DNA from: Myxococcales bacterium
GTDB lineage: Bacteria; Myxococcota_A; UBA9042; UBA3505
Reading direction: 5' to 3'
Length of the DNA stretch: 64,000 nucleotides
NCBI GenBank assembly: GCA_002728755.1
Contig: PBVT01000008.1
Coordinates: forward strand, 5,189 to 69,188
The notes below the pieces were generated by a model. That model did not search any database. It was not told the origin of the DNA and saw only the letters and a list, made by a program, of their open reading frames with translations. The position numbers and the translations under genes were made by a program. Below, in pieces: positions 1 through 64,000 of the stretch. Every line of letters begins with the position of its first letter. The stretch's first letter is position 1.

Positions 1-996
1 CCGGTCCACACCACCTATACGGAATGGGGCGGCAGTTCGGTAGCCGAGTTTATGTCGTGTCAGGCCTGCCATATGCCGTCCGCCGATGCGGAGGTTACCA
101 ACACAGCTGACCTTCAATTTTTCGGCGAAGCCAATACAGGGGTAACCGGTGGATGGCCACGACCGCCCGGTAATGTACGTCTCCATACCTGGTCTGGCCC
201 TCGCAGTCTGGAGGCTTATAAGCTCGCGTCCCCTCTCAACATCGCCATCGAGAAATCTTCGGACGACGATCAGATCAGCGCAGCCGTTACCGTCTCGAAC
301 TCGGGTGCTGGCCATGCAATGCCCACCGGAGAACCCCTGCGATCTCTTATTCTATGGGTAGAAGCATTCTGTGGAACCGACAAGCTCCAGGCGGTAGCGG
401 GCGATGCGATTCCTGATTTCGGCGGTTCTGTCGCATCAAAGTCCAGCGATGAAGATTGGTCTCTATGGCCTAAAGCCACATCGGGAATGATCGTTACAGT
501 CGTTTCCGCCACGGGCGAATTCCACGACTACGAAGGCTACGGTCCCTTCGGAGATGGAACCTTCAGCGCGGCAGAGAAGGGAATGCCCATCGAGCATGTT
601 GTGGGCTCTGTCACCGTCGTATCCGTGAGCAGCGAAGGTCTGGTCACCTTCGACCAGGCCCTTCCCGAGGGCGACAAAGCCTATCTTTTGCGTAGCCTTC
701 CGACGGACGAAGGCGCTGTGCCCATGACCCTCGCCGGCCATTCCGGCTTTGCTTTTGCCCGCGTGCTTACTGCTCCATCGGGTCTTCGAATGGTGCCTCA
801 TTTTGTCGCCAATGACGTGGCGAGTGACAACCGTATAGGGCCACAGAAGAACTGGACCTCGAACCATGTCTTCCAGGCCACCTGCGACGAGCCGACAATA
901 TCAGCGACTCTCATCAACCGAGCCTATCCGTATTGGTTGGCCCAGGAGCGCGGCTGGGATATGCGAGACGCGATCATAGCCAATACGACGGAATAA
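1..996 (+). CDS. c-type cytochrome-like protein (CxxCH motif CQACH), 5'-truncated by window edge
   Basis: The reading frame is open from base 1 with no upstream stop, so the gene continues left of the window. A CQACH heme-binding motif sits at the N-terminal end of the visible part; no other family-specific motif was recognised. Confidence 0.45.
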   Translation, partial: PVHTTYTEWGGSSVAEFMSCQACHMPSADAEVTNTADLQFFGEANTGVTGGWPRPPGNVRLHTWSGPRSLEAYKLASPLNIAIEKSSDDDQISAAVTVSNSGAGHAMPTGEPLRSLILWVEAFCGTDKLQAVAGDAIPDFGGSVASKSSDEDWSLWPKATSGMIVTVVSATGEFHDYEGYGPFGDGTFSAAEKGMPIEHVVGSVTVVSVSSEGLVTFDQALPEGDKAYLLRSLPTDEGAVPMTLAGHSGFAFARVLTAPSGLRMVPHFVANDVASDNRIGPQKNWTSNHVFQATCDEPTISATLINRAYPYWLAQERGWDMRDAIIANTTE

Positions 997-1060
997 CCGC
1001 CGTATTGGCTATGCGCGAATCCGTCTTCCAGAGGAAGCTCTACCGTAACGAGGTAGCGAA

Positions 1061-1843
1061 CTACTCTGTCTCGCAGAACACGACCATGTAGGAGATGCGG
1101 CCCGCTGCGATGGTACCACTGACCGAGCCGGTGTCGCCCGGGATACCATTAAAGATGGTCGAGCAGTCGAGACCGTCCGCCTCCACGCTCACCGATATAA
1201 CGCCCGTGTCCACGTTGAAGAACCCTGCCATTCCGGCGTCGGTGGTGGTGGTCGCCTCGTCAGCAAAGATTCCATCGCCATCCGCTATCTCTTGCAAGGT
1301 GTTGTAGTACTTCGGTCCCTGTGATGCAGTACCCTCAACCAAGGTTACCGTAGCCCCACTCAAGTTAGAACGAACGCCTTCATCATCGGCGGGTCCCCAT
1401 GCGACAATGCCCGCGTGGCCCTTCTCGGGATCGGGTTCGGCCCCCAGAGAGGCTGTCACCGCAGCAACGATATCGGACTTCGCCATGACGTAGGTTCCGG
1501 TCCCATTCCAGGTCGCGTCCGTTATGGTGAACTCCACCATGAAGGGGAAGTAGCCTTCTTTGTCAGCCGTCATTTGCACTACGGTGCCATGCTCCGGGTT
1601 AGCCCCAAAGGTGGCGCTCCCGTCCACGTCTGTTTCCACACAATCGACACCTTCCAGGTTCACGCAAACCGTGACGCCTTCCACGGGCTGCGACGAGATC
1701 CAGTCGTTGATGATAACCGAGCTGGTTGGGGGTTCTTCGACAACATCGGCTGTCGTCGTATCTGTGGTTTCTTCGTCCTCGCTACACGCCACGCCGAATG
1801 CGCTCAGTGCGAGCAGGGAAAATAGAACGATAAATTTCTTCAT
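1061..1843 (-). CDS. hypothetical secreted lipoprotein
   Basis: Start MKKFIVLFSLLALSAFGVAC gives a signal peptide with a lipobox Cys. A GAGG ribosome-binding site lies 7 nt upstream of this ATG. The ORF track begins 9 codons earlier at 1870. The mature part is acidic and Thr/Gly-rich. Confidence 0.5.
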   Translation of the reverse strand: MKKFIVLFSLLALSAFGVACSEDEETTDTTTADVVEEPPTSSVIINDWISSQPVEGVTVCVNLEGVDCVETDVDGSATFGANPEHGTVVQMTADKEGYFPFMVEFTITDATWNGTGTYVMAKSDIVAAVTASLGAEPDPEKGHAGIVAWGPADDEGVRSNLSGATVTLVEGTASQGPKYYNTLQEIADGDGIFADEATTTTDAGMAGFFNVDTGVISVSVEADGLDCSTIFNGIPGDTGSVSGTIAAGRISYMVVFCETE

Positions 1844-1957
1844 TTGAGCCTCATATGACCATTGATTCATGGGATTTGTTGCCGTGCTTCATGCCATGGG
1901 ACGGCAGGTCGTGCAACTCTCGCCGCTCAGAGATCCGTAACTTCCGTGTACAGAGCC

Positions 1958-3376
1958 CTACAACAAGAGATCGCCGTCCAGATCTCCCGACGGGATGTCA
2001 TCACTCCCAAAGTGTGTCGCTTCGATCCCCAACGCGTGCAGTAGAGTGACCAGTAGATGATTGTGCGGCTTCCCATCGTGGTCGGCCCCTTTGTTCTGCG
2101 CTGGCCAATTTCCAAAATTGAAATACCGGCCCATCTTCAGGTTGGTCGCACCTCCACCGAGCAAGACAAAGGGCGTGTTACGACTGCTATGGGCATCACC
2201 ATCGGACATGCTCGTCCCCCAGACGATCAAGGTATTGTCTAAGGCGGTTGTCCCGTCGGACTCTGGGATATCTGCCAGAAGGTCCATGAAACTCTTGAGC
2301 TCCTTCGCGAAATAGGCGTTGAACTCAATCATCAACTGGGCCGCCACAGGATCGGAATTGGCGCTATGGGACCAGGTATGAATATTGCCCGTGATCCCGC
2401 TGGGTACGATCCCGTTGGCAAAGCCTGTATGGCCATCGTAACCGTACTGCACCCCAAAGACGCGCCCCGCATCGCAGCGAATGGCGGCGGCAATCATCGT
2501 AAACCATTGGCTCACCAGGTCCTTATTGCTGGGTTTTCCAAGCTGCATTTTCGGAATATACCCCGTGGACACAGGCGCCTCTGGGGCCAGACAGGTGCTG
2601 ACCGCCGTATTGGACAATTCTGAATGCAAAGCATCGACGGCTGCAATATGTCGGTCGAAGCGCACATGGTCACGGGCCGGTAACTGCTGTCGTAAAGCCT
2701 GCAGCCGGTCACGGATCTGCGAATACATCTTGGCTCGAGCGGCGCTCGCGCGGTCCGCGTTGCCGGCGTTCTGCAAGCCCGCTCCCCAATACGTATTGAA
2801 GTAATTCTGTAGGGAGCTCTCTCCAGCAATGGGGCTACCAGCCGCCTCATAATAGGCTACAGCGCGCGCTTCAAGGCAACCGGGGAGCCCGATAGAAACC
2901 GTATGTAATTTAGACGGACTCAACCCCCAGCCCATCTGAACCTCGCGATCAATCGAGTGGCCCGAGGCGAATCCGATATCGCCGCCACTACACGAGTCGA
3001 CGGGATAGAGGTTGGCACCAGTCCATACACAGGATCGGGCATTATGGCCCTTGGCCTGGACCTCACTATTACCCCAGTAGGCGGGGCCGATGTCTAAGCC
3101 CTCCACCAGGAGCATCTTCTCGGCGTAGTCGGAAAGCGGTGCCAGGATGGGCCCCAGATCACCAGGAGTCACAATCGCTCCATGGTCCAACATGGGTCGC
3201 CAGCCGCCCACGATGCGCGAACCAAGAGGAGAAACAAAGAAGACTACGCGTTTCGGGACTGGGGCTCCGTCCAGGGCAAGAGCTGGCATATAATAGAGCA
3301 TCGACGCGGTGGCCGTGCCCAGACCGGCTGCCCGTAAGAAGTCACGACGGGACCATGTTTTCTTAATGAAGTTCAT
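1958..3376 (-). CDS. DUF1552 (HXXSHH) family protein with twin-arginine signal
   Basis: The N-terminus SRRDFLRAAGLGTA is a Tat motif. The overall pattern matches the DUF1552 family, which is typically paired with DUF1592-type proteins. The stop overlaps the upstream gene by 4 nt (3373-3376). Confidence 0.7.
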   Translation of the reverse strand: MNFIKKTWSRRDFLRAAGLGTATASMLYYMPALALDGAPVPKRVVFFVSPLGSRIVGGWRPMLDHGAIVTPGDLGPILAPLSDYAEKMLLVEGLDIGPAYWGNSEVQAKGHNARSCVWTGANLYPVDSCSGGDIGFASGHSIDREVQMGWGLSPSKLHTVSIGLPGCLEARAVAYYEAAGSPIAGESSLQNYFNTYWGAGLQNAGNADRASAARAKMYSQIRDRLQALRQQLPARDHVRFDRHIAAVDALHSELSNTAVSTCLAPEAPVSTGYIPKMQLGKPSNKDLVSQWFTMIAAAIRCDAGRVFGVQYGYDGHTGFANGIVPSGITGNIHTWSHSANSDPVAAQLMIEFNAYFAKELKSFMDLLADIPESDGTTALDNTLIVWGTSMSDGDAHSSRNTPFVLLGGGATNLKMGRYFNFGNWPAQNKGADHDGKPHNHLLVTLLHALGIEATHFGSDDIPSGDLDGDLLL

Positions 3377-5568
3377 GGTTCTTCTCCCGCTGCTTCGAAG
3401 TCCCGGTAAAGGAAGGGGCGGCTCAAAACAATCGCCTTCAACAGGTCCCGAACATTGAAATCCGAGTCGGCAAAGGCACCGTAGATTTCGGCTAGATTTC
3501 CTGCGTCACTCCCATCGAAACGAGGTCCGCGACGAAGACCGTATCGAAACCATTGAATCGTAGCGCAGGTGCGCAGCTGATCGTTGATGGCGAGACTCTT
3601 GACCAACGTAACGGCGTCTTCGAACGATTCCTGCTCTTCACTGCACACCCCGTCCACCCCAAAGGCTCCATGGGTCTCAATGGGGTATCCCAGATCATCC
3701 AGCTTATCGGCTCGATAACGCCCGACGCCGTCGTAGATTTCAAACGCAAGGCCCAGAGGGTTGATAACCTTATGGCAACCGGCGCAACTCGGCGAAGTCA
3801 GCATATAGGAGATGCTATCTTTCACGGACTCTCCCTCTACGGCCGCCGGCGGCTCAAAGGCCTGCGGTGGCTCCAAGCTGCCACAGAGAAGGTTCTTGAA
3901 GAGAGCGGCTCCTCGTAGGATGGGCCTTGTTCCCATATCATCGGAATTATGTGCGTTGGCCAGACGTGCCGGGTTGGTCAAGAGCCCCGCGCGCTCCTCG
4001 GGAGGCAGGGCAACAACCACTCCGAAATTGGAACCAAACTTCTCGGGGATCGCGATGACATCGTCTTCGCTAACTTCCAGGAATGCGCTCTCGGAGGAGT
4101 CCAATCGAACCACTGTTTCCGGTGCTGAAAACAAGGTCTCCAGCCTGCCGTCCCCTTCAAGAACGGTGTAGGCCGCCCAGAGCTGCGCGCCTCTCCGCAA
4201 CCCCCTGAACTCATCCCAGCCAAAATCCAGAAACTTCTCGGGGTCCTTTTCCACGTACTCTGCGTCATACATTCGAAGCCAACGCAATATGAACTGCTGA
4301 ATGCCCAGGCGAGCGTTCCCCGCGTCTCCAAGTAGGGTGTCCACCCACTCCTCAATCCCGGTATCATCATCCAGCTCTCCGGCGAGCGCAGCATCCAGGA
4401 GGACCTGTGATGGAGGCTGGGCGTGTAGAAAAAAGGACAGCCGGGTCGCGATCTCCAAACCGCTTAAGCGTTGCTCTCCTTGCTCCGTTTCAGCGCTCAA
4501 CTCCACCTGATACAGAAAATCTGGCGATTGCAGCAGCGCTTCAAGCACATATTGCATCCCCTCTTCGAAGGTGCCATCGCCCTCTGTCCCGATATCGTAG
4601 ATTTCCAGGTAGCCATTCACTTCTGCGGGGCTCAAAGGGCGGCGGAAGAGTCGCATACCACGGGACGCGATGAAGCTCTGCGCACAATCGCGGTTCCAGT
4701 TATCCGAGCAATCAAATAGGGTTTCTAGCTTGTCCTGGCTCTGCCCCATGATCGCATCCGCGACATAGGCTGCGGCCTGGGCATACCGACCATACTCCAC
4801 TGTGGGAAGATCGTAGTTTTCATTGGAAGGGATCGCGCCGGTCGTACTATCGGGGGGCAACCAATCCCCGATCTTGTCGATGTAGATCCCCAGAACATGC
4901 TTCAAGGCTCCGCGATATTGCCAGTGGGTGAGACGCTGTGTGTATATGGCGGGCGCCGCGAGACCAGTCGACGGATCCAGCTGATCGCTAACCGGTGGTG
5001 AACTACAAATATCCTCGGGTTCTGCCAACAGCTCAAAGCTTGGATCACAGGAGGGTCGACAGTAGGTCGAATCTTCAAAGTAGGCGATCAGAGATGCGAG
5101 GTTACCGTATTCCGCGCTTCCGACCGGCAAGACGGCTCCCCCCCCATGCATAAGATCGCCTCTCGCTTTTTTCAGAAGCACAGATTCGTTGCCGTCGACT
5201 TTCTTCGCCAGCTCCTGCACTCGTTCCAGGTTCGGAGTCAGGTTTCCCTCTTCGACGGGGAGCAGCTTGAATTCACTGCCGATGGAGCCTGGGCCTTCGG
5301 GCTGGTGGCACCCAAAGCAGGTCGAGCCCATGAACGGCTCCCACACACCGCAAGCAAAGTAGGTCTCCATTGGTAGACATTCCTGGGGAGCATCGATTCC
5401 ACCGCTAACATCGGCTCCACTGGGAACATCAAGCCCGGAAACGTCTACCACTCCCTGGTCTGTGTCTGCGCTATCCAGACCGTCGGGTCCCAGCCCCGAC
5501 GTGTTGGAGCAGGCCCATGACCAGAAGACGAGCCCTAGCCAGAAGAAATGGAACGACAGCTTCCTCAT
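3373..5568 (-). CDS. DUF1592/DUF1588/DUF1585-type protein (PSD/PSCyt3 architecture) with CxxCH motifs
   Basis: A 731-aa protein with a signal peptide and two CxxCH motifs (CFGCH, CAGCH). It is the typical partner of DUF1552 and is co-directional and overlapping with it. Confidence 0.65.
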   Translation of the reverse strand: MRKLSFHFFWLGLVFWSWACSNTSGLGPDGLDSADTDQGVVDVSGLDVPSGADVSGGIDAPQECLPMETYFACGVWEPFMGSTCFGCHQPEGPGSIGSEFKLLPVEEGNLTPNLERVQELAKKVDGNESVLLKKARGDLMHGGGAVLPVGSAEYGNLASLIAYFEDSTYCRPSCDPSFELLAEPEDICSSPPVSDQLDPSTGLAAPAIYTQRLTHWQYRGALKHVLGIYIDKIGDWLPPDSTTGAIPSNENYDLPTVEYGRYAQAAAYVADAIMGQSQDKLETLFDCSDNWNRDCAQSFIASRGMRLFRRPLSPAEVNGYLEIYDIGTEGDGTFEEGMQYVLEALLQSPDFLYQVELSAETEQGEQRLSGLEIATRLSFFLHAQPPSQVLLDAALAGELDDDTGIEEWVDTLLGDAGNARLGIQQFILRWLRMYDAEYVEKDPEKFLDFGWDEFRGLRRGAQLWAAYTVLEGDGRLETLFSAPETVVRLDSSESAFLEVSEDDVIAIPEKFGSNFGVVVALPPEERAGLLTNPARLANAHNSDDMGTRPILRGAALFKNLLCGSLEPPQAFEPPAAVEGESVKDSISYMLTSPSCAGCHKVINPLGLAFEIYDGVGRYRADKLDDLGYPIETHGAFGVDGVCSEEQESFEDAVTLVKSLAINDQLRTCATIQWFRYGLRRGPRFDGSDAGNLAEIYGAFADSDFNVRDLLKAIVLSRPFLYRDFEAAGEEP

Positions 5569-5703
5569 ATGGGAATCCTACCATAAGTAGACATGTCACC
5601 CCACACGGTCGAAGCCGAGGCGATGGCACTCAGCCCCACCAAACCGGGAACGGCGTAGATCACGATAACCCACCGATGGGAACCCTCGGCGGAGTATTGG
5701 ATC

Positions 5704-7998
5704 TTGTTGGAAACCTTCCTGACCGGCCTGGTTATGGGCGTCGTCATTCCGCGGCTCGGCGTAGCCTTTCTTCCGGCCATTGGCCTCTATCTCGCCTTTC
5801 GTCTATCCCAACGTCCCACTTTGGACCGGCGTACTATTGGGCTCGGCCTCTGCCTGGGTTTGCTTGGCTTCAGTGTGGGACTCCTCCGCTCCCCCCATAT
5901 AGACAGCTATGAAAACCGCGACGGCACGCGCGATCAGCTACGCGGACATTCTCCGGCCCATACCACCACCCAAACGCCCAAACATCTGATCCCCGTACAG
6001 ATTACCAATACCCCGGAACCAACCTTTCGCGGCTTCTGGCAAGATGGCGTCTCGAACCAGGGTTCGGTTCGAATCTACTCTCTACGTACCGAACGTCCCT
6101 TTCCAGTGGGGACTGTCCTTATCGCCCACTGCAACTCGCACCGGAAAGGTAACCAGCGATTCGCCTGTGAAGCCGTCTCCGACGGTACTTTGCGTCGCTC
6201 TGCCCCGAATCTTCGAGATCAGATCGCGTTTCGCCGACTCGAAGTGATCGATACGTTCCTCGGGTCCCAGCCAACCAGCTCGCGGCGACTGGCCGCTGCC
6301 CTCGCTAGCGGAAGTCGGTCCGTCGTCCCGCGAGTAGACGTAGACCGATTGGCGCGTATGGGCCTTCTACATCTCTGGGCTGTCTCGGGTTTGCATGTGG
6401 CCATCTTTGCAGGAGCCTTCGTATGGTTGTTGCGCAGGCTATGGTTTCAACTCTGGCCCGGACGAACACGGCCTGCTCCACTGATGGCGGCCACTCTTTT
6501 GGCCGTTCCCCTGGTCGGTCTCTACGGATTATTCTGTGGGTTGGGCCCATCGGTAATTCGGGCCCAGGTTGCCTTTTCTCTCTTCGCGGTCCTGCTGTGG
6601 TCTCGGCGAACGATTTGTCCTCGCACGATCCTGCTGGGAACCATCACCTTGGAGTTGGCACTCCCCATATCCGCGCTTACGCGGCCTGGCGCGATCTTAA
6701 GTCATTGCGCCATTCTTGGGATCGTTGTGAGCTTCACAAAGACACAACACGCGTCGACGAATCGGCTCTTACGTTATTTCGGCCCCTTACTTCGAGTAAG
6801 TGCTGCCGCGACACTGGCCACCGCTCCTGCCCAGATCTTCTATTTCTCGTGCTTAGCGCCGGCCGGGCTCCTCATCGGTCTATTTCTCATCCCCTGGGTC
6901 TCTCTGGTAGCCCTCCCCCTGGCGACCCTCACCTCTCTCGCCATCATAGTGGGCCTCCCTCATTCGTTGCGTGATTTCCTGGCGACGAGCTGCTCTCATT
7001 CCATCGCCGCCGCAGAGTATCTTATTCATGCGGTAGATCAGCCCGGACTTCGCATAACGGTATCCTCCGATCTGGCCCCCGTGGCCGCGTTCCTGGCTGT
7101 CCTTGCTCTAGGTTGCAGCTCTCTGAAAAGGCTTCCTCTCTGGCGCCGCATGGTCTGGCCATCTCTTGGATTGTGTCTCGCAATCCTCGTATCTGTACAG
7201 ACACCAAAGACGCCTCATACGGCCCTCACCGCATTTAATGTGGGGCATGGAGACGCATTCTTAATACAGACATCGGATGGCTTCTCCATTCTGGTTGATG
7301 CCGGCCCTGGGTACCCCAATGGACAGAGGACACCTCTATCGCCCGAACGATTACGACGGGCTGGGATCAACAAGATCGACTTTCTTATTCTTACCCATCG
7401 TCACCCCGATCATTACGGTGGAGCCTTTCGGGTGCTGAGAGATATCCCCGTATCACACTGCCTCATCGCCGACGTCCCACCATTATATAGTACGTCGGAC
7501 TGGGACCACCTTCTCGATCTCATGACCAGAGTCAACTGCACCGTCCTTCGCCTCAAGGCCGGCGAGACTATCTCGATTGGGAAAAGCCGGCTGGACATAC
7601 TCTGGCCCGCACAAAACTCCCAAACCGCCGTTTCCCTGGCGACTGAAAATGACCGCTCCCTGATGGCCCATCTGCAAACCCCCGATGGTTCTATCTGGAT
7701 CTCGGGGGACCCACCCCAGGCGGTCGAGACCCAGGCGATGGCACTCAGCCCCACCAAAATACCCGGTGGCGTTCTCCTGGTTCCCCACCACGGCAGCCGA
7801 ACGTCTTCGAGCCCCGCGCTCCTCGACTCTATACAACCCAGCGCAGGCCTCGTTTCACATCGCCGATCTATCGCGGCCGACGTGCTCCAACGCTACAAAA
7901 ACCGCCACATACCCCTATGCGGTACTCGCCCCGGTGGAACCGTCCGGATCCAGCTAAAATCCGGCAAAATTCTGCTTCCTTGGGGCTGTAAACCATAA
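5704..7998 (+). CDS. comEC: ComEC/Rec2 family DNA internalization channel protein
   Basis: A polytopic membrane competence domain is followed by a C-terminal metallo-beta-lactamase fold carrying the HRHPDHYGG motif. Confidence 0.8.
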   Translation: MLETFLTGLVMGVVIPRLGVAFLPAIGLYLAFRLSQRPTLDRRTIGLGLCLGLLGFSVGLLRSPHIDSYENRDGTRDQLRGHSPAHTTTQTPKHLIPVQITNTPEPTFRGFWQDGVSNQGSVRIYSLRTERPFPVGTVLIAHCNSHRKGNQRFACEAVSDGTLRRSAPNLRDQIAFRRLEVIDTFLGSQPTSSRRLAAALASGSRSVVPRVDVDRLARMGLLHLWAVSGLHVAIFAGAFVWLLRRLWFQLWPGRTRPAPLMAATLLAVPLVGLYGLFCGLGPSVIRAQVAFSLFAVLLWSRRTICPRTILLGTITLELALPISALTRPGAILSHCAILGIVVSFTKTQHASTNRLLRYFGPLLRVSAAATLATAPAQIFYFSCLAPAGLLIGLFLIPWVSLVALPLATLTSLAIIVGLPHSLRDFLATSCSHSIAAAEYLIHAVDQPGLRITVSSDLAPVAAFLAVLALGCSSLKRLPLWRRMVWPSLGLCLAILVSVQTPKTPHTALTAFNVGHGDAFLIQTSDGFSILVDAGPGYPNGQRTPLSPERLRRAGINKIDFLILTHRHPDHYGGAFRVLRDIPVSHCLIADVPPLYSTSDWDHLLDLMTRVNCTVLRLKAGETISIGKSRLDILWPAQNSQTAVSLATENDRSLMAHLQTPDGSIWISGDPPQAVETQAMALSPTKIPGGVLLVPHHGSRTSSSPALLDSIQPSAGLVSHRRSIAADVLQRYKNRHIPLCGTRPGGTVRIQLKSGKILLPWGCKP

Positions 7999-8113
7999 AT
8001 CATGGGAACTAATACCACTGATTCCCACAAGCGCTCTGCCTAGAAAAAACCAGCGCATAGAAGGCTAACAGGGGACGTTAAACGGAGTTTTACGACTAGG
8101 CAAATTTTTTTCA

Positions 8114-8143
8114 TTGACACCTGAACCGGGATACTAGACTATG
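8114..8143 (+). promoter_or_regulatory. candidate sigma70 promoter of the dcw operon (TTGACA ... TAGACT/GACTAT) with upstream A/T tract
   Basis: TTGACA at 8114-8119 is followed 15-17 nt later by TAGACT/GACTAT. An A/T-rich possible UP element lies just upstream. The site is about 35 nt upstream of the mraZ start. Confidence 0.3.
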
Positions 8144-8175
8144 AAAGTGGTTCTGAGTGTTATTCAGTTCCATTA

Positions 8176-8637
8176 TTGGGAGACAACGTGTTTGATGGGC
8201 GCAAAGATCACACCCTAGATGCTAAGGGTCGCGTTAGCGTGCCGGAGAGGTATCGCAACATCCTGCAGAGTCAGGATGCCCGGGAGATCTTTCTTACACA
8301 GAGCGCTGTTCGTGACCGACTTTGTATTACGGTCTGGTCCCCGGATGAGTGGAAGTCGTTTCTCGAGCGCATCAACGCCATCGCACCATCCCATCCCACC
8401 CGCCAATACCTCGACGACATCGTTCTATCGACCAAAGAGGTCTGTAGTTTCGACACAAACGGGCGGATTCTGATTCCGCAGCATCTGCGTCAGTTCGCAG
8501 ATCTTGATGGTCAGGCCCGTTTTGTTGGTCGAGGAAAGAATTTTGAGATCTGGAACCCGGCGAAACACGAGGCACTCCTTCAGTCGCATCGTGACAACAC
8601 CGCCATTGACGAATCATTGCACCTGTTCGGAGTGTGA
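8176..8637 (+). CDS. mraZ: transcriptional regulator MraZ
   Basis: Duplicated MraZ halves are present (DAKGRVSVP and a second GRILIP motif). It is the first gene of the dcw cluster. The start is TTG at 8176 or GTG at 8188. Confidence 0.85.
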   Translation: MGDNVFDGRKDHTLDAKGRVSVPERYRNILQSQDAREIFLTQSAVRDRLCITVWSPDEWKSFLERINAIAPSHPTRQYLDDIVLSTKEVCSFDTNGRILIPQHLRQFADLDGQARFVGRGKNFEIWNPAKHEALLQSHRDNTAIDESLHLFGV

Positions 8638-9530
8638 AAACGTATCACCACCCCGTATTGCCCAAGGAGGTAATCACCTTGCTCACAACAGCCACAGGAG
8701 CTGGCTGGATCGTTGATGGCACCGTTGGGGGTGGAGGCCATACCGAAGCGCTGCTGCAGAACACTGAAGATTCCGTACGGGTCTTGGGGATTGACCGAGA
8801 CCCATCGGCAATTCAAGCAGCAACCGAACGTTTGCAGTCCTTTGGAGAACGCGTTCAGCTTAAAGAGGGACGCTTTGGAGATCTCGACCAGATCGCAGAC
8901 GAGATTGGTGCGACGCCAATACTCGGGATTCTTCTCGATCTGGGGGTCTCCTCCGCACAACTCGATCGTCCCGAGCGAGGTTTCAGTTTTCGTCAGGAAG
9001 GTCCTCTCGACATGGACATGGAAGGCCGAGGCCAGGAACGCGCCCTCGAAGTTCTCCGAGGTCTCTCAATCCATGAATTTACAGAAGCTCTTCGCTCCTA
9101 TGGAGATGTCCCCCGCCCCGGTACTGTCGCACGCGTAGTCATTGAGAAGATCCGTGACAACCAGATCTATACGACAACCGATCTGGCAGAACTTGTCGAA
9201 GCCGAATTCGGTTGGCTCCGGAAAGGCAATCGCCACCCAGCGACCCGTGTCTTCCAGGCCTTACGCATGGTGGTGAACGACGAGGTCGGAGAGCTCGAGC
9301 GCGCCCTTCAGGGCATTACAGCGACATTGAGCCCTGGCGGCATCGCAGTGGTGATCTCCTACCACTCGGTGGAAGACCGAATCGTTAAGCATTGCTTCCG
9401 AGAACTCGGTCGAAGCGATGGCTTCAAAATACTCACCCGTAAACCCATTATCCCTTCCCAGGAAGAAACGCGCGAAAACCCACGCGCCCGAAGCGCAAAA
9501 CTTCGGGCCATTCAGCGCGTTCAGGACTAA
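8634..9530 (+). CDS. rsmH: 16S rRNA (cytosine1402-N4)-methyltransferase RsmH
   Basis: The N-terminus HHPVLPKEV plus a GGGGHTEALL SAM-binding motif identify RsmH. A 4-nt overlap with mraZ suggests translational coupling. Confidence 0.9.
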   Translation: MKTYHHPVLPKEVITLLTTATGAGWIVDGTVGGGGHTEALLQNTEDSVRVLGIDRDPSAIQAATERLQSFGERVQLKEGRFGDLDQIADEIGATPILGILLDLGVSSAQLDRPERGFSFRQEGPLDMDMEGRGQERALEVLRGLSIHEFTEALRSYGDVPRPGTVARVVIEKIRDNQIYTTTDLAELVEAEFGWLRKGNRHPATRVFQALRMVVNDEVGELERALQGITATLSPGGIAVVISYHSVEDRIVKHCFRELGRSDGFKILTRKPIIPSQEETRENPRARSAKLRAIQRVQD

Positions 9531-9533
9531 CCC

Positions 9534-9857
9534 GTGCCCGCAACCCAAATTCGAAAGAAACTACGTTCCGACAACCCAAACGGCTTCTGGCTCGCGTTTG
9601 TGCTGACCTTATTCATATTGGTCGCACTGGGGGTCCATCGCGTGTCCATGGAGTACCGGGTCCTTCACCACGGATTTATCAAAGCCGAAGCGGCTGAATA
9701 CAACCGTGAACTACGAGAACAGGACCGAAGATTACGTGTGGAGATCGCCGCTACCAAGATGCTCCAGCGTATTCAGAAGCTGGGTAAAAACCACCACAGC
9801 ATGCGCTTCCCACGTCGAGGGGAGCGGATCAATGTGGAATTATTGGAGAGACAATGA
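9534..9857 (+). CDS. ftsL: cell division protein FtsL-like (single TM + coiled coil)
   Basis: A 107-aa protein with an N-terminal basic region, one TM helix and a coiled coil, in the position where ftsL normally sits between rsmH and ftsI. Confidence 0.6.
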   Translation: MPATQIRKKLRSDNPNGFWLAFVLTLFILVALGVHRVSMEYRVLHHGFIKAEAAEYNRELREQDRRLRVEIAATKMLQRIQKLGKNHHSMRFPRRGERINVELLERQ

Positions 9858-10657
9858 TGACCCCCATTCGCCCCCGCCCCAACCGCCGAACTATAGGCAG
9901 CGCCATCCTCGTGCTGTGCCTTCTTCCAGCCCTGCTCTCCAGTAGCTGCGTGACACCATCCGTAAGCGGTAAGAAAAAGTCCGCAGAAGAGAGTCCCGCC
10001 CAGTTCCATTATAAGATGGCAACTGGGCTGATCTACGAGAAGAAGGCCGTGGCCGCTCTGAAAGAGCTCGCAATCGGTCTGAACAAAGATCCCCATCACG
10101 CCCGCTCCCATTATCTATCCGGTTTCCTATACATGGGCCGGAAGAATTTCTCGGAATCCGTGGTTCACCTGAAACGAGCCCTGGAACTTGATCCCAAGCT
10201 CCTCGAAGCCCGTAACTCTCTGGCCGCCTCCTATATGGGGCTCAAGCGTTGGCAGGACGCACTCGACACATTGCTTCCACTCATTGAAGAACCATTGAAC
10301 CCCACGCCCTGGCTGGCCCATAACAATATCGGCTGGTGCTACTACAAGCTCGGCAACCACATCAAGTCCGTACAGCACCTGGAGATGGCCATCTTCCACA
10401 AGAAGAAGTTCTGTCTCGGCTATTATAATCTGGGATTGGTACTTAAAGCCCGTGGCCGTCTAGAGCATGCGCGCTTACGTCTCGAACAATCACGCAAGCT
10501 CTGCCCGCATCACGCCCAAACCCTGCTGGAACTGGGAGATGTCTACGAAGCCCTATCCCGAAACTCTGACGCCCAGAATGTCTATCGCAGCTGTCGCAAG
10601 ATCGCGGAAGGCACCCTCCTCGGTGAACGTTGCAAGACACGAGAGGGCAGCCTCTGA
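9854..10657 (+). CDS. TPR-repeat lipoprotein embedded in the dcw operon
   Basis: A signal peptide with lipobox LSSSC is followed by several TPR-like repeats. It overlaps ftsL by 4 nt (ATGA) and ftsI by 1 nt (TGATG). Confidence 0.6.
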   Translation: MMTPIRPRPNRRTIGSAILVLCLLPALLSSSCVTPSVSGKKKSAEESPAQFHYKMATGLIYEKKAVAALKELAIGLNKDPHHARSHYLSGFLYMGRKNFSESVVHLKRALELDPKLLEARNSLAASYMGLKRWQDALDTLLPLIEEPLNPTPWLAHNNIGWCYYKLGNHIKSVQHLEMAIFHKKKFCLGYYNLGLVLKARGRLEHARLRLEQSRKLCPHHAQTLLELGDVYEALSRNSDAQNVYRSCRKIAEGTLLGERCKTREGSL

Positions 10658-12756
10658 TGAGACGAAATCGCCAACGAAAGACTCCCAAGAAGAAAGCCGT
10701 ATTGGACGGCTTCCGTTGGAACCGGGCCTATGGGGTTTTGTTTCTAATTGGCGTGGGATTTTCCTTGCTCGGCCTGCGCGCCCTGCAAGTCCATATCTTT
10801 GAACGAGCTCAATTCAAGAAGCCGGCCGATCGAAACGCCCGAGGCGCCATGGTATTCGCCACACGTCGTGCAGACGTAACAGACCGTCATGGCGAAATGC
10901 TCGCTACGAGCATCAAATCCTGGGCTCTCGTCGCCAATCCCCAGAAAGTGACGGATCCCCGTTCTACAGCGCATCTTCTCGCTCCGATCCTCAGCATCGA
11001 CGAAAACAAATTAGTTCGAATCCTGCGCAAGAAGGGAACCTTCACATTCGTCGATCACCAAGTGTCGGATCAGGCTTATCTCGCAGTCACAGATCTGAAA
11101 CAAGACAAACGAACCAAGGATCTGATGAAGGGTCTTTGGTTCGACCCCGATTATAAGCGGGTCTATCCCAAGCGACACCTGGCTGCTCAGATCCTTGGTT
11201 GGACCTCTACCGACGATCGTGGATACACGGGGCTGGAATTAGGACTCGATCGCCAATTTGATAAGCAGATCATGGGTGAAAAGACGCGCGTTACCGCCCT
11301 TCGTACCGGATTAAAACGCGGACCAGGAGCCAGCAGTATTGCCCTTTTGAGTACGGTCCTTCCCATATTGCAATCGGAACCCTTGCAGGTCGAGACCACC
11401 ATCGACGCAGGACTCCAGGAAAAAGTGGAGCAGATTCTCGACAATACGGTTAGCACCAATTTCGCCCGCCGCGGTGCCGCCATCGTCTATGACGTACGAA
11501 CCGGCGAGATTTTGTCCTTCGCTCATGCCCCCCGCATTGACAACAACCATCGATTACAGGCTCCCAAGCCCCATCGGCTGCCCTGGGGTGCTATCGATGT
11601 CTTCGAGCCAGGCTCTGTCTTAAAGGTCTTCACCATTGCCGCCGCGTTGGAGTCCGAGGCCGTTACGCCAGAGACCATGATCGATACCCATGGCGGACAT
11701 CTGCGCATCGCCGACGCGCAGATCAGCGACCTGAAAAAGATGAAGCAGGCTTCTGTGCGCGACGTCCTGCGGTATTCGTCCAACGTCGGGACCGTTGAGA
11801 TTGCCCGGTCCACAGGCCAGGAACGTCTGCAGGAGATCCTTGTAAAGGCCGGCTTTGGTCAACCCACAGGCCTGCCCATCCCCTACGAAGCACCAGGTCT
11901 TGCCCAGCTATCGAGACGATGGGATCCCGTCACCTTCGCGAATATCGCCTTTGGTCAGGGAATTGCCGTATCCGCCATACAGCTTGTACGCGCCTTTGCT
12001 GCCTTTGGTAACGATGGCGACATGTTGGTTCCGCACCTTGTACGAACGGTTCGAGACCGTAAGGGTCAGGTCGTCTACGAAGCCCGCCGAACCATCGCTG
12101 AGCGCCTGGTATCACCCGAGACGGCACATACCATGCTCGATCTACTTGGCACTGTCGTCAGCAGCGGAGCCACTGGGCGAAGGGCCGCGATTCAGGACTG
12201 TCATGTGGGCGGTAAAACCGGTACCGGGCAGCAAATCGTAAAAGACCCCGAGACCGGCAAAAAGCAATATAGCTCCGAAGCTGAGTTTGCGAGCTTCGTC
12301 GGTTTCGTTCCCATCGAGAAACCCGAGATTGCGATCTATGTTGTTATTGACCGTCCCATCGGTGAACAGGGGGGCGGTGCTGTCGCGGCACCAGCCTTCG
12401 CAAAAATCGCAGATACCTGCCTGGATCTTCTGGGGCTTCGTCCCTGTGAAACGGCCGGAACCTCGGTTCCCTATCGAACCAACGTTCCTCCCAAGATCGT
12501 GGTACGGAGCAACACGCCCGTCGCGGAACAGACAACGGCGCCCCCTATTCCAGGAACGATTGTTGTCCCCGATGTGCGTGGCCAGAGTCTGCCCAAAGCG
12601 GCGGAGCTATTGGGCTATGAAGGGCTCCATGTTCGAATCATAGGAACGGGCGTTGTTCATGAGCAACGACCTGGAGCCGGAACCGTTGTATCGGAAGGAA
12701 CTCCGATTCAAGTATTCGCCGCTCTACAAGCAGAGGGGATTCGTGCGCTTGAGTGA
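10657..12756 (+). CDS. ftsI: peptidoglycan D,D-transpeptidase FtsI (PBP3) with C-terminal PASTA domain
   Basis: An N-terminal TM helix, a PBP dimerisation domain and a transpeptidase domain are followed by a C-terminal PASTA domain. The ATG at 10657 overlaps the upstream stop (TGATG); the ORF track start at 10630 is an alternative. Confidence 0.85.
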   Translation: MRRNRQRKTPKKKAVLDGFRWNRAYGVLFLIGVGFSLLGLRALQVHIFERAQFKKPADRNARGAMVFATRRADVTDRHGEMLATSIKSWALVANPQKVTDPRSTAHLLAPILSIDENKLVRILRKKGTFTFVDHQVSDQAYLAVTDLKQDKRTKDLMKGLWFDPDYKRVYPKRHLAAQILGWTSTDDRGYTGLELGLDRQFDKQIMGEKTRVTALRTGLKRGPGASSIALLSTVLPILQSEPLQVETTIDAGLQEKVEQILDNTVSTNFARRGAAIVYDVRTGEILSFAHAPRIDNNHRLQAPKPHRLPWGAIDVFEPGSVLKVFTIAAALESEAVTPETMIDTHGGHLRIADAQISDLKKMKQASVRDVLRYSSNVGTVEIARSTGQERLQEILVKAGFGQPTGLPIPYEAPGLAQLSRRWDPVTFANIAFGQGIAVSAIQLVRAFAAFGNDGDMLVPHLVRTVRDRKGQVVYEARRTIAERLVSPETAHTMLDLLGTVVSSGATGRRAAIQDCHVGGKTGTGQQIVKDPETGKKQYSSEAEFASFVGFVPIEKPEIAIYVVIDRPIGEQGGGAVAAPAFAKIADTCLDLLGLRPCETAGTSVPYRTNVPPKIVVRSNTPVAEQTTAPPIPGTIVVPDVRGQSLPKAAELLGYEGLHVRIIGTGVVHEQRPGAGTVVSEGTPIQVFAALQAEGIRALE

Positions 12757-14287
12757 TCTTCATACAACGACAGCCGCCTCAGCCCAATGGACTGACGCAG
12801 GCACAGACCCGGACATTACAGCCGTGACGATAGATTCTCGTAAAGCGGTCCCCGGCAGTCTGTTTGTCGCTCTGAAGGGAGCCAAGCATGATGGACACGA
12901 TTACCTGTTGGCCGCCGAAAAAACGGGCTGTTCTGCCGTACTTGTCTCCGATACGGAAAAGTCCCAAGAACTGTCCATACCGGTGCTCGTGCATCCCTCT
13001 CCCAGAAAGTTGATCGGACCCATCGCTGCAAAACTACAGAACGACCCTTCTGAGTCGATTGCAGTGGTAGGCATTACGGGCACGAACGGAAAAACAACGA
13101 CGGTAGAGATTCTGGCGGCAGTCGAACGCGCCCAAGGGCAGCAGGTCGGCACCCTGGGAACTCTTGGAGCACAAATCGGGGAGAAAAAGCTGAGTACGGG
13201 TTTCACAACCCCGGAGGCACCAGAGCTGCAACAGCTTCTGGCTACCATCCGGGACGACGGCTGTAGCCGTGCATTGATGGAGGTCTCATCCCATGGAATC
13301 GCTTCCCATCGAATCGATGGAGTGTCCTTCCGTGTAGGAGCCTTTACCAACCTGTCGCAGGACCATCTCGACTTCCATGGAACAATGGAAGCCTATGCCG
13401 AATCCAAAGCCCGCCTTTTCCTCGAACATCTACCCGCCTCCAAGGACTGCAACGGTGCCGTAATCAATATCGACGATCCCTTCGGTGAGGATCTGGTACA
13501 ACGCCTCAAGAGCACCAATGTTGAGGTGTTCCCCGTGAGCCGTAAAGGACATCCGGGCGCGAGAGGAACCGTAGAGAACGTTACGATGGACACCCATGGT
13601 GTTTCCGGTTCCTTATGCCTCGATGATCGCCAGATCGAATTCACCACGCCGCTTCTCGGAGATCATAATCTAGAAAACATTCTGGTCGCCGCTGGCTGTG
13701 CCGCACTCCTGGGAACGGACGACTCCGCGATCGCAGCTGGGCTCGCAAGTATCCCCTCCGTACGGGGGCGCCTTGAACCGCTGATCAACGATAAGGGTGT
13801 CCACGTCATCGTTGATTATGCCCACACTCCGCAAGCGCTGGAGCGAACCCTTCGCACCCTCCGCTCCATCTCCAAGAACCGCGTTATCTGCGTCTTTGGC
13901 TGCGGTGGTGACCGCGATCAGGCCAAACGCCCCCATATGGGACAGGCGGCAGCATCTGGTGCCGATGTCGTAGTTGTCACCTCCGACAACCCACGATCCG
14001 AAGATCCCCAAGCCATCGCGTCGCAGATCGAAGCCGGAATTCTCCAGGCCGACTGTCCGACCTATACGGAACAGACCGGCGGCTATCTGGTAGAGCTGGA
14101 TCGAGCCCAGGCAATACGAAAAGCCATCGCCCTCGCGCGAACCGACGACGTCGTATTGATCGCGGGCAAAGGGCACGAAGAGACGCAGGTTATCGGCGAT
14201 CAAGTCCGGGTGTTCTCCGACCACACCGTAGCCCAGTCCATCCTCGATGAGCTGGGCTCCTCTGCACCGGGAGGTGACACGCCATGA
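12743..14287 (+). CDS. murE: UDP-N-acetylmuramoyl-L-alanyl-D-glutamate--2,6-diaminopimelate ligase MurE
   Basis: Mur ligase architecture with TIDSRK..GSLFVAL, a GITGTNGKTT P-loop and DNPR. GTG at 12743 gives spacing to the IDSR motif that matches E. coli MurE. The ORF track start at 12653 would overlap ftsI by 104 nt. Confidence 0.8.
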   Translation: MRLSDLHTTTAASAQWTDAGTDPDITAVTIDSRKAVPGSLFVALKGAKHDGHDYLLAAEKTGCSAVLVSDTEKSQELSIPVLVHPSPRKLIGPIAAKLQNDPSESIAVVGITGTNGKTTTVEILAAVERAQGQQVGTLGTLGAQIGEKKLSTGFTTPEAPELQQLLATIRDDGCSRALMEVSSHGIASHRIDGVSFRVGAFTNLSQDHLDFHGTMEAYAESKARLFLEHLPASKDCNGAVINIDDPFGEDLVQRLKSTNVEVFPVSRKGHPGARGTVENVTMDTHGVSGSLCLDDRQIEFTTPLLGDHNLENILVAAGCAALLGTDDSAIAAGLASIPSVRGRLEPLINDKGVHVIVDYAHTPQALERTLRTLRSISKNRVICVFGCGGDRDQAKRPHMGQAAASGADVVVVTSDNPRSEDPQAIASQIEAGILQADCPTYTEQTGGYLVELDRAQAIRKAIALARTDDVVLIAGKGHEETQVIGDQVRVFSDHTVAQSILDELGSSAPGGDTP

Positions 14288-15726
14288 TGCCAGCGTTCGT
14301 GTCACCCCATCTTCCCGAGACCACCGGATTCTCTGTCGGTTGGATCGCCGACGCGGTCGGCGGAAGAATCGTACGCGGAAGCCCAAATGACATGGCGATC
14401 GGAGTACAGACGGATACCCGTAAACCCTTAGAGGACACTCTGTTCTGCGCCCTGCGTGGACCCAACCACGACGCCCATAATTATCTGGCGCAGGCCACTG
14501 CCGCGGCTGGCTTCCTTGTAGACGAACCAGGCCTCGCAAAATACGAGCTGCCGGTCGGCAAGAACTTCGTCATCGCCGTGCCCGATACAACCGAGGCTCT
14601 ACTCGATCTGGCGCGGGCGTATCTGAAGAAAATGAACCCCCGTGTTGTCGCTGTAACCGGTAGCGCCGGAAAAACAACGACCAAAGATCTGATTGCGACA
14701 CTCCTCTCCGGACAACGGGTGCACGCCACGATTGGTAACTTCAACAACCGTATTGGCCTACCGTTGAGCATCTTGTCCGCCCCACCGGACACCGAATTTT
14801 TCGTTGCAGAGCTCGGTATCAGCGAGCCCGGGGAAATGGACGAACTCGCCGAATTGGTCACACCCGAGGTTTCGATACTGACCCATGTGGCTGCGGCCCA
14901 TCTGGAAGGCCTCAAGTCGGTCGACATCATCGTACGAGAGAAAGGACGCATCTTCGCCCATATGCAAAGCGACTGTCCGACGACGGCCATTATCCCCGTG
15001 GATCTGCCGGCCGCAGGACATACCTATGCAGCCCAGGCCTCCAGGATCTGGCAGTTCACCTCTCCCGGAACCGAAGAGACCGGTGAAGCCTATGCAGACT
15101 CCCTCCAATGGAATGGTCGCGCGTATACGGGACAGGTACGAATCGGTACCGACACCATCGATGTTACGCTACCCCTACCTGGCCTTCATAACGTTAAGAA
15201 CCTTCTCGCGGCATTGCTCGCAGTCCGAGCCCTGGGAATCGAACCGAACCTCGAGGCCCTGGAAAGTTTTCTTCCCAGCGGACACCGCTCCCAACTCGTC
15301 GAGCTGGGACCAATCCGCATTCTCGATGATTGCTATAACGCCAACCCGGATTCGGTGATCGCCGCCCTCGAAACAGCCATTGCGATCGCTCGACCAGGAC
15401 AGGCACATGCGGTCCTGGGCTCCATGCTCGAACTGGGTGACGCCTCGGAAAGCCTTCATTCCGATGTAGGCTCGAAGGCCGCCGAACTTGGTATCGCATC
15501 CCTGGTGGGCTTTCGTACGTTCGGTGAGCACACCATCGAAGGTGCAAAGTCCACCAATGCGAACCTGGCGACCCTGATCAGCTCCGACCCCAGCCAGTCC
15601 GCTCTCTTCGCCATAAAACAAGCTGCCCCTGGCGATGTGATTCTTCTCAAAGGGTCGCGCGGTAGCCGCACCGAAGAAGTGCTCGAAGCCTGCTCTTCAA
15701 TTCTCAACCCGGCGCAGGAGGATTGA
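14284..15726 (+). CDS. murF: UDP-N-acetylmuramoyl-tripeptide--D-alanyl-D-alanine ligase MurF
   Basis: A Mur ligase fold with a GSAGKTTT P-loop. It overlaps murE by 4 nt. Confidence 0.85.
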   Translation: MMPAFVSPHLPETTGFSVGWIADAVGGRIVRGSPNDMAIGVQTDTRKPLEDTLFCALRGPNHDAHNYLAQATAAAGFLVDEPGLAKYELPVGKNFVIAVPDTTEALLDLARAYLKKMNPRVVAVTGSAGKTTTKDLIATLLSGQRVHATIGNFNNRIGLPLSILSAPPDTEFFVAELGISEPGEMDELAELVTPEVSILTHVAAAHLEGLKSVDIIVREKGRIFAHMQSDCPTTAIIPVDLPAAGHTYAAQASRIWQFTSPGTEETGEAYADSLQWNGRAYTGQVRIGTDTIDVTLPLPGLHNVKNLLAALLAVRALGIEPNLEALESFLPSGHRSQLVELGPIRILDDCYNANPDSVIAALETAIAIARPGQAHAVLGSMLELGDASESLHSDVGSKAAELGIASLVGFRTFGEHTIEGAKSTNANLATLISSDPSQSALFAIKQAAPGDVILLKGSRGSRTEEVLEACSSILNPAQED

Positions 15727-16871
15727 CGATGTTTTTATGGCTACAAGAGGCATTCCAATCCGATTTCAGCCCGTTCCGTGTCTTTGGCTTCGTAACATTC
15801 CGTACCCTCGGCGCCCTGCTGACCGCGTTGCTATTTACCATCTTCCTATACCCCCGATTCATCCGTTCGCTTCAGTCTCGACAGATCGGAGAGTCCATCC
15901 GCGATGACGGACCCGAGCGACACCAACAGAAGCAGGGAACACCCACCATGGGGGGACTGCTCATCCTCATCGCCGTACTTCTCTCTGTGCTTCTCTGGGC
16001 CGACCTCGAAAACCCATTCGTTCTTTGCACAACCACCCTCTTCGTAGCCTTTGGCTTCGTCGGCTTCTTCGATGATTACGCCAAGCTCGCAGGAAATAAG
16101 AAGGGGCTACCAGGCAAACTACGGTTAATCATTGAATTCGCGGTGACCGGTTGCGTGCTCGCTCTCTTCCTCGAACACTCCGCCGGCCCCAATACCACGA
16201 CACTTTACATCCCCTTCGTTAGCAACGCCGATTACTCGCTGAACCTCAATAATTGGGTCTATGGCTTTTTTGCGTCCGTAATTATCGTAGGAACAGCCAA
16301 CGCGGTGAACCTGACAGATGGGCTGGACGGTCTGGCGATTGGACCGACCATCGTATCTTCCGGGACCTTCCTGATTCTGGCCTATGCGACCTCATCCGGC
16401 CTTATTCTTTGCACCAATTGGGACGAAGGGTTGAATTCCTGTTCGCAGTTCAAATCCCTGGGCGAATATTTGATGATTCCCCATGTGGGTGGCGTGGAGG
16501 AATTGACCGTATTCGCAGCCGCTCTGATGGGCGCTGGTGTCGGGTTCCTATGGTACAACACCTTCCCTGCCAGCATCTTCATGGGTGATGTCGGAGCCCT
16601 ATCGGTCGGCGCGGCTCTTGGAACCCTCGCAGTGCTCACCAAGAACGAACTTCTGTCCGCGATCATTCACGGGCTCTTCCTGCTCGAAGCAGTGAGCGTC
16701 ATCGTACAAACGACGTCCTACAAACTCACCGGAAAACGCGTCTTCCGAATGGCCCCCATTCATCATCATTTTGAGATGAAGGGCTGGGCCGAGCCCAAGA
16801 TCATCGTCCGTTTCTGGGTTATCAGCATCCTACTCGCGCTGGTTGCCCTCGCCTCGCTCAAACTCCGCTAA
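15723..16871 (+). CDS. mraY: phospho-N-acetylmuramoyl-pentapeptide-transferase MraY
   Basis: A polytopic membrane protein with TMGGLLIL and the conserved HHHFE motif. It overlaps murF by 4 nt. Confidence 0.9.
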   Translation: MTMFLWLQEAFQSDFSPFRVFGFVTFRTLGALLTALLFTIFLYPRFIRSLQSRQIGESIRDDGPERHQQKQGTPTMGGLLILIAVLLSVLLWADLENPFVLCTTTLFVAFGFVGFFDDYAKLAGNKKGLPGKLRLIIEFAVTGCVLALFLEHSAGPNTTTLYIPFVSNADYSLNLNNWVYGFFASVIIVGTANAVNLTDGLDGLAIGPTIVSSGTFLILAYATSSGLILCTNWDEGLNSCSQFKSLGEYLMIPHVGGVEELTVFAAALMGAGVGFLWYNTFPASIFMGDVGALSVGAALGTLAVLTKNELLSAIIHGLFLLEAVSVIVQTTSYKLTGKRVFRMAPIHHHFEMKGWAEPKIIVRFWVISILLALVALASLKLR

Positions 16872-16873
16872 TC

Positions 16874-18082
16874 ATGACCACACGCCACGCCAAAATCGTC
16901 ACTCGCCCCAAGGCCCTGAATGTTCGGCCGGTCGATCCAGTACTGCTCGGCTCGGCTCTATTATTGATGGCGATTGGTCTGGTCATGGTCTACAGCGCGT
17001 CGGTACATGCAGCCACGGTGAAACAGGGCAGCGGTAGCTTTTATCTAACCCGAAGCCTGGTGTACGTCGTTCTTGGTCTGGCGACGATGTGGGTCACTTC
17101 CCGTATTCCATACCAGAAGATTCAGGCCGCCGTTCCTCTCCTGATTCTACTCTCCGTGCTGCTGATGGTGCTGATCCCGTTCTTTGGCTTTACCGCTGGC
17201 CGCTCTCGGCGATGGTTCAACCTTGGCTTTGTTATGTTCCAGCCCTCGGAGTTCGCCAAGCTCGCTCTTGTCATCTATATGGCCCATATCGCGCACGCCA
17301 AAAGACAAACCCTGGCCTCCCTTACCCGTGGGTATCTTCCCCCTTTGATGGTCGCGGGCGTGCTGATGGTTACCGCCCTTATGCAGCCCGACTTTGGTTC
17401 GGCGGTCATCTTTGGTGTCCTGGTGGTGACGATGCTCTTCGTCGCCGGTACTCGACTCGCATACGTAGCCTTAACCTTCCTGATCGCCGTCCCCACGATC
17501 CTCCACATGATTCTGCACAATACCATGCGCTGGAAGCGGTTCACGGCCTTTCTCGACCCATCCGCACACCAGCATGATGCCGGTTTTCAGACGGTGAATA
17601 GCCTCGCCGCCATCGCCAACGGTGGCATCGACGGTATCGGCTTGGGAGCTGGTCAACAAAAGGTCGGCTATATCCCAGAAGCGCAAACCGACTTTATTGT
17701 CAGTGTCATCGGGGAAGAGCTCGGCCTCATTGGCATCGCAATCATTCTAATACTCTACGCCATCGTATTCATTCGCGGACTCAAAATTGCGCGTAATGCA
17801 CCCGATTCCTTTGGCCAGGCTCTCGGCTTCGGGATCGTTCTTCTTCTGGCGATTCAAGTCTTTATCAACTTTGGTGTGGCCTACGGCATGCTCCCCACGA
17901 AGGGTTTAACTCTCCCCTTAATCTCGTACGGTGGCACAAGCATGATTATGACCAGTATCGCCATCGGTATTCTCCTGCATCTGTCTCGAGCGCAAGACGA
18001 CCATCGCGGTAAATTCTCACGCTCAGCGGTGGAAAACCGTGGTGCTGTCCCGCTAGATCTTGCTGGAGGTACGGCGTCATGA
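16874..18082 (+). CDS. ftsW: SEDS-family peptidoglycan glycosyltransferase FtsW
   Basis: The FtsW/RodA fold with about 10 TM segments. It follows mraY directly with no murD in between. Confidence 0.85.
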   Translation: MTTRHAKIVTRPKALNVRPVDPVLLGSALLLMAIGLVMVYSASVHAATVKQGSGSFYLTRSLVYVVLGLATMWVTSRIPYQKIQAAVPLLILLSVLLMVLIPFFGFTAGRSRRWFNLGFVMFQPSEFAKLALVIYMAHIAHAKRQTLASLTRGYLPPLMVAGVLMVTALMQPDFGSAVIFGVLVVTMLFVAGTRLAYVALTFLIAVPTILHMILHNTMRWKRFTAFLDPSAHQHDAGFQTVNSLAAIANGGIDGIGLGAGQQKVGYIPEAQTDFIVSVIGEELGLIGIAIILILYAIVFIRGLKIARNAPDSFGQALGFGIVLLLAIQVFINFGVAYGMLPTKGLTLPLISYGGTSMIMTSIAIGILLHLSRAQDDHRGKFSRSAVENRGAVPLDLAGGTAS

Positions 18083-19182
18083 GCCAGCAGGGCACCATAG
18101 TGTTAACCGGTGGCGGAACCGGGGGCCACATTATGCCCGCTCTGGCTGTCGCCGCAGCCTTACGTTCGCAGGCCCCAGACGTCGAGCTGCATTATGTGGG
18201 AACCCGTGGAGGAATGGAGGAAAGTTTCGCCAGAGATCATGGTATCGAGTTCCATGGGCTCAAGCTCTATCCCTTCTTCGGCAAACCAGTACTTACCAAG
18301 ATACGGGCACTCGCCACTCTCCCGGGCTCCCTCTTCTCCGCATATCGCTTATTGAAGAGACTTCGAGCCGAGGTGGCAGTGGCCTTTGGAGGTTATGTCT
18401 CCGCGGCGGTCGGCGTCGTAGCACCACGCATGGGGATTCCCCTCTTTGTACAAGAGCAAAACGCTATCCCCGGTCGTACTACGCGGATGTTGTCCAAGCG
18501 CTCTCGACTCGTATGTGCAGGTCTACCGGCTGTCGCAACACATCTCCCCAACGCTGATGTACACGTAACAGGGAATCCGGTTCGCCCAGACATCGAGGCG
18601 GTCGGTGCCGAAGAGAGACCAGCCTTGAGCCCACTCCGTCTCTTAATCATGGGAGGCTCGCAAGGCGCAGCATTCTTAAATGAAAATGGTCCCGCCATTG
18701 CCGCCCTTCTCGCCTCGCGAGGATACGAGTTACAGGTACATCATCAAATCGGTCGCGGAAACCTCGATGAGGTCCAGGCCGCCTATAAGAACATCGCCAT
18801 CGAGGCTCATGTCGAACCATTCATTGATGATATGGCGGCGGCCTACCGTAACTGTCATATCGCGCTGGCTCGCTCTGGAGCGCTCTCCGTATCCGAACTG
18901 TGGACATCGGCAACCCCCGCGGTGTTCGTGCCCTTCCCCTATGCCGTCGATGACCACCAGACCCATAACGCTGCCTCGATGGTAGAGACGGGGGCTGCAG
19001 CGGTCATTCAACAGCGTGAATGTTCCGTCGAAGCGCTCTGTGATGCCCTGGAGTCCCATTGCACATCGGCCGCGATCTATGCCGAGCGCCGACAAGCGTT
19101 ACGAGATAGTGCACCGCATCGTGCCGCCGAGGAATGTGCCCGTCAGATTCTTCGTGCTCTCCCCCAGAGAGGTGAGGCATGA
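18079..19182 (+). CDS. murG: undecaprenyldiphospho-muramoylpentapeptide beta-N-acetylglucosaminyltransferase MurG
   Basis: The N-terminus GGGTGGHIMPALAVA is the typical MurG signature. It overlaps ftsW by 4 nt. Confidence 0.9.
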   Translation: MSQQGTIVLTGGGTGGHIMPALAVAAALRSQAPDVELHYVGTRGGMEESFARDHGIEFHGLKLYPFFGKPVLTKIRALATLPGSLFSAYRLLKRLRAEVAVAFGGYVSAAVGVVAPRMGIPLFVQEQNAIPGRTTRMLSKRSRLVCAGLPAVATHLPNADVHVTGNPVRPDIEAVGAEERPALSPLRLLIMGGSQGAAFLNENGPAIAALLASRGYELQVHHQIGRGNLDEVQAAYKNIAIEAHVEPFIDDMAAAYRNCHIALARSGALSVSELWTSATPAVFVPFPYAVDDHQTHNAASMVETGAAAVIQQRECSVEALCDALESHCTSAAIYAERRQALRDSAPHRAAEECARQILRALPQRGEA

Positions 19183-20123
19183 CGTCTCGAGACTGGAACA
19201 AACTCGGTGAAGACCTCACCACGCAGACCGATGGAAATGTTTGGGCCAATGAGCCCATGTCGAAACATACCTCATGGCGAACAGGTGGTCCGGTTCGTGC
19301 TTTCGTAGAACCCAAAACTGCCGAAGGGTTCGAATCGGCTCTTTCCTGGGTACGAGAGCAGAATATCGACCATATCGTCCTTGGAGCCGGCTCCAACGTC
19401 TTATGGGCCGACCAACCGTACGCGGGCGTTGTTCTTCATACCGAGACCGCATTAGACGACCTCGTATTTCTTTCCGATGACACAATGAAGGCTGGAGCCG
19501 GGGTTCGACTGAATCGGATTCTAACACACGCCATGGATAAGAATCTGGGCGGCTTTTCGTTCATGTATGGAATACCTGGCACCGTGGGCGGCGCAGTGCG
19601 CATGAACGCCGGTACAAGCATTGGTAGTATGGCGGACGTTCTTATCGACGCTCTCGTCATGGATGGCACCGGCAATTCCAGTTGGATCGAGAAAGCAGAG
19701 TTAGAGCTGGAATATCGGTCGAGTAATCTGGGCCCGGACGATGTCGTGCTGGAGGCCCGTCTCCAATCCAATGGGCCGTTCAGCGACGAAGAAAAATCCG
19801 CCCTGAAGAAGGCAAAAGAATACCGACGTGCAACACAACCTCTGCAGTTCCCGAGTGGTGGAAGTGTCTTCAAAAACCCACCTGGTCATAAAGCTGGTGC
19901 TCTAATTGAACAAGCGCAGCTGAAGGGGCGACGCGTCGGCGGCGCCGAGGTGAGCTCTCTCCACGCCAACTTCATCATTCAGGACGGAAGCGGTACCAGC
20001 GATGACATCCGCCAATTGATCCGAGAAGTACAGGCGGAAGTCTTCCGGGTTCACGAGGTCTGGCTCGAACCAGAAGTGCAATTCCTGGGCCCCTGGTCGA
20101 AGGAGGACACGGATGGGACGTAA
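19179..20123 (+). CDS. murB: UDP-N-acetylenolpyruvoylglucosamine reductase MurB
   Basis: An FAD-binding PCMH domain is followed by a MurB C-terminal domain. It follows murG directly with no murC in between. Confidence 0.85.
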   Translation: MTSRDWNKLGEDLTTQTDGNVWANEPMSKHTSWRTGGPVRAFVEPKTAEGFESALSWVREQNIDHIVLGAGSNVLWADQPYAGVVLHTETALDDLVFLSDDTMKAGAGVRLNRILTHAMDKNLGGFSFMYGIPGTVGGAVRMNAGTSIGSMADVLIDALVMDGTGNSSWIEKAELELEYRSSNLGPDDVVLEARLQSNGPFSDEEKSALKKAKEYRRATQPLQFPSGGSVFKNPPGHKAGALIEQAQLKGRRVGGAEVSSLHANFIIQDGSGTSDDIRQLIREVQAEVFRVHEVWLEPEVQFLGPWSKEDTDGT

Positions 20124-21018
20124 GAGCCAGAGGAAAAACCGACGCCAAACAAGCGTCTTCAAGCGAGTCCAGGGCGGTGGATATGTGCTCCTCCTGAGTT
20201 TTCAACGAGTACTCCCGGGCCTGCTCCTCTTTGTAACGATGGCGGCCTTACCCTGGCTGGGGCATGCCTCGTGGAAGTATTTGACCCACAGTCCGTTCTT
20301 TGAGATCCGCCACGTCGTCGTTCGCGGAAATCATCACGTACCCACGAAAAATGTACGGCAGATCATCGCAGACGTCAGTGGCGAAAACGTCCTCAAGCTC
20401 GACAAAGATCGTATTGCATCTGCCCTGATCGCGACCGGCTGGGTAAAGCGTGTCGACATCTCAAGAGATCTGCCACGAACCGTATACATCGACGTACAAG
20501 AGTTTGTGCCCGTGGCTACCATCGTTACGGATGGGATTCACCTTATCGAAGCAAGTGGGGATGTCTTCCGGACTATCGAACCGAAAGACCCGATCGTTCG
20601 CCCCATGATCACCGGCATTACGCATGTCGATCCAGAAATCCAATACCAACTGATCCGGCGCGCCCTGATTCTCGCCGAATCCTATAAGCAAGCCGGGATG
20701 AATCGTTTCGACCCACTAACGATCATACATCACGATCCTGCCCGGGGCTTTGCCCTCGTCACCGAGCAACATCGAGTCGTGGCCTACATCGGACACGAAG
20801 AATTCGCAAAAAGAATTCAAAAACTTCGCTTTGTGATCGACGACGCTTTACGTCGTGGAAAAGGGGTGCCGGGAACCATTCATGCAGATCTTGGGGACCA
20901 ACGTGTGGTGGTAAAACCAAGAATTTCTAATTCCGCGACTCAAAAACCCAAATTCGCGACCGATTTGGGAGAGAAGAGTCCCGGTCCAAACCAGCTCGCA
21001 CATAAGAGAAAACTGTGA
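20113..21018 (+). CDS. ftsQ: cell division protein FtsQ/DivIB-like (TM + POTRA)
   Basis: A basic N-terminus, one TM helix and a POTRA-like region, in the position between murB and ftsA. There is no ddl gene. Confidence 0.6.
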   Translation: MGRKSQRKNRRQTSVFKRVQGGGYVLLLSFQRVLPGLLLFVTMAALPWLGHASWKYLTHSPFFEIRHVVVRGNHHVPTKNVRQIIADVSGENVLKLDKDRIASALIATGWVKRVDISRDLPRTVYIDVQEFVPVATIVTDGIHLIEASGDVFRTIEPKDPIVRPMITGITHVDPEIQYQLIRRALILAESYKQAGMNRFDPLTIIHHDPARGFALVTEQHRVVAYIGHEEFAKRIQKLRFVIDDALRRGKGVPGTIHADLGDQRVVVKPRISNSATQKPKFATDLGEKSPGPNQLAHKRKL

Positions 21019-21060
21019 AAACGAATCGAAGCGCTAAGACCTTACGTAGAGGAAGACCAA

Positions 21061-22296
21061 ATGGGACGTAGAGATGACTTTGTAGTCGGACTCGATATCG
21101 GCACACGCCACGTACGAGCAGTCGTGGCAGAAGCTGACGAGAAAGGCGTACATATTACCGGTATTGGGCAGGCCGACGGCCTGGGCCTCCGTGGAGGCAC
21201 GGTGGTAAACATAGAATCCACCACCCGAGCAATTCAGAAAGCGATCGACGACGCCGGCCGTATGGCTGGGTGCGAAGTCGGCCGTGTATACGTATCTGTC
21301 GGTGGACAACACCTGGAAGGATCAAACAGCCAGGGTGTAGTCGCAATCAAGGATGGCGAAGTCTCCGAAGATGATCGGGACCGAGTCCTCGACGCTGCAC
21401 GAGCTATCAAGCTCTCCTCCGATCGTGAATTCCTGCAGATGTTACCGCAGAAATTCCGAGTCGATGATACGGAAGGAATCCGTGACCCCATCGGTATTAC
21501 CGGTGTGCGGCTAGAAGCCAGGGTACATGTGATTACAGGGGCAAAAGCTAGCCTTCAAAATCTGCGCCGCTGCGTCATCCAGTCTGAGCTCGACATCGCA
21601 GGAATCGGAGCAAGCCCATTAGCTGCTAGTTCCGCTACGCTCTATGACGACGAGAAGGAATTGGGCGTCGTTCTGGTAGATATCGGTGCCGGAACCACAG
21701 ATGTATCCATCTGGCACGATGACGCCCTGGTCCATACGGCCGTACTACCCTTTGGGGGCAATCACGTAACGAGTGATGTCGCCTTTGGTCTGCGCACGCC
21801 GAGAGCCGAGGCCGAACGTATTAAATGCCGGTCCGGTTGTGCTACGGTTCACCTGGTTGATGAGGAAGACATCATTGAAGTCCCCTCTGTCGGCGGTCGC
21901 CAACCCACGGAACAGAGTCGTCAGTTCCTCGCAGAGATTATCGAACCGCGTGTCTCGGAAATTCTCGAGATGGTGCGCGAAGAGGTTCGAAAGTCCGGTT
22001 ACCAGGAGCTGCTCGCCTCTGGAATCGTACTTACTGGCGGCACAGCAAATCTCGAAGGGATCTCCGATATGGCAGAAGAGATCTTCGGGACGCCCGTACG
22101 AATTGGGGTCCCTGAGAATATCTCTGGGCTCAAGGATATGGTCGCCGACCCGTCCTTTTCCGTTGCGGTCGGTCTAGTAAAGCACGGCTTCGCCGCTGCC
22201 GAGTCCGCCCAATTCGAAGCCTATCGGCGTTCACAGAATAGTCCCATGAACTGGCTCGGAGAGCGAATGCGGCGAGTTGCTTCGATTTTCTTTTAA
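21061..22296 (+). CDS. ftsA: cell division protein FtsA (actin-like ATPase)
   Basis: An actin/HSP70 fold with the DIGT phosphate-1 motif and a C-terminal amphipathic tail. Confidence 0.85.
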   Translation: MGRRDDFVVGLDIGTRHVRAVVAEADEKGVHITGIGQADGLGLRGGTVVNIESTTRAIQKAIDDAGRMAGCEVGRVYVSVGGQHLEGSNSQGVVAIKDGEVSEDDRDRVLDAARAIKLSSDREFLQMLPQKFRVDDTEGIRDPIGITGVRLEARVHVITGAKASLQNLRRCVIQSELDIAGIGASPLAASSATLYDDEKELGVVLVDIGAGTTDVSIWHDDALVHTAVLPFGGNHVTSDVAFGLRTPRAEAERIKCRSGCATVHLVDEEDIIEVPSVGGRQPTEQSRQFLAEIIEPRVSEILEMVREEVRKSGYQELLASGIVLTGGTANLEGISDMAEEIFGTPVRIGVPENISGLKDMVADPSFSVAVGLVKHGFAAAESAQFEAYRRSQNSPMNWLGERMRRVASIFF

Positions 22297-22410
22297 CTTT
22301 CTTCGTCGTGTTCTTTCGGAGTTGCCGGACTCCATAGCAAAGAATGCGACCCAACTTTCAATGGCAAAATGCCAATCAAAAATTCCTGATAGCACGGGGA
22401 GGAGATTTCC

Positions 22411-23676
22411 ATGATTACGATTGAATGCCAAAGTAACGCCAAGATCAAAGTGATCGGCGTTGGTGGTGGAGGCGGAAACGCCATTAACAACATGGTTGAA
22501 GGCGAACTCCAGGGAGTGGAGTTCATAGCCTGTAATACCGATGGACAAGCGCTGGAGAACAGCCACGCCGACGAGAAGCTACGTCTCGGCGAGAAATTGA
22601 CTGGAGGCCTTGGCGCAGGCGCCGACCCACAGATTGGTTGGAAGTCGGCAATGGAAAGCCAGACCAATATCGCGGGCCTCCTTGACGGGTCCGATATGTG
22701 TTTCGTCACCGCTGGCCTTGGTGGTGGTACGGGAACAGGGGGTGCCCCTGTAATCTGTCAGGCCGCCAAGGATATGGGTATCCTTACGGTTGCCGTCGTG
22801 ACCATGCCTTTCTCCTTCGAAGGAGCCCGTCGTCGTAAGAATGCGAATATGGGCTTGGATCAGCTTAAGAAATGCGTCGACACCCTCATCGTGATTCCGA
22901 ACGACCGACTGATCGAGATCGCGGATGATAATATGACGATGCTAGACGCCTTCAAATGCGCCGATCATATCCTGCTCTCCGCAGTACGTGGAATCAGTGA
23001 CATCATCGTAACGCCAGGTCTCATCAATGTGGACTTTAAAGATGTCCGCTCCATCATGATGGACGGTGGACTCGCGCTGATGGGACAAGGTCGCGCCAGC
23101 GGAGAAGGTCGCGCACTGGCAGCAGCGCAGGCGGCAACATGTAGCCCATTATTGGACGGTGTAAGCCTTCACGGTGCCACCGGCATCCTGGTCAACATCA
23201 CCGGTGGACAGGATATGACCCTTCGTGAGGTCAACGACGCCATGAGTTACGTCCAACAGGAGGCTCACCCGGAGGCTAATATTATCTTCGGTTCGGTTGT
23301 GAATTACGCACAGCATGACGAAGTCAGCGTAACCGTTATCGCCACAGGTGGAAACGAAGCGCGTACTGAGGTGAGCGACAACACGGAAGAATATGTCTTT
23401 GAGACTATGACGCAACCTACCCGTCTGCAGGCCCAGCAAGAGACGAGCCTGCCAACGGTACAGAACGCGTTTGAGCTTCCGGCCACACAACGGCGAGGCG
23501 CTAAACTTCGCGGTGCGCCGTCCCAGGGTCTGGATATGAGTACCGGTAATACCTCATCTCCCGCTCCTCTGACGGAATCACCGAACGTCGAGGCGATGAT
23601 GTCTCAAAACGAGAGTGAATACGACACTCCAGCGTTTCTTCGTCGGCACAAGGATGTGCAGGACTCGACGAAATAA
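22411..23676 (+). CDS. ftsZ: cell division GTPase FtsZ
   Basis: The tubulin signature GGGTGTG is present, together with the conserved C-terminal peptide DTPAFLRR after a long variable linker. Confidence 0.95.
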   Translation: MITIECQSNAKIKVIGVGGGGGNAINNMVEGELQGVEFIACNTDGQALENSHADEKLRLGEKLTGGLGAGADPQIGWKSAMESQTNIAGLLDGSDMCFVTAGLGGGTGTGGAPVICQAAKDMGILTVAVVTMPFSFEGARRRKNANMGLDQLKKCVDTLIVIPNDRLIEIADDNMTMLDAFKCADHILLSAVRGISDIIVTPGLINVDFKDVRSIMMDGGLALMGQGRASGEGRALAAAQAATCSPLLDGVSLHGATGILVNITGGQDMTLREVNDAMSYVQQEAHPEANIIFGSVVNYAQHDEVSVTVIATGGNEARTEVSDNTEEYVFETMTQPTRLQAQQETSLPTVQNAFELPATQRRGAKLRGAPSQGLDMSTGNTSSPAPLTESPNVEAMMSQNESEYDTPAFLRRHKDVQDSTK

Positions 23677-23698
23677 CCGTCAATATACCCCCGTGCTC

Positions 23699-23735
23699 GG
23701 GCGGTGCCGATTTCGGTCGGCACCGCCCTTTTTTT
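23699..23735. terminator. strong bidirectional rho-independent terminator after ftsZ
   Basis: GGGCGGTGCCGA-loop-TCGGCACCGCCC (12-bp GC-rich stem) is followed by TTTTTTT. It lies between the convergent ftsZ (+) and cinA (-) genes. Confidence 0.6.
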
Positions 23736-23766
23736 ATGGGCCAGAAGAACCTCTTCCCTGACCTAT

Positions 23767-24999
23767 CTAGTCGTCATCCTCTAATTCACGACATAGTGTA
23801 CTGACGGCCACATAGCCCACCAGGATTTGAAACCGCTTGCGGTCAAAACCTGCCAGTGTATGGCGTATGACTTCTACCCCTTTCGGGTGCGCAACAGCCA
23901 GATAGACCGTACCCACGGGCTTTTCCGCTGTTCCGCCCGATGGTCCGGCAATGCCTGTGACCGCAATGGCATGAGTCGCCTGAAGACGTTCCTGAGCTCC
24001 TAGCGCCATCGCCCTGGCCACGGGCTCACTGACGGCCCCATTCTTTGCGATCAATTCGGCCGGCACATCGAGAAGGGTCGATTTCGCTTCGTTGGCATAA
24101 CTCACGACTCCGCCCTGAAATACGCGGCTGCAATCGGGAACACGAGTGATTCGATGGGCGATCAAACCCCCGGTACAGGACTCCGCCAAAGCCAAAGTCG
24201 CCCCGGCACGATGGAGCCGCTCAATTGCGTCTTCGAAGAAATCTACCTCTGCGGATTCCGAAAATAAACACCAGGACAGCATGGCCCGTACGTCCTGAAG
24301 GAATTGTTCAAAACCTGGAAACGCATCGCGCGGCGATATCTTTAAACGTATCTCCGGAAAATGCGGTAGGGAACGAATCTTTACGTGGGAGTACCCCTCA
24401 ATAGCAGAGAGCTTCTCCTGCAATCGACTCTCCGTGATTCCAAAGATCCGAAATGTGACCTCTTGGGTCGGGTTCACGGATATCCCCGCCGCCCCCAGGA
24501 TCGTATCCTGATGTGCGCGTAGCATACCTTGGAACTCAAATGGTACGCCTGGAAGGCATACCAGAACATTCTGTCCGTGATGGACAAGAAAACCTGGAGC
24601 CGTCCCGAATTCGTTCGGAAGAGTCGTTGCTCCTTCCGGAATGTCCGCCTGGCGTAGATTCACCTCTGAAAATTCTCGGCCTCTTTTCTCAGCTCGAGCT
24701 CTGAGATGCTTCACGATGTCCTCGTTACGAACCAGAGGACTCCCAACGATCTTAGCTACCGCGAGACGCGTACAGTCGTCATCGGTTGGGCCAAGCCCAC
24801 CGGAGATAATGCATAGCGCTGGCTCCGTTGTGCTGTGCAGAACTTCTTTCGCAAGGGCATCCATCGTATCGGACACGATCGCCGTACGGTTCAGGGTAAG
24901 TCCTATCTCTCCAAGGACTTGGGCCGCACGATTCCCGTTGATTTCGATCGTCTCCCCTTTCAGGAGTTCATCACCAACCGCTATGAAAACTATTCGCAT
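23767..24999 (-). CDS. cinA: CinA family protein (MoCF-binding N-domain + nicotinamide-nucleotide amidohydrolase PncC-like C-domain)
   Basis: An N-terminal MRIVFIAVGDELL MoeA/CinA domain is followed by a C-terminal CinA deamidase domain. The start is chosen at ATG 24999; the ORF track extends to 25071. Confidence 0.75.
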   Translation of the reverse strand: MRIVFIAVGDELLKGETIEINGNRAAQVLGEIGLTLNRTAIVSDTMDALAKEVLHSTTEPALCIISGGLGPTDDDCTRLAVAKIVGSPLVRNEDIVKHLRARAEKRGREFSEVNLRQADIPEGATTLPNEFGTAPGFLVHHGQNVLVCLPGVPFEFQGMLRAHQDTILGAAGISVNPTQEVTFRIFGITESRLQEKLSAIEGYSHVKIRSLPHFPEIRLKISPRDAFPGFEQFLQDVRAMLSWCLFSESAEVDFFEDAIERLHRAGATLALAESCTGGLIAHRITRVPDCSRVFQGGVVSYANEAKSTLLDVPAELIAKNGAVSEPVARAMALGAQERLQATHAIAVTGIAGPSGGTAEKPVGTVYLAVAHPKGVEVIRHTLAGFDRKRFQILVGYVAVSTLCRELEDDD

Positions 25000-25215
25000 G
25001 GGACGTCTATCGCTCGCACCATCATCACTGTCAAGAGACCCGTTATCACAAGCCCGGGCTCGGGTGGTCAACCTGGTCTGGTCATAGTAGACTCGTAAAT
25101 TCCATTTCTTCGGTACAAGAAATTTCTGTCTCGAATCCGGGAATATTACACGGAATTACTTGGCTGTATGGAGTATTGCCGTAAAGTGTGGATAAAGTGC
25201 GCAAAGGTGTAATTC

Positions 25216-27423
25216 GTGGAAAGCCAACGAGAACAATTCATCTCTAGCCCTAAGGGTTCGATACCGCGACTCGTAACAACGCGATTGTTACCTCTGATTA
25301 TAGCCAGCTCCCTGGCCTGTAGCGGGCCGACCCAGAACCTTCAATCACAGAGCAGTGAGACTACGGAACCAGTGGTTACGAAGGCGGTGGCACCCACTCC
25401 CACCGTGACCGTATCAAAAACTCCGAAAGCCCTCCTGTTCGTGAAAGGCGCGAAAGATTCGGATGTAGCCACCGTAAACGGAAATCCACTCACTCTGGAC
25501 GTCAACGGGATGGCAACCCTGGCACCTGGAACCTATACGGTTGCGATCAAACGGGGGGAAGTCAGCTGGTCCCAGTCTGTGACCTTGAGTGCCGGACAAC
25601 CCACGACAATCGTCCCCCCCTGGTCCAAGGTGATCGCCAAGCCTGCGGCCAAGGAGACCCGCGCCGAACGTTTGGCCCGTACTCGTAAACAGCGACGTGC
25701 CCTTCGTATCTTCGAACGCGGTAAACGCCAACTTCGCCGTAAGAATATTGAGAAGGCTCTCGAGCTATTCCAAGAAGCCTACAGCGTGTATGAGCATCCA
25801 TACATCGAATACCGATTGGCCAGTGTGTACACAGAGCTTGGTCAGCCGACAGAGGCCTGCCCGTTCTGGCAGAAGGTCGATGGGCAGATTCGAAAATTCG
25901 AAGTAGATATCCAGCTACACCTCGCGGAATGTGCCTTGATACACGGAGATGCCGAGGCCGCTCTAGAACGTCTTGAGCCATTAAAGAGACGCGTCCGACG
26001 AGCAAAGAAGGCCTACTTCCAGATCCTGATGAGTGACGTCCTGCTTCGAACAGGTAATCTCGCGGATGCAGAACCGCTCTTGAATCTGGCGATGAAACGA
26101 CGTCTGAGTGGTCACCTGAAGAATATCTCCTCGGATCTCCTCTATCGGCTCCAGAATGAAAAATATGGTTTTCCTCTCGACAGCCCAGAACGAACGGAAT
26201 CAGCCGGCCTCGTGGATAAAGCACAAAAACTGCGCGGTCAGAAACGCTACCAATCGGCTATACGAGCATTACTTCGAGCCATTCATCTCCAGCCACACCC
26301 CAAACAGATCGTCTTACGCGATGCCCTGGTCCGTGAATGGTTGGAGTCCATGGCCCAACGTTCCACTGGAACTCCAGCGTTGACCGGATTGGCAGAAGGC
26401 CTGCGGAACTCCGGTATTCCCGATAGCCTACGACATGATGTATCGCAGGCCCTGCTCTCTGGTGCGGAGGCCCAGCTAGGTCGCGGTGCAACAAAGCGCG
26501 CGGCTCTCCTTGCCACGGCATCACGAGAATTCGAAGACACCGATGCCGCTCGACGTGTGTTGACCCAGGCTATGTCTTCGGCACAGAAAGTATTCGTACC
26601 GAAGGGTGTATATAGCGTTGGCACAAGTACTGATCAGCTGAACCAACTGGTTAAAGATTGTCGAGGCCAAACTCGCGACCCGTCCAAGTGCCGGGAGCAC
26701 CGATTCCGTGCTGAGCTTGAGCAGCATCGAGTCCAGGTACAAGGTTTCTACCTGGGACGTTACGAGGTAACGGTCAATGAATACCGAGCCTGTGTCGATG
26801 CCGGTATATGTACTCGCCAACATTTCGATATCGACGGTAGTTGTCCCTATCGTAAGCGTAATTCCGACAAGCTCCCGATGACCTGCGTCGATTGGAGTGG
26901 TGCACAACAATACTGCAGTTACGTTGGTGGTAGACTGCCCACAGAGAGCGAATGGGAAATCGCCGCCTCGGGTATGGGTCGTCGAATCTACCCCTGGGGA
27001 TTTACCGCTCCCAACAGTACACGAGCGAATTATGCCGACAAATCATCCGGGCGTGAGGGCACAGCATTCCCCTTCGATAATTCCAGTGATGATGGGTACG
27101 CCCGCACAGCTTCTGTTGGTTCGTTCCCACGCGGTTCTACACCGTCTGGGTTAATGGATATGGCAGGGAATGTCGCGGAGTGGTGTCTCGATTGGTACAA
27201 AAAATCAAGTTACTCACCTGCTACAGGAAAAGGCGCTCTCTCGAAAGATCCTCGTGGCCCATGTGATGGGCGTTCGCCCTGCAGCGGCCTATCCAAACGT
27301 TCGGTACGAGGAGCTGGCTACCAGGGACTTCCCTTCGAGCTTCGAAACCGGGGACGAAAGGGGGTCCGGCCCAACGAAACAAAGCCATGGCTCGGTTTCC
27401 GTTGCGCCTGGGATGTCCGTTGA
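25216..27423 (+). CDS. lipoprotein with TPR-like region and C-terminal formylglycine-generating-enzyme (FGE/SUMF1, DUF323) domain
   Basis: A signal peptide with lipobox (LACSG) precedes a helical repeat region. The C-terminus carries FGE hallmarks (YLGRYEVTVNEYRACV, RLPTESEWE, GNVAEWC). Confidence 0.65.
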   Translation: MESQREQFISSPKGSIPRLVTTRLLPLIIASSLACSGPTQNLQSQSSETTEPVVTKAVAPTPTVTVSKTPKALLFVKGAKDSDVATVNGNPLTLDVNGMATLAPGTYTVAIKRGEVSWSQSVTLSAGQPTTIVPPWSKVIAKPAAKETRAERLARTRKQRRALRIFERGKRQLRRKNIEKALELFQEAYSVYEHPYIEYRLASVYTELGQPTEACPFWQKVDGQIRKFEVDIQLHLAECALIHGDAEAALERLEPLKRRVRRAKKAYFQILMSDVLLRTGNLADAEPLLNLAMKRRLSGHLKNISSDLLYRLQNEKYGFPLDSPERTESAGLVDKAQKLRGQKRYQSAIRALLRAIHLQPHPKQIVLRDALVREWLESMAQRSTGTPALTGLAEGLRNSGIPDSLRHDVSQALLSGAEAQLGRGATKRAALLATASREFEDTDAARRVLTQAMSSAQKVFVPKGVYSVGTSTDQLNQLVKDCRGQTRDPSKCREHRFRAELEQHRVQVQGFYLGRYEVTVNEYRACVDAGICTRQHFDIDGSCPYRKRNSDKLPMTCVDWSGAQQYCSYVGGRLPTESEWEIAASGMGRRIYPWGFTAPNSTRANYADKSSGREGTAFPFDNSSDDGYARTASVGSFPRGSTPSGLMDMAGNVAEWCLDWYKKSSYSPATGKGALSKDPRGPCDGRSPCSGLSKRSVRGAGYQGLPFELRNRGRKGVRPNETKPWLGFRCAWDVR

Positions 27424-27496
27424 GAGATGGGCTCGTCCCTCTGGTCTAGCTGTCAGGGCTGAGCGGTTGGTGATTTGAGCATTATGCTTACGAGAC

Positions 27497-29161
27497 ATGG
27501 CCCCAAATCTACAATATATCTGCCCAGAGTGTCGCCATCGTACAAATGAACGGCGTTGCCCCTATGACGACACGCCGACCATACGATTCGACCTCATAAA
27601 GAACCCAAGCCAGGCCGACCCTCTGGTTGGTAAGACGGTTGATAATAAGTTCCTTGTTCTTCGACGTATTGCCCGAGGGGGAATGGCCAACGTCTATTGT
27701 GTAAAACATAATAAGACGGAAGCTGTCCTAGCCCTTAAGGTCCTATCCTCGGGCCTTGTAGAGGACATCAACGCTGTACGGCGATTCTTTAATGAAGCAC
27801 GTCTGGCGGCCACCCTTCGGCACCCCAACACGGTTCGGGTGTTCGATATAGGTAATACAGAAGATGGCGCGTGTTATATGGCCATGGAGTACCTGGAAGG
27901 GCATACCCTTGGACAAGCATTACGATTCCAAAGCCCTCTCGCGACCGAACGGGCCGTACATATTGCGAAACAAATCCTTCGCTCTCTCGGCGAAGCCCAC
28001 GGTCATAAGTTGGTACACCGAGATCTGAAGCCCGATAATATTTTCCTGATTCACCATTATGGGGTCCCCGATTTCGTAAAAGTTCTCGATTTCGGTATTG
28101 CCAAGGCATTATTGGATACCGCCGCGTCGCTCACCCAGACAGGCACGGTGGTTGGCACCCCTCGTTATATGTCGCCCGAACAAGCGCAGGCACACCCGGT
28201 AGACCCCCGAAGCGATCTCTATTCCCTCGGAGTGATTCTATACGAACTGGTTACAGGGCGAGCGCCATTTGAGGATGAGGTGCCGGTTCAGGTGTTGATG
28301 CAACATATCAACGACCCACCCGTCTCGGTAGAAGTGATTCGGCCAGAGCTTCCAGGAGACCTCACCAAATTGATCATGAATCTTCTGGAGAAAGAGCCAG
28401 ACGACCGCCCATCCGATGCGACAGCAGTCCTTCGTTCTCTGGGGGCGCTGGACTTGCCCCCATGGACCGGAGGCGACACCCCCGCTAGTCCACCGATCCG
28501 CCCCGTACAACACGACGCGCCCACAAATATATTTGTCTCGACCGGCCTGACCACAGATCCGGAGTCCAGTGGCGATCCAAGAGATACGGATCCCACCAAT
28601 AAGGTCGAACATACAACGCAACGCGGTGCTACTCCGCGTAGAGCAACCACAGCACCGCAGGCCGCTACTCCAACGGTTTCCCTTGATACTCAGCCGGGAG
28701 CTAAGACAAAGCATAACTCGGATACATTGGTTCAGCCCAAGGCCAAGTCCCGCCGTATGGCGATACTCCAATTCCTGGTCTTAAGTGTCACTGTCGTTGC
28801 CCTCTCCGTTATCGTCGTTATGCAGGCTACGAAAACACCGGCCAAAGGAACCGACGGCGACGAGAGGGATGGACAGCCAGATCATATAGAGATGGAGGAC
28901 AGCTCCTCTCCTGACGCCCCCTCGTCTATAGAGAAGGAATCCGCTGAGCCTGAAACCACACCTCCGGCCATCATTGAGGTCAAGCCGACCCCGCCTCCAA
29001 TTCGATCTGCTTCTGAGAAGAAAGATATAACAACGACGAAAGCCGAACAGGACACGCAATCTGTCCCATCGAAAGACACGCCAGATGTCCAGATACAACC
29101 GCCAACAAAAAAGAAAAAACGACCACGTCGTAAAGAAAAACCACTAGAGTGGAACCTCTAA
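27497..29161 (+). CDS. Ser/Thr protein kinase with N-terminal zinc-ribbon, TM segment and extracytoplasmic C-terminal region
   Basis: A CPECRHR..C zinc ribbon precedes Hanks kinase motifs (VAIK-like, HRDLKPDNIFL, DFGIAK, SPE). A Pro/Thr-rich linker leads to a TM helix near residue 435. Confidence 0.8.
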   Translation: MAPNLQYICPECRHRTNERRCPYDDTPTIRFDLIKNPSQADPLVGKTVDNKFLVLRRIARGGMANVYCVKHNKTEAVLALKVLSSGLVEDINAVRRFFNEARLAATLRHPNTVRVFDIGNTEDGACYMAMEYLEGHTLGQALRFQSPLATERAVHIAKQILRSLGEAHGHKLVHRDLKPDNIFLIHHYGVPDFVKVLDFGIAKALLDTAASLTQTGTVVGTPRYMSPEQAQAHPVDPRSDLYSLGVILYELVTGRAPFEDEVPVQVLMQHINDPPVSVEVIRPELPGDLTKLIMNLLEKEPDDRPSDATAVLRSLGALDLPPWTGGDTPASPPIRPVQHDAPTNIFVSTGLTTDPESSGDPRDTDPTNKVEHTTQRGATPRRATTAPQAATPTVSLDTQPGAKTKHNSDTLVQPKAKSRRMAILQFLVLSVTVVALSVIVVMQATKTPAKGTDGDERDGQPDHIEMEDSSSPDAPSSIEKESAEPETTPPAIIEVKPTPPPIRSASEKKDITTTKAEQDTQSVPSKDTPDVQIQPPTKKKKRPRRKEKPLEWNL

Positions 29162-29237
29162 GAGGGGGCAGAGATCCGCGTACGATCGCTTTGAGCTGTT
29201 GACATCCCCATGTCGTTTGGTAGACATGGCGCGGAAA

Positions 29238-29311
29238 GGCGGCATGGCCAAGTGGTAAGGCAGAGGACTGCAAATCCTTTATCCCCGGTTCGAATCCGGG
29301 TGCCGCCTCCA
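29238..29311 (+). tRNA. tRNA-Cys (anticodon GCA)
   Basis: A cloverleaf with a 7-bp acceptor stem GGCGGCA/TGCCGCC, anticodon loop CTGCAAA, T-loop TTCGAAT and a U73 discriminator (a Cys identity element). CCA is encoded. Length 74 nt. Confidence 0.85.
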
Positions 29312-29327
29312 GTCGAATCAAAGGGCT

Positions 29328-29930
29328 CTAAAGGGAGACCTCGGAAATACGCCATCCCCCGCCATGGGCCGAATCCATCTCTACAACGAGCGGGGCAGGG
29401 CTTCGCCCCGATGCGGCCAAAAAGACCTTCACGCGGCTCGCGTTCTTGGTTTCCACCGGGTCTGTACGGACGATATGAAAAGACTCTGGATCATCCGATG
29501 ATGCCAGATATTGAGCTTTCAACTTCAGGAAACGAGACCAGTTGAAACGGTAAAACCCACTAAACGACGCAACGTTCGCTCCCACATTGGAATGTACCAG
29601 TCTACGTAGACATTCCTGTACGGCGTCCTCATCATCCAACGTATCTATCGCCAACCGGAACAGAGAGATGATTGCCATGCGGAACGTATCTCCGGGGTTT
29701 GGAGGCCGGTGTCGATTCAGAATCGCGATCGCAATGCCAGACTCTGGGTCGATCTCTGCTGGTGCGGGAGTGGGGGCCGGTGTTCCAGGACTCTCTTCAG
29801 GTTCTGTACGTTCCGAAGTCATGCCCGCGAGCATGCTCCGGGCCTCTGCAAGGTCCCTCTCCGCCCGCTCAATGCGTTTCACAATCTCCTCGAGACTCAC
29901 GTCATCATGATCTTGTGTAGAGCCACCCAT
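29328..29930 (-). CDS. hypothetical protein
   Basis: A 200-aa ORF with protein-like composition, an acidic N-terminus and a Pro-rich linker. No recognisable motif. It ends 17 nt from the tRNA-Cys. Confidence 0.4.
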   Translation of the reverse strand: MGGSTQDHDDVSLEEIVKRIERAERDLAEARSMLAGMTSERTEPEESPGTPAPTPAPAEIDPESGIAIAILNRHRPPNPGDTFRMAIISLFRLAIDTLDDEDAVQECLRRLVHSNVGANVASFSGFYRFNWSRFLKLKAQYLASSDDPESFHIVRTDPVETKNASRVKVFLAASGRSPAPLVVEMDSAHGGGWRISEVSL

Positions 29931-29970
29931 CTCCCCACTTCCTCATAGGAAACCCAAGCGAAAACGCTCG

Positions 29971-31869
29971 TTAGTTTTTCTTCATTGCCACGTTACGTTC
30001 AAGAAGACATTGCAAATAGTCCGCCGCCTTATACAGCTGGAAATCGAACTTAATTCGTCGGTCGAGATCCGCAGCATGTATCGCTTCCGCCCGACCGTTC
30101 TCCTTTACGCATACACCCAACTCGCGGACCAATGCCTCGTTGGGACGTGACGGTTTCGCCGAAATCTTCGGAAGATGATCATAGAGGTTTTCCTCTCGGA
30201 AGCCCAGAGGCATTGTCCCATCTACATCAGGGGTGACGTCTACATCTGGCGAAACACCGACCACCTGCAATGTGTTGCCCATGGGCCCGTAGTAGCGCGC
30301 GTGGGTAAGTTTCAACCAATACCCTTCACCAAGGTTTGGCGGTATTAACTGCTGTACTGTGGCCTTACCAAAGGTTCGATCGCCAAAGACGAGTGCTCGT
30401 TTATTTTCCTGAACCGCGCTGGCAACAATCTCTGCTGCAGAGGCTGTTCCATCGTCCACAAGAACGACCATGGGTAGCATAATGTCACGGCCCTTTCTGG
30501 CGCCATACTCTTCCGGAATTCGAGTCCGACTCTTCACTGTCACAATCCGTCCCAACTCAAGGAACAAATCACTCATCAAATACGCTTCGTGCAAGAAGCC
30601 GCCTGCGTTGTTTCGCATGTCCAGTATGAGCCCACGTAATTCGCCAGAAGCGCTCTGTTCTTTAAGAGAGAGAATGTTCTGCCGTAACTCGGACGTTGTA
30701 TTCTCTATGAAGCCACGGACCTTCACATAGCCAATATCGGCATGCTCGGGGCCTAAAAGCCGTCCGCTCACATTCGTAATCTTGATGAACGCGCGGGTAA
30801 TCTTGATTTCGAGATCGTCTGGCACACCGACGCGCTGAACTGTCAAAACCACATCGGTCCCTTTAGGGCCTTTTATTTTGGCTACAACCTTTCGCAGGAA
30901 TAGCCCCCGAATATCCTCACCATTCACCTTGATAATGATATCCCCAGCACGCAAGCCCGATTTCTCGGCTGGTTGCCCCTCCATCGGGCTTTCCACGATG
31001 ATGTCGTCATTGCGCTGGGTAAGAAGCGCGCCGATGCCCTCGAAAGAAGCATCGCGGAGCTCCGCATTGCTTTCTTTCCAGGCCTTATCGGAGACAAGCG
31101 TCGAATGAGGATCAAGTGCGCCCAGATACCCTTGCGCGGCGGCAATCCAAATCCGGTTGGTCGTAATGTCCTCGCCTCTATTCTTTATGGCGTACGCGAC
31201 AACTTTTTCGAAATCGGCCTTACCGAACTTGGTCTTTTTCCAGTAGCCCTTTAGCTCTCGGTACCGCTCCTTGAACTCAAGTCGCTTTTTCCGAATCTCG
31301 TCGTCCGTCATCTCTTTCCGTTCTTTGTCATTCCACCCTTCGACATGTTCCAGGATCACGTACTTCGCACGAGGATCCACCCGAATTATTTTGCCTTCCC
31401 AACGCTTTTTCTCGTCGGAGCGTTTTTTCATTTTTTTATAGTACGGTTCGGGAACCAACTCCCAACGCTTGCCTAAAACGGCTAAAGCCTGGTTCGCGGC
31501 AGATTCATAGGCGATGACCTTATCGTAATCCTGGTCGATATAATGGTTTCGGACCTGCTCCAGAACCTCCCGAAAATGGAACTTACCAAAGGTGACGTCG
31601 GCCCAGTAGTCGACCTCCGCTTTGTCCTTGTCTTTGTCCTTGTCTTTGTCTGCGGCGAGTTCCGTTTTATCGGATACCGGCTTGAAATCTTTTATTTGCG
31701 CGTGGGAGGCACTTAAGACGGTCAGTGCCATTCCACCAATCGTCAAAAGAAGGAAGAGCGGCCAGCGAGTAAGCGACCAGATGGGACGTACACTCAACTG
31801 CGGTGCTCCCTCGTCGTCACGGTTGTTGCCAGGCGTCGATTTCATATTGCCTCTATACTCTTCATTCAT
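29971..31869 (-). CDS. S41 family C-terminal processing peptidase (Ctp/tail-specific protease-like) with PDZ domain
   Basis: A PDZ domain (GLRAGDIIIKVNGEDI) is followed by an S41 catalytic region (VLVDDGTASAAEIVA..FGKAT). The N-terminal TM/signal region contains a (DK)5 repeat. Confidence 0.8.
   Translation of the reverse strand: MNEEYRGNMKSTPGNNRDDEGAPQLSVRPIWSLTRWPLFLLLTIGGMALTVLSASHAQIKDFKPVSDKTELAADKDKDKDKDKAEVDYWADVTFGKFHFREVLEQVRNHYIDQDYDKVIAYESAANQALAVLGKRWELVPEPYYKKMKKRSDEKKRWEGKIIRVDPRAKYVILEHVEGWNDKERKEMTDDEIRKKRLEFKERYRELKGYWKKTKFGKADFEKVVAYAIKNRGEDITTNRIWIAAAQGYLGALDPHSTLVSDKAWKESNAELRDASFEGIGALLTQRNDDIIVESPMEGQPAEKSGLRAGDIIIKVNGEDIRGLFLRKVVAKIKGPKGTDVVLTVQRVGVPDDLEIKITRAFIKITNVSGRLLGPEHADIGYVKVRGFIENTTSELRQNILSLKEQSASGELRGLILDMRNNAGGFLHEAYLMSDLFLELGRIVTVKSRTRIPEEYGARKGRDIMLPMVVLVDDGTASAAEIVASAVQENKRALVFGDRTFGKATVQQLIPPNLGEGYWLKLTHARYYGPMGNTLQVVGVSPDVDVTPDVDGTMPLGFREENLYDHLPKISAKPSRPNEALVRELGVCVKENGRAEAIHAADLDRRIKFDFQLYKAADYLQCLLERNVAMKKN
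31621..31650. repeat. short tandem hexanucleotide repeat (GACAAR)5 encoding (DK)5 within the S41 peptidase N-terminus
   Basis: The sequence reads gtctttgtccttgtctttgtccttgtctttgtc on the plus strand. Confidence 0.5.
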
Positions 31870-31999
31870 TCAGCGTCTCTTACCCACTATCTACTCGGTT
31901 TCCACTTGCTTCTCAATCCAGTGTATCCAATGAGTCGTCTACAATTCAAAGATACGGGCCACCGTTTTCATTCCACGACCAAGTGTATCTTCGATTGCC

Positions 32000-33247
32000 T
32001 CATCCGTCAGATTCCTGGACTCCCTGATATCTCTTCTCGATTGACTCGTAATAATCGATTACACGGCGAACGTAGGCTCGCTTCTCAATATACGTTCCCG
32101 GATAAAAGGATCGTTTGAATCCATAAATCACGATGTGGCGTAAATCTCGTGGACGCAGGGAGAAATGATTTACTGCCAACTCCAGTTCTCGGCTCATATT
32201 GGTACGCGAAACCAATCGATTATCCGTACATAGAGTGACCGACAGCCTCGCCTTCCACATTTTCGAAAACGCATGATCGTCGAGACTCTTCAAGGTCGGG
32301 TCGGTTTGGAGATTACTACTCAAGCAAACCTCCAATGTGATCCGACGATCGGCTATAAACTCGGCGAGCTCTCGAATATATTCGTCTTTGTCCTGTATGG
32401 ACGTATCAGAGATATGATCTGCACTGAAGAGGTGGTACCCATGACCCACTCGATGCGCATGCAATTCGGTGATCGCCTGAAAAATGCTCTCGGGCCCGTA
32501 CGCTTCACCAGCGTGTACGGTTCGCTTCAGAAAGTTCTCATGGGCATGCTGGAATGCAGGCCAATGATCGGCGGCCGGATAACCATCTTCTTGTCCGGCG
32601 AGATCAAAACCTACGATGGGTAGGCCGTAATCGGCCCGAATATTCACGGTGGCCTTCGCCAGCTCCGTAGACGTGAGTCGAAACACGTCCTTGGGGTCAC
32701 TATGGGCATGTACTTCCAGGACTTTTCGATAGTACTCCCCGAATTCCCGATTAAACATGCGTAAGGCACAAACAATTATTCCGTAGGCAAACGGTGGTTC
32801 TGCACCGCTTTCAATCTCCGCGCGCGCATTAATCTCCTGCTGCGCACGTTTCAGTCCCCGATTTGCCGCACGTAATACATCTTCCAGGGTCTGGTTATCA
32901 TTGACATGGAGTTGGGGAGCAAAGCGAGGTTCAATATAGCGAACCCCTTCATTAAAGTTGTCCCAGGCAAACTCATAGGCGACCCGTTCAATGCCGTCTG
33001 GGTCCTGCATGACGGCCGTCGTGTATTGAAAGCCCCTTAAATAATCCACCAACGATGGATAGCGCTCTTTGAACACGAGCTCGTAAAGCCCTTCTTCTGT
33101 ATACGACGGAAGCTCTACATTTCTGTCACGAGCCAACTCAATCAACGTGCCGACCCGAAGACTACCATCAAGGTGTACATGAAGATCCGTTTTCGGAATC
33201 TCTCGTAGGAAATCCTTGCTGATGATTGGGGTCGACATCATAGACAC
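32000..33247 (-). CDS. adenosine/AMP deaminase family protein
   Basis: The N-terminal LPKTDLHVHLDGSL metal-binding motif and TIM-barrel deaminase architecture. The start could be ATG at 33241/33238 rather than GTG at 33247. Confidence 0.75.
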   Translation of the reverse strand: MSMMSTPIISKDFLREIPKTDLHVHLDGSLRVGTLIELARDRNVELPSYTEEGLYELVFKERYPSLVDYLRGFQYTTAVMQDPDGIERVAYEFAWDNFNEGVRYIEPRFAPQLHVNDNQTLEDVLRAANRGLKRAQQEINARAEIESGAEPPFAYGIIVCALRMFNREFGEYYRKVLEVHAHSDPKDVFRLTSTELAKATVNIRADYGLPIVGFDLAGQEDGYPAADHWPAFQHAHENFLKRTVHAGEAYGPESIFQAITELHAHRVGHGYHLFSADHISDTSIQDKDEYIRELAEFIADRRITLEVCLSSNLQTDPTLKSLDDHAFSKMWKARLSVTLCTDNRLVSRTNMSRELELAVNHFSLRPRDLRHIVIYGFKRSFYPGTYIEKRAYVRRVIDYYESIEKRYQGVQESDG

Positions 33248-33251
33248 TCTG

Positions 33252-33280
33252 CGTGAATCAATACCTGATATTGAATCACG
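33252..33280. promoter_or_regulatory. imperfect 12-5-12 palindrome CGTGAATCAATA-N5-TATTGAATCACG (candidate operator)
   Basis: It sits in the divergent region between the deaminase and DUF4157 genes, immediately upstream of the deaminase start. Each 12-nt arm carries one mismatch. Confidence 0.3.
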
Positions 33281-33424
33281 TATTGGAAGGCGGGTACACC
33301 TCTTGTTATAGCACCCTCAAGCCACCACGCGAAAGAGTTGAGCTTCGATTCGCCGAATTGGTGCGATCATTGCTATGATAGGAGCAGACACGGGGATTCG
33401 AGACCCCATTTGGATTGAATACGT

Positions 33425-34090
33425 ATGGCTGAAGAACCCAAAGGACTCACAAAAGAACAGCGCAGAGAGCTCGAAGAGCTGATGCAGGCGGTAGAATCGG
33501 GTCGTATGGACGCGGAAATCGTCCAGAAGTACCTCGACCAGGGAACGAGTCTTCTCGGCGACGAGAGCCCTATGCTCCTCAGCCATAAGCAGAGAACCGA
33601 CCTGACTCGAGTGTTGGGGCGTGATCCAGGAGATCTTCGTATCCACACGGGAAAACGCGCCCGGGATGCAACCGACGCGATGAGCGCGAAGGCTTTTGCC
33701 GTCGGCGAACGAGATATCTTTCTTGGAGGAGAAGTCAGCGGAAGCCTCGACACACGCGAAGGATTCGCAATCCTCGCACACGAAGCCATGCATACCATCC
33801 AGGAGCAGGCTGATGTAGGCTTTCGACGAGGCGGAGCCGCTACGGATGAGCTAGAAGCCCAGGCACGTAGGGTAGAAAGCCGTGTGCTGGCCGAAGACGA
33901 ATTAACCACCGCATCCACCATGCATGAAGGGGATCGGTTAGTTGGAGAGACACACGACGCGTCGCCGCCCTCACCGACAGAACTCCTGAATCGGTTGTCG
34001 GATCACGACAGACAGCGGGTTGCCGAGCGGGTTCTTGCTATATTGAAAAGCCGTAGTCGACTGGATGCCGATCGATTCGGGATCGATTAA
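33425..34090 (+). CDS. DUF4157 (zincin-like metallopeptidase-like) domain protein
   Basis: Residues about 45-130 match the DUF4157 pattern (DLRIHTG..A..A.AFAVG.DIFL ... ILAHEAMHTIQEQ). There is no signal peptide. Confidence 0.6.
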   Translation: MAEEPKGLTKEQRRELEELMQAVESGRMDAEIVQKYLDQGTSLLGDESPMLLSHKQRTDLTRVLGRDPGDLRIHTGKRARDATDAMSAKAFAVGERDIFLGGEVSGSLDTREGFAILAHEAMHTIQEQADVGFRRGGAATDELEAQARRVESRVLAEDELTTASTMHEGDRLVGETHDASPPSPTELLNRLSDHDRQRVAERVLAILKSRSRLDADRFGID

Positions 34091-34093
34091 CGT

Positions 34094-35053
34094 TCAGGGC
34101 TCGTCCTCGTCGATGGACTCCCCCTGCACCACGGCGCGTAGTCGCAGGATGGCACGACGTGCGGCCGGCACATAGGCTCGTTCCGTCGGGACCTTTTCGG
34201 CTATTTTTACATATCGTTCCCAATAGACCAGAGCGTCTTCATAGCGATGTACCGACTCAAAGGTATACGCCAGATTATATAGAGCCTGCGGGTACCGCGC
34301 CCGTAGAGCGAGCGCCCTCTTGAACGCTTCTATCTCTTCCTCGGTACGACCGAGCATATGCAATACAAGACCACTATTGTACTCGGCCTTATACATATTG
34401 GGTTTCAACTTCAAAGCCTGCGCGTACCGGTCTAGCGCCATCTCATAATATTTGCGGGCTTCTGGTCCAGGTACACCATCCCCCACTCGGGTATACACGC
34501 GCCCCAGATTGAAATGGAGGTCTGGTACCTGATCGTTAATCTCCAGGGCTTCTTCATAATATTTAGAGGCTTCTTTGAGCCGATTCTGGTCGGCCAGGAC
34601 CACGCCAAGGTTCATACGCGCCCCAAAGTCTCGTTCATCGAGGGACGCCGCTTTTCGATAGGCACGCTCCGCTTTTTCAAGATCTCCCTTTTCTTCGTAG
34701 CAGACCCCCAGGTTGAAATAGGCCTTCGAGTAGCGTGGATCAATAGAGATAGCCTTTCGATACGCGAAGATCTCTTTCTCTCCCGAATCCCTGCCGCCAC
34801 GACCACTATATGCCAGACCTAAATTATACCATGCCTCGCGAAAGTCAGGCTTGAGGCGTACGGCTTCCGACAAATGTGCCACACCGAGATCACCCTGCTT
34901 CGATTCCAGAAGATCGGTCCCCTCTTGAAAATGTTTTTGTGCGCTCATCCGCTCGAGGGCCGCAGCCTTCGGAGCCCCATCCTGCGCCATCACCGGATCA
35001 GCGATGATAAAGACAGACGAAATGACCACAAAGAGGAAAAGACGCATAAACAA
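34094..35053 (-). CDS. secreted TPR-repeat protein
   Basis: A signal peptide is followed by about 7 TPR repeats with W-LG-Y / A---Y--A--L-P-Y periodicity. Confidence 0.6.
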   Translation of the reverse strand: MFMRLFLFVVISSVFIIADPVMAQDGAPKAAALERMSAQKHFQEGTDLLESKQGDLGVAHLSEAVRLKPDFREAWYNLGLAYSGRGGRDSGEKEIFAYRKAISIDPRYSKAYFNLGVCYEEKGDLEKAERAYRKAASLDERDFGARMNLGVVLADQNRLKEASKYYEEALEINDQVPDLHFNLGRVYTRVGDGVPGPEARKYYEMALDRYAQALKLKPNMYKAEYNSGLVLHMLGRTEEEIEAFKRALALRARYPQALYNLAYTFESVHRYEDALVYWERYVKIAEKVPTERAYVPAARRAILRLRAVVQGESIDEDEP

Positions 35054-35095
35054 CCCGGGAACCTTTACTTACATACAACAGTTAACGCGAACGAC

Positions 35096-35386
35096 CTATT
35101 CAAAGGTCTCGTCGAACTTACGTTCCAACGTAGCCAGGATCTTCTTTTTGAATGGGCGTAACATCAGGTTCAGATCGATCTCGATACCCACTGTCGATTC
35201 GGTAACCTGCAGCCGACCTTCGAATCCCTGACCTCGCGCAATACCTTCGGTACCGTCCGCGCTCCACTCGACATCTTTCACAAGCTCTGGACGCTTCTCT
35301 CGAAGAGTCTCCAGCAACCCCTGAGCACGACGAATCGCCTCATCAAGGGGAAGAGCGTGTGTACGTTCTACTTCAACCGCTGCCAT
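35096..35386 (-). CDS. PHA-system-like small protein (PHA_gran_rgn/TIGR02610-like)
   Basis: The pattern V.V.R.H.L..D.A...........L.....W..DG......G..G...V....V.V...L resembles the polyhydroxyalkanoic acid system protein family. The start is chosen at the internal Met; the ORF track extends to 35440. Confidence 0.4.
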   Translation of the reverse strand: MAAVEVERTHALPLDEAIRRAQGLLETLREKRPELVKDVEWSADGTEGIARGQGFEGRLQVTESTVGIEIDLNLMLRPFKKKILATLERKFDETFE

Positions 35387-35472
35387 CGAAAACTCCTGAA
35401 CATCTGGCCCCACCATAGCGTTTGAAGAGGGTGTGGGCAAGACGCAAAACGGACTGTTCTAGTCCAAAAAGA

Positions 35473-35508
35473 AAAACGCCCGGCCATCAAATGACCGGGC
35501 GTTTTTTT
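35473..35508. terminator. bidirectional rho-independent terminator
   Basis: AAAAA-ACGCCCGG-loop-CCGGGCGT-TTTTTTT. It lies downstream of the minus-strand beta-barrel gene, which ends at 35554. Confidence 0.5.
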
Positions 35509-35553
35509 ATCGGTTCTTTCCAGGCCTCAGCCCGAAAAGATTACGATTTCAGA

Positions 35554-36057
35554 CTACCAGTACAGGTTGAACCCAACACCAGTCGTACCGAATACGAGAT
35601 TCGTAGCATCTTTCTGATGATCGATGGCCACGCCGAAGCTCGCGTCGATGGAGATGTTGTCGTTGTACCAGTATTCGCCACCGAGGCTTCCGCCCACTAC
35701 AGCGTGCATGGTGTCGCCAAAGGCGTCAAAGTCACCACTGAGGTTGAGGCCTACGCCCATGAAGGGGCTTACCTTACCGGAGTTGGCTTTGTACATACGG
35801 TACTCAACTGCAAGGCTGATAACCTTTCCAGCTTTTGCATCACCGGCCAAGCCCATGCCACCATCGAAACCGAGGCCTACGCGTACGGCAGATGCGTCAT
35901 CAAGGCCGTAGGACAGGTTTGCATGGGTGTCGTCGCCAGCCATACCGGCGTACGAGAAGTGATCAATACCAACGCCCCATTGGCCAGCTTTTGGTCCAGC
36001 CATAGCTGTTGTAGCAACAAGGCAAAGTACTGCTGCGAATGCAAGAATGTTTCTCAT
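35554..36057 (-). CDS. outer-membrane beta-barrel protein (OmpW/OmpA-like small barrel)
   Basis: Start at MRNILAFAAVLCLVATTAMA (signal peptide) with a perfect AGGAGG ribosome-binding site 7 nt upstream. The mature part has alternating amphipathic beta-strands rich in Gly/aromatic residues and a C-terminal aromatic residue (LYW). Confidence 0.6.
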   Translation of the reverse strand: MRNILAFAAVLCLVATTAMAGPKAGQWGVGIDHFSYAGMAGDDTHANLSYGLDDASAVRVGLGFDGGMGLAGDAKAGKVISLAVEYRMYKANSGKVSPFMGVGLNLSGDFDAFGDTMHAVVGGSLGGEYWYNDNISIDASFGVAIDHQKDATNLVFGTTGVGFNLYW

Positions 36058-36460
36058 TTCGATTCCTCCTAAGCTGTTTCTGAACACCAATTTCACCAGC
36101 GAAAAGGGCATTCGGGATACTCGGCAGATTTCCGAGCCTGCTTGATGGCGTTTATACACCGGCTAGGAGCGAAGTCAATAAAATGGCCCAAAAAAATTGG
36201 GGTAAATCTGTGGATAACTTTCTCACCGTCCGAAAATATTGGGAAAAGCAGTACGCCTTTATTTTTCAAGGGAATTCGCAATTCGAACCGCGAAATTTTT
36301 TACGCACAAACCGCGAAATTTTTTCGCAGCAGAGCAGGTCATCGATGATGGGGGGGAACTCCCAAATCTGGCCCGTTTTGATCCCACGATTTTCAGGATC
36401 TCCGACAAAAAAAACCGCCAAATTCGGCATATTTTCAATTCCCAGAATTTCAAAAACGAA

Positions 36461-36489
36461 AAAAGCCGCAGCGTTTGCTGCGGCTTTTC
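36461..36489. terminator. orphan perfect bidirectional terminator hairpin inside an 800-bp noncoding region
   Basis: AAAAGCCGCAGC-GTTT-GCTGCGGCTTTT is a 12-bp perfect stem with a 4-nt loop, A-run 5' and T-run 3', so it is functional on both strands. There is no CDS within 400 nt on either side. Confidence 0.45.
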
Positions 36490-36962
36490 GCAAATTCAAC
36501 ACAAATCGAAAAAAATCGTGAGCCGAAATCGACCTATCGTTGGGCCTCAGAAAAACTCGTACGATTTCGTTTCCCCTGAGGACATAGCCAACAAGCCGAT
36601 CGCTTCTTAGTCAACGCATTAGAGGTAACATAGTCATCTAAACATTGCGCAAGCGTCAGGTTTTTCCGCCTGGGCTTACAATAGAAAAACTCGTTTAAAT
36701 ACCGCGGTGCAGGAGTTGCATCTTGTTTTTTCTTCCACATTTTTATTACCAGGTAGTTCTATAAACAAAATTTGATTCGGGGTCACAATACCCCGGGGGT
36801 TGCCTGTAGTAATTGCAATAACAATGCCGAAATTTTCGCCGTTTCTCCTATAACAGCGCAAGTGCCCGGTTTTGGAGAAACTTTCTGGTTTTTTCTTGAT
36901 CCCAGAGCCAGAAGTTGTTCCATAACCGGGGTCCGAGCACCCCTATATTATGAAAAATTTTC

Positions 36963-38225
36963 ATGGTTGTGTCGAGAAGGCGGTTTTCAATGATTCTATT
37001 TCCCAACAAATGTTTTCGAATCCTGATGATCTTTCTTATGGTCGGAGCTCTCTTCGCATGTTCCGACGAGAATAGCGTCGTAAATACGGGTACAGATACA
37101 ATCACCTCCTTCGAGGACAGCAGCTCCAACGAAGACAGCACATCTCTTATGGATACATCCTCTCTTGAGGACACGACCTCGATCGAGGACTCGTCTCTAA
37201 CAGACGTGAGCCAGAGCGTTCCTGACGTGCCAGAAGATGTTGGCCAGGACACTGGAGAACCGGATACGACCGAACCACCAGTAGAAGATACCATCTACGC
37301 TGGTTGGATCGGAGGCGCCTGCGAGACAGATGCCGTCTGTGATTACGACGACAGTCTGTGCCTTACGGAGGTTGACACCGATCTACCTGGGGGCATGTGC
37401 AGTCAAGACTGTGACCTTTACTGCCCAGATCAAGGGGAAGCCATCACCACATTTTGTGTAGATGGAACCTATCTCGGCCTCTTCGATTCAGGCGGTTATT
37501 GCGCCATGCGCTGCGATTATGCTGTCAGCGCCAGCGGCTGTCGCCCCGGTTATGTCTGTGAAAGCCTCCCGCGCTATAATGATCCATCGACAGTCATCGC
37601 TACCTGTGTACCTGGCACCGAAACAGAACCACCCGATAACCCCCCGATCGGGATCACCAACTGCCAGCAGGAACTGACGAATCGAGGCGTGGGCTTTACT
37701 GTGGGCGTAAATAATATGGATAGCCCAGCCGGCCATCCCAACATCATATGCGATGTGCAGGATCCCGTCATGATAGAACCGACGATTCATGGCGTGACCT
37801 ATCGATACGCGTCGGTCAACGGGGCGGCAAACTCCATATACACATCTTGCCAACTGGCCCTGGCTATCGAAGAGACGAGTCTGTGGCTCGCCGAACAGAA
37901 TGTAACCGACGTAATTCACCTGGGTGTATACAACTGCCGTCTCATCTCTGGCGTGAGCCCCCCCACTCTTAGTGAGCATGGCCTGGCGAACGCGATTGAT
38001 ATCGCTGGATTTCGGAATGCGGACGGTAGCATCTATACCGTCATCGATGATTGGGAACTCAACACCTCGTTCCCCGTTACCGTCCCTGGTAGTTTCCTGA
38101 AATGGTTTGTAGAGACCGTATTCGAGAACTGGATCTACAACATCATCCTCACACCAGACTACAATGCCGCCCATCATGACCACTTTCATTGTGATCTCAC
38201 ACCAGGAGCTCATTTTCTCCAGTAA
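36963..38225 (+). CDS. Cys-rich lipoprotein with C-terminal extensin-like (Extensin_C / LAS-peptidase-like) domain
   Basis: A signal peptide with lipobox LFACSDE precedes an acidic Ser/Thr-rich linker and a Cys-rich module. The C-terminus matches the Extensin_C pattern (HLGVYNCR.ISG..SEHGLANAIDI...DG...V.DW...LTPDYNAAHHDHFHCDL). Confidence 0.6.
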   Translation: MVVSRRRFSMILFPNKCFRILMIFLMVGALFACSDENSVVNTGTDTITSFEDSSSNEDSTSLMDTSSLEDTTSIEDSSLTDVSQSVPDVPEDVGQDTGEPDTTEPPVEDTIYAGWIGGACETDAVCDYDDSLCLTEVDTDLPGGMCSQDCDLYCPDQGEAITTFCVDGTYLGLFDSGGYCAMRCDYAVSASGCRPGYVCESLPRYNDPSTVIATCVPGTETEPPDNPPIGITNCQQELTNRGVGFTVGVNNMDSPAGHPNIICDVQDPVMIEPTIHGVTYRYASVNGAANSIYTSCQLALAIEETSLWLAEQNVTDVIHLGVYNCRLISGVSPPTLSEHGLANAIDIAGFRNADGSIYTVIDDWELNTSFPVTVPGSFLKWFVETVFENWIYNIILTPDYNAAHHDHFHCDLTPGAHFLQ

Positions 38226-38267
38226 GATCGGTCACAGTATTTTCGAGATTGCTACGAAGAAAATCGC

Positions 38268-38909
38268 GTGCTAATCCGAATAGCACATCTAGCTGGTAAT
38301 ATGATGATCGAAAATCAGTATATGGAATGTGGTCCTGACGAAGAAAAGGGTGAGGATAAGAGCGCCTTTGAGAGAATGCTCAAATCTCGTTCGATTCTCA
38401 TTCGCGGCGTAATCGATGGGAAGCAGGCCGAGAAAGTTATGCGAGAGGCCTTGCTTCTCGAGGGTGAAGATTCTGAGAGACCGATTACGGTGATGCTTAA
38501 TTCTCCCGGAGGCTCGGTCACGGATGGCATGGCCATCTACGATATGCTTCGGTTCATCAAGCCCAAAGTACGTATTGTTTGTGCAGGGCTGACCGCCTCC
38601 ATCGCGACAATCATCCTCTTGGCGGCCGAAAAAGAAGATCGACTCAGTCTTCCGTATACGCGCTTCCTGATTCATCAACCGCTGATCATGGGTCAGGTTG
38701 TCGGCCCCGCAAGTGATCTCGAGATCACAGCGAACGAAATCCTGAAAACCCGGGGCATTTTGAACAATCTTCTGGCGACGGAAACGGGACAGAAAATCGA
38801 CCGTATCGAAGAAGACGTCCAACGAGACTACTGGATGCGAGCAGACGAAGCCGTCGATTATGGCCTGATCGCAGGTATTATCACCCACCGATCCGACCTT
38901 CCGGAGTAG
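38268..38909 (+). CDS. clpP: ATP-dependent Clp protease proteolytic subunit ClpP family
   Basis: A ClpP/crotonase fold with the catalytic Ser (GLTASIA), His (LIHQP) and Asp (ADEAVDYGLI) all present. The N-terminus is diverged. GTG start at 38268; alternative ATG at 38301. Confidence 0.7.
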   Translation: MLIRIAHLAGNMMIENQYMECGPDEEKGEDKSAFERMLKSRSILIRGVIDGKQAEKVMREALLLEGEDSERPITVMLNSPGGSVTDGMAIYDMLRFIKPKVRIVCAGLTASIATIILLAAEKEDRLSLPYTRFLIHQPLIMGQVVGPASDLEITANEILKTRGILNNLLATETGQKIDRIEEDVQRDYWMRADEAVDYGLIAGIITHRSDLPE

Positions 38910-39093
38910 CGCATACCCCCGGTTAGGCGAGCTCTCACCGTAATCGAAGAGCGGTATAACTAAGCAGAGTTCCGTGGCGTTTGCGGCACAACCGCGTCAC
39001 CGTTTTCTGCTTTCCCATCTCCAGGTTTGGGCCGTAGCATCCCTTGGGGCCCCGAAAAAAAGGGCCCGCAACCTGGATATTTTGAAGTTGATT

Positions 39094-39282
39094 CTACAGA
39101 TCAATCACGATGATTCGATCGCTATTGGAATCCGCGCTCTCGTCGTCGTCACCAATGTAAATGACAACGTCTTTTTCGCGCTCATCAACTTCTTCATGAC
39201 CAGGCATTTCGGCGAGCGGCCGTGGAGCCCAAAGAGGTATCTGGGCAGGCTGCTCAAAAGGTGTTTCGAAAGGTCGTCGCAT
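39094..39282 (-). CDS. small acidic hypothetical protein (62 aa)
   Basis: The ORF lies between clpP and the methyltransferase gene with protein-like composition (MRRPFETPFEQP...DDDESADSNSDRIIVIDL). No clear ribosome-binding site. The antisense 142-aa ORF at 38974..39402 looks like noise. Confidence 0.3.
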   Translation of the reverse strand: MRRPFETPFEQPAQIPLWAPRPLAEMPGHEEVDEREKDVVIYIGDDDESADSNSDRIIVIDL

Positions 39283-39513
39283 GATAAAAACTGGCTTGGG
39301 TTACCTACTTATAGTGTAAAGCGTTTTTCTCGTCTTTCAACTCTCGGTCTGAGAAATTTCTTCCTGAGACCTATACAAGGGATCATCGGCATTCCGGCTT
39401 AAATCCTTGAAACCCGTTTGTTTCCGATGGGTTAGAGAGTGTTTAAAGAGCAAGAAAAACGCGTTCTATAAAAATAGACGTAGCTCTCCCAAATTCATTC
39501 AAAATGCCCTCTA

Positions 39514-40296
39514 TTAAGAGAGTTTTTGACAAATTCGGTCCACAAAAGATGCCAACGAAGGGCCCAAATCCCCGTCCTTTGACTCCAAAAAAAGAGTCGG
39601 TTCGGGCTGTATTTCAACGGACGGCTTTTCTTCCAATACGAAGACGAGTACTTCTCGAAAAACCGTCTGATTTTCTGTCGCTGCGATGGGGTATTTTTGT
39701 CGCAGACTAAATCCCCTATTTTGTGCCGCTTCTACAACCGCAGACACTCGCTCTGGCGGATACATACAAACGAACATTCCCCCCGGCTTCACAGCCTCCC
39801 CGGCTACCTCTGCGAGCTGCTCATGATTCAGAGAGAGCTCAAACCGAGCAACCGCCTGACTCGGATCCTTCGGAAGTGTCCCCGAACCCAGGGGGTAAAA
39901 TGGAGGGTTACTAACAACAAGATCACAGGAAGTGAGAGGCCAATAGCGGCGCTCCATCACATCCGCACAATGTATTTTCACCCGTGATTCCATGCCATTG
40001 GACTCGACATTTTCCTTGGCACACGCAATTCGCTCATCGGATATATCAACGCCCCAGACCTGCGCGTCAGGCCATAAAAGCGCGGCCATTAAGGATAGAA
40101 AACCCGATCCACAACCAATATCGAGTACCCGCTCTGGGGTGGGTTTCGAGACCACCTCACAGATATAACTAAGCGCAAGCGAGTCTACTGCGGTCCGAAA
40201 GCCCCCTGCCGGTTGCTGATACTGCAGCTTGCCGTCAAATAGGCCGTCAGACGTGGCCAGGCCACGAGGGCGGTTCGTCTTCCCGGCCGTACCCAT
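39514..40296 (-). CDS. SAM-dependent methyltransferase, N6-adenine/NPPF-motif class (TrmN6/YfiC-like small-domain MTase)
   Basis: A SAM-binding motif VLDIGCGSGFLS and a catalytic VVSNPPFY motif. Confidence 0.7.
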   Translation of the reverse strand: MGTAGKTNRPRGLATSDGLFDGKLQYQQPAGGFRTAVDSLALSYICEVVSKPTPERVLDIGCGSGFLSLMAALLWPDAQVWGVDISDERIACAKENVESNGMESRVKIHCADVMERRYWPLTSCDLVVSNPPFYPLGSGTLPKDPSQAVARFELSLNHEQLAEVAGEAVKPGGMFVCMYPPERVSAVVEAAQNRGFSLRQKYPIAATENQTVFREVLVFVLEEKPSVEIQPEPTLFLESKDGDLGPSLASFVDRICQKLS

Positions 40297-40305
40297 ACAT
40301 AGGAC

Positions 40306-41070
40306 CTACATATTCAAGTACTGGCGAAAGTTCAGATATCTGCGCCGGGAGCGCAGCATGAACACCAGAGAGGAGATAACCAGGAAAATGGCTCCAGCAT
40401 AGATCCAGAGAACACTCGTTCGGAATGAAGGATCAAATCCATCAATGAGCACCCACGACACGCTCCTGGGGTATTCACCTTTTTCCCATGTCCAAAGAGA
40501 GTCCTTCATGCTGGATGGGGCGTGCTCTCGTCGATACAACAGCCCCTGCATGGTGACCTTCACATCGAGATTCTCAACACGGGCCCTCTTCGTCGAGATC
40601 AGTCCGAGGAAGCGACCGTCCAGATTATTAATCTTCATAGGCGGTGCCGGTAACGTCTGACTCGTCTGCACCACAATGTTGAACAGAGGGCAGAAGAACT
40701 CATTGAAATTGGTCGCATCGGTTCGGGTCATTGTAGGAACAAACCCAGTCATCCGAACAAAGCTTCCATTCTTAATCTTCAATGCATCAGGACAGCCTTT
40801 TACACATGCATTGTTTCCTTTCTTTTCATTCTCCGTCGCCCAGATCTCTCGTATATCACCAACATCTGTCGGCTCCCCATACCGAAGATAGCGGCTTATC
40901 TCTGGCCATAATTTGGTTCCGCTGAATAGGCTTCCTCCCAGGACAATCAGAAACAGGATTCGCCGCAGCCCATAGTTGAACTTGAGGTTCTCCAGATGCA
41001 CATGCGGATCATCGCCCATTTCCCAAGACTGAACCGCGCCGTCCGTCATATGTCCGTTTTCATTGTCCAC
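40306..41070 (-). CDS. hypothetical membrane protein (N- and C-terminal TM helices flanking a periplasmic domain)
   Basis: TM segments at about residues 36-52 and 220-240. GC content looks lower than in neighbouring genes. It lies 10 nt upstream of the methyltransferase gene on the same strand. Confidence 0.45.
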   Translation of the reverse strand: MDNENGHMTDGAVQSWEMGDDPHVHLENLKFNYGLRRILFLIVLGGSLFSGTKLWPEISRYLRYGEPTDVGDIREIWATENEKKGNNACVKGCPDALKIKNGSFVRMTGFVPTMTRTDATNFNEFFCPLFNIVVQTSQTLPAPPMKINNLDGRFLGLISTKRARVENLDVKVTMQGLLYRREHAPSSMKDSLWTWEKGEYPRSVSWVLIDGFDPSFRTSVLWIYAGAIFLVISSLVFMLRSRRRYLNFRQYLNM

Positions 41071-41124
41071 CGTCGACTCCTTGATCCACCAAGCGTAACG
41101 AATGCAGCCATGAACCGCGACAGC

Positions 41125-42420
41125 CTATACCATACCGTTCGCCAGGGGCCTAGTTAGAACGTTTGGGCTCATCATTTCATCCCGAAGGGGCGAACTTCGA
41201 CGCTGTGTTTCAAGTCGACGAAGCTTTCGATAGAACGTGCTTTTAGAAATACCCAGCCGCCGACGAGCAAGCCCGCGGTCGGCAGGTCTAAGAAGGCCAA
41301 TACGCAAAATCTCTCTATCCATTAAGGAGAGTTCGGTCTTCTCATATAGGTGTTTGCCACCACGGTTACTAGCGATCGTATCCGACAGTATCTGTCCATC
41401 GAGAGGTCTCCCCAGAGTACGTAACGCTGCTCTACGGAGTACATGCTTGAGCTCACGTACATTTCCAGGCCAGGTGTACTTCATCAGCGGTATCCAGGCA
41501 TCGACTGCCAACCCCCCCGTGAATAGTCCTTTCGTACGTAATTCATCCAATATAGCGATCCCTATCGGACGTATATCCATCGGACGATCCTTCAGGCCTG
41601 GTACAGAAAGAATCGTCCCGGAGAGACGCTCCTGGAAATCCCGTCGTAAACCATCAACCGTTCCATCCTCGCCACGCTCCCGATTGGTAGCTCCCACAAC
41701 GATCCCCTCAAAAGGAACCGTACGAACCTGCCCGACCGGCCGAACCTGCCTCTGTTCCAACGCCCGCAGCAGCGCCGCCTGAACATCGGATGGAGCCTCC
41801 CCTACCTCATCAAGAAAGAGTACACCGTCAGCCACCGTTCGAAACGCACCTACCGAGGATTGCGTTGCCCCGGTGAAAGCCCCTCGGACATGGCCAAACA
41901 ATTCGGAACAAGCCAGGCTGGGTGTAAGAGCTGCCATATTTACGGCCGCAAACCCCGCGCACCCTAATCGACTCTTTCTCCCCAGCCGCACCATCCGCGC
42001 CAGGGACTCCTTGCCGGTCCCGCTTGGACCAACGATAAGCACATCCACGCCGAAGTAGCCGGACAATACGGCCCACGCCATCACGTCTACAACCGACGGC
42101 GTCGCGGTGCAGAATCCAGCCAACTCAATCACCGGGCCCGTCTTGGTCTTGAAGAGATTACATACGACAGCCGGCCGTCCAGTGCCCATCCAAACCGAAC
42201 CCGGAGAATACGACACCCCGGTGTCCGGGGCGGAACTATCGACCACTACAATCCCTCCGTCTCGCGACCGGCGAATCGGTGGCATATCGAGGGTGGCCGA
42301 GGGCTTCAATCCCCGTTCCCAGGCAACCGTCTTTCCCCTGTCGTCCAATACAAGAGGGAGTCCACCGGACGGGTTAAGAAATACCAGGCAGGGGGAGGGG
42401 CTGGGATCATATTCATACAT
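41125..42420 (-). CDS. sigma54-dependent transcriptional activator (enhancer-binding protein) with C-terminal HTH
   Basis: An AAA+ sigma54-interaction domain (GPSGTGKE, ESELFGH, GAFTGA, FLDEVGE) and a C-terminal Fis-type HTH. The N-terminal sensory domain is unassigned. Confidence 0.8.
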   Translation of the reverse strand: MYEYDPSPSPCLVFLNPSGGLPLVLDDRGKTVAWERGLKPSATLDMPPIRRSRDGGIVVVDSSAPDTGVSYSPGSVWMGTGRPAVVCNLFKTKTGPVIELAGFCTATPSVVDVMAWAVLSGYFGVDVLIVGPSGTGKESLARMVRLGRKSRLGCAGFAAVNMAALTPSLACSELFGHVRGAFTGATQSSVGAFRTVADGVLFLDEVGEAPSDVQAALLRALEQRQVRPVGQVRTVPFEGIVVGATNRERGEDGTVDGLRRDFQERLSGTILSVPGLKDRPMDIRPIGIAILDELRTKGLFTGGLAVDAWIPLMKYTWPGNVRELKHVLRRAALRTLGRPLDGQILSDTIASNRGGKHLYEKTELSLMDREILRIGLLRPADRGLARRRLGISKSTFYRKLRRLETQRRSSPLRDEMMSPNVLTRPLANGMV

Positions 42421-42591
42421 TTTTCAAAACACCTCTTTCAGAATCGATTCCATGGTGACATCGGTCTATGTTCTCCCTTGGTCTTATCGACGTTTTACTG
42501 AGAGGCGTTTCGGTCCGTCATCCTGGATTGCGTATTGCCCCGCATAATTGACACCCCAGGTACGAACGAGGAAGATGTACCTAGAACACGT

Positions 42592-43854
42592 ATGGAGCAG
42601 CATTTCTTTATGGACCTGGTATACCTGGCCAAAAAAGCCAGACTGGCCGCGAACCACACCGCAACCGCGGACACCTCCACAAAGAATCTGTTTCTGCAGT
42701 TGGCTGGTAAGCTACTGCTCGAACGCGCCGATGCGATCCTCGAGGCCAACACCAATGACCTGGAACAAGCCAAGGCGAATGGTATCTCGGGGGCTTTGCT
42801 CGATCGCCTTACTTTGACAAGAGATCGGCTCGAAGGCATGGCAGAGTCCATGGAGGCGGTTGCCGCCCTTCCCGACCCTGTAGGAACATCAGAAGGTTTT
42901 CATACCCGCCCGACGGGTATACGAGTTGGCCGACAGCGAATCCCTCTCGGCGTGATTGGCATGATCTACGAAGCCCGGCCCAATGTGACATGTGAAGCAG
43001 CAGCCTTATGTGTAAAGTCGGGTAATGTGGTCCTCCTGAAGGGAGGCAGCGAAGCCCATCAATCCAATATGATTCTTGGAGCCGTCCTTCAGGATGCTTT
43101 GAAGGACGCTGGATTACCCGTGGACGCGGTACAAGTGATCCCCTCTACCGAGCGTAGTGTCGTGTTGGAACTTATTCAGATGGATGAGTATGTGGATTTG
43201 GTAATACCACGCGGTGGAGAAGGCCTGATTCGCTTCGTGGCTGAAAATGCCAGAGTCCCGGTCGTGCAACACTACAAAGGCAATTGCCATGTTTATGTGC
43301 ACGAAGACGCAGACCTGATGAAAGCCCACCAGATCACGGTCAACGCCAAGACCCACCGTCCAGGTGTATGCAATGCTGCCGAGACGTTGCTTATCGACGC
43401 CACGATCGCCGATTCGTTTTTGCCCGACGTGGCAGCAGACCTCAAAAGCCTGGGTGTTGAAATCCGGGGCTGTCCGGACACAGTAAAGCTCGTCGAGCAT
43501 GCGGTGCCAGCCACCGACGCCGATTGGGACACTGAGTTTCTAGATCTGATCCTAGCCGTTCGGATTGTTCCAGGCCTGAACGAGGCCCTTGCTCATATTC
43601 ACAAGCATACGAGTCTTCATACCGAAGCCATCATCACAGAAAATGAGGCCGTCTCAAGCCGATTCATCAAGAGCGTAGACTCATCCTGTGTCATGGTGAA
43701 TGCGTCCACGCGCTTCAATGATGGATTTGAACTCGGCCTCGGCGCAGAGATTGGTATCAGTACCACGAAATTACACGCTTTTGGTCCCATGGGACTCGAA
43801 GAACTGACGGCGAAGAAATTCGTCGTCATGGGGGAGGGGCATATCCGTGCGTAA
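42592..43854 (+). CDS. proA: glutamate-5-semialdehyde dehydrogenase (gamma-glutamyl phosphate reductase) ProA
   Basis: An aldehyde dehydrogenase fold with ProA-typical N-terminal and catalytic Cys regions. The start is chosen at the MEQHFF Met; the ORF track begins at 42535. Confidence 0.85.
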   Translation: MEQHFFMDLVYLAKKARLAANHTATADTSTKNLFLQLAGKLLLERADAILEANTNDLEQAKANGISGALLDRLTLTRDRLEGMAESMEAVAALPDPVGTSEGFHTRPTGIRVGRQRIPLGVIGMIYEARPNVTCEAAALCVKSGNVVLLKGGSEAHQSNMILGAVLQDALKDAGLPVDAVQVIPSTERSVVLELIQMDEYVDLVIPRGGEGLIRFVAENARVPVVQHYKGNCHVYVHEDADLMKAHQITVNAKTHRPGVCNAAETLLIDATIADSFLPDVAADLKSLGVEIRGCPDTVKLVEHAVPATDADWDTEFLDLILAVRIVPGLNEALAHIHKHTSLHTEAIITENEAVSSRFIKSVDSSCVMVNASTRFNDGFELGLGAEIGISTTKLHAFGPMGLEELTAKKFVVMGEGHIRA

Positions 43855-43919
43855 CCTCCTCCCCTTCTCCTATTCCAGTCCCCCCTCCCGACCTATCACT
43901 TAATTAGAGGTGTTCGTAT

Positions 43920-44324
43920 ATGCCAGAAAAAGCCAATGCTAACGTAGAGCCTGTCCAAGACTATGTTCTGGACGACGTACTCAAAGAGATTGCAGATGCA
44001 TCCATCGAAAAGCGAGCCGAACGCGTTCGGATCTTGGATGTTCGAAAAGCCGTCACTTATACGGACGCAGTGGTAATTTGTTCTGGGCAGAGCGACCGCC
44101 AATTACGAACGATCGCGGATTATATCGACCGCCAGCTTCGCAAAAAATTCCAACTCCACCCCTCCAGTGTAGAGGGACGAGATAGCGCCAGTTGGGTCTG
44201 TATGGATTACGGCGACATCATTATTCACGTCTTCTACGGCCCGGCGCGCATGTACTACGACATTGATAATGTCTGGCCAGAGGGCATGGAGCGAACAGAC
44301 GAGCTCGTAGAATATCCGGACTGA
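43920..44324 (+). CDS. rsfS: ribosomal silencing factor RsfS (Iojap)
   Basis: The DUF143 pattern ILDVRK..YTDAVVICSGQSDRQ...WVCMDYGDIIIHVF. Confidence 0.85.
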   Translation: MPEKANANVEPVQDYVLDDVLKEIADASIEKRAERVRILDVRKAVTYTDAVVICSGQSDRQLRTIADYIDRQLRKKFQLHPSSVEGRDSASWVCMDYGDIIIHVFYGPARMYYDIDNVWPEGMERTDELVEYPD

Positions 44325-44350
44325 GGAACCCCTATTTCGAGGCCCTGAAA

Positions 44351-44776
44351 GTGCTGGCAATACGCTTACGGACTCCGGCTAGACTGCCATTTCCACATAC
44401 TCGCGACACCATCGACGAATTACTCAATCGGATTCGAGGTCGAAAGATACGCGTCGAATTCGAACAGGTACGACGGCCAGAGCCAAAGATCGATCCATCC
44501 AGAGAGCAACTCTGGTTACTGGATGAGACAGGGGCTGGCTGGGATTCCAGGACCTGGGCTCGGAAGCTAGAAGAAAGCACCGACGCGGGCGTAAAAAGTA
44601 TCGTGCTATTTGTGGGCGGATCCCATGGAGTAAGCCCTGCAGTACGTAAGCAGGCCCGTCAGACCATCTCACTCGGTCACGGTACCTTTCCGTCCTGGCT
44701 GGCCTGCCTGGTAGCGGCCGAACAGATCTATCGAGCCGACAGCATCCTACGAGGAAGCCCCTATCATCACGGCTAG
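44351..44776 (+). CDS. rlmH: 23S rRNA (pseudouridine1915-N3)-methyltransferase RlmH
   Basis: A SPOUT fold with the C-terminal motif LSLGHGTFPS...EQIYRA..I..GSPYHH. It sits in the conserved position after rsfS. Confidence 0.8.
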   Translation: MLAIRLRTPARLPFPHTRDTIDELLNRIRGRKIRVEFEQVRRPEPKIDPSREQLWLLDETGAGWDSRTWARKLEESTDAGVKSIVLFVGGSHGVSPAVRKQARQTISLGHGTFPSWLACLVAAEQIYRADSILRGSPYHHG

Positions 44777-44837
44777 GTCAGACGCATAAATATTCTCTCA
44801 ACGATAAGAGAGGGTAGACAGAATCGAAGAGCACGAC

Positions 44838-45578
44838 TTGCTGTGGCTTCTTGCACATCGACTATTCGAGTTCCTTGCGCCATATACCTGCGTGGCCTGT
44901 GATTCCAGGACCGATGCTCTTATATGCGACCAATGCATGGATGCGCTGATCCCCTGGCCCAAGGCTCTATGTCCTGGCTGCGGAGTGCCTGACCCACGTC
45001 CACCTGCCAAACCGTGGCGACCGTGTTCCCATTGCGAAGCCTTGCAATCGTCTGGGCTCGATGATCTTCATATCTCCTGGACGTACGCAGGTGCGGCTTC
45101 GACAATCCTTCATCGCGCAAAGTTTCAGCGTAGGCCTGATATCGCTGTCCGTCTTGCTGCCCTCATTGCAGGAAACCCCCCACCCGAAGCTCGAATCCGC
45201 CATACGGACATCCTCATCTCAATCCCACCCTCACCGCAACGACTCCAAAACGTCGGATTCGACGCCAATGCAGAGATGACAGCCACCCTCGCATGGGCTC
45301 TACAAATGCCAGCAGCAAATCACGTACTCAAACGGGTGTCCGATGCTCGCCAAATGTATCGAACGGAGGACGAACGGCGTGCATTGATTCGTAATAGCTT
45401 CGAGCTTGGTGCCCGCCATCAACGAGTCGCGGGGAAGAATGTGCTCCTGATCGATGATGTACGAACGACGGGTTCAACACTCGCAACCACCTGTCGCCTT
45501 CTACGAATCGCTGGGGCGAAACAAGTCTCTGCGTGGGTCTATGCCGGGCGTTGTCGTTACACATCCGTTCCGGAATAA
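44838..45578 (+). CDS. comF: ComF family protein (phosphoribosyltransferase-like, N-terminal zinc finger)
   Basis: An N-terminal double CxxC zinc ribbon and a C-terminal PRTase motif VLLIDDVRTTGSTL. Confidence 0.75.
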   Translation: MLWLLAHRLFEFLAPYTCVACDSRTDALICDQCMDALIPWPKALCPGCGVPDPRPPAKPWRPCSHCEALQSSGLDDLHISWTYAGAASTILHRAKFQRRPDIAVRLAALIAGNPPPEARIRHTDILISIPPSPQRLQNVGFDANAEMTATLAWALQMPAANHVLKRVSDARQMYRTEDERRALIRNSFELGARHQRVAGKNVLLIDDVRTTGSTLATTCRLLRIAGAKQVSAWVYAGRCRYTSVPE

Positions 45579-45583
45579 GAGGT

Positions 45584-46324
45584 TCAGGGTTCTTTGGCGT
45601 CAACCCGATCCAGGAGTCGTTGAAACCCCGGATCGCCCAAGAGCCGTATGATTTCGGGATGCGCGGCCAACTGCCGATATTCGCCCTGCTCGGCCATCGT
45701 ACGGAGTCCCGGATCTTTTGCCAGGACTCCGGAATCGACCTCTTCCAGAATCAAGAGAGCATCTGCACTTGTAAGCTCCTCGGCTCCAAGGTCGTCACGA
45801 CTTGCAACCCGAATCAATTGGCCGAGTGCCCGTAATCGACGGTCAGGCACATGCTCGAAAACATTATTCTGTTCAACGAAAGTACCGACCCGTGATTTCT
45901 GGTAATTGATCCAGAGCGGCGGTGAAATCTGCGCAAAAACAACATTGGCCACAGTCAAGGTACATAGCGCCAGATACACACCGACCAGACCTCGAACTCC
46001 ACCGAGAAACGCCCCAAAACAACGATCGAAGCCACCCGCTTCTGGTTTAGAATCTGACCAGCGTTTCATCAATGGAGCGGTCGCGATACGTAATACGACA
46101 TACGCTACCAACCAGAGGACCAATAAGATCGCAAAACCGGCATACCAGGAGGAAATCCCAGTAAGCCGACCCAGCAGTTGGCCCACGGGGGCGCGAGTCA
46201 TATAAGCCATTAGAAAAGACGCCACCAGCAGTATCGATTGGAGAATCTGTGCAAATGCTCCGTTACGATATCCGGCCAGGATAAATACGCCCATCAAGGC
46301 CAATACAATGAGATCCAGAACCAT
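45584..46324 (-). CDS. cvpA: CvpA family membrane protein
   Basis: An N-terminal 4-TM CvpA-like domain (MVLDLIVLALMGVFILAGYRNG...) is followed by a soluble C-terminal extension. Confidence 0.55.
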   Translation of the reverse strand: MVLDLIVLALMGVFILAGYRNGAFAQILQSILLVASFLMAYMTRAPVGQLLGRLTGISSWYAGFAILLVLWLVAYVVLRIATAPLMKRWSDSKPEAGGFDRCFGAFLGGVRGLVGVYLALCTLTVANVVFAQISPPLWINYQKSRVGTFVEQNNVFEHVPDRRLRALGQLIRVASRDDLGAEELTSADALLILEEVDSGVLAKDPGLRTMAEQGEYRQLAAHPEIIRLLGDPGFQRLLDRVDAKEP

Positions 46325-46449
46325 GAACTACTCCTAGTTCGAGGGTAGCGCGGTCTGAAGAGGACACAAGAAAGCCGTCAAAACGAAAAAAGCCTCGGGC
46401 GTGATGCCCGAGGCTTTTTTCTTCTCTTATCGAGACTTGACCACCCTGA

Positions 46450-48192
46450 TCAGAAGGGGAGGCCAGGTATTCCGCTTCCACCGGAGCCACAAGGCAAACA
46501 GACCGGCTGTTGACCAAGCAGCGATTGGAAGAGGCTCTCAAAGTCGCCACCACCCGAGGTGAGGGCGCAGAGCAGAGCCTGGGTTTGATCCTGTACACAG
46601 CTCAAACCTGAAGGACATTGCGCATCACCCTGGGCCGGATCACATACACAGAAGCCTGGGATACCTGTTCCACCGAGAAGCTCGGGGGGAATCGGCACGC
46701 CGCCTCCAGCAGCATCTAGCAGAGTCGCGCACTCACCAGACGGGCACATGGCCGTTACGCCATCGCACTTACCGCCCGGATCAACACATGCTCCGGATGC
46801 AGGATCACAGATCATGGGTGCACCATCAAAGGGACTCGGAGGACAATCCGCATCTGTATTGCATTGTCCTACTTGTGTGGTACCGCCCTGGCACGTGAAT
46901 GTAGCCGCATCACAGGTGCCACCAATACTTACACAGTAGGAGTCATCATCCGCGCTACATTGTACGCACGTAAGCTGACCACCAACCTCTGCACAAGCCG
47001 GATATGGATCCTGGCATACATCACAGATGTCACTGGAGCAGGTGTGTGTGGTCGTATCGCACATACCACTGGCACAATGGGTACCGTTCAAGCATTCGAC
47101 ACAAGCGCCCTCGTAAAGGAACGGTGTTGGATCGGAGCAGCTCGAACCTTCACATTGGTTCGTGTTCGGGTCACAAGGACCAGCACCGACAGGACAATCC
47201 GAATCGGTCAAACACTGGACACATTGGCCATCAACACAGATGGGTTGGTCCGCAGCACAGTTGCAAGCGGCGCATTGCGCACCATAGCAACAGGTACCGC
47301 CGAGGAAGCCACATACCTGACGACCTTCGACCGAAAGACTGCAGCTGCTGTTCTCGGGGCACGCGTTGGATTGACCACATGCTGGAGCACAGACACCGAC
47401 AGAAGAGCCGTCCGGACGGTAGCAGAGAGACGAACCGTCGCCACTGCACTGATAGTCCAGCTGGCATGCACCGCAGGTAGATATCGCTGACGTGCACTGA
47501 CCATTACCGAAATTGCAGACCTGACCGGCGGGACAACCATCCACGACACAGCCGGAACACTTGTTCGAATATGGAACACATTGCTTACCAGCCGCGTTGG
47601 TGGCCTGCAGACATTTGAAACCGATTGAACAATCGGCATCAGCATTGCAGCCGGCCGTACAGGCCAATCCACTACTAAGCGGTGTACAAGAGTCGTTGGG
47701 ACCACCACAGTCCGTGTCATTGGTACAGGAGTCACAGATGAAATCTCCGTTGGAAGCTGGCTTGCACTCGCCAGTCAGCTCGTCACAGACATCCGTCCCC
47801 TGGCATCCAAGCTCTACACAGGATGCGGTTGGGTCCACGCAGAGACCATTCTCACAAATGCCTTCGGGACATTCATCATCCGACAAACATTGTGGAGCCG
47901 TGCCATCTGGAATACATACGCCTCCCAGAGACGAATTCGTTACCTCACTCGAACAAACATAACCATCGGGACATTCAGGGCAGCCCGCACAATCACATTC
48001 GACTTCTTCACAGGTCGCCTGGCCGTCGCCATTCACATCTACACAGACCTGACCTTCTTCACAATCGGCCAAACCAGAACAGGGTGCAGCCTGGCTGCCT
48101 GTCCCCGAATCGTCGCCACCGCAAGCAACCAACATACTCGCCAAAAAACTAGCGGCTACAACCAATCGAAACACTTTCATTAAACCTTGCAT
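46450..48192 (-). CDS. cysteine-rich repeat lipoprotein (Myxococcales-type Cys-rich repeats)
   Basis: A signal peptide with lipobox (LVACGG). The protein is about 17% Cys, arranged in repeated CxxGxCxxC / DxDCxxxxxC modules, with Gly/Asp-rich spacers. Confidence 0.55.
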   Translation of the reverse strand: MQGLMKVFRLVVAASFLASMLVACGGDDSGTGSQAAPCSGLADCEEGQVCVDVNGDGQATCEEVECDCAGCPECPDGYVCSSEVTNSSLGGVCIPDGTAPQCLSDDECPEGICENGLCVDPTASCVELGCQGTDVCDELTGECKPASNGDFICDSCTNDTDCGGPNDSCTPLSSGLACTAGCNADADCSIGFKCLQATNAAGKQCVPYSNKCSGCVVDGCPAGQVCNFGNGQCTSAISTCGACQLDYQCSGDGSSLCYRPDGSSVGVCAPACGQSNACPENSSCSLSVEGRQVCGFLGGTCCYGAQCAACNCAADQPICVDGQCVQCLTDSDCPVGAGPCDPNTNQCEGSSCSDPTPFLYEGACVECLNGTHCASGMCDTTTHTCSSDICDVCQDPYPACAEVGGQLTCVQCSADDDSYCVSIGGTCDAATFTCQGGTTQVGQCNTDADCPPSPFDGAPMICDPASGACVDPGGKCDGVTAMCPSGECATLLDAAGGGVPIPPELLGGTGIPGFCVCDPAQGDAQCPSGLSCVQDQTQALLCALTSGGGDFESLFQSLLGQQPVCLPCGSGGSGIPGLPF

Positions 48193-48343
48193 TCTTCACT
48201 CCTCAATGCAGTCTCACAACGCTCATTCATACATCGGATGATTTATGACCGCGGCATTGTACGCACTTTCACTTTCGTTTCAAGAGCTTTCCGGTAGGAT
48301 ATCGTGATACCAAGGGGTTTTCGTGTCTAAAGGCAACGCATAA

Positions 48344-51300
48344 ATGTTCAAAGTTTGGCTCCAATCGTGGATTCGCTTCTCTATGAAGCACCCCTATGCG
48401 GTCGTATTTGTGACCCTGGCTTTGAACGCAGTTCTCGGTTACGAAGCCGTAAGCCGGTTTGCTATCCGGAGCGACATCGCCGATCTTCTCCCTGAGGATC
48501 GGGAACGGGTCTCCAACCATCGCTGGGTGCAAGCGCATACGGGTGCACCGGAGATCATCGAGGCGATCTTGATGCCTCGAGAGCCGGAACCCGACCGCCT
48601 CCTTATTCTGGAGGGGCCAGGAGAAGGCACCAGTCGTGACATAGGACAGGTGACAACGACCCCAGAGGGAATGACGATTCGGTTCCGAAGCCCGTTATTC
48701 TCCGAAGATGGGAGTTACGAAAAAGTACGCTTTGGGTTTCTTCCTCGAGCTGGGGACCAGAACGCATGGAACCACATTGAATTTTCTGGTGAGCTAATCC
48801 AGAAAGGAAAAAACGTACAGTTTCGGGTCGCCCCTACTCCTTCTAGCCATAAGCTGACCATGGAGGAGTTAACGAGCCGTATTCGCGCTGGAGATCCCAA
48901 CGGAGACGGTCGCTTCGAGATCGATCACGCGAAAAAAGCGCTACGTATCCTAGCCCGAAAGCTTACTGATCTATCCATGATCGACTACGCGATCGCACAA
49001 GTCCCCATTCGCTATTTCCAGGAAAACGCGGTCTTATTTGCGCCCAAATCTGATCTCCAGTTGGTGAAATGTTGCATCGTCTGGAAACAAAAAGAAGCGA
49101 TTCGCCGCGATATGGGCATCAACAATGATGCGGACAGCGCTATCGAAGACGAGGAGGAAGAAGAGGAAGATGACGATCCCTTCTTAACGGATAGTAAGCC
49201 AGACGCCGATCCCGACTGCGCAAACCAGGATATCAGCGAAGACACCTGTACTTTTGAACGGATCTCCACCACACGCGGGGTCATCCGAAATATACCGGAG
49301 TATTTCATTTCGAAACTCGGCTACCTGGCCATCTTCATCAAGCCGAGCTCTCCCTCAACAGATTTCGAGCTGAACCGAACAACGCAACGAGATGTTCGTG
49401 CCATGGTTCAAGCAACACTTCTGGAAAACAACGAAGAGCTCGGACGCTCTCTTGACCCAGAGTCTCTGCAGCTTGGTGGCGGATATGTATACAACCAGGA
49501 ACAGATTCTTCAGACGCGTCGAGATCTTGGTCTATCCGTAATCATCACGGTCGCGCTCCTATTCTTCATCATTATCTTTTATTTTCGGCGAACACGGGCT
49601 CTATGGCTTGTACTCCTTCCTCTGATTCTCGGAGTCTTATGTTCCCTTGGGCTTACCTTTCTCACGATCGGTTATCTGAACATCATCACCGCGTTCATCT
49701 TTGCCATTCTGTTGGGATTAGGCGTGGACTTTGGTGTTCATATTATGAACCGGTACGTAGAGGAGCGCGCCATCGGTAAATCCATAGAAGAGGCTCTGAT
49801 GCGTGCGCTGGGCAGTACCGGCTTCGCTACATCGGTCGGCGCCCTGACGACTACAATCACGTTCCTTACTCTCAGTCTGACATCGTTTCGAGGCTTTAGT
49901 CAGTTTGGAATCATCGCCGGTATGGGAGTTCCCCTATGCCTGTTCTTTGTATTCATACTTCTCCCTCCTCTCACGCAGCTCTTTGAGCGCTGGAGGCCGG
50001 TCAAATGGGTGGTCCGTGGAACTGGGCACCCTGGCAAAGAACCCCGCCTACTGCAGTCCATGCTCAAGCCCAAAAACGCTCTACGAGTGACCATGGTTGT
50101 TTCTGGTATCGGGCTACTGTCCTTGATCGGCGTAAACACCCTTGAGTTTGAATACGACACACGGAATGCGAAGTCGATCAACCCAAGAATGGAAGCCGTT
50201 CAGAAAAACAAATCTGGTTCCACCAGTGGGCTCCCCCTATCACCAGGCATCGCGCTGGCGAAAAGCCAGAGTCAGGCCAACACCATCTACCGGACATTCC
50301 GGCAGGTCCTGAACACAGACAAACAAATCAAGCTGCTTCGAAAACACGGGGGACTGAGCTTTCTCCGACCACGGCTATCCACTGTAAAGGCCGTCATCAG
50401 CGCAAGCCGATTGATCCCTGAAGAACAGCCAGAAAAACTTCGCCTTGCCTGTGAAATCCACACTCTGCTTCGAAAGAAGCGAGACTTTCTGGATGACTCG
50501 TCGAAGCAAAAATATGTGGACCAGCTCATGGACCAGACACGCCTATGCGACCCAGAAGCCTGTCCTGGTGTACTCGCTAGCGGCGACGACAAATGCCTCC
50601 AACCCATCGCCGTGGATGCTCTGGACCCCAGCATCCGCCGTTTCTTTGACGAAAAACCCCGCGCACTCAGCTACGACGTCGACCCGTTGGAACCCCAGAA
50701 CATCCTGGCCGGATTTTTCCGCTGGATGGGCGTCCACCAAGCCGAGGTTCAGACACCCAAGAAACGCAGACATGGAACCTTTGTATATGTCTTCCCGGGC
50801 TCGAATATGTACGACGTTCGAAACAATGTCGCCTACACGAAAGAGCTGGAAAGCCTACGGATTGTGGAGTCCGCCCCCTCTGGTAAGACGACAGAATCGA
50901 AACTCATTCTAAGCTCCAGCCATGTCATCTTTGCTGACGTCTTCGAGGTCGTGAAAGAAGACGGTATCAAGGCGTGCAGTATTGCGTTCTACACGGTCTT
51001 TATACTCGTTCTTCTCTATTTCGCCTTCCTGGCTCGAACAAGGCGCCGGTATCTGCTCGCCCTTATAACGGCCCCTCTCCCAATTGAAATATATCTTCTG
51101 CAGAGCGCTGGGTATATCGCCCCCATGCACTCGGCCTCCGCCTTCATTCTAGCGGCGATTGGTGTCTTTCTTCTGGTGATGCTGATCGACCGACAGAGCG
51201 CCTATCACGCCTGTCTCGTCTTGGCTCCCCTGGCCTTGAGCTTCGTAATCCTTCTCGCCTCCATGGGGATTATTGGCTGGCGCATCAACTTCTACAATAT

Positions 51301-51637
51301 GATCGTCTTCCCAATCATTCTTGGCATCGGCGTAGATAGTGGAATTCATATCTATCACCGGTTCATAGAAGACGGGGAGCACAATATCCTGAATATTGTG
51401 CGCCATACTGGCGTAACCATCGGGGTCGCAACCTTGACCACGTCCATCGGGTTTGGAGCTATGTTGGTGGCCAATCACCTGGGACTTCAAAGTATTGGTA
51501 AGGCAGCATTGCTAGGACTCTCCATCACATTTGTGAACGCGGTCGTCTTTCTTCCGTGCCTTTTACGCGTACTGATGAAGTACAATCGTATTCCGGAAAT
51601 CCGACGCGCTCAGCCCACGGACTCCTCCGTTGTGTAG
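48344..51637 (+). CDS. RND-superfamily MMPL-type transporter (two 6-TM bundles with large periplasmic domains)
   Basis: A 1097-aa protein with two clusters of TM helices (about 430-560 and 920-1080) of RND/MMPL/SSD topology. It also carries a poly-acidic insert EDEEEEEEDDDP. Confidence 0.7.
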   Translation: MFKVWLQSWIRFSMKHPYAVVFVTLALNAVLGYEAVSRFAIRSDIADLLPEDRERVSNHRWVQAHTGAPEIIEAILMPREPEPDRLLILEGPGEGTSRDIGQVTTTPEGMTIRFRSPLFSEDGSYEKVRFGFLPRAGDQNAWNHIEFSGELIQKGKNVQFRVAPTPSSHKLTMEELTSRIRAGDPNGDGRFEIDHAKKALRILARKLTDLSMIDYAIAQVPIRYFQENAVLFAPKSDLQLVKCCIVWKQKEAIRRDMGINNDADSAIEDEEEEEEDDDPFLTDSKPDADPDCANQDISEDTCTFERISTTRGVIRNIPEYFISKLGYLAIFIKPSSPSTDFELNRTTQRDVRAMVQATLLENNEELGRSLDPESLQLGGGYVYNQEQILQTRRDLGLSVIITVALLFFIIIFYFRRTRALWLVLLPLILGVLCSLGLTFLTIGYLNIITAFIFAILLGLGVDFGVHIMNRYVEERAIGKSIEEALMRALGSTGFATSVGALTTTITFLTLSLTSFRGFSQFGIIAGMGVPLCLFFVFILLPPLTQLFERWRPVKWVVRGTGHPGKEPRLLQSMLKPKNALRVTMVVSGIGLLSLIGVNTLEFEYDTRNAKSINPRMEAVQKNKSGSTSGLPLSPGIALAKSQSQANTIYRTFRQVLNTDKQIKLLRKHGGLSFLRPRLSTVKAVISASRLIPEEQPEKLRLACEIHTLLRKKRDFLDDSSKQKYVDQLMDQTRLCDPEACPGVLASGDDKCLQPIAVDALDPSIRRFFDEKPRALSYDVDPLEPQNILAGFFRWMGVHQAEVQTPKKRRHGTFVYVFPGSNMYDVRNNVAYTKELESLRIVESAPSGKTTESKLILSSSHVIFADVFEVVKEDGIKACSIAFYTVFILVLLYFAFLARTRRRYLLALITAPLPIEIYLLQSAGYIAPMHSASAFILAAIGVFLLVMLIDRQSAYHACLVLAPLALSFVILLASMGIIGWRINFYNMIVFPIILGIGVDSGIHIYHRFIEDGEHNILNIVRHTGVTIGVATLTTSIGFGAMLVANHLGLQSIGKAALLGLSITFVNAVVFLPCLLRVLMKYNRIPEIRRAQPTDSSVV

Positions 51638-51694
51638 AAATCACCCCTTGCAACCTTTCGCTGTTTATGGATTGATACGACTCAATTCCAGCGG

Positions 51695-53035
51695 ATGTCC
51701 GGAGTCGTATCTGTGCGACAGAAATACAAGCTCCTAAAAAAGATCGACGTCGGTGGAATGGCGGAAATATACCGGGCCAACCTGGTGTCGATGAAGGGGT
51801 TCGAGAAGGAAGTGGCGATCAAAAAGGTCTTGCCCAACCTCACTCGAAATCGCCGCTTTGTATCGATGTTTCTCGATGAGGCTCGCCTCTGTATGAACTT
51901 GACCCATCCGAATATCGTCCCGGTGTTTGATGTCGGCCGTTCCGGCGACGCCTACTTTATCGTGATGGAATTCGTGAACGGGACCAATCTGAAACGATTG
52001 TTTCGGAAGTTCTCGGAGCGAGGACAGTCGATGCCCCTGCACCTGGCGGCCTTTACGGTAGCGGAGATACTGAAAGGCCTCGCCTACGCACACGAGTCGA
52101 CCGACGCATCGGGCGATCCTCTGAACATTGTGCACCGTGATGTGAGCCCTCCGAATATCCTCATCTCGCAGAATGGCTACGTAAAACTTACGGACTTCGG
52201 ACTGGCAAAAGCATCCACGCAATTGCTCGCGACCGACCCGGGAATGGTCAAGGGAAAGTTCTCCTACCTGGCACCTGAGACGGTTTCCGGTAACGCGCCT
52301 GACCATCGTACAGATATCTTTTCGGCGGGTATCATACTTTGGGAGCTGCTGAGTGGACGGCGACTCTTTGTGGGGCGAACGCATGTAGAGACGGTCGAAG
52401 CGGTTCGTAACTGTAATGTTGTCCCCATCAGTCAGCTCAATTCGGAGATCGACCCCGAATTCGAAGAGATATTGAATAAAGCACTGCATATGTCGCCGGA
52501 GGAACGGTACCAGAGTGCCCGCGAGTTCGGTGATGCGATTACCAGCTATCTGTTCTCCCATGGGTTGAAAGTAACCAATTTCGACATGGCCGAGTTCCTG
52601 ACGAGTCTTGGTGAAACCACACCGATCGAAATCGACGACGAGCAGATTGCGACACTCATTGAGGACGAGCTGCTAACGCTCTCCGTGATGGGGCTCTATA
52701 TCCCTGGTGACGAGATGGAGGGCACAAGCCCATTACACCCCGATGTGCTCGATTTGAAAGACGGCGTCTTCGAGTTGGACGACATTTTCGACGACATACC
52801 ACCTGAAACTCCTGACGAAACCAATGCAGAGGGGCAACAGAACCCTTTGGGAGCAGCCCCCACCGGTGACGCCACCGCCACGGCCTCGGAGAACACCGCC
52901 TCGAACGCAGACGATGACTTCGACGATTCGGATGATGAGCTGGTCTGGATATCCCCCGGACTGGTCGCGTTATTGGCTATGGCCGGAAGCGCGGCGGTTG
53001 CTGCGATTGCCTATCTGGTGCTGAACCTGGGCTGA
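51695..53035 (+). CDS. Ser/Thr protein kinase with C-terminal acidic region and TM anchor
   Basis: Hanks kinase motifs (GGMAEIY, AIKK, HRDVSPPNILI, DFGLAK, APE) and a C-terminal hydrophobic segment LVALLAMAGSAAVAAIAYLVL. Confidence 0.8.
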   Translation: MSGVVSVRQKYKLLKKIDVGGMAEIYRANLVSMKGFEKEVAIKKVLPNLTRNRRFVSMFLDEARLCMNLTHPNIVPVFDVGRSGDAYFIVMEFVNGTNLKRLFRKFSERGQSMPLHLAAFTVAEILKGLAYAHESTDASGDPLNIVHRDVSPPNILISQNGYVKLTDFGLAKASTQLLATDPGMVKGKFSYLAPETVSGNAPDHRTDIFSAGIILWELLSGRRLFVGRTHVETVEAVRNCNVVPISQLNSEIDPEFEEILNKALHMSPEERYQSAREFGDAITSYLFSHGLKVTNFDMAEFLTSLGETTPIEIDDEQIATLIEDELLTLSVMGLYIPGDEMEGTSPLHPDVLDLKDGVFELDDIFDDIPPETPDETNAEGQQNPLGAAPTGDATATASENTASNADDDFDDSDDELVWISPGLVALLAMAGSAAVAAIAYLVLNLG

Positions 53036-53048
53036 TCCCCAATTCAGC

Positions 53049-55292
53049 TCAATCGTCTGTCCGTGGAAGAGGCCAGCTTCCTGGAACCTCTAGCTCACGA
53101 AGCTCATCGAGCTCCTCTCCATGAGACTCGCCCGAATCGATCTCGAACAACTCGATCTCTTCGCCATGCATATTTTCGTCGAGTTCACCACGGCGCCTCT
53201 TTTCTTCCTGCTCTTTACGCTCTTTCCGCTTCAACTGCGCGAGTCGCTTTCTGCTCATCGATTTATAGATAACCGGTCGATCGTTCTTGATCTTAAAGGT
53301 ACGCCACCACAAGAAATGTACCGGGTGGAAATGGTAAAGAACTCCTTTCCAGGGCTTCTGCTCTAGACCAATATGCTTCGCTGTATCTTCCGTCAGCCAG
53401 ATGAACGGTATCATCTCTTCCAGCACCCGCAGATAGGCCGATTCGGCCTTCAGACGTTTCGGGCCCCGCATCAAGGACCGTAAGCGTGACTTCACCTCCC
53501 CCCAGTTCTTCGGTGATCCCTTATCGGGGTCCTCAAAGAGGGCTCGGAACCAATCGACCTGATCGGACCACTCCGAAACATGTCGTGTAGCCGCCGCCCG
53601 CATTCTTTGCAGAGCCGGACCAGGCTCAGAGTCGTAGAAGTCCATAATCTCATCTTCGTCGAGGATTCGACGATCCAATCCTCGACCCCGGAGTCTCGCT
53701 CCGGGCCGGAAGTCGGCCAAGACCCTTTTGGAACGCACGAGAAGTGAACGTTCCAGGTCCTCTGAAACCATTTCAAAATAGCGTCGGTGGCCCCCTCCTG
53801 AGACCGCCTGCGTCCATTGGGAGTCCGTAAAGATCTCTACATGGACGAGCTCCTCTCGCTCGTCTTCGGTTCCCAACTCACCACTAAAGCCAATCGTGGT
53901 ACCGGCCGTAACCTGAATGGCTTTCTTCCCCCCAGGTTTGAACATGGCCACCTTACCTTCACGCAAGGCCTGTAACGAGCCCTTCGTAAACATAAGGATC
54001 GGGTTGCGCCGTTCCGTCTCGTCGGATTCGGAGTCCCTATCATCCGTATCTCTACTATCTGCTCTCTCCTTCTTTGCTCCAGGCTTGGCTGCGGCGGCCT
54101 CCGCTTCCAGCATAGTACGTAACCAGTCTGGCTGTTCCGTTTTGGAGTCCATGGAGAACGTCAGCGGTCCTAGATGCATATAGAGAGAGTAGAACCGTAG
54201 AGTCTTTTCGTCTTCGTCCGGTCGAGCCGGCATGGGCACTTCATGACGAAGCACCACAAAGTTGTTGCTACCACGAACGGTAGGATCATCCGAAAAGTGT
54301 GCCAAGACCAGTGTACCGGAAAACATCGCCTGTACGGGAGTTCCCCGCTTCACGAAGAAATGTGTTCCACCATGCCAGTTTTGATACCGGCCAACCGGGT
54401 AGGTTCCACCTTTCCGAGCCGTCTCCGTATTGCGGTAATACTGCTCAGCAGCCGCACGGAATTTCTGAGGATCACGAAGCTCAGTCATGCTTCGAGGAAC
54501 CCCGGAGAGCGGTATGGGGAACGAATTCTGGGTATCGCTGATGGCGGCCATCACCCGGTCCCAGTCGAAGGCCGGGCCCGGATCCCACTTCTCAGCGCTC
54601 AGATGCCAATGGGCTAAAAGCCCCTTAAATGAATTGGCATCGTCTTCTTCCAGAATGTTCAGACGAACCTCACCGTTCTCACCCAGGGGAACATTCTTGG
54701 GGATATCCAAGCTCCCCATGAGCTCCGTCAGCAGCGCGATAAGCGCCTGATATTGTGCGTCGGTATAGCCATAGGAGCGGTATTGCACACCATTGATACG
54801 TACCGGGGGCGACGGGCCATCTCGCTGCTGACGACGACCATAGGTGTGCCCTTCCTTTGGAGTTCTGAGCAGGTTATGGGCGACATGGTTGAGATCGATA
54901 CCGATGCTGCGATCGTTCGCTTCACCGGCGTGAACCGCCTTATATTCCACATCAAGGGTCTGGTAGATGGTCCCGTCAGAATCAATCAAGAAATGTGTCG
55001 AAAGACCACGTCGTTGCAGCACATCGACCGCACCTGCAGAGGTATGAGTGACATCCCAATGGAGTATGATCTGGCTTATAGCGGCCTTCAGATCTTCCAG
55101 GGAACCGACGCGGCCATCCGGACCCTTTCGAGCCCCCCATCCTCGACCGGGATTGGAGATTGGATCCGATAGATATTGGGCCGTCCCCAGGCGCTTCAGG
55201 TCCAGGCTACGCTTATCCTTCCAGGTCACAACTCCGTTCGGAGCCCCTTTAACCTCGTGCTTCTGACCCATGATGTAGATGTGGTTGTCCAC
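53049..55292 (-). CDS. multidomain peptidoglycan hydrolase: N-acetylmuramoyl-L-alanine amidase (amidase_2/PGRP) + split M23 (LytM-like) peptidase + charged C-terminal region; no signal peptide
   Basis: Amidase_2 motifs (HWDVT...HAGEANDRSIGIDL, HWHLSAEKWDPGPAFDW). M23-like motifs WHGGTHF..GTPV, YSLYMHL and GFSGELGTEDEREELVHVEIF are separated by an acidic insert, and the second motif is H-poor. The C-terminus is Lys/Arg/Glu-rich. Confidence 0.65.
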   Translation of the reverse strand: MDNHIYIMGQKHEVKGAPNGVVTWKDKRSLDLKRLGTAQYLSDPISNPGRGWGARKGPDGRVGSLEDLKAAISQIILHWDVTHTSAGAVDVLQRRGLSTHFLIDSDGTIYQTLDVEYKAVHAGEANDRSIGIDLNHVAHNLLRTPKEGHTYGRRQQRDGPSPPVRINGVQYRSYGYTDAQYQALIALLTELMGSLDIPKNVPLGENGEVRLNILEEDDANSFKGLLAHWHLSAEKWDPGPAFDWDRVMAAISDTQNSFPIPLSGVPRSMTELRDPQKFRAAAEQYYRNTETARKGGTYPVGRYQNWHGGTHFFVKRGTPVQAMFSGTLVLAHFSDDPTVRGSNNFVVLRHEVPMPARPDEDEKTLRFYSLYMHLGPLTFSMDSKTEQPDWLRTMLEAEAAAAKPGAKKERADSRDTDDRDSESDETERRNPILMFTKGSLQALREGKVAMFKPGGKKAIQVTAGTTIGFSGELGTEDEREELVHVEIFTDSQWTQAVSGGGHRRYFEMVSEDLERSLLVRSKRVLADFRPGARLRGRGLDRRILDEDEIMDFYDSEPGPALQRMRAAATRHVSEWSDQVDWFRALFEDPDKGSPKNWGEVKSRLRSLMRGPKRLKAESAYLRVLEEMIPFIWLTEDTAKHIGLEQKPWKGVLYHFHPVHFLWWRTFKIKNDRPVIYKSMSRKRLAQLKRKERKEQEEKRRRGELDENMHGEEIELFEIDSGESHGEELDELRELEVPGSWPLPRTDD

Positions 55293-55295
55293 GGA

Positions 55296-56939
55296 TCAGC
55301 CTCCCTTCCCGAATAACTTCTTTATGAGCTTCACAAAGCCCTTGCCTATCTTGAGGAAGAGCTTCAGGCCAATGAACAATAAAAGCATCCCCAGTACGAC
55401 CAGAACAATATTCGCCGGCCAACGACCAATCTTATTTTGTAACCAGCCCTTAAAGCGGTGAAATCTAGCGACGAGACCACGATCCACACGAGGAATCGTC
55501 GCCGACATCCAGTCGGTCTTGGAGATATTTCTCCTATCCCCGATTACCGAGGCCGCAAGTCGAACCTCTAGCGTCTCTCCTTCTAGAAATTTGTCGGCAC
55601 CTGTTGGCCGGAGATCGATCACCAGACTGGAAGTAAGTTCCGTAATGGCCGCTCGAGCCTCCTTCACAAAAGAATCCCCTGAATCCGCCATTCGGAAGGT
55701 GCCACCACTCTTATTGCTGAGTAGGCGCATACGTTCGACCACATAGGAATCGGCAGATGGTAACAATACGGTCTGAAGGCGTATTTGATTCGCCCGCAGC
55801 AGCGGAAGAAGAGTTGTCGCTTTCTCCAGGAACGGCTCTTGTTGAATCGTCCCCACGGCCTTCGCCATACGTCTGGATATGCACTTCTTCTGGCAGCGAC
55901 GACGCGCTTTCTTTTTCGAGATTCCGGCTTCACGCCGCTCATTCGTCACACACTTGTCCGTCGCCCCCTTATCTTCTCGACAGGTGGCTGCTATGGAATC
56001 CTGACACCTGGCGAGGGTCTGCGTATATCCATCAACACCATCCCCCAGATATACCAATAACGAGTATCCTCCCGGACGCCGGTAGCGAGTAAGCAGCTCC
56101 GCCGCCACGTCGATTCCACCCGTGCGCACACGCTTCTCAAGTTCTTCATCATCCAGTGGCGAGCGGTTTTCGGGATCCCGACGATCGCGGCTATGAAAGA
56201 CTTTGGGGGTTGCGTTCGGGCAATACCTCCACGGTAATCCAAGAATCGATGGATACTGGCCTTCAAAACTGGCTTCACCGCTTTCTTCAATAGCGGTCTC
56301 CAGGTCCTTCCATTCCCCAACGAGACCACAGGGATGCACAGCCTTGGAGACTCCCTTCTTGGCAACCTCGTTATAAAAATCAACATCCGCCTTCCGACAG
56401 AATTGGTGAATTTCCGTTTCACTCTGCACTTCCCAATAATCCGTGAACTCCGCGCCCCGGTCCGGATGCGCCACAAAATAATGAAGGCCATCTGTAACCC
56501 AGATGAGATTGACCCGCGCCGAGCCAGGCAGCTCCTTAAAAATTTCGGAGACTGCACTTCGAATGTAGCCCTGGGCTGCGCTGTCCATGTCCTTGTGGGC
56601 GCTTACGACCAGAACAACATCCAAGGGAAGTTCCTGGTCTGCAAAAGACGCGATCTCCGATTCAAAATGCGTAGGGGCCAGATCAATAAATGTCTCCAGC
56701 ACCTGTCCTCTCTTTGCGCCTTCCGTTCGGACTTCCACATCGAGCTGGAGAAGATCTTCATCCATTAGCATGGGGACGCGTCCGTCTTCGGATAGAAAAC
56801 TGGCAATCACACGAAGTCCGCGCCCAGACCGATTTTCCAACTTGAGGATCCGCCCCATGGTGGGCCCGGCGTACGCCTGGGCAATGCCACTGATGGCCAA
56901 AAGAGCCAATACTGCGATGCGAACAATCAGCCGAAGCAT
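55296..56939 (-). CDS. secreted vWA-like domain protein with Cys/Lys-rich module and cationic amphipathic C-terminal TM anchor
   Basis: A signal peptide MLRLIVRIAVLALLAISGIAQAYA. Rossmann-like segments (DVVLVVSAHKDM, LLVYLGDGVDG) suggest a degenerate vWA domain. The C-terminus reads IVLVVLGMLLLFIGLKLFLKIGKGFVKLIKKLFGKGG. The gene is 3 nt upstream of the hydrolase gene. Confidence 0.45.
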   Translation of the reverse strand: MLRLIVRIAVLALLAISGIAQAYAGPTMGRILKLENRSGRGLRVIASFLSEDGRVPMLMDEDLLQLDVEVRTEGAKRGQVLETFIDLAPTHFESEIASFADQELPLDVVLVVSAHKDMDSAAQGYIRSAVSEIFKELPGSARVNLIWVTDGLHYFVAHPDRGAEFTDYWEVQSETEIHQFCRKADVDFYNEVAKKGVSKAVHPCGLVGEWKDLETAIEESGEASFEGQYPSILGLPWRYCPNATPKVFHSRDRRDPENRSPLDDEELEKRVRTGGIDVAAELLTRYRRPGGYSLLVYLGDGVDGYTQTLARCQDSIAATCREDKGATDKCVTNERREAGISKKKARRRCQKKCISRRMAKAVGTIQQEPFLEKATTLLPLLRANQIRLQTVLLPSADSYVVERMRLLSNKSGGTFRMADSGDSFVKEARAAITELTSSLVIDLRPTGADKFLEGETLEVRLAASVIGDRRNISKTDWMSATIPRVDRGLVARFHRFKGWLQNKIGRWPANIVLVVLGMLLLFIGLKLFLKIGKGFVKLIKKLFGKGG

Positions 56940-57406
56940 GGTAACGCTCGCAGGTGAAAGGCTTTCATCCAGGAACTAGACCACGGTTGGCCCTCCTCGC
57001 CGTCCGGGTGCAAACTAACCGCCAACTCGTACTGTCCAGGAACCCAACGCTCCTCTGGCAGATCCAAGATAAGAGACAACCCATTCTTCGAGTCCGTCCA
57101 GCGGACCTCATCCACTATCGCTTCTAGATCGTCTTTCACACGTCGAACCCGAAGGGTTGCCGCTCCCTGCTTCCAGGAAGAAGGCAACGTAAGCTCAACA
57201 CGGCCACCTGGCCACCCCTCCCAGGCGACCAATACCGGCTCTTCACGTACACGTAAAAGATGGACAACCAGCCCGCCCGCCACCACGCCGACCGGAGCCG
57301 CTCCGAGAGCGAATCGGAGAAAGCGTCGTCGCCCCACATCGACCGAGTTGGATCCGAGTTCCGATTTCATGGGATCAAACATCCCGCGAATACCCAACGA
57401 ATGCAA
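56927..57406 (-). CDS. small hypothetical protein with Tat-like signal (GRRRFLRFALGAAP)
   Basis: It overlaps the downstream gene by 13 nt. The start is uncertain, with candidate Met codons at 57406, 57382 and 57370. Confidence 0.4.
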   Translation of the reverse strand: MHSLGIRGMFDPMKSELGSNSVDVGRRRFLRFALGAAPVGVVAGGLVVHLLRVREEPVLVAWEGWPGGRVELTLPSSWKQGAATLRVRRVKDDLEAIVDEVRWTDSKNGLSLILDLPEERWVPGQYELAVSLHPDGEEGQPWSSSWMKAFHLRALPCFG

Positions 57407-57462
57407 CTCATGACGAAGTCATGGCGAGTACTCGTCTCTCGAAATACGATCCTCGTTCACGA

Positions 57463-57765
57463 CTACTCAGACGTTGTCGAAACCTCCGCGCGGAGATGCT
57501 TATCCAGCACAAAAGTTCCAAATGGCACCAAGGAAGCGACAAAAGCCCAGAACTGAAACCGCAACGACCACTTCATGATACGAGCAGCCTGAAAGCCAAA
57601 GGCCAGATACAGCATGAAAAGGATTCCATGAATCCAACCGACAATCTTCACTGCGAGGGCGATCCCTGCCAGGTACTTCAAAGGCATCGCGATGCCCAAT
57701 AATACGAGGTACGAAATACCTTCGATGAGAGCGATCCATCGGAATCTTGCTAGTTCTTTATTCAC
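57463..57765 (-). CDS. DUF3817-like small integral membrane protein
   Basis: A 100-aa protein with 3-4 TM helices and a YdzA/DUF3817-like pattern. Confidence 0.5.
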   Translation of the reverse strand: MNKELARFRWIALIEGISYLVLLGIAMPLKYLAGIALAVKIVGWIHGILFMLYLAFGFQAARIMKWSLRFQFWAFVASLVPFGTFVLDKHLRAEVSTTSE

Positions 57766-57797
57766 CTCGTCTCCTCCAGACTATCCGCAAAGTCACA

Positions 57798-58229
57798 TCA
57801 CGACGCAGATTCACCTTTCTCCGACTCGCTGCCCGTATTTCCCAGGTCTTCATCCAGATTCTTGGCCCATGGCTGCGGCTGAAGACCACCCTCATCAAAA
57901 GATCGAATCAGCGCAGCGCGCTTGCGACCGTGGGCTCGTTCCAAAACCACGAACACTATCGCCAATAACACGAAGAAAGAGGCGAGTACGACGGCAAAAA
58001 TCCAAAAGGCCTTCTCCGATCCGACCGCCTGGTATTCCTGGTAACGGTCCTCGTAGAGCGCCGTGGATTCCTCCGACTGCCCCCTCCCCTCTACGGCAGA
58101 CTGCCGTAGCTCCGTCAATTCCTTGACCAGCCCTCGATGGTTATCTCGAGCTCGCTCAAGAAAGCCAATAGATACCAGCAGAACCACCAGAGGAACGGCC
58201 ACAACCAGAAAACGGTGCCAGTTTTTCAT
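57798..58229 (-). CDS. hypothetical membrane protein (two TM helices flanking a coiled-coil)
   Basis: TM helices at about residues 7-25 and 76-98. Confidence 0.4.
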   Translation of the reverse strand: MKNWHRFLVVAVPLVVLLVSIGFLERARDNHRGLVKELTELRQSAVEGRGQSEESTALYEDRYQEYQAVGSEKAFWIFAVVLASFFVLLAIVFVVLERAHGRKRAALIRSFDEGGLQPQPWAKNLDEDLGNTGSESEKGESAS

Positions 58230-58816
58230 CCGAGCTCTTCCACCAATAGTCCCATAGCAACAAGGTCGAGGACCGTATCGGATTCCTGGATATACACTTC
58301 TTTTCGAAGCAGTCCCTCTTTTTGAAAACCGTACCTTTCATACATTTCAATCGCTCGATCGTTATCGGAATACACCAACAACGAGATCTTTCGGACAATC
58401 GGGTTTTCACGAGCCCATTGTAGACCACGATCCATAAGGTCTCGCCCGATACCGAGTCCCCACAGCTCTTTCTGAACCGCGATACCAAGTTGTACAACAT
58501 GGCGGTTTCGAGCCAGCGGAGAGCCTTGTAATGTGAGAAAGCCCACGGCGTCACGCCCCCGCAGGGCAAGTAATAAGCACGAATTATCCAGGTAACGATA
58601 GCGCCGGATTAGATGGCGCTCCTCTTCCACATCGTAATCGTAATCCACGAGACTCTGCAGGAGGTTATGCGTCTCCGAAAACACCTGCCTTTTGAGCCTG
58701 CGTAATGTAGCGGCATCTGTCTCGCGCGCTTCACGCAGCACCATATCGGACAACCACGCCTGTCCCTCGGGCTTTTCGTTGCGTTCCTTGATCATCGAAG
58801 TAGACCTACCTGGCAT
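58226..58816 (-). CDS. GNAT family N-acetyltransferase (RimJ/RimL-like)
   Basis: Acetyl-CoA binding motif VQLGIAVQKELWGLGIGRDLM with the typical C-terminal region. It overlaps the upstream gene by 4 nt. Confidence 0.7.
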   Translation of the reverse strand: MPGRSTSMIKERNEKPEGQAWLSDMVLREARETDAATLRRLKRQVFSETHNLLQSLVDYDYDVEEERHLIRRYRYLDNSCLLLALRGRDAVGFLTLQGSPLARNRHVVQLGIAVQKELWGLGIGRDLMDRGLQWARENPIVRKISLLVYSDNDRAIEMYERYGFQKEGLLRKEVYIQESDTVLDLVAMGLLVEELG

Positions 58817-58950
58817 ATGCCAAAGAACTATTTCTATAGATTTCCTGGCATGGAGCCGATCTCAACCTTATGCTGTACAGAATTGCAACAAAGAAGAAAT
58901 GCTCCATGCTTTAGAGATAGAGTCAACGATCGGCGCCACCAATAGATTTT

Positions 58951-59706
58951 GTGGCGTTGACCTATCAGAAACCCACTCCCTATAATCCAGCGCATATGAC
59001 GGACGATAACAATCAGAACGGCTCCAATGGAAGCGACGGCCTGGATGATATCCTGAAGCGTGCTTCTGCCGACGCCTCGCGAGAAAGGGAAGAGATCGAA
59101 GCGAAGCTTAAGGCCGAAGCAGCGGATCGGGAAGCCCAGGAGAAGGCCGACCTCGAGCGCCGACGGCAAGACTTGTTGGAACAGCGAGAAGACGCTATCC
59201 GCAAACGTCAAAGTCAGCTCATGAACCAACCGGAGATGCAGTCGCTACAAACAAGCTCTCCCGAGGCATCTACAGAGCGTGTGGTTCCTGCTGACGATTT
59301 AGGCTTTGGCCAACAGAAAATACGATTAATGGCTGCCATCATCGGGTTGACCGCGATCGTAGCGGTTTCCGCTGTCATCTTCATCCCCAAGGAGAAGAAG
59401 CCTGCCCCGGAAGAACCCAACCCCACTGCGAACCAGGTAGATACAAGTAGTTCTGCCGCGGATGTCACGTCCACCAAGAAAGAAGATGCCACGGTTACTG
59501 TTACCGATGCTCCGAGCGCCAGTGCAGAGACTGTCCAGAGCCAGGCGGATAGTGGAACCGACACCAAAGAGATCATCAGCGAGCCAAAAAAGAAAAAGGC
59601 CACGAAAAAGCGTCGACGTGCACGAACCAACAAGAAACCACGAAAGAAGCCTGTAAAACGTCCACGCCGAAAGAAGATTCAGATCGACGACGATGATTCC
59701 TTTTGA
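58951..59706 (+). CDS. hypothetical bitopic protein: acidic coiled-coil N-terminus, TM helix, Ser/Thr-rich segment, extremely Lys/Arg-rich C-terminus
   Basis: A TM helix LMAAIIGLTAIVAVSAVIFI. The C-terminus reads KKKKATKKRRRARTNKKPRKKPVKRPRRKK. The gene lies 28 nt upstream of the AAA ATPase gene. Confidence 0.4.
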   Translation: MALTYQKPTPYNPAHMTDDNNQNGSNGSDGLDDILKRASADASREREEIEAKLKAEAADREAQEKADLERRRQDLLEQREDAIRKRQSQLMNQPEMQSLQTSSPEASTERVVPADDLGFGQQKIRLMAAIIGLTAIVAVSAVIFIPKEKKPAPEEPNPTANQVDTSSSAADVTSTKKEDATVTVTDAPSASAETVQSQADSGTDTKEIISEPKKKKATKKRRRARTNKKPRKKPVKRPRRKKIQIDDDDSF

Positions 59707-59733
59707 TGGATTGGACCATAGGGTTGAACCGGC

Positions 59734-61209
59734 ATGACACAAGCCAATAACGACCTTCTTCAGGCCCTTGCTGATATCGATCGTATTGTCCTTTTACAGG
59801 TACAGGACGAGCGCTATGCCCAAGAGGCCGTTCAAGGCTGTGCAGAACAATTGGGCTGTTCCTGGACGACCTGGGATCTGGGTTCGGACGGGGCCGAAGA
59901 GGATCCCTTACAAAGCCTCAACCAATATATAGACACCCATAGCGGCGATTGGATTTTGTCCTTTGACCTGGCCGACCGGATATCCGACCCCGTATTTGCA
60001 CGCCAATTGATTCAACGTTCGAAGGCGTCGGACGGCCCCGTACTCATTATCGCGGTGGACGGCCCCCGTCCTGCTCCAGCTCTCCAACCCTATGTCCGAT
60101 TCGTAAAGCTACCCGTTCCTTCCATAGAAGACACGATTCAACGGGTCATCCGGGGCTTAAAGAATACGGGCTGGAAAGAACCCAAGAAGGATAAAGAGTT
60201 ACCGGTTCGCCTCGCCCGGCTCGTTCGAATGATGCACGGCTTATCCCTCACTCGACTCGACCGAACCGTCCAACGACTGGCGAATCAAGACCCAATGCTT
60301 GGAGAGAAAGCACAAGAGCTGGTCCAGCAAGCTCGCCGAGAACAACTGCACGACCTGGAATTCCTCGAGATGATCGAGAATACACCGTCGGAAAATCAGA
60401 TTGGTGGTCTAGAAGTGCTGCAAGAGTGGCTTCATCGACGAAGACGCGCGACACAGCTGGGTGTATTGCAGCGAACCGTTCCCCCTCCTCGGGGCATGTT
60501 ATTGGTCGGTGTCCCCGGTTGTGGAAAGAGTCTCGCGGCACAGGTTAGCGCAAGTGTTTTTCAGGTACCTCTACTCCGACTGGAGTTCGGTAGACTTCGT
60601 GGAAACACCGAAGGTCCCGAGCGGCGGCTTCTCCGTTGCCTGGCAGAAGCCGATAAAGCAGCACCATGCGTTCTCTGGTTGGACGAGATCGACCACGCCC
60701 TCGGAACCGTTGCCACGCACCAGGAAAATCAAGGATTGGTGGGGACATTAACGTCCTGGCTCCAGGAGCATGAGACGGAAGTCTTTGTCGCAGCGACAGC
60801 CAACCGAGTCGAAATGCTACCACCGGAGCTGGTTCGAAAAGGACGTTTCGACGAGATCTTCTTTGTCGATCTGCCGAACCGCACCGAGCGAGCTGACATC
60901 TTACGGGTTCACCTTCGCGCCGTAGAAGAAGACGCAACCTCCATCGATGTAGATAAGCTCGCCGAATCCACGGCCCAATACACCGGGGCCGAGCTGGAGG
61001 CGATTGTTCGGGAAGCGAAGATTGAAGCCACTCTCTCCTCCAGTGCTCTCACAACAGAGGTGATAATGGATGTGGTGAGCCAGATCGTGCCTCTCGTTCG
61101 AACCCATGAAAAGGAAATCCGGCATCTAAGGGAGTGGGCTACATACCGTGCACGTTCGGCTTCTACGGATACGGGCGTCTTGGCCTTTTTCGATTCCAAC
61201 GACGAATAG
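59734..61209 (+). CDS. AAA+ ATPase (classical AAA clade) with uncharacterised N-terminal domain
   Basis: Walker [10 protein letters not shown], Walker [10 protein letters not shown] and the second region of homology [27 protein letters not shown]. The first ~240 aa (N-terminal domain) match no known family. Confidence 0.75.
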
Positions 61210-61360
61210 CCGGTTCCCTCTCGAATCCCGTGACGAGGCTTGGTCTGAAGAACGTTGTACGGATTGGATTGTCCTGCTATCTTGCCAGGAGGGATTTTTG
61301 GGCAGTGGTGAAAACCACCCTGGTACAAGTCTATAAACCTACCAGAACCGAACACGATCA

Positions 61361-61663
61361 TTGATGCCAGAATTGACGAATATCAAGTCCGACACAGCCT
61401 ACTTCGTGAGCGATGGTCTCGCCTGGCGAAATGTAGATAGTGACGTCTTCGTATTCAAACCTGGTGGATCGCTGCATGTACTGGAAGGTCCGGTCGCCCA
61501 ACTTCTCTGGTGTACACTCGATAAACAGGCCTGTTCACCAGACCAACTGACAGAAGTGGTCGTGCAGAACTTCAACGTGGGTGCCCAGGACGCGGCACAG
61601 GACGTTACAGAGTTCTTTGGTGTACTCGCCGAGCAGGGCTTGATCATTGCAAACCACCCCTGA
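61361..61663 (+). CDS. PqqD-family (RiPP recognition element-like) small protein
   Basis: A 100-aa protein. The pattern FVFKPGGSLHVLEGPVAQLLWCTLDKQACSPDQLTEVVVQNFNVGAQDAAQDVTEFFGVLAEQGLI fits a PqqD/RRE winged-helix fold. Confidence 0.5.
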   Translation: MMPELTNIKSDTAYFVSDGLAWRNVDSDVFVFKPGGSLHVLEGPVAQLLWCTLDKQACSPDQLTEVVVQNFNVGAQDAAQDVTEFFGVLAEQGLIIANHP

Positions 61664-61886
61664 AGACTCGACCAGCCAGAATGTAGCCTCTCAAGTTATC
61701 TCGGAGAAATCCGAGGATCTCTGTGTAAGCACTCTACATTTGGCAACGGCGAATCTGTTCTACTGTCCGATGACCAATTCAGGGTGTAGTTCATTTGATC
61801 CTGCTGCCATTTTCTATCAAGATCCACGGAATCAAGTTGTTGTGGACCATATTTCGGGTTGACCCTTATGTGCCCGGAGGTATTCG

Positions 61887-64000
61887 ATGAAAACCCGCTC
61901 TGTTTTTTCTGTTCTTTCGTCTAAACGTTCCATCACCGCCAGACTCTATAGTCGAAGTCTAAGCTGGCATATGATTGTTTTGTTCGCGCTCTTCGCCGGT
62001 CAGGCCGGTTGCGCGGGTGGATGTGATGGTACGACACCCCTCATCGATGTTCCCGACATCAGTGATTCGGACAGCTCCGATACGATTGGCACCACAGCCT
62101 TTGTGGACTTTGCAATTGCCACCGCAAGTGGTGAGACGGGCTTCGGTGAATCGAACGTGATCCTTACCGCAGAGGACGAACCAGAGAAGTATAAGGACGT
62201 CGCTGATTTCCAGGTCGATATCGTTGTAGAAACTCGTAATGTGGAGAATGGGCAGCCTGTACAGCTGTACGTAAAAGACCAACTGGTCGATGAAACCCAG
62301 GTGCAACTCGACGCGGGTGCGGATGAAGGCAGCGCTCTATTTGAGGCCGTCACTCTCGGCCACGACACGGAAGGCTACGAAATACGTGTCGAGACCATAA
62401 ACCAGGATGGTGAAACAGCCGTCGAAGCGAAAACGGCACAAGTCAGTACCGGGTTCTGTTCCGTCGACGTTCTTCCACCGAATACAGGCTGTCTCACAGA
62501 AGATATAGATGAAGCCGGCGGTCTACAGGTCCAGCTCACCGTTCTGAACGCAGAAGCCGATTGTGATCAGGCAAGTCTGACCGTCAGTATTGATGGAGCC
62601 GATGCGGAGACCTTCGAATCCAGCCTCGACGCAAGCGGACAAGCTGTATTCGTCCTCACGGTCTCCAGTGAAGACACCGTTGATGGTCTCGGTATCGAGG
62701 TGAGCGCTCAGGTAAGTGATAGCCAGGACCCCAGCCGCACGGGTGCAACGAATCCCCTCGACTATGTAATCGACACCGTAGCGCCGACAGTACTCATCAC
62801 CGTTCCCGACAAGTCTATTTTGACCCTTGGTGATGATCTTGACGGCGACCCCTCCAATGGCCTGAACACCTTTATCGAAGGTACCGTATCGGGTGAATCT
62901 ACGGGCGAGGTCCAGCTCAATCTCGATTCTACCGAGCTCGGCCTGGTCGCTGCACAAGGTGACGGCACCTTCCGACTCGACACCGTATTTCAGGAGGCCG
63001 GAACCTTTACACTCTCTGCCGTTGTAACCGATAGCTGCGGAAACGAGGGGACCGACAGTCGAATCCTCGATATCATCCCGTCGCCGAGTGATCTTACGAT
63101 CATGACTCCAACCAACAACTCCACTTTGTTGGCGGTTGACGACAACGATCCCCAGACCTCTCTTTTCTATGAAACGCAGTTTGATGTCATGACGGGAGAT
63201 ATTCCCCTTGGCTACGACCTGAGTATCGAATGTGCCGATTCAACAACCCCCGATGTATATGTGGAGGTTGGTAGTACTCTATTGGACGTCGCCGATCCCG
63301 ACGATCGGTATCTCGTCGATGTCGTATTGAACCGCGAGTCTCTTGGAGTTACTCAGAACTGCCATGCACGCTACCAAACCCCCACTCCCAGCATATCCGG
63401 AGATGTCCAGCTGACGGTTGCCCTACCGGCTCCGACCCTTACGATTCTCGAACCGGCAACCAACTTCTCTACCAACCAGGGCGTTCTGGCCATTACAGCA
63501 TCCGCCACGGGTCTGGATGATATCGTACCGGTCGCAACCATCCTGGGTGGGGACGGAGAGCCAATCTCCGACACCACGGTGGTCGAATCCAGTTTCCAAA
63601 ACGGCGGACTGACCACACAGCTCGCCCTTGAAACAACGAACGGAATCGCTCTTCCGGATGGACCGTATACATTGCAGCTCGATGCAGACGATACCTATGG
63701 AAATGCCGCCCGTGATAATCCAGCTTCGGTGTATAGCGTCGAGTTCCGTATTGATAAGACTCCGCCTTCACTGAGCCTCATCGCTCCCGCTGTACCGGTC
63801 CTGGACCCGGAGAATGATCCCAACGCGGCCGATGTAGACCCGGATCTTGCCGGGTACCAGACAACCATCGAGATTCAAGTAACCGGTGAATCCCTACTAG
63901 AGCAGGTCCAGGTCTGTATTCAGATCAACTCGGGTGTAGAGACCTGCACAACTCCTGCCCCGGATAATGGCGTAGCCACATTTACTGCGGTCACTCTCCA
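61887..64000 (+). CDS. giant secreted/surface protein with tandem bacterial Ig-like (Big) domains, 3'-truncated by window edge
   Basis: A GGAGG ribosome-binding site 6 nt upstream of ATG 61887. The frame is open to the window end (more than 700 codons). Repeated domain starts DTVAPTVLITVP and DKTPPSLSLIAP are typical of Ig-like folds. The protein is acidic and Thr/Val/Asp-rich, with a hydrophobic signal-like segment MIVLFALFAGQAGC. Confidence 0.6.
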   Translation, partial: MKTRSVFSVLSSKRSITARLYSRSLSWHMIVLFALFAGQAGCAGGCDGTTPLIDVPDISDSDSSDTIGTTAFVDFAIATASGETGFGESNVILTAEDEPEKYKDVADFQVDIVVETRNVENGQPVQLYVKDQLVDETQVQLDAGADEGSALFEAVTLGHDTEGYEIRVETINQDGETAVEAKTAQVSTGFCSVDVLPPNTGCLTEDIDEAGGLQVQLTVLNAEADCDQASLTVSIDGADAETFESSLDASGQAVFVLTVSSEDTVDGLGIEVSAQVSDSQDPSRTGATNPLDYVIDTVAPTVLITVPDKSILTLGDDLDGDPSNGLNTFIEGTVSGESTGEVQLNLDSTELGLVAAQGDGTFRLDTVFQEAGTFTLSAVVTDSCGNEGTDSRILDIIPSPSDLTIMTPTNNSTLLAVDDNDPQTSLFYETQFDVMTGDIPLGYDLSIECADSTTPDVYVEVGSTLLDVADPDDRYLVDVVLNRESLGVTQNCHARYQTPTPSISGDVQLTVALPAPTLTILEPATNFSTNQGVLAITASATGLDDIVPVATILGGDGEPISDTTVVESSFQNGGLTTQLALETTNGIALPDGPYTLQLDADDTYGNAARDNPASVYSVEFRIDKTPPSLSLIAPAVPVLDPENDPNAADVDPDLAGYQTTIEIQVTGESLLEQVQVCIQINSGVETCTTPAPDNGVATFTAVTL

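Follow-up and report, generated by a model that had tools for sequence, protein, structure and literature searches.

A conserved Myxococcota protein joining an AmpD-like amidase to a variant M23 domain, with a possible route of export and a possible role in wall remodelling

The open reading frame at 53049..55292 on the minus strand (GTG start) of the window, by which we mean the whole 64-kb stretch of DNA that was analysed, encodes a 747-aa Amidase_2-M23 fusion whose odd M23 motifs are a fixed trait of a distinct family, not the remains of a decayed regulatory module. The reading we prefer, and to which we give an even chance, is that this is a conserved, uncharacterised Myxococcota peptidoglycan hydrolase with several domains and two sites of action, which would be exported by Tat hitchhiking and would remodel the cell's own wall together with a VWA-like protein. 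The fusion itself was recognised in the original prediction and is borne out by the 747-aa frame and its Pfam matches.

More than 120 full-length homologues show that the gene is real. Pairwise comparison with an orthologue of 88% identity gave a dN/dS of 0.04 for the whole gene; the folded parts fall at 0.02-0.05 and the insertion loop at 0.21. Because dS is saturated (1.4-3.2), these values are rough and serve as a measure of constraint only. The family is so far known only from uncultured, mostly aquatic, Myxococcota, and since all of its members come from such bacteria it may have to do with how Myxococcota remodel their walls or prey on other cells. No description of it turned up in the literature under an M23 variant with HxxxH, under DUF4280 combined with M23, or under amidase/M23 work on Myxococcota. 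The 747-aa protein has no signal peptide, no transmembrane segment and no cysteine, and a signal peptide, transmembrane segment or hydrophobic N-terminal stretch was found in none of 117 full-length homologues. Its layout and the residues of its amidase domain are as follows.

53049..55292, minus strand: whole ORF, comprising an N-terminal region, Amidase_2, a split variant M23, a C-terminal domain and a charged tail
54573..55082, minus strand: Amidase_2 (AmpD-like) domain, residues 71-240 (Pfam, Foldseek, profile alignment, codon check)
55059-55061, minus strand: predicted Zn ligand H78 (profile alignment to AmpD/AmpDh2; codon checked)
54894-54896, minus strand: D133, at the place of AmpD E116 (profile alignment)
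54609-54611, minus strand: predicted Zn ligand H228 (profile alignment to AmpD/AmpDh2; codon checked)
54582-54584, minus strand: predicted Zn ligand D237 (profile alignment to AmpD/AmpDh2; codon checked)
54153..54407, minus strand: N-terminal half of the M23/LytM domain, residues 296-380 (Pfam, phmmer/family profile, codon check)
53928..54152, minus strand: insertion within M23, residues 381-455 (model, dN/dS, restored Pfam match on removal)
53808..53927, minus strand: C-terminal half of the M23/LytM domain, residues 456-495, with VtaGttIGfsGelG, then ELVHVEIF (family profile, codon check)
53283..53807, minus strand: C-terminal domain, residues 496-670 (conserved motifs; predicted structure)
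53052..53282, minus strand: charged tail, residues 671-747 (mostly low-confidence model)

AmpD and AmpDh2, both Amidase_2 proteins, are zinc N-acetylmuramoyl-L-alanine amidases with the T7-lysozyme/PGRP fold, and the fused amidase, judged by its sequence, is an AmpD-like zinc amidase with its three predicted metal ligands intact. Pfam Amidase_2 (PF01510) matches residues 71-240 at 69.3 bits, well over the cut-off of 26, and was matched in all 31 of 31 aligned homologues; Foldseek pairs the domain with AmpD (2y2b, E 7.8e-8). In the profile alignment H78, H228 and D237 stand in register with H34, H154 and D164 of AmpD, and K235 is the counterpart of AmpD K162; all four are invariant across the family. 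The domain therefore resembles AmpD and AmpDh2 in its fold, its Pfam match, its His-His-Asp ligands and the Lys before the Asp. It differs from them in carrying ~40 extra residues inside the domain, in being fused to two further domains and in lacking the catalytic Glu of AmpD (E116), at whose position there is an invariant Asp (GIDLN versus GIELE), a conservative change. Its identity to AmpD is only ~21%.

These affinities raise the thought of muropeptide recycling in the cytoplasm, in which an AmpD-type anhydro-MurNAc-L-Ala amidase would be fused to a peptidase for shortening the stem peptide that it sets free. We think this very improbable. Both by sequence and by structure the amidase indeed matches cytoplasmic AmpD best, and the protein has neither an export signal nor cysteines; yet the gene shows tight, conserved translational coupling to those of two exported envelope proteins, the layout is large and multi-domain, relatives are linked to injection-system genes, and periplasmic AmpDh2 scores nearly as high as AmpD against the amidase domain in the profile alignment.

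The M23/LytM fold is complete and is split by a variable charged loop. Its defining positions are the following.

54372-54374, minus strand: H307, ligand position 1 (WHGGTH)
54360-54362, minus strand: H311, in place of the Asp of HxxxD (WHGGTH)
54174-54176, minus strand: H373, the conserved catalytic His (YMHL)
53847-53849, minus strand: L482, where the first His of HxH is expected (ELVHVEIF)
53841-53843, minus strand: H484, ligand position 3 (ELVHVEIF)
53835-53837, minus strand: E486, invariant (ELVHVEIF)

By phmmer and the family profile, WHGGTH (within WHGGTHF, residues 306-312, with H307 and H311) pairs with lysostaphin MHYGVD, YMHL (residues 371-374, with H373) pairs with YMHL, and V.aG..IGfsGelG pairs with VKAGQIIGWSGSTG; ELVHVEIF occupies residues 480-487, with L482, H484 and E486, and the codons of all three motifs were verified. 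The native sequence gives a Pfam Peptidase_M23 (PF01551) match over residues 307-351 only (profile 3-42 of 96), at 24.3 bits against a cut-off of 28.7, and an M23 profile match was obtained in 20 of the 31 aligned homologues. When residues 381-455 are deleted in silico, a single contiguous match appears (profile 3-92/96, 38.8 bits), which confirms the earlier claim that the domain is interrupted by an insertion. H373 and H484 are separated by 111 residues, against 33 in lysostaphin, giving ~78 extra residues where the deleted segment has 75. The model of the M23 core reaches a pLDDT of ~85-95, and Foldseek matches the M23 part to Csd1/Csd2 (5j1l, 5j1k) and lysostaphin (4qpb) with a probability of 0.96-1.0. 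Within the insertion lie a helix, a charged loop (residues 403-427) that is predicted to be disordered (pLDDT <50) and differs between family members in both length and sequence, and a segment (~433-452) that is structured and conserved. The insert had been described as acidic and about 90 residues long; the insertion stands, but residues 375-465 hold 16 D+E against 16 K+R, and the acid-rich part is confined to the centre of the insertion, ~409-427 (ERADSRDTDDRDSESDETERR).

The non-canonical motifs that the original prediction had noticed are real, and they consist of two changes: His for the Asp of HxxxD, and loss of the first His of HxH. Of the 117 full-length homologues, 113 have HxxxH and one has the canonical HxxxD (Asp at 311); MHL, which contains H373, is found in 111/117 and is invariant in the aligned set. 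The last ligand His (H484, in xxH) is present in ~108/117 and, with the catalytic His, is ~95% conserved. None of the 117 has the first His of HxH, whose position varies among L, Q, V and M across the family. The same M23 signature is shown by 50-61 of 65 remote proteins that bear the C-terminal domain, and the first His of HxH is present in only one of 53 remote relatives. Once the domain is aligned, its metal-ligand positions read His/His/His (H307, H311, H484), a set predicted to be ligand-competent throughout even though His replaces Asp; H311 could still bind metal in place of that Asp. Because HxxxH and the catalytic and ligand His residues are conserved, the Pfam match can be restored and dN/dS is 0.02-0.05, the deviations of this domain are not decay.

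It is improbable, in our estimate, that the M23-like domain is catalytically dead and serves the fused amidase in cis, either by regulating or activating it or by binding peptidoglycan. LytM H291A, a mutant of the first His of HxH, is inactive (PMC3046168), and the equivalent residue is missing family-wide; therefore canonical catalysis cannot be assumed. The native Pfam score below threshold agrees with a dead domain, as does the frequent recruitment of LytM domains as regulators. Against this, the three ligand positions and the catalytic His are ~95% conserved under strong purifying selection, in which they differ from metal-free degenerate LytM domains, the known LytM activators serve Amidase_3 and not Amidase_2, and the variant M23 exists also without any amidase. 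The original prediction had suggested that the module might be a degenerate, regulatory one like EnvC/NlpD, which would make the whole protein a self-contained activator-amidase. The first view conflicts with the filled and conserved ligand positions and the retained H373, as judged by the alignment test that the original prediction itself had proposed. The second lacks support because EnvC and NlpD activate Amidase_3 enzymes, whereas the amidase here is Amidase_2; moreover, the M23 variant is tied to the C-terminal domain and not to the amidase.

That C-terminal domain gave no Pfam, NCBIfam or PDB match in sequence and profile searches. Its invariant residues are H571-x-S573-E574-W575 (RHVSEWSDQVDW), W632 and H656-P657 (HFHPVHF). 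It is rare, with 149 clusters among 1.84 billion representatives, and is found only behind the M23 variant, which in turn is always followed by it (HxSEW...FHP); the N-termini of these proteins are Amidase_2, Peptidase_C39_2 or unknown. Across these architectures, the variant M23 goes together with the C-terminal domain and not with the amidase. In AlphaFold models the domain has a pLDDT of ~80-94 within the whole protein and 58.6 when modelled alone. The charged tail behind it consists of a basic helix, an acidic stretch and, at the end, a conserved L..L......G(E/S)W motif. It is tempting to speculate that the M23 variant and the C-terminal domain form a composite module with a His3 metal site, in which H571, E574 or H656 would replace the lost His, in a protein exported by Tat hitchhiking; we consider this extended proposal unlikely. 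If true, the protein would be the first case of a wall hydrolase that leaves the cytoplasm by Tat hitchhiking, and the LAS/M23 fold would have gained a new way of building its active site.

The hydrolase gene closes a cassette of three tightly coupled genes, for a Tat-signal small protein, a VWA-like protein and the hydrolase.

56927..57406, minus strand: first cassette gene, small protein (13-nt overlap with the 547-aa gene)
55296..56939, minus strand: upstream partner of 547 aa (with 3 nt between it and the hydrolase start)

The 547-aa partner begins with a signal peptide, continues with a periplasmic VWA-like domain rich in Cys (8 Cys) and ends with a TM helix and a short, basic tail in the cytoplasm; it found nothing significant in Pfam or NCBIfam. 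It lies directly upstream of the hydrolase in ~55-60 related loci, the two genes being spaced by -4 to +10 nt, and its family HMM matches a signal-VWA-TM-FHA protein that adjoins a distant relative (E 2e-10). The small protein, of 159 aa from a TTG start or 147 aa from an ATG at 57370, combines a twin-arginine signal (GRRRFLRFALGAAPVGVVAGG) with a beta-rich domain of ~100 aa; its sole match in Pfam and NCBIfam is the sub-threshold Tat-signal model TIGR01409. Of 46 small partners, ~38 show RRxFL and an h-region. At L088, a distant locus of the Amidase_2 type, the VWA-type partner occurs without a small Tat protein. The cassette is syntenic over ~60 loci at 30-45% identity, in core-gene surroundings that are repeatedly close to proA-nadD-rsfS-rlmH. 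A promoter and terminator scan around it gave chance-level hits only.

A protein without a signal peptide in any family member, armed with two wall-degrading domains and sharing an operon with a small exported protein, might also be an antibacterial effector injected by a type VI or other contractile system, with the small exported protein as its periplasmic immunity protein. Two remote relatives that carry the M23 variant and the C-terminal domain speak for this: one adjoins a PAAR-like DUF4280 gene (L090) and the other a Phage_base_V/VgrG-like gene (L086, E 7e-13), neighbours that, for some of the superfamily at least, point to delivery as effectors. We nevertheless regard injection as unlikely for the family in the window. 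Neither T6SS nor phage genes occur in the 64-kb window, whose context is core chromosome, and vgrG, hcp, PAAR and sheath genes are missing both there and at five other family loci; the synteny of the cassette over so many loci in a core-gene setting also argues against an effector, as does the position of the 547-aa gene between the effector gene and its putative immunity gene. The accessory proteins at L090 and at a further locus, L085 (~540 aa and ~135 aa), were considered as homologues of the Myxococcota partners and rejected, since neither hmmsearch nor hhalign (probability 0.4%) related them; their similar sizes are therefore a coincidence, and the effector reading loses a possible link. 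A phage origin was rejected as well: tblastn of the M23-variant and C-terminal part against 50,697 phage records found no match, and the window is without phage genes.

Our preferred reading of a two-site hydrolase of the cell's own wall would work as follows. The amidase would remove stem peptides from MurNAc. The M23 variant would still bind metal and a peptide stem or cross-link, and might cleave the bound peptide with another residue, perhaps one from the C-terminal domain, standing in for the lost His; alternatively, it may hold the peptide as a substrate-binding site without cleavage. The hydrolase would reach the periplasm folded and metal-loaded, as a passenger of the small Tat-signal partner, and there it would act with the membrane-anchored VWA-like protein in remodelling. 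Hitchhiking is the most likely form of export because the hydrolase lacks a signal peptide and its two cassette partners are exported proteins, although this proposal derives from gene order only. Against the preferred reading stand the family-wide loss of the first HxH His, the Asp at the position of AmpD E116, the missing small Tat protein at L088, and the relatives that adjoin injection-system genes.

M23/LytM domains are usually sorted into catalytic ones, with HxxxD and HxH, and degenerate regulators, and the family described here fits neither class. Its M23 domain keeps a putatively ligand-competent set and one catalytic His under strong selection, has fixed two changes and has gained an obligatory domain. 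If active, it would be a new catalytic variant within one of the major groups of wall hydrolases and lysin scaffolds; without activity, it would be a LytM module with its metal kept. The cassette also raises the question of how a wall hydrolase without a signal meets its substrate: by Tat hitchhiking, by injection, or never.

Among known systems, lysostaphin and LytM share with this domain the fold, the first and last ligand His, the separate catalytic His (LytM H260), all in register, and the framework motifs G..V.A...G.V and V..G..IG..G..G. They differ in having an Asp ligand where the window protein has His, and the first HxH His, essential in LytM, where its family has L/Q/V/M. The window protein further differs in the 75 residues inserted after the catalytic His and before the last strand-turn, in its obligatory C-terminal extension and in its lack of a signal peptide. 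EnvC, NlpD, DipM, Csd2 and SpoIIQ resemble it in their non-canonical M23 motifs and in a loose association with an amidase. They have lost metal ligands, however, whereas here every ligand position is occupied and conserved; they act in trans in the periplasm on Amidase_3 enzymes or other proteins, whereas the amidase here is a fused Amidase_2; and they carry export signals, which the 117 homologues do not. AmiA/B/C are Amidase_3 enzymes. Degenerate LytM domains of Csd2 and SpoIIQ have lost their ligands and bind no metal (PMC5053510), and factors of the EnvC/NlpD type act on AmiA/B/C, amidases with an autoinhibitory helix (PMC10268282).

Phage lysins with M23 and Amidase_2 (Gordonia phage GMA6 lysin, Arthrobacter phage Tweety19 endolysin) combine both folds without a signal, and in the viral library no other entries match the structure of the whole protein better (591-645 aligned columns); the window protein differs from them in its core-chromosome context, its variant active site, its domain order and its partners. 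To our knowledge, hitchhiking of a peptidoglycan hydrolase has not been described. Tat-exported wall amidases and hitchhiker pairs nevertheless offer a parallel in the pairing of a folded metallo-hydrolase with an operon partner that bears an RRxFL signal, except that the known Tat amidases (AmiA/AmiC) carry their own signal and the window hydrolase does not. Peptidoglycan amidases exported by Tat are known (PMC6231687), as is Tat export of heterodimers in which only one partner bears the signal (PMC10924467).

The hydrolase is a fusion of Amidase_2 and M23 domains, encoded by a single reading frame.

53049..55292, minus strand: hydrolase ORF, GTG start, 747 residues

Pfam places Amidase_2 at residues 71-240 (69.3 bits; cut-off 26), and in the native protein Peptidase_M23 matches residues 307-351 with the first 40% of its profile only (24.3 bits, just below the cut-off of 28.7). 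Removing residues 381-455 in silico yields a single contiguous M23 match of 38.8 bits, which spans positions 3-92 of the 96-position profile. Searched against the PDB with phmmer, WHGGTH pairs with MHYGVD of lysostaphin; in the lysostaphin alignment the family profile further pairs YMHL with YMHL, and V.aG..IGfsGelG with VKAGQIIGWSGSTG. Judged by its sequence, the M23 domain of the hydrolase is complete yet split. The codon check, Pfam and the alignments confirm the original prediction as to the motifs, WHGGTHF (306-312) and ELVHVEIF (480-487), and the interruption; the same check places YMHL at 371-374. The insert had been called acidic, which fits its acid-rich, disordered centre but not the insertion overall, where 16 D+E face 16 K+R. 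An AlphaFold model of the whole hydrolase (pLDDT 77, pTM 0.62) is confident in the M23 core, and its Foldseek matches are Csd1/Csd2, lysostaphin and also AmpD.

Three zinc ligands and two catalytic histidines make up the M23 site (PMC5053510). HxxxD provides two of the ligands, its His and its Asp, and HxH the third, its second His; of the catalytic pair, one is the other His of HxH and one a conserved His apart from it. In the hydrolase these positions are occupied as follows.

Residues of the window protein at the M23 site
Ligand 1: H307
Ligand 2: H311, replacing Asp
Separate catalytic His: H373
First His of HxH: L482
Ligand 3: H484

The variant is shared by its relatives. More than 120 full-length homologues (730-830 aa) were collected, and among 117 compared the first motif is HxxxH in 113 and HxxxD in one, MHL is kept in 111, and about 108 retain the last His. 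Two positions ahead of this His stands L, Q, V, M or A; none of the 117 has His there. Compared with an orthologue of 88% identity, the hydrolase shows a dN/dS of 0.02-0.05 in its amidase, in each M23 half and in the C-terminal domain, and of 0.21 in the insertion; these are rough values, dS being saturated. The M23 deviations thus read, at the level of sequence, as a family signature rather than decay, and the domain keeps a conserved site that probably binds metal, the opposite of the ligand-poor type represented by EnvC, NlpD, Csd2 and SpoIIQ. Some enzymes of the wider LAS group have Glu, not His, as a catalytic residue, and Asp itself is found in one family member; chemically, His is therefore a plausible replacement for Asp as a ligand. 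For LytM, the residue that opens HxH, His291, is reported to be crucial, and H291A is inactive (PMC3046168), so with this His lost, endopeptidase activity of the variant cannot be assumed.

A profile of the amidase region aligns H78, H228 and D237 of the hydrolase on AmpD H34, H154 and D164, in a comparison with AmpD and AmpDh2; K235 falls on AmpD K162, and the invariant D133 takes the place of the catalytic Glu116. The domain is predicted to be an Amidase_2 enzyme with its metal site intact. It had been proposed that a degenerate, EnvC/NlpD-like LytM module might be fused here to an amidase as a self-contained activator-amidase. AmiA, AmiB and AmiC belong to Amidase_3. Because the amidase of the hydrolase is Amidase_2, the analogy breaks down at the client enzyme: activation of AmiA/B/C by EnvC and NlpD works through the displacement of an autoinhibitory helix (PMC10268282). 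With the M23 ligand positions also filled and conserved, the proposal is unsupported, and we regard a cis-regulatory LytM module as improbable.

Residues 496-670 have no match in Pfam, NCBIfam or PDB sequences. This C-terminal domain contains invariant H571-x-S-E574-W, W632 and H656-P, and its profile finds only 149 clusters among 1.84 billion representatives. Wherever upstream sequence suffices, an M23-like domain with the same signature precedes it (WHxGxH in 61 of 65; first HxH position non-His in 52 of 53). The N-terminus varies, with Peptidase_C39_2 or an unknown domain replacing the amidase, and sometimes an SH3_3 insertion. From this constant pairing behind varied N-termini, we infer that the variant M23 and C-terminal domains are a single evolutionary module joined to different 'heads'. 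One 726-aa protein, P0165, is the only C-terminal-domain protein seen with a canonical HxH (HVHLEVF), alongside WHGGIH, and may record an evolutionary stage between the canonical and the variant site. Confident prediction of the C-terminal domain only in whole-protein context (pLDDT ~80-94, versus 58.6 alone) suggests that it packs against the remainder of the hydrolase. It is an attractive idea that this domain is the putative source of the missing M23 catalytic residue.

The identical protein is encoded on contigs of marine metagenomes and also in MAG GCA_002377445.1. Scanning one genome for each species gave 112 related loci, 78 retrieved as distinct, nearly all labelled as Myxococcota, Myxococcales or 'Deltaproteobacteria' MAGs and none from a cultured strain. 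Two loci hold side-by-side tandem paralogues of the Amidase_2-variant M23 protein (L006 8001-12785; L088 4970-8956). In the window, the hydrolase gene closes a tightly coupled set of three, in which the first two genes overlap by 13 nt and 3 nt separate the second from the hydrolase gene. The product of the first gene is small and, in about 38 of 46 loci, bears a textbook twin-arginine signal (RRxFL together with a stretch of mild hydrophobicity). The 547-aa middle product contains eight Cys and carries a signal peptide, with a TM helix at its C-terminus and a short tail that is basic; its gene lies directly upstream of the hydrolase gene in some 55-60 loci, and its family HMM matches a signal-VWA-TM-FHA protein adjoining a distant Amidase_2-type relative. 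The genes proA-nadD-rsfS-rlmH are repeatedly nearby. Kinase control of the cassette is conceivable, since a Ser/Thr kinase gene is convergent with the hydrolase gene, their stops 13 nt apart, and the VWA-type partner in L088 bears a cytoplasmic FHA (phospho-Thr-binding) domain. Other genes of the window include the following.

1958-5568, minus strand: DUF1552 (HXXSHH) protein paired with a DUF1595/1592/1588/1585 (PSD/PSCyt) protein
8176-23676, plus strand: dcw cluster of mraZ, rsmH, a TPR protein, ftsI (PASTA domain), murE, murF, mraY, ftsW, murG, murB, ftsQ, ftsA and ftsZ; murD, murC and ddl are absent from their usual places, ftsW following mraY and murB following murG directly
46450-48192, minus strand: 580-aa protein, unmatched in Pfam and only weakly similar to the NCBIfam Cys-rich repeat model Myxo_Cys_RPT (TIGR04201; 18.6 bits against a cut-off of 25); a neighbouring gene encodes CvpA (colicin V production)
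48344-51637, plus strand: MMPL/RND-type membrane protein, 1097 aa, whose large extra-membrane region carries the poly-acidic run EDEEEEEEDDD
51695-53035, plus strand: the Ser/Thr protein kinase, with a C-terminal TM segment
58951-61209, plus strand: 251-aa protein with no significant family match, then an AAA+ ATPase (491 aa), a pair kept beside the cassette in the closest relatives (L001, L002)

Signal peptides and TM segments are absent from all 117 hydrolases. The hydrolase combines two hydrolase-type folds with conserved, predicted metal sites and an obligatory extra domain, in a conserved operon with two exported proteins; that it is an AmpD-like cytoplasmic recycling enzyme seems to us very improbable. 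The amidase would strip MurNAc of stem peptides, and the M23 variant would bind, and possibly cut, the peptide stem or cross-link. The folded, metal-loaded hydrolase may cross the inner membrane together with its Tat-signal partner, heterodimer export being an established Tat mode (PMC10924467). Once exported, it would work on the wall of its own cell, jointly with the anchored VWA-like protein. We give this composite an even chance of being correct.

Alternatively, the hydrolase may be an injected antibacterial effector, with a periplasmic immunity protein in the cassette. Proteins remotely related to the module, in which other domains form the N-terminus, are encoded beside a Phage_base_V (VgrG/gp5 OB) gene (L086 3916-4377) and a PAAR-like DUF4280 gene (L090 548-910), which suggests that injection systems carry some members of the superfamily as cargo. 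However, the accessory proteins in L090 and in its related cassette L085 show no homology to the partners in Myxococcota, and the Myxococcota cassette is syntenic among core genes, so that we consider an effector role unlikely. The window itself is core chromosome, with division and wall genes, clpP, ctp, comEC and others, and no secretion-system or phage genes were found in its 64 kb.

The kinds of component assembled here, Amidase_2, M23, and Tat and VWA partners, are already known. Actinophage lysins are also two-headed, with M23 and Amidase_2, and give the best whole-protein structural matches of the hydrolase in a viral library. Our literature searches found no description of the M23 variant, the C-terminal domain or the cassette. 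The novelty lies in the fixed His-His-His, lost-His form of the M23 site, in the obligatory C-terminal domain that goes with it, and in a conserved cassette whose hydrolase lacks a signal peptide.

What the first reader, a model, noticed from the sequence alone, without database searches (positions are those of the whole stretch)
59734..61663. AAA+ ATPase with novel N-domain followed by an orphan PqqD-like (RRE) gene
PqqD-family proteins normally act as leader-peptide-binding RiPP recognition elements. Examples are the B1 component of lasso peptides and partners of radical-SAM enzymes in PQQ and sactipeptide pathways. No cyclase, radical-SAM enzyme or protease gene is visible nearby. Instead the neighbours are a classical AAA ATPase with an uncharacterised 240-aa N-terminal domain, preceded by a Lys-rich bitopic protein, and a giant Ig-like surface protein. 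A TTG-initiated ORF (61647..61862, 71 aa, 3 Cys) overlaps the 3' end of the PqqD-like gene by 17 nt and is the only nearby candidate peptide substrate. This could be a non-canonical RRE-dependent pathway, or the RRE may have been repurposed as a peptide- or protein-binding adaptor for the AAA unfoldase.
Basis: partly seen in the sequence, partly recalled or inferred. Interest (0 to 1): 0.6.

Follow-up and report, generated by a model that had tools for sequence, protein, structure and literature searches.

The report
RiPP cassette starter gene, not orphan
The small PqqD-like gene is a genuine peptide-binding 'recognition element', but it is not orphan and is not tied to the neighbouring AAA ATPase: it is the first gene of a conserved peptide-modification cassette whose radical-SAM enzyme lies just beyond the end of the window.

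Summary
The genes are real. The AAA ATPase is at 59734-61209 and the PqqD-like gene at 61361-61663. PqqD scores above the Pfam threshold, and its AlphaFold model matches solved RiPP recognition elements.

The interpretation mostly fails.
1. The same contig continues beyond base 64000 as: giant Ig-like/FG-GAP protein (2356 aa), a 61-aa peptide, a 287-aa HPr-kinase-like P-loop protein, a 394-aa radical SAM/SPASM enzyme with no recognition element of its own, and a 236-aa protein ending in an S26 signal-peptidase-like domain.
2. A distant MAG (26-29% identity) has the same order: PqqD, giant protein, 55-aa peptide, HprK-like protein, two rSAM/SPASM enzymes, methyltransferase, S26-like peptidase. 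Its flanks are unrelated and it has no AAA gene.
3. The two peptides share a leader (YVxPxVxSxxA[YF]E[KR]LALA), two Cys and a C-terminal Ser.
4. The 71-aa ORF is not coding. Its substitutions show no codon periodicity, and it is absent in relatives.
5. The "novel" N-domain is a degenerate AAA+ module found in very many bacterial AAA proteins. The AAA gene pairs with the upstream Lys-rich membrane protein, with or without PqqD nearby.

The cassette resembles the uncharacterised SynChlorMet and HPr-rel-A systems. The embedded giant surface protein is the unusual part.

The parts
58951..59706 (+). 251-aa bitopic protein (K251). It has an N-terminal charged helical region, one TM helix, an acidic/Ser-Thr low-complexity stretch and a Lys/Arg-rich tail. 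It is the conserved partner of the AAA gene and is not part of the PqqD cassette.
   Evidence: ORF. Found directly upstream of the AAA gene in L001/L016, L004, L005 and L003. The architecture is conserved in alignment A8. Maximum Kyte-Doolittle (19-residue window) is 2.67 at residue 127. No Pfam or NCBIfam family reaches its cut-off.
59734..61209 (+). 491-aa AAA+ ATPase. It consists of a degenerate, motif-less AAA+-like module (about residues 1-210) followed by an active classical AAA module (about 250-435 plus lid). Aromatic pore loop 1 is absent in this clade.
   Evidence: Pfam AAA 6.4e-24 and AAA_lid_3. PDB matches are VAT/p97 D2. 7814 homologues were found, many covering 85-98% of the length. 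Alignment A4 shows the Walker A, Walker B, sensor and Arg residues conserved, but 'RLRGNTEG' where relatives have 'YYGESE' or 'VVGASE'. The N-domain model has pLDDT 85.6 and matches TRIP13, RuvBL, FtsH and p97 ATPase domains at about 1e-6.
61255..61360 (+). Conserved non-coding stretch upstream of the PqqD gene. It may be a promoter or leader; its function is unknown.
   Evidence: Near-identical to the 84% relative, while the first 45 bases after the AAA stop codon are not. There is no significant RNA fold (z 0.46), no Rfam match and no predicted + strand terminator between AAA and PqqD.
61361..61663 (+). PqqD-family RiPP recognition element (99-100 aa). It is the first gene of the conserved cassette.
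   Evidence: Pfam PqqD 30.8 bits against GA 23.4. The best NCBIfam hits are the HPr-rel-A system PqqD chaperone, lasso PqqD and ScmD, all below their cut-offs. AF2 pLDDT is 90.6. Foldseek top hits are TbiB1, lasso B1 and PqqD. It is the only PqqD-subfamily ORF in the window and in L018. A giant-protein gene follows it in every relative where the contig reaches far enough: L016, L004, L008 and L019.
61647..61862 (+). The 71-aa TTG ORF proposed as a substrate. It is an open frame but not a gene.
   Evidence: Substitutions against L001 by codon position are 8/12/9, with no periodicity in any frame. 20 of 71 residues change, including one of the three Cys. There is no homologous ORF between PqqD and the giant gene in L004 or L005. 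No family hits.
61664..61886 (+). Highly conserved 223-nt spacer and 5' leader of the giant gene, ending in a GGAGG Shine-Dalgarno sequence before the ATG at 61887.
   Evidence: 81-92% nucleotide identity to the 84% relative, against 65-80% in the flanking coding DNA. Only patchy conservation in L004 and L005. No Rfam match. Fold z-score 0.52.
61887..64000 (+). 5' part of the giant surface (lipo)protein gene (2356 aa; Big_13 Ig-like repeats and C-terminal FG-GAP repeats). The gene runs to window-equivalent position 68957. It is a conserved internal member of the cassette.
   Evidence: Translation. Full gene at L013 10524-17594 and L018 1839-8909, with Big_13 at 1.9e-18 and FG-GAP_3 at 9.4e-11. 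A homologous giant gene follows PqqD in L016, L004 (46%), L008 (48%) and L019 (24% over 947 aa, E 7e-10; also Big_13 and FG-GAP).

The rest of the cassette lies outside the window (L018 coordinate + 60048):
- 61-aa precursor, 69000-69185
- HprK-like p287, 69182-70045
- rSAM/SPASM, 70049-71233
- MT-remnant/S26-like p236, 71230-71940
.

Best explanation
The PqqD-like gene is the discrete recognition element (RRE) of a conserved radical-SAM peptide-modification cassette that starts in the window and continues past its 3' end. The gene order is:
1. PqqD
2. giant Ig-like/FG-GAP surface protein
3. 55-61-aa precursor peptide
4. HPr-kinase-like P-loop protein
5. one or two radical SAM/SPASM enzymes
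6. methyltransferase (here only a remnant)
7. soluble S26 signal-peptidase-like protease

Proposed mechanism. The gene content and its conservation are shown; the chemistry is inferred.
- PqqD binds the conserved leader segment YVxPxVxSxxA[YF]E[KR]LALA and presents the C-terminal core to the RRE-less rSAM/SPASM enzyme, as PqqD does for PqqE and MftB for MftC. The core is about 19-24 residues, with two Cys and a C-terminal Ser.
- The rSAM/SPASM enzyme installs a radical cross-link, most plausibly Cys-derived.
- The HprK-like protein modifies the invariant C-terminal Ser, by analogy with lasso-peptide kinases.
- The S26-like protease removes the leader after the Ala-x-Ala-like 'LALA' site.
- The giant surface protein is a conserved member of the unit. 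Its role (receptor, scaffold or co-functioning partner of the peptide) is unknown.

The AAA+ ATPase and the upstream Lys-rich membrane protein form a separate conserved gene pair. That pair merely neighbours the cassette in this lineage.
For: - Own contig beyond the window and the 84% relative have the same order: PqqD, giant, 61 aa, 287 aa, rSAM/SPASM 394 aa, 236 aa. All are on the + strand with 42-nt to overlapping junctions.
- rSAM: Pfam Radical_SAM 1e-17 and SPASM 2.8e-12. NCBIfam neighbours are NirJ2, MftC, PqqE, ScmE and GeoRSP. PDB matches are SkfB and PqqE. CxxxCxxC sits at residues 30-37, so there is no fused N-terminal RRE. The full CX12GX4C...CX2CX5CX3C...C SPASM pattern is present.
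- The 61-aa gene shows coding-type conservation: substitutions 4/5/14 by codon position and 87% aa identity.
- p287 has 123 homologues in 1.84 billion representatives. Of 52 scanned, 38 match HprK-related kinase B, 31 match HprK-related kinase A, 27 match ScmC and 16 match PEPCK_ATP.
- The p236 C-terminus matches archaeal-type signal peptidase I at 2.3e-6 and carries GGSM and HR motifs. Its L019 counterpart scores 6.7e-10. The two are similar to each other at 2e-5, and neither has a TM segment.
- The distant cassette L019 has the same order with unrelated flanks and no AAA or K251.
- The precursors are similar at E 4e-9 (50% over 36 aa). Both have 2 Cys and end in Ser. The leader motif occurs once per locus.
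- A giant gene follows PqqD in every locus where the contig reaches far enough.
- Only one PqqD-subfamily ORF exists in the 16-kb L018 locus.
- Literature: discrete RREs bind leaders and recruit enzymes (PMC7470986). HPr-kinase homologues phosphorylate the C-terminal Ser of lasso precursors (PMC8498205).
Against: - PqqD lies 7.3 kb (one giant gene) from the precursor gene, and co-transcription is not shown.
- The window PqqD and the L019 PqqD are only distantly alike (BLASTP not significant; hhalign E 3.4e-4, probability 38%).
- Only two deep lineages show the complete cassette. The third (L004/L005/L008) is cut off by short contigs.
- p287 itself matches no HprK model. The link is transitive, through its homologues.
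- The S26 and methyltransferase assignments for p236 are below curated cut-offs.
- No scores reach the cut-offs of any named system.
- All chemistry (cross-link type, phosphorylation, cleavage site) is inferred.
Confidence: 0.8

Rival explanations
1. One reading: the RRE has been repurposed as a peptide- or protein-binding adaptor for the neighbouring AAA+ unfoldase (with K251), independent of any RiPP enzyme.
For: - AAA and PqqD are co-directional neighbours in the window, in its 84% relative, and (with one gene in between) in the 51% relatives.
- No terminator-like site is predicted between them.
Against: - AAA plus K251 occur without PqqD in L003, and four more distant AAA homologues with the same N-domain (L009-L012) also have no PqqD.
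- The PqqD cassette occurs without AAA or K251 in L019.
- A DeoC-like gene separates them in L004, L005 and L008, and its end overlaps the PqqD start.
- General synteny (GNAT, K251, AAA) is shared among these relatives, so adjacency is explained by descent.
- This AAA clade lacks the aromatic pore loop.
- A canonical rSAM partner exists.
Confidence: 0.04
2. The true substrate of PqqD and the rSAM enzyme is the giant surface protein itself, or a segment of it. The small peptide would then be an accessory factor.
For: - A giant gene immediately follows PqqD in all lineages seen.
- The spacer between them is unusually conserved.
- To my recollection of the TIGRFAM descriptions (not checked here), no precursor was identified for the SynChlorMet cassette.
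Against: - A small ORF with a conserved leader-like motif, a variable Cys-containing tail and coding-type conservation sits exactly where precursors usually lie, directly before the modifying enzymes.
- The leader motif is not found in the giant proteins or elsewhere in the loci.
- The giant protein carries an N-terminal signal/lipobox-like sequence and would leave the cytoplasm, where rSAM enzymes act.
Confidence: 0.1
3. The PqqD gene is a stand-alone winged-helix protein (for example a regulator of the giant gene), unrelated to either the AAA or the rSAM genes.
For: - RRE-Finder notes that some discrete lasso-type RRE hits may be DNA-binding relatives (PMC7470986).
- PqqD sits directly upstream of the giant gene with conserved non-coding DNA on both sides.
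Against: - The best structural matches are leader-bound RREs and PqqD, not DNA-binding wHTH proteins.
- It scores above the Pfam PqqD threshold.
- The adjacent cassette needs an RRE and has no other.
- The same arrangement is found in L019.
Confidence: 0.05

Closest known systems
SynChlorMet cassette (NCBIfam/TIGRFAM ScmC, ScmD, ScmE, ScmF: HprK-like protein, PqqD homologue, two radical SAM/SPASM enzymes)
   Same: The component set is the same: a discrete PqqD-family protein, an HprK-superfamily protein and one or two PqqE-like rSAM/SPASM enzymes. The hits are:
- window PqqD to ScmD, E 0.014; L019 PqqD to ScmD, 4.9e-6
- rSAM to ScmE, 7.9e-26, and to ScmF, 2.6e-17
- 27 of 52 p287 homologues to ScmC
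.
   Different: - All scores are far below the equivalog cut-offs (15.6 against 100; 90.8 against 400), and p287 itself gives no ScmC hit.
- This cassette also has an identifiable precursor, an S26-like peptidase, a methyltransferase or its remnant, and a giant Ig-like/FG-GAP surface protein between PqqD and the rest.
- No paper on the Scm cassette is in the searchable library.
HPr-rel-A system (NCBIfam TIGR04352 HprK-related kinase A plus TIGR04353 PqqD family peptide chaperone) and HPr-kinase-like lasso peptide kinases (paeninodin PadeK type)
   Same: - TIGR04353 is the best NCBIfam hit of the window PqqD (E 2.1e-4).
- 31 of 52 p287 homologues hit HprK-related kinase A.
- Both precursor peptides end in Ser, the residue phosphorylated by lasso-cluster HPr-kinase homologues.
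   Different: - The scores are below cut-off (22.2 against 35).
- No lasso cyclase or B2 protease is present.
- The core enzyme here is rSAM/SPASM.
- Phosphorylation is inferred, not shown.
PqqD-PqqE (PQQ) and MftB-MftC (mycofactocin) pairs
   Same: A discrete PqqD-type RRE is paired with an rSAM/SPASM enzyme that has no fused RRE. The rSAM hits MftC at 2e-27 and PqqE at 4.3e-27. PDB PqqE 6c8v matches at 7e-13.
   Different: - The scores are far below the equivalog cut-offs (96 against 265; 95 against 381).
- The precursor has no E-x3-Y (PqqA) or C-terminal Gly-Val-Tyr (MftA).
- There are no PqqB, PqqC or MftD-F genes.
COG0464-type single-ring bacterial AAA proteins ('SpoVK/Ycf46/Vps4 family', ~490-540 aa)
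   Same: The AAA protein aligns over 85-98% of its length with thousands of such proteins from Streptomyces, Polyangiaceae, Planctomycetota and others. They share N-domain positions W47, D78, R90, L117 and G169.
   Different: - The window clade has lost the aromatic pore-loop-1 motif.
- It is always preceded by the K251-type membrane protein.
- The function of the whole family is uncharacterised as far as I could find.

Membership tests
PqqD / RiPP recognition element (PF05402) | Sequence match to the PqqD model above the gathering score | tested here: met
   30.8 bits against 23.4, E 3.8e-7.
PqqD / RiPP recognition element (PF05402) | Winged-helix fold: a three-stranded sheet plus three helices, superposable on solved RREs | tested here: met
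   AF2 pLDDT 90.6, strands 21-25, 28-32 and 38-41, helices 44-55, 60-71 and 75-91. Foldseek: TbiB1 5v1v E 1.6e-5, TM 0.74/0.83; lasso B1 6jx3; PqqD 5sxy.
PqqD / RiPP recognition element (PF05402) | Encoded with a modifying enzyme that lacks its own RRE, and with a precursor peptide | tested here: met
   rSAM/SPASM with CxxxCxxC at residues 30-37. A 61-aa peptide gene is present. The same set is found in L016 and in distant L019.
PqqD / RiPP recognition element (PF05402) | Binds the leader of its cognate precursor | not testable with these tools
   Needs binding assays or a complex prediction.
PQQ biosynthesis (PqqA-E) | PqqE and PqqD equivalogs, a PqqA E-x3-Y precursor, and PqqB/PqqC genes | tested here: not met
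   rSAM against PqqE scores 95 bits against a cut-off of 381. The window PqqD gives no TIGR03859 hit. The peptide lacks E-x3-Y. There are no PqqB or PqqC genes in L013/L018.
Lasso peptide cluster | B2 transglutaminase-like protease and Asn-synthetase-like cyclase next to the B1 RRE | tested here: not met
   None among the called genes of L013/L018. The lasso PqqD models score 17-18 bits against cut-offs of 70-80.
SynChlorMet cassette (ScmC-F) | Equivalog-level matches to ScmC, ScmD, ScmE and ScmF | tested here: not met
   ScmD 15.6 against 100; ScmE 90.8 against 400; ScmF 63.3 against 400. There is no ScmC hit for p287 itself, although 27 of 52 of its homologues hit ScmC. The architecture is shared, but membership is not.
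HPr-rel-A system | TIGR04353 PqqD chaperone and TIGR04352 HprK-related kinase A above their cut-offs | tested here: not met
   TIGR04353 scores 22.2 against 35. p287 gives no hit at E<0.1. 31 of 52 homologues hit TIGR04352.
Radical SAM/SPASM peptide maturase | CxxxCxxC radical SAM cluster motif plus a seven-Cys SPASM domain | tested here: met
   PF04055 1e-17 and PF13186 2.8e-12. CDLNCVHC, then CX12GX4C, CX2CX5CX3C and a final C, read from the sequence.
HPr kinase-like P-loop kinase superfamily (p287) | Detectable homology to HprK/PEPCK-type P-loop domains | tested here: inconclusive
   There is no direct HMM or PDB hit for p287. The link is transitive: its phmmer homologues (E down to 1e-10 and weaker) hit HprK_rel_A, HprK_rel_B, ScmC, PEPCK_ATP and Hpr_kinase_C. 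The H-A-A...GPRGAGKTT...SDD motif order fits.
S26 signal peptidase I-like protease (p236 C-terminus) | Match to signal peptidase I models, with the Ser nucleophile and general-base motifs | tested here: inconclusive
   TIGR02228 scores 27.6 bits against 51.85 (E 2.3e-6). The L019 counterpart scores 39.1 bits (6.7e-10). GGSM and LHR motifs are present in both.
Classical AAA unfoldase (FtsH/Cdc48/PAN clade) | Walker A/B, sensor 1, Arg fingers and AAA_lid_3 | tested here: met
   [18 protein letters not shown] and RKGRFD are invariant in A4. Pfam AAA and lid_3 both hit.
Classical AAA unfoldase (FtsH/Cdc48/PAN clade) | Aromatic-hydrophobic-Gly pore loop 1 for substrate threading | tested here: not met
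   The window clade reads '[10 protein letters not shown]' where relatives read 'YDKYYGESE' or 'FSGVVGASE' (alignment A4).

The most novel reading that the evidence does not exclude
The cassette is a mobile functional unit in which a radical-SAM-matured, possibly C-terminally phosphorylated peptide works together with a giant Ig-like/FG-GAP surface lipoprotein. The peptide could be a ligand, a cofactor, an attached modifier or a regulator of the adhesin. That would be a role for a RiPP-type peptide that, to my knowledge, has not been described. It would also give the uncharacterised HprK-like/PqqD/rSAM cassettes (SynChlorMet and HPr-rel-A type) their first identifiable precursor family.
Probability: 0.25. 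Interest if true: 0.7.

Novelty: new variant of a known kind. Interest (0 to 1): 0.42.

Why it matters
As posed (an orphan RRE serving an AAA unfoldase), the finding would have been a new use of the RRE fold. The evidence does not support that, and the apparent orphan status is an edge-of-window artefact.

What is actually there is an uncharacterised RiPP-like cassette of the catalogued but unstudied PqqD + HprK-like + rSAM/SPASM type. It has three useful features:
- A recognisable precursor family with a conserved leader, an AXA-like cleavage site, two Cys and a C-terminal Ser.
- A soluble S26-like candidate leader peptidase.
- A giant surface protein that travels with the cassette between distant lineages.

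These features make the chemistry directly testable by heterologous expression. They also raise the question of why a peptide-maturation system is genetically locked to an adhesin-like giant protein.

Tried and rejected
- PqqD subfamily searches: the word-index search with the single protein found only itself. With an alignment it found 9 proteins, all on short marine contigs. The genome and metagenome locus scans returned only 1 and 2 loci, so broad co-occurrence statistics for this PqqD subfamily were not possible.
- orf71 as a precursor: rejected on substitution pattern and absence in relatives.
- Structured RNA or riboswitch in the conserved spacers: no Rfam match at E<=1, and fold z-scores of 0.46 and 0.52.
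- Promoter and terminator scan: nothing above shuffled expectation, and no + strand terminator between AAA, PqqD and the giant gene.
- Direct assignment of p287 to HPr kinase: no NCBIfam, Pfam or PDB hit with the single sequence or the two-sequence profile, and no plasmid homologue. It was resolved only transitively.
- Defence-system reading of the AAA: only generic AAA-domain similarity to IetA/IteA, with no partner protease.
- Literature on SynChlorMet, HprK-related kinase, or PqqD + HPr kinase + radical SAM: nothing in the held library.
- No rSAM/SPASM relative exists inside the window itself.
Full report
**1. The observation**

- The 491-aa protein (59734-61209) has a classical AAA domain (Pfam AAA 6.4e-24, AAA_lid_3 1.6e-8). 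Its closest solved relatives are the D2 rings of VAT and p97.
- The 100-aa protein (61361-61663; public gene calls start at the ATG at 61364) passes the Pfam PqqD gathering score (30.8 against 23.4 bits). It has weak NCBIfam hits to the HPr-rel-A system PqqD chaperone, lasso PqqD and ScmD.
- An AlphaFold2 model built on nine subfamily sequences is confident (pLDDT 90.6). It has the recognition-element topology of a small sheet followed by three helices.
- The best Foldseek matches in the PDB are leader-bound TbiB1, another lasso B1 protein, PqqD itself and then RRE domains of other RiPP enzymes.
- The Lys-rich bitopic protein (58951-59706), the giant Ig-like protein (from 61887) and the 71-aa TTG ORF (61647-61862, three Cys) are all present.

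**2. The 71-aa ORF is not a gene**

- I compared it with the orthologous region of an 84%-identity relative (L001/L016). Its 29 substitutions fall 8/12/9 on codon positions 1/2/3, and no other frame does better. The same comparison gives 6/1/26 for PqqD and 67/32/277 for the AAA gene.
- The frame stays open in that relative, but 20 of 71 residues change.
- In the next lineage out (L004, L005) there is no homologous ORF between PqqD and the giant gene.
- The DNA here is nevertheless unusually conserved. It shows 81-92% identity across 61301-61900, against 65-80% in the flanking coding sequence. It therefore looks like a regulatory region or 5' leader rather than a peptide gene.
- It has no Rfam match and no significant fold.

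**3. The 'novel' N-domain**

- The AAA protein has thousands of homologues of about 490-540 aa that align over 85-98% of its length. They come from Streptomyces, Polyangiaceae, Planctomycetota and others, and share conserved N-domain positions.
- A model of residues 1-229 (pLDDT 85.6) is a five-stranded alpha/beta core followed by a helical lid. It matches AAA+ ATPase domains (TRIP13, RuvBL, FtsH, p97, RFC) at about 1e-6.
- It has no Walker motifs, so it is a degenerate AAA+ module in front of an active one. It has no Pfam model of its own, but it is neither new nor rare.
- The window's clade has replaced the aromatic pore-loop-1 motif (YYGESE or VVGASE in relatives) with RLRGNTEG. That does not favour a threading unfoldase.

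**4. What the AAA gene is linked to**

- The 251-aa membrane protein lies directly upstream of the AAA gene in every close relative: L001/L016, L004, L005 and L003. Its architecture is conserved: a charged helical N-region, a TM helix, a low-complexity stretch and a Lys/Arg tail.
- PqqD follows AAA in the window and its 84% relative.
- In the 51% relatives a DeoC-like aldolase gene sits between them, and its end overlaps the PqqD start.
- In the 49% relative (L003) there is no PqqD at all.
- Four more distant AAA homologues with the same N-domain have unrelated neighbours and no PqqD.

**5. What the PqqD gene is linked to**

Looking up the PqqD protein returned the window's own contig beyond base 64000. 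L013 and L018 cover it, and L018 is identical to the window over 3952 bases with an offset of 60048. After PqqD come, all on the + strand:
- The giant protein (2356 aa; Big_13 and FG-GAP repeats).
- 42 nt later, a 61-aa gene.
- Overlapping that, a 287-aa P-loop protein (p287).
- A 394-aa radical SAM/SPASM enzyme.
- Overlapping that, a 236-aa protein (p236).
- Then unrelated envelope genes: CpoB/YbgF, LysM, a ComEC-like MBL protein and a K+ channel.

Details of these genes:
- The rSAM enzyme has its CxxxCxxC at residues 30-37, so it has no fused RRE. It has a complete seven-Cys SPASM domain. Its nearest models are NirJ2, AhbD, MftC, PqqE, ScmE and GeoRSP, and its nearest structures are SkfB and PqqE.
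- The 61-aa gene is under coding constraint (substitutions 4/5/14; 87% aa identity).
- p287 gave no direct family hit. A full HMMER scan of 1.84 billion representatives found 123 homologues. Of 52 scanned, 38 match HprK-related kinase B, 31 match HprK-related kinase A, 27 match ScmC and 16 match PEPCK_ATP. It therefore belongs, by transitive homology, to the HPr-kinase-like P-loop superfamily.
- p236 has a methyltransferase remnant at its N-terminus. Its C-terminal domain resembles archaeal/ER-type signal peptidase I (E 2.3e-6), carries GGSM and HR motifs, and has no TM segment.

**6. The decisive comparison**

A 26-29%-identity homologue of p287 lies on a 52-kb contig of another MAG (L019). 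There the order is:
- PqqD (104 aa)
- giant Big_13/FG-GAP protein (about 1670 aa)
- an uncalled 55-aa ORF
- HprK-like protein
- two rSAM/SPASM enzymes
- a full methyltransferase
- a 145-aa S26-like peptidase (E 6.7e-10)

The flanks are completely different: thioredoxin-like, histidine kinase and sigma-54 activator genes. There is no AAA or K251 homologue.

The 55-aa ORF is homologous to the 61-aa peptide (BLASTP E 4e-9):
- ...KKKTYVKPRVHSRPAYEKLALASCATSPETIPQPFGDCLPS
- ...KRKRYVPPQVSSSEAFERLALACSGTSGASPKGGGRAPPPCTNQFS

They share a conserved leader, a divergent tail with two Cys, and a C-terminal Ser. The motif occurs only once per locus. The S26-like domains are also mutually similar (E 2e-5). 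The two PqqD proteins are only distantly alike (hhalign E 3.4e-4).

A giant homologue also follows PqqD in L004 and L008, where short contigs hide the rest.

The cassette, including the giant gene, therefore behaves as a unit that is independent of the AAA gene.

**7. Mechanism**

Shown:
- Gene content, order and conservation.
- The RRE fold.
- An rSAM enzyme without its own RRE.
- A precursor-like peptide with a conserved leader.

Inferred from established knowledge of PqqD/PqqE, MftB/MftC and discrete RREs (PMC7470986):
- PqqD binds the leader and presents the core to the rSAM/SPASM enzyme, which makes a radical cross-link, plausibly from Cys.

Inferred from lasso-cluster HPr-kinase homologues, which phosphorylate the precursor's C-terminal Ser (PMC8498205):
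- p287 modifies the invariant C-terminal Ser.

Inferred from signal-peptidase specificity (my own knowledge):
- The soluble S26-like protease cuts after the Ala-x-Ala-like 'LALA' that ends the conserved leader.

The role of the giant surface protein is unknown. Its retention inside the cassette across about 25%-identity divergence argues that it is functionally tied to the peptide.

**8. Comparison with known systems**

- The component set (discrete PqqD, HprK-like protein, PqqE-like rSAM/SPASM) is that of the NCBIfam/TIGRFAM SynChlorMet cassette and the HPr-rel-A system.
- Every score is far below those families' cut-offs, so this is a relative by architecture and not a member.
- It is not PQQ, mycofactocin or lasso. 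The equivalog scores, precursor features and accessory genes all fail.
- I found no paper on these cassettes in the held library.

**9. Verdict**

- The AAA-adaptor idea and the 71-aa substrate are not supported.
- The PqqD gene is the RRE of a conserved, uncharacterised rSAM/SPASM peptide cassette with an embedded giant surface protein.
- It is a new variant of a known kind, of moderate interest.

**10. Limits**

- Only two deep lineages show the whole cassette.
- All look-up caps for further loci were used.
- All of the chemistry is inferred.

Noticed in passing
window 61255-61900: This is an island of raised nucleotide conservation against the 84% relative. Identity in 150-nt windows is 0.81-0.92, against 0.65-0.80 elsewhere. 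It covers the non-coding DNA on both sides of PqqD and the PqqD gene itself, whose third-codon positions are 74% identical against 44% in the AAA gene. It is not explained by Rfam, RNA folding or a hidden ORF.
   Followed up: partly
window 59734-61209 (AAA residues ~285-297): The window's AAA clade (P0001-P0007), and some more distant relatives, lack the aromatic pore-loop-1 motif. They read RLRGNTEG where relatives read YYGESE or VVGASE. The Walker A/B, sensor and Arg-finger residues are kept.
   Followed up: partly
window 58951-59706; L004 2540-3295; L005 3209-3970; L003 7190-7999: The membrane protein upstream of the AAA gene has a conserved architecture across three lineages: a charged helical N-region with invariant Arg residues, one TM helix, an acidic/Ser-Thr stretch and a Lys/Arg-rich tail. 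It abuts or overlaps the AAA start in L003, L004 and L005. Its function is unknown.
   Followed up: partly
L004 4877-5785; L005 5542-6444; L008 15-764: In the 51%-identity lineage a DeoC/class-I-aldolase-like gene is inserted between AAA and PqqD. In L004 its end overlaps the PqqD start by 4 nt, which suggests translational coupling of the aldolase with PqqD there.
   Followed up: no
L018 11182-11892 versus L019 13263-15046: The window organism's p236 looks like a fusion of a truncated class-I methyltransferase (only the post-motif-II part, with no GxGxG) with the S26-like peptidase. L019 has a full 447-aa methyltransferase and a separate 145-aa peptidase. L019 also has two rSAM/SPASM genes where the window organism has one.
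   Followed up: partly
alignment A7 (p287 homologues): Two of 52 homologues of the HprK-like protein also match signal peptidase I / Peptidase_S24 models. In some genomes, therefore, the kinase-like and peptidase-like domains appear to be fused, which supports their working together.
   Followed up: no
window 53049-55292 (- strand) and 55296-57406: A 747-aa protein with an Amidase_2 domain and a weak M23 peptidase domain, followed by 547-aa and 159-aa proteins with no family match. The block is conserved in the 84% relative. It is probably cell-wall related.
   Followed up: no
L003 9536-10981 (- strand): In the 49% relative, a B12-binding radical SAM gene lies immediately downstream of the AAA gene on the opposite strand. 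It is not related to the SPASM enzyme of the cassette (no hit at E<1 with the cassette rSAM profile), so the proximity looks coincidental.
   Followed up: partly
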